Assembly: GCF_963853765.1 (NCBI RefSeq)
Contig: NC_088860.1
Location: 47,802,001-47,866,000 of the forward strand
Direction of reading: 5' to 3'
Length of the DNA: 64,000 bases
Origin: Magallana gigas
Taxonomy: Eukaryota
Under the pieces are notes generated by a model, which had not been told where the DNA came from, did not search any database, and worked only from the letters and a program-made list of their open reading frames with translations. Within the stretch, counting starts at the first letter, position 1, and each line of letters starts with the position of its first letter. A program made the translations under genes and the position numbers. Below, one piece after another: positions 1 through 64,000 of the stretch.

Positions 1-11897: not shown

Positions 11898-13134
11898 ACA
11901 CAACTTTTGTTTGTTTATCATCATCACTGTTCATGACAACCAGGAGGTCACCAGAGGAGGTACTACAGACACTGCGAGGTTTCCACCCCCGTAGTCTGAT
12001 CACTGTCTGTATCTGTGTATTCTTCACTATGTTCACAGTTCTATCACCGTCATCAGTATAAACTAGATCCCCACTCCTTGTCACTGCTGTGTCCCGTGGA
12101 CCGTTCCCTGACTTGGTTTGGATGGACTCCACTAGTTCCCCCTGCAGGTTGAAGAGTTTCATCATGCTGTCATTACCACGCGTCCATACTTCTCTATCAT
12201 TCAGACAAGTCACACCATATATATATTCATACCCTGTGTCTAAAGCTGTGATGACCCGGGGTACATCCATTAGTGACCGGTCTGGGGGAGAGGACTCGGC
12301 TCCCTGGGGCGGCATGCTGTAGTCTTGTTCCTCTGTTGTAAAAGATAATGCGGACAGAGAACCAAACTGTTTAATCAGCTGATCTGTGTGGATTTCCTGA
12401 GGCCTAAAGTTTGGTAAGGACACTTTGAGTTTAGGAGGCAATCTTCTAAATTCAGCATTCCTGGACTTGTACTCAGAGACAAGGCTGACATCTTTAGAGT
12501 TCAGTAACTTCTTCAGTTCAGCAATGGTCTGTGTGATTTTAGAAATGGTGCGTGTGATTTCATCGTCCTGTTTATTCAGGACGACCAGGTGTTTGGATTC
12601 CATTTCTTCCACATTAGATTTCAGTTTTGTGATAATGATGTCTATTTCTCTGTGCCAGACTTTTCCTTGTTTGTCAATTGCTGTTGTCAATTTCCGGGAG
12701 TTTTTACTCAGATCAGCTTTCTGCACTGGGATGTCTGATGCAATCTCTTTGTATTTAGCATAAATGAATTTTTCTAATTCTTGCAAATCTTTTTGTAAAA
12801 TTTCTGTTTTGTTTTCAAAGCTTTGGAAAATGTCAACTTGTATATGACCTAAATGTTTTTTAGTAGAAATACACTTTGCACAAATAGGAATGTCACATTG
12901 TTCACAGTGGAGTTCACATTGTTTGGTGGGGTGTTTCCTACACTTGGGATAGTTCAGAGTGGTTAAGTATTGTTTAAGTGGCACCACATTATGGACTTTA
13001 GAGGAATCAGAGAAATGGGTCTCTACACAGTCTTTACACAGATGTATATGACAAACTTCACAGTACATGGGGGCCACAGAGTCCTGACACAGGGTGCAGC
13101 GTACAACATCCTGGGCACTGTTCCAGGGGTCCAT
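11467..13134 (-). CDS. RING-less TRIM-like protein (2 B-boxes, coiled coil, NHL beta-propeller), copy 1, 555 aa
   Basis: B-box1 CTLC...[13 protein letters not shown]; B-box2 CRKH...[13 protein letters not shown]...HLGH; heptad region; NHL blades such as [16 protein letters not shown] and [16 protein letters not shown]. Single intact coding exon. Confidence 0.93.
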
Positions 13135-13170
13135 GGTCAGGGAACCCTTGTAACTATAGGGGAACTAAAC

Positions 13171-13444
13171 CTGAAAAGTAATATTCAGTATGTATATATG
13201 ATGTATACGTTTATTATCTTGATTTGAGTAATTCTATCTCTATACATGTATTAGTAGGAATTAGAAATTCCATTGCATGCAGTACACTTTCATTTTTGGT
13301 CATACAATTTGAAAGTCATTTGCTTTTTTCTTTACTATTTATGAAAAAATTATGAATTTAACAAATATAAGGCATAAAAATCATTAGTCCAAAGATTTTA
13401 GATTATTTAGAAAACACAGTAAGAAGGTGGATTATAAAACTTAC
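13171..13444 (-). other. Predicted 5'-UTR intron of TRIM-like copy 1
   Basis: Minus-strand donor AG|GTAAGT at 13444 and acceptor TTACTTTTCAG at 13171, 36 nt upstream of the ATG; conserved in copy 2. Confidence 0.65.
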
Positions 13445-13767
13445 CTAACGCTACCCCATTGGTAAACTACAAATCTTCACGATCCAACATGGCAGGCGTC
13501 AGGTGTTTATTCTTCCTGGTTGGTTGCTACCTGTGCAAGTGACGTGATCAAATTAAATGCCAGTTACAAACTTGTGCTTGTATATGTGTTGGTCTAGAAT
13601 CGAGGTCACCCATTGTTGGGAGGTTTAAATATATCTGACATTCTTTATCACCGCTGAGCTATAGATATATTTAATTCAGCTTTAAAATGTAGGTTATTCA
13701 TTTGGTTTGATAATACATTGGGTTTTGTCTTAAGATTCTGCTGTTCAATAGATAGTTCTCTATAAAA

Positions 13768-13836
13768 GCTGATGTGGTGTAATGGTGCACACATTCCTTT
13801 GAGAATGAAGAGTGGGTTCAAATCCCACCATCAGCT
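13768..13836 (+). ncRNA. tRNA-like cloverleaf (Gln-TTG-like) with a 6-nt anticodon loop
   Basis: Acceptor stem GCTGATG/CATCAGC; D arm GTG-TAATGGTG-CAC; anticodon stem CATTC/GAATG around CTTTGA; variable loop AAGA; T arm GTGGG-TTCAAAT-CCCAC. A-box and B-box-like motifs present. The loop is one base short of canonical. Confidence 0.65.
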
Positions 13837-14080
13837 TACAAATTTAGTGAAGTATAAATGTATTTAAATGTGTAATGTGTGGATGTTTATATGAAGAAAA
13901 AAAGCGCAAATGTGACCTTATCAGCAATTAATTATTAAAGGTCATTGTGGTGAACAAAATTTGAACATTTTTACTGAAAATGCTTATCCAATTATATAAC
14001 TACATTGCATGTAGTTATGTCAGAGCGGATCTAGAGAAGGAAATGGAAGACAAGCATCAGGATACCCAACCCCTTGAAAA

Positions 14081-14992
14081 ACTAGAGGTACTGTGAGCAA
14101 GCTCACAATTGATACCCCCCGCTAAGATAAAAATCATAATGCGTGTATTTTTCCAATTATAGAAAATATTGGATGAATCTATTTCACCGTCTAATTTCTT
14201 TAAATAACAACTGCTCTATTTTTTTTTAAACTGTTGGTCATAAGCAATATTTGTGTGAAGTAAGAACATTCAATGCTTCTCCATAAGAAAGATAATGACC
14301 GGACACAAATTTTGCACTTTTTCTGCCAGTGACCTTAACCTTGCCCAAATGACCTAGGGTCAAGGTCATGACACACCCTTTGGTCCTAAGCAATATTTGT
14401 GTGAAGTTAGAACATTCAATGCTTCTCAATAAGAAAGATAATGACCGGACATGAATTTTGCACTTTTTTCCCAACGACCTTGACCTTGCCCAAATGACCT
14501 TGGATCAAGGTCATGACACACCCTTAGGTCATTAACAATCTTTGTATGAATTAAGATCTTCAAATGTTTCTCCATAAGAAAGATTTGGACCGGACAAAAA
14601 TTTTGCACTTTTTCTGCCAGTGACCTTGACCTTGCTCTAATGACCTTGGTTCAAGGTCATGACACACCCTAATGTCATAAGCAATCTTTGTATGAAGTAA
14701 GAACTTCCAATGTTTCTCCATAAGAAAGATATGGACCGGACACGAATTATATATTTTTTCTGCCAGTGACCTTGACCTTGCCCGAATGACCTTGGGTCAA
14801 GGTCATGACACACCCTTAGGTCATAAGCAATCTTTGTGTGAAGTAAGAACTTCCAATGTTTCTCCATAAGAAAGATATGGACCGGACACGATTGCACAGA
14901 CAGACGGACGGACAGACAGACGGACGGACGGACGGACAGACGGACAAGGTGATTCCTATATACCCCCGCAAACGAAGTTTGCGGGGGGTATA
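14081..14992 (-). mobile_element. Second Helentron/HINE-type element with ~146-bp internal tandem repeats
   Basis: Minus strand 5' end TATACCCCCCGCAAACTTCGTTTGCGGGGG followed by (GTCC)n and 4-5 repeats of ~146 bp; 3' end GCGGGGGGTATC plus the hairpin TGTGAGC-TT-GCTCACA. Empty site CCCTTGAAAAATAAAAATTACC near 39557-39578. Confidence 0.88.
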
Positions 14993-15368
14993 ATAAAAAT
15001 TACCAAATGAACATGCTAGACTTGTCAAAAATAAGTCTTAGACTACCCATCCCCACCCCCTGCAAGCAAGATCAGTATTCAGACCCACCATCCAACTATT
15101 ATGACAGATGTGCCATTTAGATTCCAGTGCAAACAATAACAACCCCCTGAGAAATTAAAGGTTATTTTGTTTGGGGCCTAGTTTTTTTTTATTAATATAA
15201 CAAATAATTCTCCGCCCCTAATTTCCATGGATGCGACCTATCGACCTCAGATTTCAGTCTGATGGAATGAGGGTGACGCGACACAGCCGGGTATCCAGCG
15301 TGGCTTGTTGTCCCGTGTCAGAGAAATCCGTGGGGCTGGTGGTGTCAGAAATATGTATATTGTGTCCT

Positions 15369-15811
15369 CAGGCTTGGGGCGAATTACATTGTAAAGTAAT
15401 GCATTACATTACCATTACTTCATGAATTAGGGCATTAAATTACCATTACCATAATGATTACTTTGTGAAAAGTCAATAAGTTTTAAAAGAGTAATTTAAA
15501 AGCTAAATAAAGAGTTTTTGTAAATGTTTCAAAAAATAAAACATGTTTATAAACATATTTACAGGTTCATGTTCACTATCAGGTTCAAATTTAATGACTT
15601 ATACAAGATTACTGTTGCACTATATGATCAAAGTTTCACAGGTTTAATCTTTCAACTGCATCCTGATCCTGTCGGGTGTGAAAATCTAAGATACATGTAT
15701 ATATATATATATTTTTTTGTTTAGGTAATAATAGAAAATATATGAATCTTGTATTTTCTATCAGTCCAAACTGTTGTACTTACATGTAATACATGTATAC
15801 AATTACATTAC

Positions 15812-15868
<57 letters not shown>

Positions 15869-16565
15869 TGTAAAATTATTATTTTCAAATGGTTCATAAT
15901 ACTGAAAGTAATTTTTAAGCTTCAAGAGATCCTGGTTGGACAGTGCATTCTTTTTATTGCATTCATTTTTGCTTTTAAATAAGGGTGTATGTCTGTTCTC
16001 CATTCTAATGTAGCCAATAGAAGGGTGGTTATGGGGTGTTTAGCACCTCTTTAAACAATAGAATGTTTTGATACTTAGAACAACACTGTGTACTGTTGAC
16101 ACATTCTTCACAGTAAAGAATTCATTGAATGTACATGTACAACTAATTGGAGTACATTTTTCAAATGATTTGAATTTCTTAATAAGACACTCTTAAAATG
16201 TTATGAAATTGTGTTGATATAGCTAGTTATATTGACAATTTAAGAATGGATTTTTAATTTTTTTTAACATGCTTAATCATACAACTAAAATATTTTTATC
16301 TCAAGAATTATTTTTCTTCTTTAAAAACAATTTTTAATCAAATACAGTTATTCAATTCATCACGATTTTACAAATAAACATGCATTGAAAAGCATAGTAA
16401 TGCAAAGTAATGCCATGTAATGCCAGCATTATACTAGATTTTGGAAGTAATGCATTACATTACCATTACTTGTAATGCTTAAATTACACATTACTAGCAT
16501 TACTTTGAAAATATGTAACGAATTGCAATGCATTACCATTACATTTAGCATTACCCCAAACCCTG
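15369..16565 (+). mobile_element. Non-autonomous TIR element (CAGG...CCTG), 7-bp TSD GTGTCCT
   Basis: Imperfect TIRs CAGGCTTGGGG / CCCCAAACCCTG, subterminal (CATTA)-like repeats, TSD at 15362-15368 and 16566-16572. Confidence 0.75.
15815..15866 (+). repeat. (AG)n microsatellite
   Basis: Perfect AG run; a shorter allele lies near 40375-40410. Confidence 0.95.
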
Positions 16566-18031
16566 GTGTCCTGGGATTTGATTCTTCTGAGTTGTGGAGT
16601 CAGTAAATACGATCTATTTTCTATGTTCAATGTAATCTGATTAAAGTACAATCCACTAAAGTGCAAGAGATATGATAATGACCCATTCCAGTTCATGTAT
16701 TGACGTAAGAATGAACTGAGTTGAGTTTCGTCATAATATAAAACTTATTAGTAAGACACTTTTCAATATACGACTTGCATTACAGATTGACTCCGAGCCA
16801 GGACCGGTGTAACGACGAAAAGTGACCCCCGTAGAATATTGACCCGCGGGTTAAATTTCTACGGAGAAAACTGATCCAGAGTCAGTGTGTTCTATGACAA
16901 GTAGGGTCCTTTTCCTACAGTAGAAAACCATTCAAGACCTGTAGATCTACGACCCCCACACGTTGAGAGCTGACCCCCATAGAATTTGACCTCACTTATA
17001 AACTACATAGAAATTAAAGGCGATACGTTTAGCATTCATGTTTTGTAAGTGTCCCCGGGGGGGGGGGGGGGATGCGCCTCCCGTTTTACCCTTTTACATA
17101 TATAACATCACTTTGAAGTTTTTATCTGAAGTACTTGTCAGCTTGCCTTGTGGCGCCCCTTCGCTAAGCCTTTTCAGGGTCCCCCCGGGGTATATATATG
17201 CATTATGATGTGCTCGCATGCGCTCTCTCTGCATTATGCTCGCTTTGCTAAATAGGCCCCATTATTATAACAGATGATTTAATAGACAAACCTAAACTTC
17301 ATGACTACGAATTGCATATTTTAGAAGAAGAAAAACAGAAGACGGATGTGAAATTTCGACAATTAAAGCAAATTTAGTATCTGTTCCATTTAGCTTAATC
17401 TGATTAAAATCAGATCCTCGATGCTCCTGGATGATTTTAATCAGATTGCTTGAAACCTCTTCTTTGACCTGATCTTAAAAACTGTTCAAGTCCCCATTGG
17501 TTCTTGGGAAGAAGGAAAACTTGAATATACGTCTCGATATGTTGGTGGCTGACGGCATTTGCTGACCCTTGTCCTACTATCACCTAGTGTTAAAGTAAGA
17601 CGTTGCTGGATACTAAGCTGCGTATATATATCGATTAGGTACGTCGTTGCTGCATGCTGATGCAAAAAACCTCCTCCAAAGCTTTCAGAAACTACTTTAA
17701 AAAACTGTCAAAAAGTTTTAAATGTACCATGAATATTGTTGCATTTTTCAACCCCTTCATTTTGAGGTCCGCAGACCTATGCTGAATATTTTTTCGTTAA
17801 TGCAAAACAATGATATTAGAATCCTAGGGCTATTTTTAAAAGTAGAACTTTGTATACCCCCCCCCCCTCCCCCAGCATGCCTCGGGCAAGCTTAATGGTA
17901 TTTATTCCGAGCCTCTCATCTAATTTAAATCTGGATCCGCGCATGTAGTCAACAGAAATAAATTATCCGGGAATCATTTCTGTTCACATTTGTTTCTACA
18001 TTTAGCTTGCATTTATTTACTTCCTATTAAA

Positions 18032-19085
18032 ATGGCGAAAAAATCGCAAAAACTACCTCAAACTTTCAGCGACGTGATTGATAAGTCGCAGAAGTTCTTT
18101 ACAAATGTTAACATATTTATTTTAAATGCTGGAATCGAAAAAGCTCGCTGTGATATATTACGAAGACAGACGGAGAGATTTGGTGGCACACTCGTGTCTG
18201 GGATAGAAGATTTAGGGGCAGATGATGCAGGATCGGGCTCTGTTGTCGTCGATGACAAAATGGAAGCAGACAGAATGTGTAGGCTTCTGAAAATAGATCA
18301 CCCTCCTCCATATGTGAAGACTGTAAAATCATCTTGGTTAAGCGCGTGCATTAAACAAAAGCAACTGGTAGACAGTGTCGCCTATGAATTATAGATATAT
18401 CTGGGTTAAGTCGAAAGAGAAAACATGAAAATAAAAGTGATACAGAGAGTGAAGAGGGTAAAGTTTCAGAGGAAAAGAAGGAAGTTAAGCCAGCCACAAT
18501 GTGGCATAGTTACAAGAAACCCAAGACCCAAGAAATTGAGGGAGAGGATCCAGACAGTGATTACGCCCCCAGTGATGGGGAGGGACCAGATGAAGTACAG
18601 GGACCTAGCGTCAGCGCTACCAGGCACGTAGCATCGTTTTTGAAAGTGGGGGGGGGGGCCAGACCCATCCAAAAAATCTTGACAAGCAGAAATAAAAAGG
18701 AAAATTAAAGTTTTCCAAAAATCTTCAAAATCCTAACCCGTGGGGGGGGGGGGGGGGGGGGGGGGGTACTAGACTAAACTTTCAAAAAAAAATTCTTCCG
18801 TACCAATTTTTTCCCCCTCCAAATCATCAAATTCCTAATCCGTGGGGGGGGGGGGGGGGGGGAGGTAACTTCAATTTGACTCCTCGTTTCCTTATTTTCA
18901 TATCAATTAGCAATTTTTTACTTACTTGGGGGGGCCAACTCCATTATAATTCATTTTTTATATGTAAATTTAAAAAAATTTGTTGCTGCAGCTATGCGAG
19001 AAAAAGTGGGGGGGGGGGGGGGGGGCAGGGCCCCCCTGATGCTACGTGCCTGGCTACATCATCAACATCACCAGAGAAGTTTTAA
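18032..19085 (+). pseudogene. POLL: DNA polymerase lambda-like 5' fragment (BRCT domain plus acidic/Ser-rich linker), disrupted
   Basis: FILNAGIEKARCDILRRQTERFGG...VVVDD...KSSWLSACIKQKQLVD matches the Pol lambda BRCT pattern as I recall it. Frameshift near 18390, MITE insertion at 18621-19052, stop after SPEKF, and no polymerase-domain exons seen downstream. Confidence 0.7.
18621..19052 (+). mobile_element. MITE with 15-bp TIRs and 5-bp TSD GCTAC; several poly-G tracts
   Basis: CAGGCACGTAGCATC / GATGCTACGTGCCTG; TSD at 18616-18620 and 19053-19057. Removing the element restores ...SVSATSSTSPEK. Confidence 0.92.
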
Positions 19086-19859
19086 AATTGCTGTTATTTG
19101 ACTTTTCATGTTAAAACTAATTTGAAGTATTGGTTCCTTAAGGTGGCTCTATACACCCACAGTTTATTCCAATTTTCAATGAAACACCACAAAACATATA
19201 CTTAGGCCTTTAAAAAAAAAGTTGTGTGTTTCGGGTAACCCGACCTAACCTACAAAAATGGCCCGATTCTACCATTTTTAGACAGTGTTTTCTGCATGGC
19301 GGTACCGCCATGCATTGAAGATCCCCCGCCATGCATCACACAGTGCCGCCATGCTTCCCGCTATGCATGTTTATTTCAAAGCAAAATTCTTTTTCCAATT
19401 ATTACTCATCTTAACTGTAATTAGTAGATATAAAGTTGTCGTTTCTCCGCTCAAACTTCAGAAAAACCTTTGCACCCGCAGTGAGCGCAGTTAATTTCGA
19501 CATCGATCTCAGCAAGGGGGCACACGTGGTTTACGGTTTAAGGGACTTAGCTTATGATTAATGCATGCTTTTATAAAATAATATTATTATTATAGGTTTT
19601 AAACTATTACTGGTGGTGAATTACCCCAGGGTTCAAATGCATCAGGTGGAAATGCACCAGGGCAAACAAAATCACTTAGATCCGCGAAGCACACTGCAAT
19701 ATTACTAGTCTACTTAGATATTCTGTGTAAAAGTAAATACACATAATTATTTAGTTAGGTAGGGAGAAGTGAACATAGCATTTATTAAGAGCTATTAAGA
19801 CATTTATTTGTAGGAAAGAGCATGTACGAATGATCTTTATTTAGAACAGTTTGATGTTG

Positions 19860-21594
19860 CTAGGATACAGGTTTCAGATCCATGATTTGATTGGTTAATT
19901 TAGATATTGAATCTCGAATCTCGTATTTCGAATCTCGTATTTTGAATCTCGAATCTCGAATGATCCTTCTCGGCTTTCGTACCAAAGAGTACTTACCAAC
20001 ACAATTAAGGTATTGCTGCCAATGCTCATCAAATTTGACAAACAAAACAAATGGTTGTGAGAATCTATGCCGACAGAGTTCTATGATATTTTGAACTCTG
20101 TGGTAACAGCCTATGTTGTAGAAATAAACACCCATAGAGAGAATTTGGGACACGGGGCCTATATTAGAAGACAGTCGTAACATGCTCATGACCATTTTGT
20201 TTGCTTTGTAACATGCTTTATTCCTGTTGCTTTTAGAGTGATTTGCCAGTATAAAGCCCGTCTGAACAAGAATGTCCGACAGCGCATGTTGTAATGCTAA
20301 ATTTTGGATACAAGAGAGTGGTATTTCAAATAGGTATGTGACTGCCCTTAGTATCACGTGACATTTTTCTTTAGAGTTAATGTAATAATCCTTTGGCATT
20401 ATTCTGTTAAAAATATATTTTTCCAACTTATATTGTGATAAAGCATGGCCTTCTGTGAAAGGTTTAACAAACAATGGATTATAAATTGCCGGCGCTAGAA
20501 TAGAATTCAAAGAAGGACTAAAAAGCAGACAGGCCACGCTTATTTCATAGTAATCATAAAGTTCGGAGAGCAACGCTTCGCGGGAAGCACCAACCACTTT
20601 GTGCATAAACATGTTGTTTTCTGGAACAAAGAAGTTTGGGCAGCAAGCATCAAATACACACTTACACAAACGTTTGAAACACATCCAGAAACAACAAAAT
20701 AAATTAGAAGGACACCAAATTATGTTGTCCGGATAGTTTTGAATCTCCCAGAACAAAATTGTTTTCAGAAAGTAGGAACAAATTAATGATTCTCGTTTTC
20801 CCAAACACAGAATTTCATTTAAAAATATTTTCAAAATCCCATAGCAAAGAAACTGAGTATGATTAAATGAATAAATAATTTTTTGTTCTGCTTGGGTAAA
20901 GGAAAGTCTCCATTCAAGTTCACTTTCATCAGAGCCTAAATTACCAATAGGCATAACATGACATCCTTTGGGTATGATATCATTAAGAACAATTTCGGTT
21001 GGCCATCGATTTAACTGGCATCTAGTTATCCAAGGTGTGGCTGTTTGAGGCCAATATTGACAAGCAATGCATCCACCGAAATCATTCTCAAAACCAAACG
21101 CATGAAAACTATTACAAGGTCCATGAGGTTGCACATTTTTTGCAATGGTCCCAAAACAGATAATTTCGTAACGTGTCTCTAAATTTTTTACTTGATAGGT
21201 AAAAACCATTGATATGATTTTCTGTCGACTGTAAAAAAACCATTATTTCTCCTTGAGTGTAATTCAAAAGTTTTAATCTCACAAAACCTGGAGGGGCGTC
21301 TGAATGTTCCATGAGTATTGAAAATATGTCGGAAACATTGAAATTGGACATCCCACAGATAACTTTACACCTAGTTGGCCAAAACATTACATCTATGTCT
21401 GATGATTTGAATATGAAACCTTCTCTATAACTACCACTTTGTACGAATATGACTCCCTCATTTAAATATACTCTTCTGTGTATAATCTCATCAACATCCA
21501 TTAGCTCCCTCCTGATGACTACTTCTGTGGGTGTCCCTATTTGACGACACAAACCCACGTACATGGCTTCCGATACCCGTCGACAATCATCCAT
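19860..21594 (-). pseudogene. Mab-21/cGAS-like receptor (cGLR) paralog A, frameshifted and 3'-truncated
   Basis: ATG at 21594, 8 nt after a CTGTAG acceptor. NTase motif SGSYREG...SSDIDVM, third Asp in ENDFGGCI, Mab-21 motifs EWRLSF and CSYFLKTILFW. Frameshift near 21160; C-terminus replaced near 19975 by (GAATCTC)-like repeats. Confidence 0.88.
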
Positions 21595-22505
21595 CTTGTA
21601 ATCTACAGTTGAACAACAAACAAAAAAGATGAAAAAAAAAAAACAAGACAAAACGCATTTAAATTTTTATGCTCAACAATACGGTTATTATACAGGGTCG
21701 TAGGAAAAATTTCCTTCAAAATTATGAACACTTTAAAATGTCATAATCAAATGGGTTACGGAAAGGTTTTAATAGTTTAAAGGTTAGGTTTTAATAATCT
21801 TTGATATGTGTTTTTAAAAATGAATCTTTTAATAATTACTAAAATCCAATTTTACTGGTCATGCAACATTCTCAAGGTCTACTATGAAGACACAAGGAAA
21901 TACTGAAATAACTATGATATCAGAGAGAACAAAAAGTCATAAAAAATGATCAAAAATAAAGTATTTGACAATTGTAATATGTACAAAAACCTGAAACTAC
22001 GTTAACAATTACCTCTGCATTAAACATCGTAGTAAAATAAGTCCAACAAAGTGTAATATAAACAACTTACTGATTGTAATGCACATATTGATTGGAAATC
22101 AAACTGTTAATTTTTTACTCATCAATTTTTGAAAATGACAAAATGCATTTTATAAATTAACGAAACATAGCCCCCAAGCAATTAGTGTACAATTTAATTT
22201 TGTTTATATGGCTTTCTTTTATTCAGCCTGTAATTTTTTAGAGGGTGTTTTTTTTAGTGTTTAATATACAAGTTTGAAATTTATTTACATAGGGAAGCCA
22301 ATTTAAATCCGCTTTTAAAAAGGACATACACTTTTAAATATTTAATTCTTTAGAACATGTGTTAAGAGGATGCTTATTTTATTTTTAAAAAGCAGCTGCT
22401 GCAATTTAATCTATATAATAAGTCAATGAATATGTAAAATGTTAAACGTGGGTCATAATTTCAGGCGGATCTGTAATTGTTAAAGTTTACTAGACATGAT
22501 CTCCA

Positions 22506-22507
<2 letters not shown>

Positions 22508-22552
<45 letters not shown>

Positions 22553-22568
22553 TCTCTATCTCTCTCTC
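22508..22568 (+). repeat. (CT)n microsatellite
   Basis: Near-perfect CT run. Confidence 0.95.
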
Positions 22569-22719
22569 TGTGACATTTTTATTTATTTATGAAAATGAAA
22601 TTTGTCAAATTGAAACAATGCCTTAATCACATACAATTCCAATAAGGTACAGTGAAAAAATAACAATAACAAACTGTCAACCATCTCAAAACCCATAAAA
22701 CGAAATTCAAATTCAAAGC

Positions 22720-23345
22720 AGAGCAACATGGACCTCGAAAAAGATAGAGGTACGATCAGGTGCCTAAGAGGAGTGAGCATCCTCTGCTGACCGGTCACAC
22801 CCGCCGTGTGCTCCTTGTCACAATTGGGCATGCCATGATTGAGGAAAATGTCAAAATCGGAAAAACGCATATTAGGGAAAAAACGAAGCGTTGATGATTT
22901 GGTTTGTTTGTGATGGTCAAAATACAAACATTGAGAAAACACGGACTTCCATTACATTAGATGTAGGATCAGGTGCATAGGCGGATTCAGCATGCTCTGC
23001 TGACCGGTCACCCCCCCCCACCCCCACCCCCACGTACTCTTTGTCGTAATCGAGGGAAAACACCGGAAAAGTCCGTAGAGAATTATGTGATTAAAAAACG
23101 TCTGTCAGCAGGCAACCCAGTGGAAGATTGTATTTGCTGACAAGGTCGTTGTATCGACCATAGAACTTACGAAAAAAATTACTTCAAACGAGACTGTTGA
23201 TAGTCCTGTTTTATCAACTTGTCTGTCAGTTGCTTGCCTCGCCGTAGATAGCTGTTCATACGAAGAGCATGTCATTGCGTACCGAATTAACTGAGAGAAA
23301 AACACACCATATGCAGGCGATGAAGGTATATTGCTAACCAAGTAT
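22720..23345 (-). mobile_element. Penelope-like retroelement relic (RT C-terminus plus two terminal-repeat motifs)
   Basis: SNIPSSPAYGVFFSQLIRYA.TCSSY, then in a shifted frame RGKQLTDKLIKQDYQQSRLK*FFRKFYGRYNDLVSKYNL. Motif GATCAGGTGC...TCTGCTGACCGGTCAC occurs at about 22754 and 22967. Family call is from recall. Confidence 0.55.
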
Positions 23346-37314: not shown

Positions 37315-37372
<58 letters not shown>

Positions 37373-38620
37373 ATCATCATCACTGTCACTCTCACTATCA
37401 TCTTTATCATCACTGTCCATGACAACCAGGAGGTCACCAGAGGAGGTACTACAGACACTGCGAGGTTCCCACCCCTGTAGTCTGATCACTGTCTGTATCT
37501 GTGTATTCTTCACTATGTTCACAGTTCTATCACTGATGTCAGTATAAACTAGATCCCCACTCCTTGTCACTGCTATGTCGTATGGATGGTTCCCTGACTT
37601 GGTTTGGATGGACTCCACTAGTTCCCCCTGCAGGTTGAAGAGTTTCATCATGTCGTCATCACCACGCGTCCATACTTCTGTATCATTCAGACACGCCACA
37701 CCGTATAGATGTCTATACCATGTGTCTATAGCTGTGATGACCCGGGGTACATCCATCAGTGACCGGTCTGGGGGAGAGGACTCAGCTCCCTGGGGTGGCA
37801 TGCTGTAGTCTTGTTCCTCTGTTGTAAAAGATAATGCGGACAGAGAACCAAACTGTTTAATCAGCTGATCTGTGTGGATTTCCTGAGGCCTAAAGTTTGG
37901 TAAGGACACTTTGAGTTTAGGAGGCAATCTTCTAAATTCAGCGTTCCTGGACTTGTACTCAGAGACAAGGCTGACATCGTTGGAGTTCAGTAGCTTCTTC
38001 AGTTCTGCAATGGTCTGTGTGATTTTAGAAATGGTGTGTGTGATTTCATCGTCCTGTTTATTCAGGACGACCAGGTGTTTGGATTCCATTTCCTCCACGT
38101 TAGATTTCAGGTTTGTGATAATAGTGTCTATTTCTCTGTGCCAGACTTCTCCTTGTTCGTCAATTGCTGTTGTCAATTTCCGGGAGTTTTTACTCAGATC
38201 AGCTTTCTGCACTGGGATGTCTGATGCAATCTCTTTGTATTTAGCATAAATGAATTTTTCTAATTCTTGCAAATCTTTTTGTAAAATTTCTGTTTTGTTT
38301 TCAAAGCTTTGGAAAATGTCAACTTGTATATGACCTAAATGTTTTTTAGTAGAAATACACTTTGCACAAATAGGAATGTCACATTGTTCACAGTGGAGTT
38401 CACATTGTTTGGTGGGGTGTTTCCTACACTTGGGATAGTTCAGGGTGGTTAAGTATTGTTTAAGTGGCACCACATTATGGACTTTAGAGGAATCAGAGAA
38501 ATGGGTCTCTACACAGTCTTTACACAGATGTATATGACAAACTTCACAGTACATGGGGGCCACAGAGTCCTGACACAGGGTGCAGCGTACAACATCCTGG
38601 GCACTGTTCCAGGGGTCCAT
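36923..38620 (-). CDS. RING-less TRIM-like B-box/coiled-coil/NHL protein, copy 2, 565 aa
   Basis: First 154 aa identical to copy 1; NHL region divergent with an acidic insertion; intact ORF. Confidence 0.93.
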
Positions 38621-38656
38621 GGTCAGGGAACCCTTGTAACTATAGGGGAACTAAAC

Positions 38657-38930
38657 CTGAAAAGTAATATTCAGTATGTATATATGATGTATACGTTTAT
38701 TATCTTGATTTGAGTAATTCTATCTCTATACATGTATTAGTAGGAATTAGAAATTCCATTGCATGCAGTACACTTTCATTTTTGGTCATACAATTTGAAA
38801 GTAATTTGCTTTTTTCTTTACTATTTATGAAAAAATTATGAATTTAACAAATATAAGGCATAAAAATCATTAGTCCAAAGATTTTAGATTATTTAGAAAA
38901 CACAGTAAGAAGGTGGATTATAAAACTTAC
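38657..38930 (-). other. Predicted 5'-UTR intron of TRIM-like copy 2
   Basis: Same AG|GTAAGT donor and TTTTCAG acceptor as copy 1. Confidence 0.65.
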
Positions 38931-39253
38931 CTAACGCTACCCCATTGGTAAACTACAAATCTTCACGATCCAACATGGCGGGCGTCAGGTGTTTATTCTT
39001 CCTGGTTGGTTGCTACCTGTGCAAGTGACGTGATCAAATTAAATGCCAGTTACAAACTTGTGCTTGTATATGTGTTGGTCTAGAATCGAGGTCACCCATT
39101 GTTGGGAGGTTTAAATATATCTGACATTCTTTATCACCGCTGAGCTATAGATATATTTAATTCAGCTTTAAAATGTAGGTTATTCATTTGGTTTGATAAT
39201 ACATTGGGTTTTGTCTTAAGATTCTGCTGTTCAATAGATATTTCTCTATAAAA

Positions 39254-39322
39254 GCTGATGTGATGTAATGGTGCACACATTCCTTTGAGAATGAAGAGTG
39301 GGTTCAAATCCCACCATCAGCT
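39254..39322 (+). ncRNA. Second copy of the tRNA-like cloverleaf
   Basis: Identical to 13768-13836 except G10>A, which weakens the D stem. Confidence 0.55.
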
Positions 39323-40371
39323 TACAAATTTAGTGAAGTATAAATGTATTTAAATGTGTCATGTGTGGATGTTTATATGAAGAAAAAAAAAGCAAATGTG
39401 ACCTTATCACCAATTAATTATTAAAGGTCATTGTGGTGAACAAAATTTGAACATTTTTACTGAAAATGCTTATCCAATTATATAACTACATGGCATGTAG
39501 TTATGTCAGAGCGGATCTAGAGAAGGAAATGGAAGACAAGCATCAGGATACCCCACCCCTTGAAAAATAAAAATTACCAAATGAACATGCTAGACTTGTC
39601 AAAAATAAGTCTTAGACTACCCATCCCCACCCCCTGCAAGCAAGATCAGTATTCAGACCCACCATCCAACTATTATGACAGATGTGCCATTTAGATTCCA
39701 GTGCAAACAATAACAACCCCCTGAGAAATTAAAGGTTATTTTGTTTGGGGCCTAAGTTTTTTTTATTAATATAACAAATAATTCTCCGCCCCTAATTTCC
39801 ATGGATGCGACCTATCGACCTCAGATTTCAGTCTGATGGAATGAGGGTGACGCGACACAGCCAGGTATCCAGCATGGCTTGTTGTCCGGTGTCAGAGAAA
39901 TCTGTGGGGCTGGTGGTGTCAGAAATATGTATATTGTGTCCTCAGGCTTGGGGCGAATTACATTGTAAAGTAATGCATTACATTACCATTACTTTATGAA
40001 TTAGGGCATTAAATTACCATTACCATTACTTTGTGAAAAGTCAATAAGTTTTAAAAGAGTAATTTAAAAGCTAAATAAAGAGTTTATGTAAATGTTTCAT
40101 AAATAAAACATGTTTATAAACATATTTACAGGTTCATGTTCACTATCAGGTTCAAATTTAATGACTTATACAAGATTACTGTTGCACTATATGATAAAAG
40201 TTTCACAGGTTTAATCTTTCAACTGCATCCTGATCCTGTCGGGTGTGAAAATCTAAGATACATGTATATATATATATATATTTTTTTTTGTTTAGGTAAT
40301 AATAGAAAATATATGAATCTTGTATTTTCTATCAGTCCAAACTGTTGTACTTAATACATGTATACAATTAC

Positions 40372-40413
<42 letters not shown>

Positions 40414-40547
40414 GTAAAATTATTATTTTCAAATGGTTCATAATACTGGAAGTAATTTTTAAGCTTCAAGAGATCCTGGTTGGACAGTGCATTCTTTTTA
40501 TTGCATTCATTTTTACTTTTAAGGGTGTATGTCTGTTCTCTATTCTA

Positions 40548-41048
40548 CAATGCCGCTCTATGAAATACAATCTTGTGTTTACGGGGCTAGGTGGGGAAAC
40601 AAAGGAAGAGGACACGGAGGGCAAATTGCGGGACTTCATATATTTTGAATTAGGAGTTGACTGGAGAGTGGAGTTCTGTAACGTACATCGGTTCGGTCGA
40701 TTTCAACAGAACAGGAGCAGACCCATCGTTGCGAAATTCCTTTATGAAAATGACCGAGTAAGTGTTCTAGAAAGAGCCTATAAATTAAAAGGAAGTGGAT
40801 TCGGCATAAATGAACAATTCCCGCACGCTATTGAGGAAAGACGAAAACAACTCTATCCTATCATGAGGGAACTCAGAAGTCAAGGAAAGAGAACCAAACT
40901 AGTGAAAGATCGTCTGTATGTGAACGGAAAGTTATATAAAGGTCCAGAAAGCAGAGACGAACACCACACAGGAACTCCAGATAATAGACAACAACGCCAC
41001 GCAGCCACACACGCGCAACACATAACTCGATCGACAGGAGCACAATGA
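40548..41048 (+). CDS. LINE ORF1 C-terminal part (L1-type RRM/CTD-like), 5'-truncated
   Basis: RSMKYNLVFTGL...VHRFG...RPIVAKF...GINEQFP...DRLYVNG. The ORF-track segment upstream of 40548 is host DNA. Confidence 0.85.
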   Translation, partial: QCRSMKYNLVFTGLGGETKEEDTEGKLRDFIYFELGVDWRVEFCNVHRFGRFQQNRSRPIVAKFLYENDRVSVLERAYKLKGSGFGINEQFPHAIEERRKQLYPIMRELRSQGKRTKLVKDRLYVNGKLYKGPESRDEHHTGTPDNRQQRHAATHAQHITRSTGAQ

Positions 41049-41156
41049 CGATCCAACGAAACAGCAGGACGGCATGAAAGACAGACTACACATCCAGCGA
41101 CCGCGTACAGTACAGTCACCTCCAACACGTACACTGGACATTCTACCGGTCACTAG

Positions 41157-44100
41157 GACAGGCTCGGGAGTAGGAGTGAGGATTTATCTATCATCGCATG
41201 GAATGTTAATAAAGGCCTAAAAACTAAACTAGATAATCTAGACTTTGTAGAACTTATAATAAAATATGATATAATTATTTTATTAGAATGTTGGATAAAT
41301 CAAGATGATTGTTTCGATCTACATGGATATAATAATTACAGTTTTCATAGAACAAATGGAAAAGGAGGTGGCATTGTTATCTTTATTAAAAACATGTTAG
41401 ACATGAACATATCAATTGTAGACCAATTTTGTAGTACTGTTGTGTGGATACGTTTTGAACTTAAAAGTAAACAAGGTACACCCATTTTTGTAGCCGCATG
41501 TTATATACCCCCAGAAAGTAGTGTGTTTTATAAAAAAGAGAAAGTTGATATTTTTGATTATTTAGAAGATTCTTATTGTAGTTTTCACCGTAAAGGTCAT
41601 ATATATGTGGTAGGGGACTTTAATGCCCGGTGTGGAACTTTGGATGATTTTATTTCTGATGACAAGCTTGAAAAGTCAGTAGAAAAGAATTTACAGTCAT
41701 TTGTAGACTATGACAATAATGCCAATGTATACTGTAGACATAATGCAGACAGAGGAGTTAACAACTTTGGTAAAAAGTTGATTAATTTGTGTAGAACTAC
41801 AGGATTGAAAATTGTTAATGGAAGAAATGAAAATGACTATAATGGTAATATCACTTTTTATAACGCCAATGGAACTAGTACGATAGATTATTTACTTACA
41901 GATGTGTACAATTTTGACAATATTACTTATTTTTCAACAGGTATTTTTAACTGCTTCTCCGATCATGCACCTGTTTCTTTTTGTATTAAAACTAACTACA
42001 TAGATGGGGGATCAAAAGCCTTGTGCTGTGCAAACACTTCACAAGGGAACGGGAGTATAAATCAATGTACTTCAGTTAGATGGAAAGAAGGTGCTGATTT
42101 AGAAGCTACGTGGTCAATAAGTGAACACTATGATTTATTTTTGTCATATGTAGAAAACCAGTTATATACACAAGAAGATGTTGACAATTGTGTAGCGAAT
42201 TTTAGTAAGACACTCTGTAAAATAATGAAGCCCTATTGTATTATCACTGGTGGACTGGCAAATACGGTTATAGATGCAGAACGTTGTATTGATAAACCCT
42301 GGTTTAATGATATTTGTAAATCAAAATACCGTGATTATAGAGGTGCACTGCATAATTTTAATGTATTCAAGTCGGATGTAAATAGAATTGTACTTTGTGC
42401 AAAGAAAAAGGTTTATAAAAAAACAGTCCAGAAGTTTAAGCATAACTACGAACGATATCAGGGAGACAGAATGGAATACCTAAGAAAATGTAACCCAAAG
42501 CAGTTTTTTCGTTTATTTAAGAATAATAAAAAAATCAGTTGTGATGTAAGTGCCAAAGAGTTTTTTGAGCATTTTAAGAACCTTTTTGAAAATGTAAAAA
42601 CTACTACTTATGACAACACTAGTGATGATTATGAAATATTACCATGTTATAAAGAGTTAGATGTGTGTATTTCAGAATTAGAGGTTGAGAAAGCTATTTT
42701 GAAACTGAAAAGTAACAAGAGTAATGCTGAAGATGGTGTAATTAATGAATTTTTTTCGAAATGTAAAGAGGTTATGATACCTATTTTGTGTAGACTTTTT
42801 AATAATATATTCGACTCTGGTTTTTACCCAGACAATTGGTCAAAAGGTTGTATTGTACCAATTTTTAAAAAAGGTGAAATGCAAGATTTAAACAATTATA
42901 GAGGTATCACATTAGTTAGTTGCTTGGCAAAACTATTTACAAGTATTATAAATACTAGATTGTTAGAATGGGACCAGAGATATAATATCATTACTGATGC
43001 TCAGTTTGGTTTTAAACCAGGGGTAGGTACAATTGATGCCATATTTGTACTACAGAATCTCATAAGTAGAACTTTAAAAAACAAAAAAAGATTGTACTGT
43101 TGTTTTGTGGATTATACAAAGGCCTTTGACTTAATTGATAGATCAAAACTATGGTATAAATTGCAAATGGAGGGTTTTGGAGGAAAATTATTACGTATTA
43201 TTAAGTCTCTATATAAAAATGTAAGAGCATGTGTTAAACATAAAGGTACATTTACAGAAACATTTAGAATCTCAGCTGGAGTTCTACAAGGTGAAATATT
43301 GTCTCCATTATTATTTTCAATGTACCTTAATGATTTTGAAAGATATTTTATAAATAGTAATTGTACATCAATTGAATTACAAATGATTAATATGTTTTTA
43401 ATTATGTATGCTGATGATACTGTCCTTTTGGCAGAATCGCCCGAGGGTTTACAGGATATGCTGAACACATTGCACAGATATACTGATGAATGGAACTTAT
43501 CTGTTAATGTACAAAAAACCAAAATTGTAATTTTTAGAAACGGAAAATGTGTTAAAGATAATGAAAAATGGGAATACAATAGCAAATACGTAGAAGTAGT
43601 GAATCAATTTAACTATCTTGGTATGTTGTTTAACTACAATGGTAAATTTTTATCTACACAAAAGCACTGTGCAGCACAGGGAAATAAAGCAATGTTCAGC
43701 ATATCTAGTAAAATGAAAGATTTGAATTTTAATGTTGAAACTCAATTGAATGTTTTTGATACTTATGTAAAAAGTGTACTTAGTTATGGTGCTGAAATTT
43801 GGGGATTCCATAAAGGTCAAGATGTAGAAAAAGTCCATATAAATTTTTGTAAGAAGGTTTTGGGTGTCAGAAAAAATACTTGCAACAGTGCAGTTTATTA
43901 TGAAGTAGGTAGATTTCCATTAGAGATTTTCAGGAAACAAAAAATTTTTAAATACTGGTTTAAATTAAGAAACAGTAAAAACTGTATTTTAAAAGCATGC
44001 TACGAAGACATGGTGAAAAATAATGACATATGGATTTCAAATATTAGGAAAGAATTGTCCATCTTAGGCTTAGCCGATTTATATCAACCAGTACTATGAA

Positions 44101-44587
44101 AGAGTCTGTTATTTTAGATATTATATTTAAAAGAATGTGTGATGTCTTTAAACAAAAAGTTGTTAACGATATAAGCAATGCATCAAAATGTATATTATAT
44201 AAACATGTTGTTGATCATTTTTGTTTACAAGTTTACCTAAAGAAACCAATTCATGTAAAATATCGTAAATTAATTACACGCTTACAGTTGTCCTCACATG
44301 ACTTAAAGATTGAAACAGGAAGGTATGATAATTTAACACGTGATTGTCGAAAATGTGAATCTTGCAACTTAAATGTAATTGAAGATGAGTTCCATTTTTT
44401 ACTTATTTGTCCATCACTTTGTAGTTTAAGAGATAAGTATATTAAAAAATACTACTCCCGAAAACCAAGTGTCTATAAAGTTATACAGTTATTATCTACC
44501 TCTAATACTAAAGAACTGTGTAATTTAGGTAAATATTTATATTATGCAAACAAGCAACGAACTCTCCATGTGAATTATCCAAATTGA
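41157..44587 (+). pseudogene. LINE ORF2 (APE endonuclease, RT, C-terminal Cys/His motif) with one frameshift near 44090
   Basis: IIAWNV, LLECW, GDFNAR, STIDY and SDHAPV; QGEILSP and YADD; second piece SSHDLKIETGRY...CESC...EDEFHFLLICP at 44096-44587. The frame is open from 41157, upstream of the first ATG at 41394. Confidence 0.88.
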
Positions 44588-45900
44588 TTATGTACACTTT
44601 GTTTTTCTTACTGTTTATTTAATATGTATATGTTCATATGTATAACCTATGAGACATTTGTCTCTTGGAATAAAGAACTTGAATTCTAATGTAGCCAATC
44701 GAAGGGTGGTTATGGGGTGTTTAGCACCTCTTTAAACAATAGAATGTTTTGATACTTAGAACAACACTGTGTACTGTTGACACATTCTTCACAGTAAAGA
44801 ATTCATTGAATGTACATGTACAACTAATTGGAGTACATTTTTCAAATGATTTGAATTTCTTAATAAGACACTCTTAAAATGTTATGAAATTGTGTTGATA
44901 TAGCTAGTTATATTGACAATTTAAGAATGGATTTTTAATTTTTTTTAACATGCTTAATCATACAACTAAAATATTTTTATCTCAAGAATTATTTTTCTTC
45001 TTTAAAAACAATTTTTAATCAAATACAGTTATTCAATTCATCACGATTTTACAAATAAACATGCATTGAAAAGCATAGTAATGCAAAGTAATGCCATGTA
45101 ATGCCAGCATTATACTAGATTTTGGAAGTAATGCATTACATTACCATTACGTGTAATGCTTAAATTACACATTACTAGCATTACTTTGAAAATATGTAAC
45201 GAATTGCAATGCATTACCATTACATTTAGCATTACCCCAAACCCTGGTGTCCTGGGATTTGATTCTTCTGAGTTGTGGAGTCAGTAAATACGATCTATTT
45301 TCTATGTTCAATGTAATCTGATTAAAGTACAATCCACTAAAGTGCAAGAGATATGATAATGACCCATTCCAGTTCATGTATTGACGTAAGAATGAACTGA
45401 GTTGAGTTTCGTCATAATATAAAACTTATTAGTAAGACACTTTTCAATATACGACTTGCATTACAGATTGACTCCGAGCCAGGACCGATGTAACGACGAA
45501 AAGTGACCCCCGTAGAATATTGACCTGCGGGTTAAATTTCTACGGAGAAAACTGATCCAGAGTCAGTGTGTTCTATGACAAGTAGGGTCCTTTTTCTACA
45601 GTAGAAAACCATTCAAGACCTGTAGATCTGCGACCCCCACACGTTGAGAGCTGACCCCCATAGAATTTGACCTCACTTATAAACTACATAGAAATTATAG
45701 AAATTAAAGGCGATACGTTTAGCATTCATGTTTTGTAAGTGTCCGGGTGGTGGGGGGGGGGGGGGGGGTATGCGCCTCCCGTTTTACCCTTTTACATATA
45801 TAACATCACTTTGAAGTTTTTATCTTGAAGAACTTGTCAGCTTGCCTTGTGGTGCCCCTTCGCTAAGCCTTTTCAGGGTCCCCCCGGGGTATATTACAAA

Positions 45901-47661
45901 ATGGCGACAGCCAGCGGTGGTCGCTTAGACGAGGATCCAAACTTTTCCTCAATTAATGCCTACAGAGATTGCGACAATGCCCTACAATGTGCACCAGTCA
46001 ACGACAGCAGAAGTAATCTTCTAACCGATGTTCTAAATGTTGAGGAATCTGTGCTGAATTGCACATTATTGCAGTTGTTTACATCTGAGGGCGTGAGTAC
46101 TTCTTACGATAACAATGTCTACGATTTGCCAAACTCGCAATTGCCTATTATCGAGAACGAAGGTTTATCGAACGCTGAGTATATCAATCTTATTGATTCC
46201 CAACTTCAGAATTTACCAAAAGAAATTTATGTTAATAAATTACTTGAACTTCTTGATGACGATGAGAACAAAATCATGTGGTATAGAAACGTTCTTTACT
46301 CCCGGGCAAAAACCCTCCCCGACTGCCCTCCTGGCAGACTTAAAAGTAGAAGAACTACTAAAAGTAACAACAGTACTGAAAGATATGCAAGAGACTGTCA
46401 CACTTTATACATGTTTACCCAAGGGGAAAAATCGGGATTGAATGTAATTTTTGACAAAAGCAAAACATTACCAGTCCCTTCCGATACATTCAAGCATGAA
46501 ACCTCAAAAATTGAGTTAGATGAATTTTGATCATTGCTGCAATTATTACAACAGCGACTATCCGAATTAGAAGAAAATATTCAATCCAAAGACAAAACAA
46601 TTCATATCCTGACCGCTGACCTCAAATCACTTCACTTGAAACATGACCAACTATCTACAGAACATGAGCGTTTCAAAGCTGAGGCGAACTGTAGGTTCAC
46701 TAAATGCGACTGCTTTCAGAAATTGGCAAAAGAGAAATTCCAAAAAGCCGAAACCGATTTGATGGAGTTTGAATCTTTCAAATCAAAAACTAATGACGAA
46801 CTCAAACGTGTAAATAAAGTTACTCAAAACTTTCAAAATAAAGTCAACGCACTCAGCCCAAATAAATCATACGCCAGTGCTGTAGTCGAACAAACTGCCA
46901 ATGAACGGTCCATTAAAGAAAACTCTACAACATCTCGTGGAAATGACGCCATAGTCGATGGAATTCGTTCTATACGCGACTCAATGGATAATCCGTCTAA
47001 ACCCAAGACGTCTGATACCGATGGTAAAACTTGTGCCGATAGAGATGTTGCTGCGTGTGCACCGGTGGCCAACGATTCACCCCGTCGGGTTCCTCAAGAA
47101 GCCAGACACAATGCACATTCAATCGACACCTCTTCATTCAACTCGCCACGCTCCAATAGTCATACTATTACGACAGCTGGTCTCAAATACGCAAAAAATA
47201 GAGACTCTTCTCCAGAGAGCATAACGCCCAAAAGATCAGTGAATTACGATGGTGTTTTGTGTCGCGTAACTGTTGACGAAAAACCACGCTCAGTTCAAAA
47301 TACCGTATCTAAACAAACAAAAGATGTCTTTCTCGGAGTTACATACAAGAAGGCAGCCCGATATTATTTGTCCGGAATAAACCATGAATCAACCTACGAA
47401 GGCATCAAAACTTATGTTGAAAGCAAAGGGGTTAAAATCTCGTACTTAACCCTATTCAAACCAAAAGGGCGCTACTCAGTCCGGACAGCCAAAATCAACG
47501 TCTCGCCAAATTGCTCACAAACTGTAGAAGCACCGGGATTCTGGCCCGACGGTGTCCACTGCCGCAAGTGGTATAGTGAGCGCGAGTGGGATTCTCGTTG
47601 TGACCAAAGGTACCCGCAGACAGACGACGAACGGGCATATCAAGACAGTCATTACCATTAA
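45901..47661 (+). pseudogene. ORF1 of unit 1, broken by TGA at 46528-46530
   Basis: In-frame pieces; unit 2 has CGA (Arg) at this codon. Confidence 0.9.
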
Positions 47662-47668
47662 ACCAATT

Positions 47669-50600
47669 ATGTCATTTTGTTCAAAACATGTTATTTCATT
47701 TTGGTATTTTCTGTCTCAAATTATGGTCATTCTTATGTCATGGAACGTCCGTGGTATCTTCTCATCCACGCTGTGTCTCTCTTCGCTGTTAGACAGAGAG
47801 AAATGTGACATTGCTGTACTCTCGGAACACAAACTTAAACAAGAAACAAGAGGTTACCTTGATACAATACATACAGACTTTTTAAGTTTCGTCAAATTTG
47901 AGGATGAAAAATCTACTCATACAAACGTACTCTTCGCCGGCAGAGGCGGCGTAGCTATAATGTATAGGAAATGTTTAGCTTTCTCAATACGGGAAATTCC
48001 ATGCTTCGACTCAAACCGCATTATTGGAATTGAGCTAAAGACATGCAACGGATGCGTGTACATATTGGGTGCTTACTTACCTTCTGACAATAATGTTGAC
48101 AATTACGCGTACGAATTAAATTTACTTGAAAATTTATACAATCACTACTCGAATTATGGAAAAGTTATAATAGCGGGTGACCTAAATGGCAGTCTAGTCG
48201 ATTCAACCGGAACTAATGAACGGAAGTCAGAAATTCTGTCGTCGTTTGCATTTAGAAAAAACCTTTGTACTCCTTACATAGACTTTAAAACTTGTGGTGA
48301 AAACTATACTTTCACATATAAAAAAACAACCCTGGACTACGTCTTATTTGACAAATCTGTTTTAACATTGCTGCATCGTTACCTAACATACGTAGAGGGC
48401 TCATTCTCACTTACATCTGACCACCTTCCGATAATTGCCACATTTAATCTACGCGCCATGCAATGCCACCACCTGAAGACTTCCCAGACAAAACTTTTAG
48501 CATGGCACAAAGCTACCGCTGAAAATATTGCGGAGTATAGGAACAAAATTGACGAACATCTCTCCGCTGCGTTTGGTGAAGAACTTCGCAATGAAACAGA
48601 CATTTCAGTGTATATCGACAATTTAACCAAAATTCTGCATAAGTGCGCTCACGACTGTATTCCATCTTCGTCCTTCAACCCTTTCACCCGACCTGGCTGG
48701 ACTTCTTCTGTAAAGGAGCTCCATAAAATTGAAAGAGCCAAACGGCGCATATGGATAGGACTAGGAAGACCTCGAGGGATGGAATTTACGTCATACCTAG
48801 AATATAAAAAGGCCAAGAGAAATTTCCGGAGGGCCCTTGAAGAAGCACACGAACGCTACATGTGTGATGTCTACAAAGAAATCGACGAAGCCGCAGAAGT
48901 AGACATACGTCTATTCTGGAGACTGACAAAGAGACGAAAACCCAGAACTTCGCGCATTTACCCCGAAATCCAGGATGAGGGAGGAACAACCCATACAGAT
49001 CCGGAAGGGGTGGCAGAAACTTTTGCCAACTATTACCAAAGTATATATACCCCCTTAGAAGATGTTCAGTTCGATCCGGATTTCAAGTCACAGATAGATC
49101 TCGAGATGAAACATATTACTGCAACTTGTGAAAGTGATATACACGACTTTCCCGGGGGCTGCATTACCACAAAAGAACTAAATGCAATAATCAGCTGTTT
49201 GAAGCTCCGCAAGGCACCTGGCAATGACTCAATTACTAACGAACATATCGTTCACGGGGGGAAATCACTTGTTCGATGCCTCGTTAATTTATATAACGCC
49301 ATCGCGTCTTTGGGGAAAATACCTCTTCAGTGGTAACAAGGGCTTATTGTGCCTTTGTACAAGGGAGGATCGAAGCCCAAAAATATGTGCGACAGTTACA
49401 GACCTGTAGCCTTACTACCTTGTTTATTTAAAATTTTTGAAAAAATCATTCTGTCTCGCATATCTGAGTTTTTAACATTAAGTGCTCATTTTCCCAATGC
49501 TCAGCAGCAAGGGTTTCAAAAATCGTTAAGCTGCTTAACTGCATCTTTTAATTTGCAGGAAACAATTTTGCACAACACAGAACAGGGAAACAATGTATAT
49601 GTAAGCTTTTTAGATTCTAGCAAAGCATTCGATACAGTGTGGAGAGAAGGGCTTATGTTCAAACTGTATAATATTGGTGTTACTGGTAAAATATGGACAC
49701 TTATTAACAATTGTCATCAACATACTACAAGCTCTGTCATTGTAAACCAGATAAAATCAAAATGGTTTAGTGTTAATCAAGGTGTCAGACAAGGAGGTGT
49801 TCTGTCCACTTTTTTGTATCTTGTTTTTATTAACGACCTCCTAATTGAATTAGAGGACAATAGTAAAAATATTGGTGTACTAAATGTTCCCAGCAGTTGT
49901 CCATCCCTAGCAGACGATATTTCATGTATTAGCTTATCTCCAATAGGCCTTCAACTACTTTTAAACACTGCTTTTATGTATTCAAACAAATGGCGATTTC
50001 GATTTAATGCTACCAAATCATGTGTGTTAGTATTTTGTCCGAAACATTGTACATTTAAAGAATCATTTCAATGGTTTTTAGGTCAATGTTTAATTCCTAC
50101 AGCAGACAAATACAATCATTTAGGTATTATTGTTGACAACAGATGTAAACAATCTGCTAGGATAACGGAAGCATGCAACAAGGGACGCAAATCGTACTTT
50201 GCGCTCTCTGACATAGGATCGCAATTTCTCAACCCAATGACACTCTCGCATTTATACAAGACGGTTGTGTTACCGTCCGCCCTATATGGTTGTGAACTAT
50301 GGAATTGCATATCTTCCTCTGATCTTCAGAAGCTAAACGTGTTTCAACACTTTGTTTGTAAAAACTCGTTAAACCTACTAAAATCTTGTAGATCTGACAT
50401 TTGTGAATCACTCTTTGGTGTTTTACCGATAGAAGCGGAAATCGACACAAGGAAATTATTATTCCTAGGAAGACTCTGTCGCTTACACTCCACTACCCTC
50501 ACAAAGAAAATATTTGCGATACGTCTGTATTCGTTCATTTATAACTTAGCACTGAAGCAAAAAGGATTTATACCTGAAATTTTTGATATTATCTAAAAGT

Positions 50601-51178
50601 ACGAACTCACAGACCACTTAAAACAGTGGCTACATGACGGTTCATTCCCTGGAAAAATAACATGGAAAAAAATTGTGAGGACCGCCGTTTCAACTCTATA
50701 CAAGTCACAGCGTCAAACTCGTATATCAAATGATTCTGACTTCTTAACTTTTCGTCTGATCTTCGACGACATAGATCCCTCATCACTCTGGAAACTCCCC
50801 AGAAACTGTTACGAGATCAACCTGTGTAAATTTGTATGCAAACTCATCTCCAACACCCGCGAGTGCATCAACGTATACACTTGTCTACTGTGCCAAAGGC
50901 CCTTCAAAAACTTAATTGCGCATGCTTCGTGCACATGTGCAGCAACCGAAACCATCCGAGATGTATGGTGGGAGAAGGTCATCAACTTATACGACATAAG
51001 ACTGTCGGCGGAACTGTGTGGCCTTGCCGAGGACGACTTCCTCGTTATTCTTTTGGGGCGACGAACTGATACACCGCTTGAAAGCTCAGCAACAGCATCT
51101 TTTCGCATGCTCAATTACAGGCTCCTAAAAAACACTGTAGCCTTATACAATAAGGCATTATCATTTCAATGTATGTGA
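47669..51178 (+). pseudogene. ORF2 of unit 1 with two in-frame TAA stops (49334-49336, 50594-50596)
   Basis: MSWNVRG, LSEH, GDLNG, LDY and SDHLP; AFDTVW, QGGVLS and LADD; C-terminal CLLC...HASCTC. All three ORF-track pieces share one frame. Confidence 0.92.
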
Positions 51179-51233
51179 CAATATGATTTATTTACTGGCA
51201 TGCCCATGCTCTTTTGTATATATGTTCGGATAT

Positions 51234-51268
<35 letters not shown>

Positions 51269-52567
51269 TTCATTTATTTACTGATGTTTTGTTTGTAATA
51301 ATAATTTGATATGTTATAATTTGATCATCATGATCCTCTACGGAGGGAAATAAATTATGAATGAATGAAAAAGGGTGGTTATGGGGTGTTTAGCACCTCT
51401 TTAAACAATAGAATGTTTTGATACTTAGAACAACACTGTGTACTGTTGACACATTCTTCACAGTAAAGAATTCATTGAATGTACATGTACAACTAATTGG
51501 AGTACATTTTTCAAATGATTTGAATTTCTTAATAAGACACTCTTAAAATGTTATGAAATTGTGTTGATATAGCTAGTTATATTGACAATTTAAGAATGGA
51601 TTTTTAATTTTTTTTAACATGCTTAATCATACAACTAAAATATTTTTATCTCAAGAATTATTTTTCTTCTTTAAAAACAATTTTTAATCAAATACAGTTA
51701 TTCAATTCATCACGATTTTACAAATAAACATGCATTGAAAAGCATAGTAATGCAAAGTAATGCCATGTAATGCCAGCATTATACTAGATTTTGGAAGTAA
51801 TGCATTACATTACCATTACGTGTAATGCTTAAATTACACATTACTAGCATTACTTTGAAAATATGTAACGAATTGCAATGCATTACCATTACATTTAGCA
51901 TTACCCCAAACCCTGGTGTCCTGGGATTTGATTCTTCTGAGTTGTGGAGTCAGTAAATACGATCTATTTTCTATGTTCAATGTAATCTGATTAAAGTACA
52001 ATCCACTAAAGTGCAAGAGATATGATAATGACCCATTCCAGTTCATGTATTGACGTAAGAATGAACTGAGTTGAGTTTCGTCATAATATAAAACTTATTA
52101 GTAAGACACTTTTCAATATACGACTTGCATTACAGATTGACTCCGAGCCAGGACCGATGTAACGACGAAAAGTGACCCCCGTAGAATATTGACCTGCGGG
52201 TTAAATTTCTACGGAGAAAACTGATCCAGAGTCAGTGTGTTCTATGACAAGTAGGGTCCTTTTTCTACAGTAGAAAACCATTCAAGACCTGTAGATCTGC
52301 GACCCCCACACGTTGAGAGCTGACCCCCATAGAATTTGACCTCACTTATAAACTACATAGAAATTATAGAAATTAAAGGCGATACGTTTAGCATTCATGT
52401 TTTGTAAGTGTCCGGGTGGTGGGGGGGGGGGGGGGTATGCGCCTCCCGTTTTACCCTTTTACATATATAACATCACTTTGAAGTTTTTATCTTGAAGAAC
52501 TTGTCAGCTTGCCTTGTGGTGCCCCTTCGCTAAGCCTTGTCAGGGTCCCCCCGGGGTATATTACAAA

Positions 52568-54328
52568 ATGGCGACAGCCAGCGGTGGTCGCTTAGACGAG
52601 GATCCAAACTTTTCCTCAATTAATGCCTACAGAGATTGCGACAATGCCCTACAATGTGCACCAGTCAACGACAGCAGAAGTAATCTTCTAACCGATGTTC
52701 TAAATGTTGAGGAATCTGTGCTGAATTGCACATTATTGCAGTTGTTTACATCTGAGGGCGTGAGTACTTCTTACGATAACAATGTCTACGATTTGCCAAA
52801 CTCGCAAATGCCTATTATCGAGAACGAAGGTTTATCGAACGCTGAGTATATCAATCTTATTGATTCCCAACTTCAGAATTTACCAAAAGAAATTTGTGTT
52901 AATAAATTACTTGAACTTCTTGATGACGATGAGAACAAAATCATGTGGTATAGAAACGTTCTTTACTCCCGGGCAAAAACCCTCCCCGACTGCCCTCCTG
53001 GCAGACTTAAAAGTAGAAGAACTACTAAAAGTAACAACAGTACTGAAAGATATGCAAGAGACTGTCACACTTTATACATGTTTACCCAAGGGGAAAAATC
53101 GGGATTGAATGTAATTTTTGACAAAAGCAAAACATTACCAGTCCCTTCCGATACATTCAAGCATGAAACCTCAAAAATTGAGTTAGTTGAATTTCGATCA
53201 TTGCTGCAATTATTACAACAGCGACTATCCGAATTAGAAGAAAATATTCAATCCAAAGACAAAACAATTCATATCCTGACCGCTGACCTCAAATCACTTC
53301 ACTTGAAACATGACCAACTATCTACAGAACATGAGCGTTTCAAAGCTGAGGCGAACTGTAGGTTCACTAAATGCGACTGCTTTCAGAAATTGGCAAAAGA
53401 GAAATTCCAAAAAGCCGAAACCGATTTGATGGAGTTTGAATCTTTCAAATCAAAAACTAATGACGAACTCAAACGTGTAAATAAAGTTACTCAAAACTTT
53501 CAAAATAAAGTCAACGCACTCAGCCCAAATAAATCATACGCCAGTGCTGTAGTCGAACAAACTGCCAATGAACGGTCCATTAAAGAAAACTCTACAACAT
53601 CTCGTGGAAATGACGCCATAGTCGATGGAATTCGTTCTATACGCGACTCAATGGATAATCCGTCTAAACCCAAGACGTCTGATACCGATGGTAAAACTTG
53701 TGCCGATAGAGATGTTGCTGCGTGTGCACCGGTGGCCAACGATTCACCCCGTCGGGTTCCTCAAGAAGCCAGACACAATGCACATTCAATCGACACCTCT
53801 TCATTCAACTCGCCACGCTCCAATAGTCATACTATTACGACAGCTGGTCTCAAATACGCAAAAAATAGAGACTCTTCTCCAGAGAGCATAACGCCCAAAA
53901 GATCAGTGAATTACGATGGTGTTTTGTGTCGCGTAACTGTTGACGAAAAACCACGCTCAGTTCAAAATACCGTATCTAAACAAACAAAAGATGTCTTTCT
54001 CGGAGTTACATACAAGAAGGCAGCCCGATATTATTTGTCCGGAATAAACCATGAATCAACCTACGAAGGCATCAAAACTTATGTTGAAAGCAAAGGGGTT
54101 AAAATCTCGTACTTAACCCTATTCAAACCAAAAGGGCGCTACTCAGTCCGGACAGCCAAAATCAACGTCTCGCCAAATTGCTCACAAACTGTAGAAGCAC
54201 CGGGATTCTGGCCCGACGGTGTCCACTGCCGCAAGTGGTATAGTGAGCGCGAGTGGGATTCTCGTTGTGACCAAAGGTACCCGCAGACAGACGACGAACG
54301 GGCATATCAAGACAGTCATTACCATTAA
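52568..54328 (+). CDS. Intact LINE ORF1 (~586 aa; coiled coil plus C-terminal RRM-like domain)
   Basis: ATG at 52568; heptad region LLQLLQQRLSELEE; RRM-like YYLSGI...TAKINV...FWPDGVHCRKW. Confidence 0.85.
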   Translation: MATASGGRLDEDPNFSSINAYRDCDNALQCAPVNDSRSNLLTDVLNVEESVLNCTLLQLFTSEGVSTSYDNNVYDLPNSQMPIIENEGLSNAEYINLIDSQLQNLPKEICVNKLLELLDDDENKIMWYRNVLYSRAKTLPDCPPGRLKSRRTTKSNNSTERYARDCHTLYMFTQGEKSGLNVIFDKSKTLPVPSDTFKHETSKIELVEFRSLLQLLQQRLSELEENIQSKDKTIHILTADLKSLHLKHDQLSTEHERFKAEANCRFTKCDCFQKLAKEKFQKAETDLMEFESFKSKTNDELKRVNKVTQNFQNKVNALSPNKSYASAVVEQTANERSIKENSTTSRGNDAIVDGIRSIRDSMDNPSKPKTSDTDGKTCADRDVAACAPVANDSPRRVPQEARHNAHSIDTSSFNSPRSNSHTITTAGLKYAKNRDSSPESITPKRSVNYDGVLCRVTVDEKPRSVQNTVSKQTKDVFLGVTYKKAARYYLSGINHESTYEGIKTYVESKGVKISYLTLFKPKGRYSVRTAKINVSPNCSQTVEAPGFWPDGVHCRKWYSEREWDSRCDQRYPQTDDERAYQDSHYH

Positions 54329-54335
54329 ACCAATT

Positions 54336-57300
54336 ATGTCATTTTGTTCAAAACATGTTATTTCATTTTGGTATTTTCTGTCTCAAATTATGGTCATTCT
54401 TATGTCATGGAACGTCCGTGGTATCTTCTCATCCACGCTGTGTCTCTCTTCGCTGTTAGACAGAGAGAAATGTGACATTGCTGTACTCTCGGAACACAAA
54501 CTTAAACAAGAAACAAGAGGTTACCTTGATACAATACATACAGACTTTTTAAGTTTCGTCAAATTTGAGGATGAAAAATCTACTCATACAAACGTACTCT
54601 TCGCCGGCAGAGGCGGCGTAGCTATAATGTATAGGAAATGTTTAGCTTTCTCAATACGGGAAATTCCATGCTTCGACTCAAACCGCATTATTGGAATTGA
54701 GCTAAAGACATGCAACGGATGCGTGTACATATTGGGTGCTTACTTACCTTCTGACAATAATGTTGACAATTACGCGTACGAATTAAATTTACTTGAAAAT
54801 TTATACAATCACTACTCGAATTATGGAAAAGTTATAATAGCGGGTGACCTAAATGGCAGTCTAGTCGATTCAACCGGAACTAATGAACGGAAGTCAGAAA
54901 TTCTGTCGTCGTTTGCATTTAGAAAAAACCTTTGTACTCCTTACATAGACTTTAAAACTTGTGGTGAAAACTATACTTTCACATATAAAAAAACAACCCT
55001 GGACTACGTCTTATTTGACAAATCTGTTTTAACATTGCTGCATCGTTACCTAACATACGTAGAGGGCTCATTCTCACTTACATCTGACCACCTTCCGATA
55101 ATTGCCACATTTAATCTACGCGCCATGCAATGCCACCACCTGAAGACTTCCCAGACAAAACTTTTAGCATGGCACAAAGCTACCGCTGAAAATATTGCGG
55201 AGTATAGGAACAAAATTGACGAACATCTCTCCGCTGCGTTTGGTGAAGAACTTCGCAATGAAACAGACATTTCAGTGTATATCGACAATTTAACCAAAAT
55301 TCTGCATAAGTGCGCTCACGACTGTATTCCATCTTCGTCCTTCAACCCTTTCACCCGACCTGGCTGGACTTCTTCTGTAAAGGAGCTCCATAAAATTGAA
55401 AGAGCCAAACGGCGCATATGGATAGGACTAGGAAGACCTCGAGGGATGGAATTTACGTCATACCTAGAATATAAAAAGGCCAAGAGAAATTTCCGGAGGG
55501 CCCTTGAAGAAGCACACGAACGCTACATGTGTGATGTCTACAAAGAAATCGACGAAGCCGCAGAAGTAGACATACGTCTATTCTGGAGACTGACAAAGAG
55601 ACGAAAACCCAGAACTTCGCGCATTTACCCCGAAATCCAGGATGAGGGAGGAACAACCCATACAGATCCGGAAGGGGTGGCAGAAACTTTTGCCAACTAT
55701 TACCAAAGTATATATACCCCCTTAGAAGATGTTCAGTTCGATCCGGATTTCAAGTCACAGATAGATCTCGAGATGAAACATATTACTGCAACTTGTGAAA
55801 GTGATATACACGACTTTCCCGGGGGCTGCATTACCACAAAAGAACTAAATGCAATAATCAGCTGTTTGAAGCTCCGCAAGGCACCTGGCAATGACTCAAT
55901 TACTAACGAACATATCGTTCACGGGGGGAAATCACTTGTTCGATGCCTCGTTAATTTATATAACGCCATCGCGTCTTTGGGGAAAATACCTCTTCAGTGG
56001 TAACAAGGGCTTATTGTGCCTTTGTACAAGGGAGGATCGAAGCCCAAAAATATGTGCGACAGTTACAGACCTGTAGCCTTACTACCTTGTTTATTTAAAA
56101 TTTTTGAAAAAATCATTCTGTCTCGCATATCTGAGTTTTTAACATTAAGTGCTCATTTTCCCAATGCTCAGCAGCAAGGGTTTCAAAAATCGTTAAGCTG
56201 CTTAACTGCATCTTTTAATTTGCAGGAAACAATTTTGCACAACACAGAACAGGGAAACAATGTATATGTAAGCTTTTTAGATTCTAGCAAAGCATTCGAT
56301 ACAGTGTGGAGAGAAGGGCTTATGTTCAAACTGTATAATATTGGTGTTACTGGTAAAATATGGACACTTATTAACAATTGTCATCAACATACTACAAGCT
56401 CTGTCATTGTAAACCAGATAAAATCAAAATGGTTTAGTGTTAATCAAGGTGTCAGACAAGGAGGTGTTCTGTCCACTTTTTTGTATCTTGTTTTTATTAA
56501 CGACCTCCTAATTGAATTAGAGGACAATAGTAAAAATATTGGTGTACTAAATGTTCCCAGCAGTTGTCCATCCCTAGCAGACGATATTTCATGTATTAGC
56601 TTATCTCCAATAGGCCTTCAACTACTTTTAAACACTGCTTTTATGTATTCAAACAAATGGCGATTTCGATTTAATGCTACCAAATCATGTGTGTTAGTAT
56701 TTTGTCCGAAACATTGTACATTTAAAGAATCATTTCAATGGTTTTTAGGTCAATGTTTAATTCCTACAGCAGACAAATACAATCATTTAGGTATTATTGT
56801 TGACAACAGATGTAAACAATCTGCTAGGATAACGGAAGCATGCAACAAGGGACGCAAATCGTACTTTGCGCTCTCTGACATAGGATCGCAATTTCTCAAC
56901 CCAATGACACTCTCGCATTTATACAAGACGGTTGTGTTACCGTCCGCCCTATATGGTTGTGAACTATGGAATTGCATATCTTCCTCTGATCTTCAGAAGC
57001 TAAACGTGTTTCAACACTTTGTTTGTAAAAACTCGTTAAACCTACTAAAATCTTGTAGATCTGACATTTGTGAATCACTCTTTGGTGTTTTACCGATAGA
57101 AGCGGAAATCGACACAAGGAAATTATTATTCCTAGGAAGACTCTGTCGCTTACACTCCACTACCCTCACAAAGAAAATATTTGCGATACGTCTGTATTCG
57201 TTCATTTATAACTTAGCACTGAAGCAAAAAGGATTTATACCTGAAATTTTTGATATTATCTAAAAGTACGAACTCACAGACCACTTAAAACAGTGGCTAC

Positions 57301-57845
57301 ATGACGGTTCATTCCCTGGAAAAATAACATGGAAAAAAATTGTGAGGACCGCCGTTTCAACTCTATACAAGTCACAGCGTCAAACTCGTATATCAAATGA
57401 TTCTGACTTCTTAACTTTTCGTCTGATCTTCGACGACATAGATCCCTCATCACTCTGGAAACTCCCCAGAAACTGTTACGAGATCAACCTGTGTAAATTT
57501 GTATGCAAACTCATCTCCAACACCCGCGAGTGCATCAACGTATACACTTGTCTACTGTGCCAAAGGCCCTTCAAAAACTTAATTGCGCATGCTTCGTGCA
57601 CATGTGCAGCAACCGAAACCATCCGAGATGTATGGTGGGAGAAGGTCATCAACTTATACGACATAAGACTGTCGGCGGAACTGTGTGGCCTTGCCGAGGA
57701 CGACTTCCTCGTTATTCTTTTGGGGCGACGAACTGATACACCGCTTGAAAGCTCAGCAACAGCATCTTTTCGCATGCTCAATTACAGGCTCCTAAAAAAC
57801 ACTGTAGCCTTATACAATAAGGCATTATCATTTCAATGTATGTGA
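54336..57845 (+). pseudogene. ORF2 of unit 2 with the same two TAA stops (56001-56003, 57261-57263)
   Basis: Translations identical to unit 1. Confidence 0.92.
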
Positions 57846-57900
57846 CAATATGATTTATTTACTGGCATGCCCATGCTCTTTTGTATATATGTTCGGATAT

Positions 57901-57931
<31 letters not shown>

Positions 57932-59225
57932 TTCATTTATTTACTGATGTTTTGTTTGTAATAATAATTTGATATGTTATAATTTGATCATCATGATCCT
58001 CTACGGAGGGAAATAAATTATGAATGAATGAAAAAGGGTGGTTATGGGGTGTTTAGCACCTCTTTAAACAATAGAATGTTTTGATACTTAGAACAACACT
58101 GTGTACTGTTGACACATTCTTCACAGTAAAGAATTCATTGAATGTACATGTACAACTAATTGGAGTACATTTTTCAAATGATTTGAATTTCTTAATAAGA
58201 CACTCTTAAAATGTTATGAAATTGTGTTGATATAGCTAGTTATATTGACAATTTAAGAATGGATTTTTAATTTTTTTTAACATGCTTAATCATACAACTA
58301 AAATATTTTTATCTCAAGAATTATTTTTCTTCTTTAAAAACAATTTTTAATCAAATACAGTTATTCAATTCATCACGATTTTACAAATAAACATGCATTG
58401 AAAAGCATAGTAATGCAAAGTAATGCCATGTAATGCCAGCATTATACTAGATTTTGGAAGTAATGCATTACATTACCATTACGTGTAATGCTTAAATTAC
58501 ACATTACTAGCATTACTTTGAAAATATGTAACGAATTGCAATGCATTACCATTACATTTAGCATTACCCCAAACCCTGGTGTCCTGGGATTTGATTCTTC
58601 TGAGTTGTGGAGTCAGTAAATACGATCTATTTTCTATGTTCAATGTAATCTGATTAAAGTACAATCCACTAAAGTGCAAGAGATATGATAATGACCCATT
58701 CCAGTTCATGTATTGACGTAAGAATGAACTGAGTTGAGTTTCGTCATAATATAAAACTTATTAGTAAGACACTTTTCAATATACGACTTGCATTACAGAT
58801 TGACTCCGAGCCAGGACCGATGTAACGACGAAAAGTGACCCCCGTAGAATATTGACCTGCGGGTTAAATTTCTACGGAGAAAACTGATCCAGAGTCAGTG
58901 TGTTCTATGACAAGTAGGGTCCTTTAGTAGAAAACCATTCAAGACCTGTAGATCTGCGACCCCCACACGTTGAGAGCTGACCCCCATAGAATTTGACCTC
59001 ACTTATAAACTACATAGAAATTATAGAAATTAAAGGCGATACGTTTAGCATTCATGTTTTGTAAGTGTCCGGGTGGTGGGGGGGGGGGGGGGGTATGCGC
59101 CTCCCGTTTTACCCTTTTACATATATAACATCACTTTGAAGTTTTTATCTTGAAGAACTTGTCAGCTTGCCTTGTGGTGCCCCTTCGCTAAGCCTTTTCA
59201 GGGTCCCCCCGGGGTATATTACAAA

Positions 59226-60986
59226 ATGGCGACAGCCAGCGGTGGTCGCTTAGACGAGGATCCAAACTTTTCCTCAATTAATGCCTACAGAGATTGCGAC
59301 AATGCCCTACAATGTGCACCAGTCAACGACAGCAGAAGTAATCTTCTAACCGATGTTCTAAATGTTGAGGAATCTGTGCTGAATTGCACATTATTGCAGT
59401 TGTTTACATCTGAGGGCGTGAGTACTTCTTACGATAACAATGTCTACGATTTGCCAAACTCGCAATTGCCTATTATCGAGAACGAAGGTTTATCGAACGC
59501 TGAGTATATCAATCTTATTGATTCCCAACTTCAGAATTTACCAAAAGAAATTTATGTTAATAAATTACTTGAACTTCTTGATGACGATGAGAACAAAATC
59601 ATGTGGTATAGAAACGTTCTTTACTCCCGGGCAAAAACCCTCCCCGACTGCCCTCCTGGCAGACTTAAAAGTAGAAGAACTACTAAAAGTAACAACAGTA
59701 CTGAAAGATATGCAAGAGACTGTCACACTTTATACATGTTTACCCAAGGGGAAAAATCGGGATTGAATGTAATTTTTGACAAAAGCAAAACATTACCAGT
59801 CCCTTCCGATACATTCAAGCATGAAACCTCAAAAATTGAGTTAGATGAATTTTGATCATTGCTGCAATTATTACAACAGCGACTATCCGAATTAGAAGAA
59901 AATATTCAATCCAAAGACAAAACAATTCATATCCTGACCGCTGACCTCAAATCACTTCACTTGAAACATGACCAACTATCTACAGAACATGAGCGTTTCA
60001 AAGCTGAGGCGAACTGTAGGTTCACTAAATGCGACTGCTTTCAGAAATTGGCAAAAGAGAAATTCCAAAAAGCCGAAACCGATTTGATGGAGTTTGAATC
60101 TTTCAAATCAAAAACTAATGACGAACTCAAACGTGTAAATAAAGTTACTCAAAACTTTCAAAATAAAGTCAACGCACTCAGCCCAAATAAATCATACGCC
60201 AGTGCTGTAGTCGAACAAACTGCCAATGAACGGTCCATTAAAGAAAACTCTACAACATCTCGTGGAAATGACGCCATAGTCGATGGAATTCGTTCTATAC
60301 GCGACTCAATGGATAATCCGTCTAAACCCAAGACGTCTGATACCGATGGTAAAACTTGTGCCGATAGAGATGTTGCTGCGTGTGCACCGGTGGCCAACGA
60401 TTCACCCCGTCGGGTTCCTCAAGAAGCCAGACACAATGCACATTCAATCGACACCTCTTCATTCAACTCGCCACGCTCCAATAGTCATACTATTACGACA
60501 GCTGGTCTCAAATACGCAAAAAATAGAGACTCTTCTCCAGAGAGCATAACGCCCAAAAGATCAGTGAATTACGATGGTGTTTTGTGTCGCGTAACTGTTG
60601 ACGAAAAACCACGCTCAGTTCAAAATACCGTATCTAAACAAACAAAAGATGTCTTTCTCGGAGTTACATACAAGAAGGCAGCCCGATATTATTTGTCCGG
60701 AATAAACCATGAATCAACCTACGAAGGCATCAAAACTTATGTTGAAAGCAAAGGGGTTAAAATCTCGTACTTAACCCTATTCAAACCAAAAGGGCGCTAC
60801 TCAGTCCGGACAGCCAAAATCAACGTCTCGCCAAATTGCTCACAAACTGTAGAAGCACCGGGATTCTGGCCCGACGGTGTCCACTGCCGCAAGTGGTATA
60901 GTGAGCGCGAGTGGGATTCTCGTTGTGACCAAAGGTACCCGCAGACAGACGACGAACGGGCATATCAAGACAGTCATTACCATTAA
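59226..60986 (+). pseudogene. ORF1 of unit 3, broken by TGA at 59853-59855
   Basis: Same allele as unit 1. Confidence 0.9.
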
Positions 60987-60993
60987 ACCAATT

Positions 60994-63900
60994 ATGTCAT
61001 TTTGTTCAAAACATGTTATTTCATTTTGGTATTTTCTGTCTCAAATTATGGTCATTCTTATGTCATGGAACGTCCGTGGTATCTTCTCATCCACGCTGTG
61101 TCTCTCTTCGCTGTTAGACAGAGAGAAATGTGACATTGCTGTACTCTCGGAACACAAACTTAAACAAGAAACAAGAGGTTACCTTGATACAATACATACA
61201 GACTTTTTAAGTTTCGTCAAATTTGAGGATGAAAAATCTACTCATACAAACGTACTCTTCGCCGGCAGAGGCGGCGTAGCTATAATGTATAGGAAATGTT
61301 TAGCTTTCTCAATACGGGAAATTCCATGCTTCGACTCAAACCGCATTATTGGAATTGAGCTAAAGACATGCAACGGATGCGTGTACATATTGGGTGCTTA
61401 CTTACCTTCTGACAATAATGTTGACAATTACGCGTACGAATTAAATTTACTTGAAAATTTATACAATCACTACTCGAATTATGGAAAAGTTATAATAGCG
61501 GGTGACCTAAATGGCAGTCTAGTCGATTCAACCGGAACTAATGAACGGAAGTCAGAAATTCTGTCGTCGTTTGCATTTAGAAAAAACCTTTGTACTCCTT
61601 ACATAGACTTTAAAACTTGTGGTGAAAACTATACTTTCACATATAAAAAAACAACCCTGGACTACGTCTTATTTGACAAATCTGTTTTAACATTGCTGCA
61701 TCGTTACCTAACATACGTAGAGGGCTCATTCTCACTTACATCTGACCACCTTCCGATAATTGCCACATTTAATCTACGCGCCATGCAATGCCACCACCTG
61801 AAGACTTCCCAGACAAAACTTTTAGCATGGCACAAAGCTACCGCTGAAAATATTGCGGAGTATAGGAACAAAATTGACGAACATCTCTCCGCTGCGTTTG
61901 GTGAAGAACTTCGCAATGAAACAGACATTTCAGTGTATATCGACAATTTAACCAAAATTCTGCATAAGTGCGCTCACGACTGTATTCCATCTTCGTCCTT
62001 CAACCCTTTCACCCGACCTGGCTGGACTTCTTCTGTAAAGGAGCTCCATAAAATTGAAAGAGCCAAACGGCGCATATGGATAGGACTAGGAAGACCTCGA
62101 GGGATGGAATTTACGTCATACCTAGAATATAAAAAGGCCAAGAGAAATTTCCGGAGGGCCCTTGAAGAAGCACACGAACGCTACATGTGTGATGTCTACA
62201 AAGAAATCGACGAAGCCGCAGAAGTAGACATACGTCTATTCTGGAGACTGACAAAGAGACGAAAACCCAGAACTTCGCGCATTTACCCCGAAATCCAGGA
62301 TGAGGGAGGAACAACCCATACAGATCCGGAAGGGGTGGCAGAAACTTTTGCCAACTATTACCAAAGTATATATACCCCCTTAGAAGATGTTCAGTTCGAT
62401 CCGGATTTCAAGTCACAGATAGATCTCGAGATGAAACATATTACTGCAACTTGTGAAAGTGATATACACGACTTTCCCGGGGGCTGCATTACCACAAAAG
62501 AACTAAATGCAATAATCAGCTGTTTGAAGCTCCGCAAGGCACCTGGCAATGACTCAATTACTAACGAACATATCGTTCACGGGGGGAAATCACTTGTTCG
62601 ATGCCTCGTTAATTTATATAACGCCATCGCGTCTTTGGGGAAAATACCTCTTCAGTGGTAACAAGGGCTTATTGTGCCTTTGTACAAGGGAGGATCGAAG
62701 CCCAAAAATATGTGCGACAGTTACAGACCTGTAGCCTTACTACCTTGTTTATTTAAAATTTTTGAAAAAATCATTCTGTCTCGCATATCTGAGTTTTTAA
62801 CATTAAGTGCTCATTTTCCCAATGCTCAGCAGCAAGGGTTTCAAAAATCGTTAAGCTGCTTAACTGCATCTTTTAATTTGCAGGAAACAATTTTGCACAA
62901 CACAGAACAGGGAAACAATGTATATGTAAGCTTTTTAGATTCTAGCAAAGCATTCGATACAGTGTGGAGAGAAGGGCTTATGTTCAAACTGTATAATATT
63001 GGTGTTACTGGTAAAATATGGACACTTATTAACAATTGTCATCAACATACTACAAGCTCTGTCATTGTAAACCAGATAAAATCAAAATGGTTTAGTGTTA
63101 ATCAAGGTGTCAGACAAGGAGGTGTTCTGTCCACTTTTTTGTATCTTGTTTTTATTAACGACCTCCTAATTGAATTAGAGGACAATAGTAAAAATATTGG
63201 TGTACTAAATGTTCCCAGCAGTTGTCCATCCCTAGCAGACGATATTTCATGTATTAGCTTATCTCCAATAGGCCTTCAACTACTTTTAAACACTGCTTTT
63301 ATGTATTCAAACAAATGGCGATTTCGATTTAATGCTACCAAATCATGTGTGTTAGTATTTTGTCCGAAACATTGTACATTTAAAGAATCATTTCAATGGT
63401 TTTTAGGTCAATGTTTAATTCCTACAGCAGACAAATACAATCATTTAGGTATTATTGTTGACAACAGATGTAAACAATCTGCTAGGATAACGGAAGCATG
63501 CAACAAGGGACGCAAATCGTACTTTGCGCTCTCTGACATAGGATCGCAATTTCTCAACCCAATGACACTCTCGCATTTATACAAGACGGTTGTGTTACCG
63601 TCCGCCCTATATGGTTGTGAACTATGGAATTGCATATCTTCCTCTGATCTTCAGAAGCTAAACGTGTTTCAACACTTTGTTTGTAAAAACTCGTTAAACC
63701 TACTAAAATCTTGTAGATCTGACATTTGTGAATCACTCTTTGGTGTTTTACCGATAGAAGCGGAAATCGACACAAGGAAATTATTATTCCTAGGAAGACT
63801 CTGTCGCTTACACTCCACTACCCTCACAAAGAAAATATTTGCGATACGTCTGTATTCGTTCATTTATAACTTAGCACTGAAGCAAAAAGGATTTATACCT

Positions 63901-64000
63901 GAAATTTTTGATATTATCTAAAAGTACGAACTCACAGACCACTTAAAACAGTGGCTACATGACGGTTCATTCCCTGGAAAAATAACATGGAAAAAAATTG
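60994..64000 (+). pseudogene. ORF2 of unit 3 (partial) with the same TAA stops (62659-62661, 63919-63921)
   Basis: Translations identical to units 1 and 2 over the visible length. Confidence 0.92.

Follow-up and report, generated by a model that had tools for sequence, protein, structure and literature searches.

Kilobase direct repeats flanking a Proto2-like LINE clade in Magallana gigas, and a tandem array probably seeded by one such duplication

The window analyzed here is a 64,000-nucleotide stretch of Magallana gigas DNA (G000:C8:47802001-47866000), the right-hand part of which holds a tandem array that continues past the window end and was read there in extended coordinates. The array alternates host spacers (S) with LINEs (L) in the order S-L-S-L-S-L-S-L-S, and comprises four LINEs of 5.47 kb and five spacers of 1.19 kb for a total of 27.9 kb. 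Its tandem units, 99.8% identical to one another, start at 44702, 51371, and 58034 within the window, and the assembly holds four units of 6.66 kb. A first-pass annotation made from the sequence alone had described a spacer-LINE macrosatellite; the alternation and the multi-kilobase tandem structure stand and extend further than it had seen, while "macrosatellite" is too large a word for a short array of four units. The features are as follows:

16021..17386, + strand: paralogous empty site, in which S (16021-17195) runs directly into the sequence found after S5
40548..44682, + strand: unrelated 5'-truncated LINE of the control clade, outside the unit; it stops 19 bp short of S1 and bears a 5-6-bp duplication
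44702..45894, + strand: S1, where the 1,193-bp duplicated target is met for the first time; made of host DNA, with dispersed repeats in part
45895..51370, + strand: L1, full-length LINE of type La, with head AAAATGGCG and tail AATAAA + (TGAA)n; ORF1 stop at 46528-30, ORF2 TAA at 49334-36 and 50594-96
45901..47661, + strand: ORF1, 586 codons from Met, with a coiled coil
47528..51178, + strand: ORF2 frame, APE endonuclease and reverse transcriptase, with two nonsense codons
51371..52561, + strand: S2, 1,191 bp
52562..58033, + strand: L2, type Lb; ORF1 open, both common ORF2 stops present
58034..59219, + strand: S3, 1,186 bp, with a private 6-bp deletion
59220..64000 in the window, on to extended position 64699, + strand: L3, type La
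Extended 64700-65889, beyond the window: S4
Extended 65890-71361, beyond the window: L4, type Lb
Extended 71362-72554: S5, the terminal spacer, followed by GCATTATGATG, which matches 17196-17386

The (TGAA)n tail sits at every L|S boundary in the array, as the first-pass annotation had noted for its units, and the direct repeat adjoins both element ends in the array and is single at the paralogous empty site. This site lies within an older duplication (~24 kb in copy A, with Mab-21 and B-box/NHL genes) that is 94-98% identical where it flanks S, and it can therefore stand proxy for the empty site; contrary to the earlier description, 16021-17195 is not a single copy but the paralogous site. 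Most of the 40 dispersed-repeat matches listed cross position 16021 at 79-91% identity, indicating that S begins inside a dispersed repeat. The left junction of S1 is intact relative to the paralog. At the distal end, a fifth spacer is followed by the 17196+ sequence, which is the outcome that the first-pass annotation had predicted if a giant target-site duplication (TSD) seeded the array. Dispersed copies sharing the spacer had been named as evidence against that reading, and no dispersed copy carries either S-L junction. We also rejected 3' transduction, as junction matches occur in the array alone and there is no tail at S5|Y.

Proto2 elements have two ORFs, an APE plus a reverse transcriptase (RT), no RNase H, no RLE, and a length of about 5.5 kb. 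The array element agrees with this description: RVT_1 and Exo_endo_phos were the only families at cut-off in 12/12 aligned relatives, and the array's LINEs measure 5,472-5,480 bp. ORF1 gave no Pfam family reaching cut-off, while by eye ORF2 ends in a C-terminal Cys/His motif. An RT tree, built by a quick method and containing no classified reference RTs, grouped the array element with bivalve proteins at a support of 99 and kept it separate from the control clade. Comparison by eye, unscored and confined to bivalve heads labelled LINE/Proto2 rather than RTE-X, revealed clear-looking similarity of M.edulis_260, S.constricta_53, and P.maximus_26 to residues about 90-160 of P0001, of M.yessoensis_32 to residues about 490-565, and of R.philippinarum_113 to the start of ORF2. 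Bivalve Proto2 elements resemble ours in their two ORFs, length of about 5.5 kb, AAGATGGCG-type heads, and N-terminal ORF1/ORF2 segments similar by eye (PMC10294476); in the excerpts drawn on here, that paper gives a mean length of 5,675 bp, notes Proto2/RTE-X discordance, and gives no TSD property. Exact-motif searches of the bivalve TE supplement returned nothing (one search over 12/33 files, with sequence heads of ~400 letters), and an Atlas search with ORF1 returned just unnamed eukaryotic clusters with low recognition. The nearest structures in the PDB were L1 ORF2p and R2, which is not a clade test. Assignment to the Dualen/RandI clade (RLE + APE) was rejected, as Pfam detects no endonuclease other than APE and ORF2 ends ~200 aa past the RT segment. 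The clade likely consists of Proto2 LINEs.

Among 60 tailed copies of this clade, 28 have a direct repeat of at least 116 bp that starts at the tail within a 10-kb locus. Searching 10-20 kb upstream at 19 no-repeat loci (12 of them taken to 20 kb) recovered an interrupted repeat in 4 more, giving 32/60 copies with locus-specific repeats of 0.12-2.1 kb (median about 0.86 kb) that start at the 3' tail. A long repeat was present in 0/19 evaluable copies of a control LINE clade from the same genome (Fisher p=7e-5 for 28/60). As loci were chosen from the best RT and DNA matches, short truncated copies are under-sampled; a 70% repeat at L010 is satellite and was left out of the count. Each locus has repeats of its own sequence (comparing 31 repeats gave no more than four short cross-matches, of 44-163 bp), and so they are not LTRs; this, together with an ORF2 of APE-RT type, led us to reject an LTR retrotransposon or TRIM. 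By our reading of the alignments, 27/28 census repeats extend exactly to the element 5' end, in several cases once an insertion is discounted, and repeats also flank 5'-truncated copies (L014, L015, L023, L031, L033, and others). Most sub-families in the RT tree include copies with long repeats, and the only other full-length family copy, on C9 and 97% identical, has its own 762-bp repeat adjoining both ends. Of 81 open frames (minimum 62 aa) drawn from 26 duplicated segments, none had a Pfam match at cut-off and one had a weak low-complexity match, giving no sign of gene capture or of exon duplication.

Repeat copies diverge by 0-3.5%, and divergence rises as the longest ORF shortens (Spearman -0.45, p=0.02, n=27). 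Several copies with intact ORF2 have repeats that are 99.95-100% identical; at L033, L038, L044, and L046, with ORF2 frames of 1167-1183 aa, there are 0-1 substitutions in 674-2106 bp of repeat. Judging from the fully identical repeats at intact copies, the duplication likely arose at the moment of insertion. For the remaining 28/60 tailed copies no long repeat was found; the 17 of these that were scanned lacked a short TSD as well (matches of 4-6 nt at best), and in 2/2 tested the post-tail DNA had no second close copy in the genome, making the outcome bimodal. Relatives from other animals showed no flanking repeat at the tail, but the 79 metagenome and 38 MAG-contaminant loci lie on short contigs with little flank and are uninformative, so the trait is established in one genome only. 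The first-pass annotation, whose interpretation of the array is supported, had under-called the phenomenon: long duplications are routine for this clade in this genome, and the geometry it ascribed to one giant TSD recurs at many other loci.

These census data bear on whether the array could instead have begun as an ordinary insertion with a short TSD, to which a later, unrelated tandem duplication was added with its breakpoint at the LINE end by chance. The region is prone to duplication, as the older gene-cluster duplication attests, and changes in the element exceed the differences between S1 and S5. Against this, neither host junction (X|S1 or S5|Y) is disrupted or contains LINE sequence, the LINE is exact at both of its ends, no remnant of a short TSD is present, and the same geometry repeats at about 30 loci, including intact-ORF2 copies with 100% identical repeats, versus 0/19 controls. 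We consider this explanation very improbable and already largely refuted. A property of host repair, such as weak germline nucleotide-excision repair (NER), might also lengthen duplications irrespective of the element: human L1 TSDs in NER-deficient cells span 5 bp-5.3 kb with a median of 1,495 bp (PMC5223499, in excerpt), and a timing or cell-type difference between clades would accommodate the idea here. As a second APE LINE clade of this genome, also young, has long repeats in 0/19 copies, we give it next to no credence.

The assembly itself was compared with independent sequencing runs. The tail|S junction is bridged by contigs of runs X15 and X17, the S|L-5' junction is present in X15 and X1 contigs, and both ORF2 stops occur in X15 and X17, indicating that the array is not an assembly artefact, as the first-pass annotation had allowed it might be. 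X15 further carries a unit haplotype absent from all four assembled units, and at L127:2143 the array's allele is absent from reads of X23 and X24. In X17, contig depth was 20 at tail|S and 3 in the unique right flank; Logan depth was used as a hint only, here of several units rather than of a copy number. Heterozygous insertions merged with an empty haplotype could in principle produce false flanking duplications and extra units; no available read crosses the whole array, and the near-perfect dimer repeat could partly be a haplotype join. Such merging is hard to square with exact boundaries, with repeat divergence of 0-3.5% that tracks element decay, with control LINEs of equal youth that never show flanking repeats, or with junctions in runs of other studies and an X15 haplotype unlike any assembled unit. 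Its chance of being right is minute, and it now bears on the exact count of four alone.

We next consider how the units multiplied. Two in-frame ORF2 TAA codons are common to all 4 units, as the first-pass annotation had reported for those it saw, and the C9 family copy has neither. L1 and L3 have a stop in ORF1, whereas L2 and L4 keep it open, and this La-Lb-La-Lb alternation indicates that the array is a doubled dimer. Because of the common stops and alternating unit types, amplification is best placed at the DNA level, in agreement with the earlier claim that it was not by autonomous retrotransposition. A second array, S(857)-L-S-L-S, was found on another chromosome (L055); its two units are 5'-truncated at an identical point. 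Independent repeated insertion was rejected for both arrays, by the common stops in one and the common truncation point in the other. At L086 (C4:12.04 Mb) there is a threefold repeat with two decayed copies and unclear junctions, which we did not count as an array.

Within the main array, the ORF2 lineage has 27 changes in 2,952 sites (0.9%; 11 synonymous) and S1 differs from S5 at 2 of 1,190 positions; these clocks disagree, which requires either that the array's units were homogenised or that the inserting template was damaged beforehand. The right edge (the 3' part of L4 and the last 21 bp of S5) carries private or ancestral alleles. These patterns help to weigh unequal crossover against a route in which S-L-S was made at insertion and then expanded through a looped-out S-L circle that underwent rolling-circle copying before its reinsertion. 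Such a circle would leave identical product boundaries, and rolling-circle tandems are a recognised route (PMC5932611, in excerpt), but the La-Lb-La-Lb order needs a dimer with time to diverge before doubling, and the alleles at the right edge fit arrays homogenised by crossover. We regard the circle as unlikely, and it is unequal exchange that we infer for the expansion. The 1.19-kb spacer was very probably duplicated when a Proto2-like LINE inserted, with the copies later recombining out of register to give the four LINEs and five spacers.

The ends of the repeats point to how the duplications may form. Across 27 loci, the base at -1 of the repeat start is C or T in 27/27, the base at -2 is T in 21/27 (p=2e-6), and positions -4..-1 are YY-rich, so that repeat starts share a context resembling that of an endonuclease site. 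The window's own S start, AATCG|AAGG, matches the nick consensus only with a short A slip assumed. At the 5' joins of 10 evaluable copies, 8 have 0-9 nt of overlap and 2 have inserts of 11 or 32 nt. In the model we propose, the APE endonuclease would nick a preferred site that reads T-T-T-Y| on the top strand, complementary to the GAA of the tail, and reverse transcription would be primed on the short-repeat tail; here the site bias is seen and the enzymology is presumed from known TPRT. The element 5' end would then be joined 0.1-2 kb along, either using 0-9 nt of microhomology or gaining a short unmatched insert, and the intervening DNA would be duplicated. That duplicated DNA is observed at many loci. 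For its origin, the choice lies between the two distant nicks of the first-pass annotation and a replication-coupled join, and we infer, leaning only slightly this way, a replication- or repair-coupled join without a dedicated nearby second nick. The resulting S-L-S would act as an LTR element does, with LTRs that the host has supplied. A dimer would come from unequal crossover, and its units would diverge at five sites before it doubled, a pattern visible in the array with crossover as its presumed cause. The reciprocal product is predicted to be a solo S, a scarless loss of the LINE that would bias copy-number and age estimates. Our best reading is that a Proto2-like APE LINE routinely makes kilobase TSDs that serve as host-made LTRs for unequal exchange.

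The placement of the second nick and the completion of insertion by LINEs is a long-standing open step. It becomes testable with two APE-only clades in one genome, of which one has kilobase duplications at about half of its copies and the other never does. We think it somewhat better than an even bet that Proto2, as an animal LINE clade, no longer makes the short staggered second nick, and that its routine 0.1-2 kb LTR-like host flanks provide substrate for tandem amplification and scarless self-erasure; there would then be a clade-wide, unrecognised source of kilobase duplications and CNVs in marine animals, bivalves among them, as well as a natural separation-of-function system for the placing of second-strand cleavage in TPRT.

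Kilobase TSDs are already known from algal Dualen and from L1 in repair-deficient cells; our literature search, exclusive of Repbase Proto2 descriptions, found none for Proto2 or as an animal germline norm. The papers that follow are cited from excerpts. In Chlamydomonas reinhardtii, more than half of new Dualen-4b_cRei insertions have TSD-like duplications over 50 bp, with a median of 900 bp, for which the authors propose the RLE and APE endonucleases as a possible cause (PMC9977147). Size and frequency nearly equal those of the oyster clade, but Dualen was studied in laboratory mutation-accumulation lines of a green alga and has two endonucleases, whereas in the oyster we detect APE alone, in standing insertions of an animal, with arrays arising from the repeats. 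The oyster clade makes it less likely that such duplications require two endonucleases. Human L1 is likewise an APE-RT element with large TSDs; tandem duplications of 1-10 kb have been taken as such and ascribed to break-induced replication, and insertion loss by recombination between long TSDs has been proposed (PMC5223499; bioRxiv 10.1101/2024.12.14.628481). These make up at most 10% of HeLa events and are common only in mutant cells, whereas in the oyster clade they flank about half of inherited copies and are clade-specific within one host. The R9 LINE of rotifers, with a 126-bp TSD (cited in PMC9977147), is another animal family characterised by a long TSD, but it is rDNA-specific by the cited title, and its one reported length is about seven times below the oyster-clade median. 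In LTR retrotransposon arrays and double-insertion TE tandems, flanking direct repeats seed tandems that unequal exchange expands, and non-LTR elements are stated to give no substrate of their own and to need double insertion (PMC5932611). Direct repeats seed the tandems there and probably in the oyster too, but in the oyster one insertion seems enough to provide a substrate of kilobase size, copied from host DNA, offering the one-step path from non-LTR insertion to tandem array that this literature calls missing. TE callers that seek TSDs of at most 30 bp would miss or mis-split such events.

Self-comparison of the window revealed three 6.66-kb units starting at 44702, 51371 and 58034 that are 99.8% alike, and extension past its right end in the searched genome (564 Mb, 29 contigs) gave the full array as S-L-S-L-S-L-S-L-S, in which four LINEs (L1-L4) alternate with five copies (S1-S5) of a 1.19-kb spacer of host DNA. 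The first-pass annotation had proposed that a giant target-site duplication (TSD) seeded this array, which predicts that the last spacer is followed by the sequence found from 17196 onward. That geometry was observed directly:

Extended position 71362-72554: S5, the fifth spacer, running into sequence also present at 17196-17386

The left junction is intact, the 19 bp before S1 matching the paralog at all but one base. With S5 followed by the empty-site sequence, the array is real and its proposed interpretation is supported, and we consider it very probable that the spacer is a duplication made at insertion and later expanded by unequal exchange. Because a dispersed repeat runs across the start of S, that boundary does not mark the end of an element. 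The annotation had also placed a lone, LINE-free S at 16021-17195; S does lie there, but as it is part of a Mab-21/B-box-NHL block that was duplicated earlier, it represents a paralogous empty site. The block, made up of B-box/NHL (TRIM-like) genes and Mab-21 genes, the latter presumably of the cGAS-like receptor family, is duplicated in tandem, at 11467-13164, 36923-38650, 19860-21666 and 26903-28944 and at a further locus, L006; one of its B-box/NHL frames has the array ~6 kb upstream. An unrelated LINE at 40548-44682, from a young family with >10 near-identical copies and short duplications, has its 3' insertion point 19 bp from that of the array LINE (44702), in the same dispersed repeat.

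The array LINE is 5.47 kb long, begins with AAAATGGCG, ends in AATAAA plus (TGAA)n, and encodes an ORF1 of 586 codons with a coiled coil and an ORF2 with APE and RT. Proto2 was reportedly first described in Repbase Reports. ORF1 and the start of ORF2 look by eye like the Proto2-labelled consensus heads in supplementary file 25 of PMC10294476, and at this level of resemblance we name the element Proto2-like only. The nonsense codons said to be shared by all units were recovered as two ORF2 TAA codons common to L1-L4 and absent from the C9 copy, the sole other full-length family member (97%), which carries its own 762-bp flanking repeat. With the C9 copy and the paralog used for polarity, L1 and L3 have two derived changes in common, one of them an ORF1 stop; L2 and L4 have a different pair in common, and their preceding spacers a further one. 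This pairing identifies the array as a doubled dimer. Along the ORF2 lineage of the array 27 changes are counted over 2,952 sites, 11 of them synonymous (25% expected if neutral), versus two differences in 1,190 between S1 and S5, both within the last 21 bp. These clocks do not fit simply; homogenisation inside the array would explain the mismatch, as would a template already damaged at insertion. For the C9 copy the two measures are roughly in line, at 3.2% repeat divergence and 1.5% lineage changes.

Array junctions were examined in six of 24 listed independent sequencing runs. Contigs of X15 and X17 bridge the tail-S5 junction with at least 31 letters on either side, contigs of X15 and X1 lead from the end of S into the LINE head, and both ORF2 stops are matched exactly in X15 and X17. 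At the four ORF1 sites X15 is ancestral throughout, a combination that none of the assembled units has, and X17 contigs carry the same states. Among the matches listed, X18 gave the C9 tail junction only. Raw reads of X23 and X24 (about 3x read) all have another letter at L127:2143, suggesting that these two are without the array insertion. As no run record spans the array, the number of units, four, is taken from the assembly.

A census of 81 loci, drawn from the best DNA and RT matches, comprised 73 main-clade loci and 8 from a sister lineage. Leaving out 13 main-clade loci without a recognisable tail, two of which still have flanking repeats (L054, 1,045 bp; L078, 378 bp), kept 60. Two of these, L019 and L066 (G000:C1:73.44 and 73.54 Mb), are one duplicated insertion with identical flanks, its two copies separated by 97 kb and likely the product of a segmental duplication. 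The duplication recurs: a repeat of 116-2,140 bp beginning at the tail, inside the locus, was found in 28/60 copies, an interrupted match further upstream in 4 and none in 28, with a median length of 857 bp (n=29, the 28 census repeats and the window) and different DNA at every locus. It is also clade-specific within the M. gigas genome, since in the clade of the LINE at 40548-44682 an abutting long repeat was found in 0/19 evaluable copies (20 fetched), with short matches of 3-8 nt (Fisher p=7e-5). The sister lineage has a clear repeat in 1/7 copies; as this full-length copy (L067, G000:C4:5.61 Mb; 31% ORF2 identity, (TGTC)n tail) abuts a 201-bp repeat, the trait may reach deeper in the tree. 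At L055 (C7:3.51 Mb) lies a second array, S(857)-L-S-L-S, whose LINEs share one truncation point. At L086 and L134 (G000:C4:12.03-12.05 Mb) two decayed copies of the clade stand in tandem together with a 290-bp segment present three times, possibly an old third array. Many LINE-bearing contigs (L226-L255) from several GTDB bins of bacterial or archaeal genomes, e.g. Sedimenticola sp. MAGs, are probably host-animal contamination.

In four copies whose ORF2 frames span 1167-1183 aa, the repeats differ by 0-1 substitutions over 674-2,106 bp, and repeat divergence correlates with element decay (rho -0.45, n=27). A site bias is evident at the repeat starts, with T at -2 in 21/27 and C (17) or T (10) at -1, the latter partly forced since this base must differ from the tail. 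At the 5' joins, eight copies overlap by 0-9 nt and two have short inserts; three more were left out for poor reference or coordinates. In two copies of one sub-family (L044 and L046, oriented, about 2400-2430) the upstream duplication is separated from the element 5' end by a homopolymer of ~30 nt, which is A in one copy and T in the second. Copies without a long repeat lacked a short TSD (17/17 scanned) and a second close copy of their post-tail DNA (2/2 tested). The first nick and TPRT would occur at the start of S, the LINE 5' end would be joined far downstream, and the array would grow by unequal exchange. A replication- or repair-coupled route seems slightly the likelier one for the distant join, given the wide spread of lengths, the absence of short TSDs, the complete lack of duplication in half of the copies and the break-induced replication proposed for 1-10-kb L1 duplications (bioRxiv 10.1101/2024.12.14.628481).

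The accessible portions of earlier papers describe kilobase TSDs for Dualen-4b (median 900 bp; PMC9977147) and, in NER-deficient cells, for L1 (median 1,495 bp; PMC5223499, which also proposes that insertions are lost through recombination), and tandem transposable elements arising via LTR recombination or double insertion (PMC5932611). Within such portions, our literature search turned up neither long TSDs in Proto2, nor an APE-only animal LINE for which they are usual, nor LINE-seeded arrays of such origin; Repbase Reports or the supplements of PMC10294476 could hold a prior statement of any of these.

Elsewhere in the window, a young Copia-like LTR element at 5200-9990 (minus strand), missing from the paralog at about 35450, has a single 1,427-aa frame with Pfam rve and RVT_2, a 5-bp duplication, GACTG, and very short 133-bp LTRs (100% identical, TG...CA). 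Repeats of 166 bp (7 copies; 2618-3836) and 146 bp (4.5 copies; 14236-14891) form short arrays with (GACA/CGTC)n flanks, an arrangement we take to be that of Helentron-like carriers.
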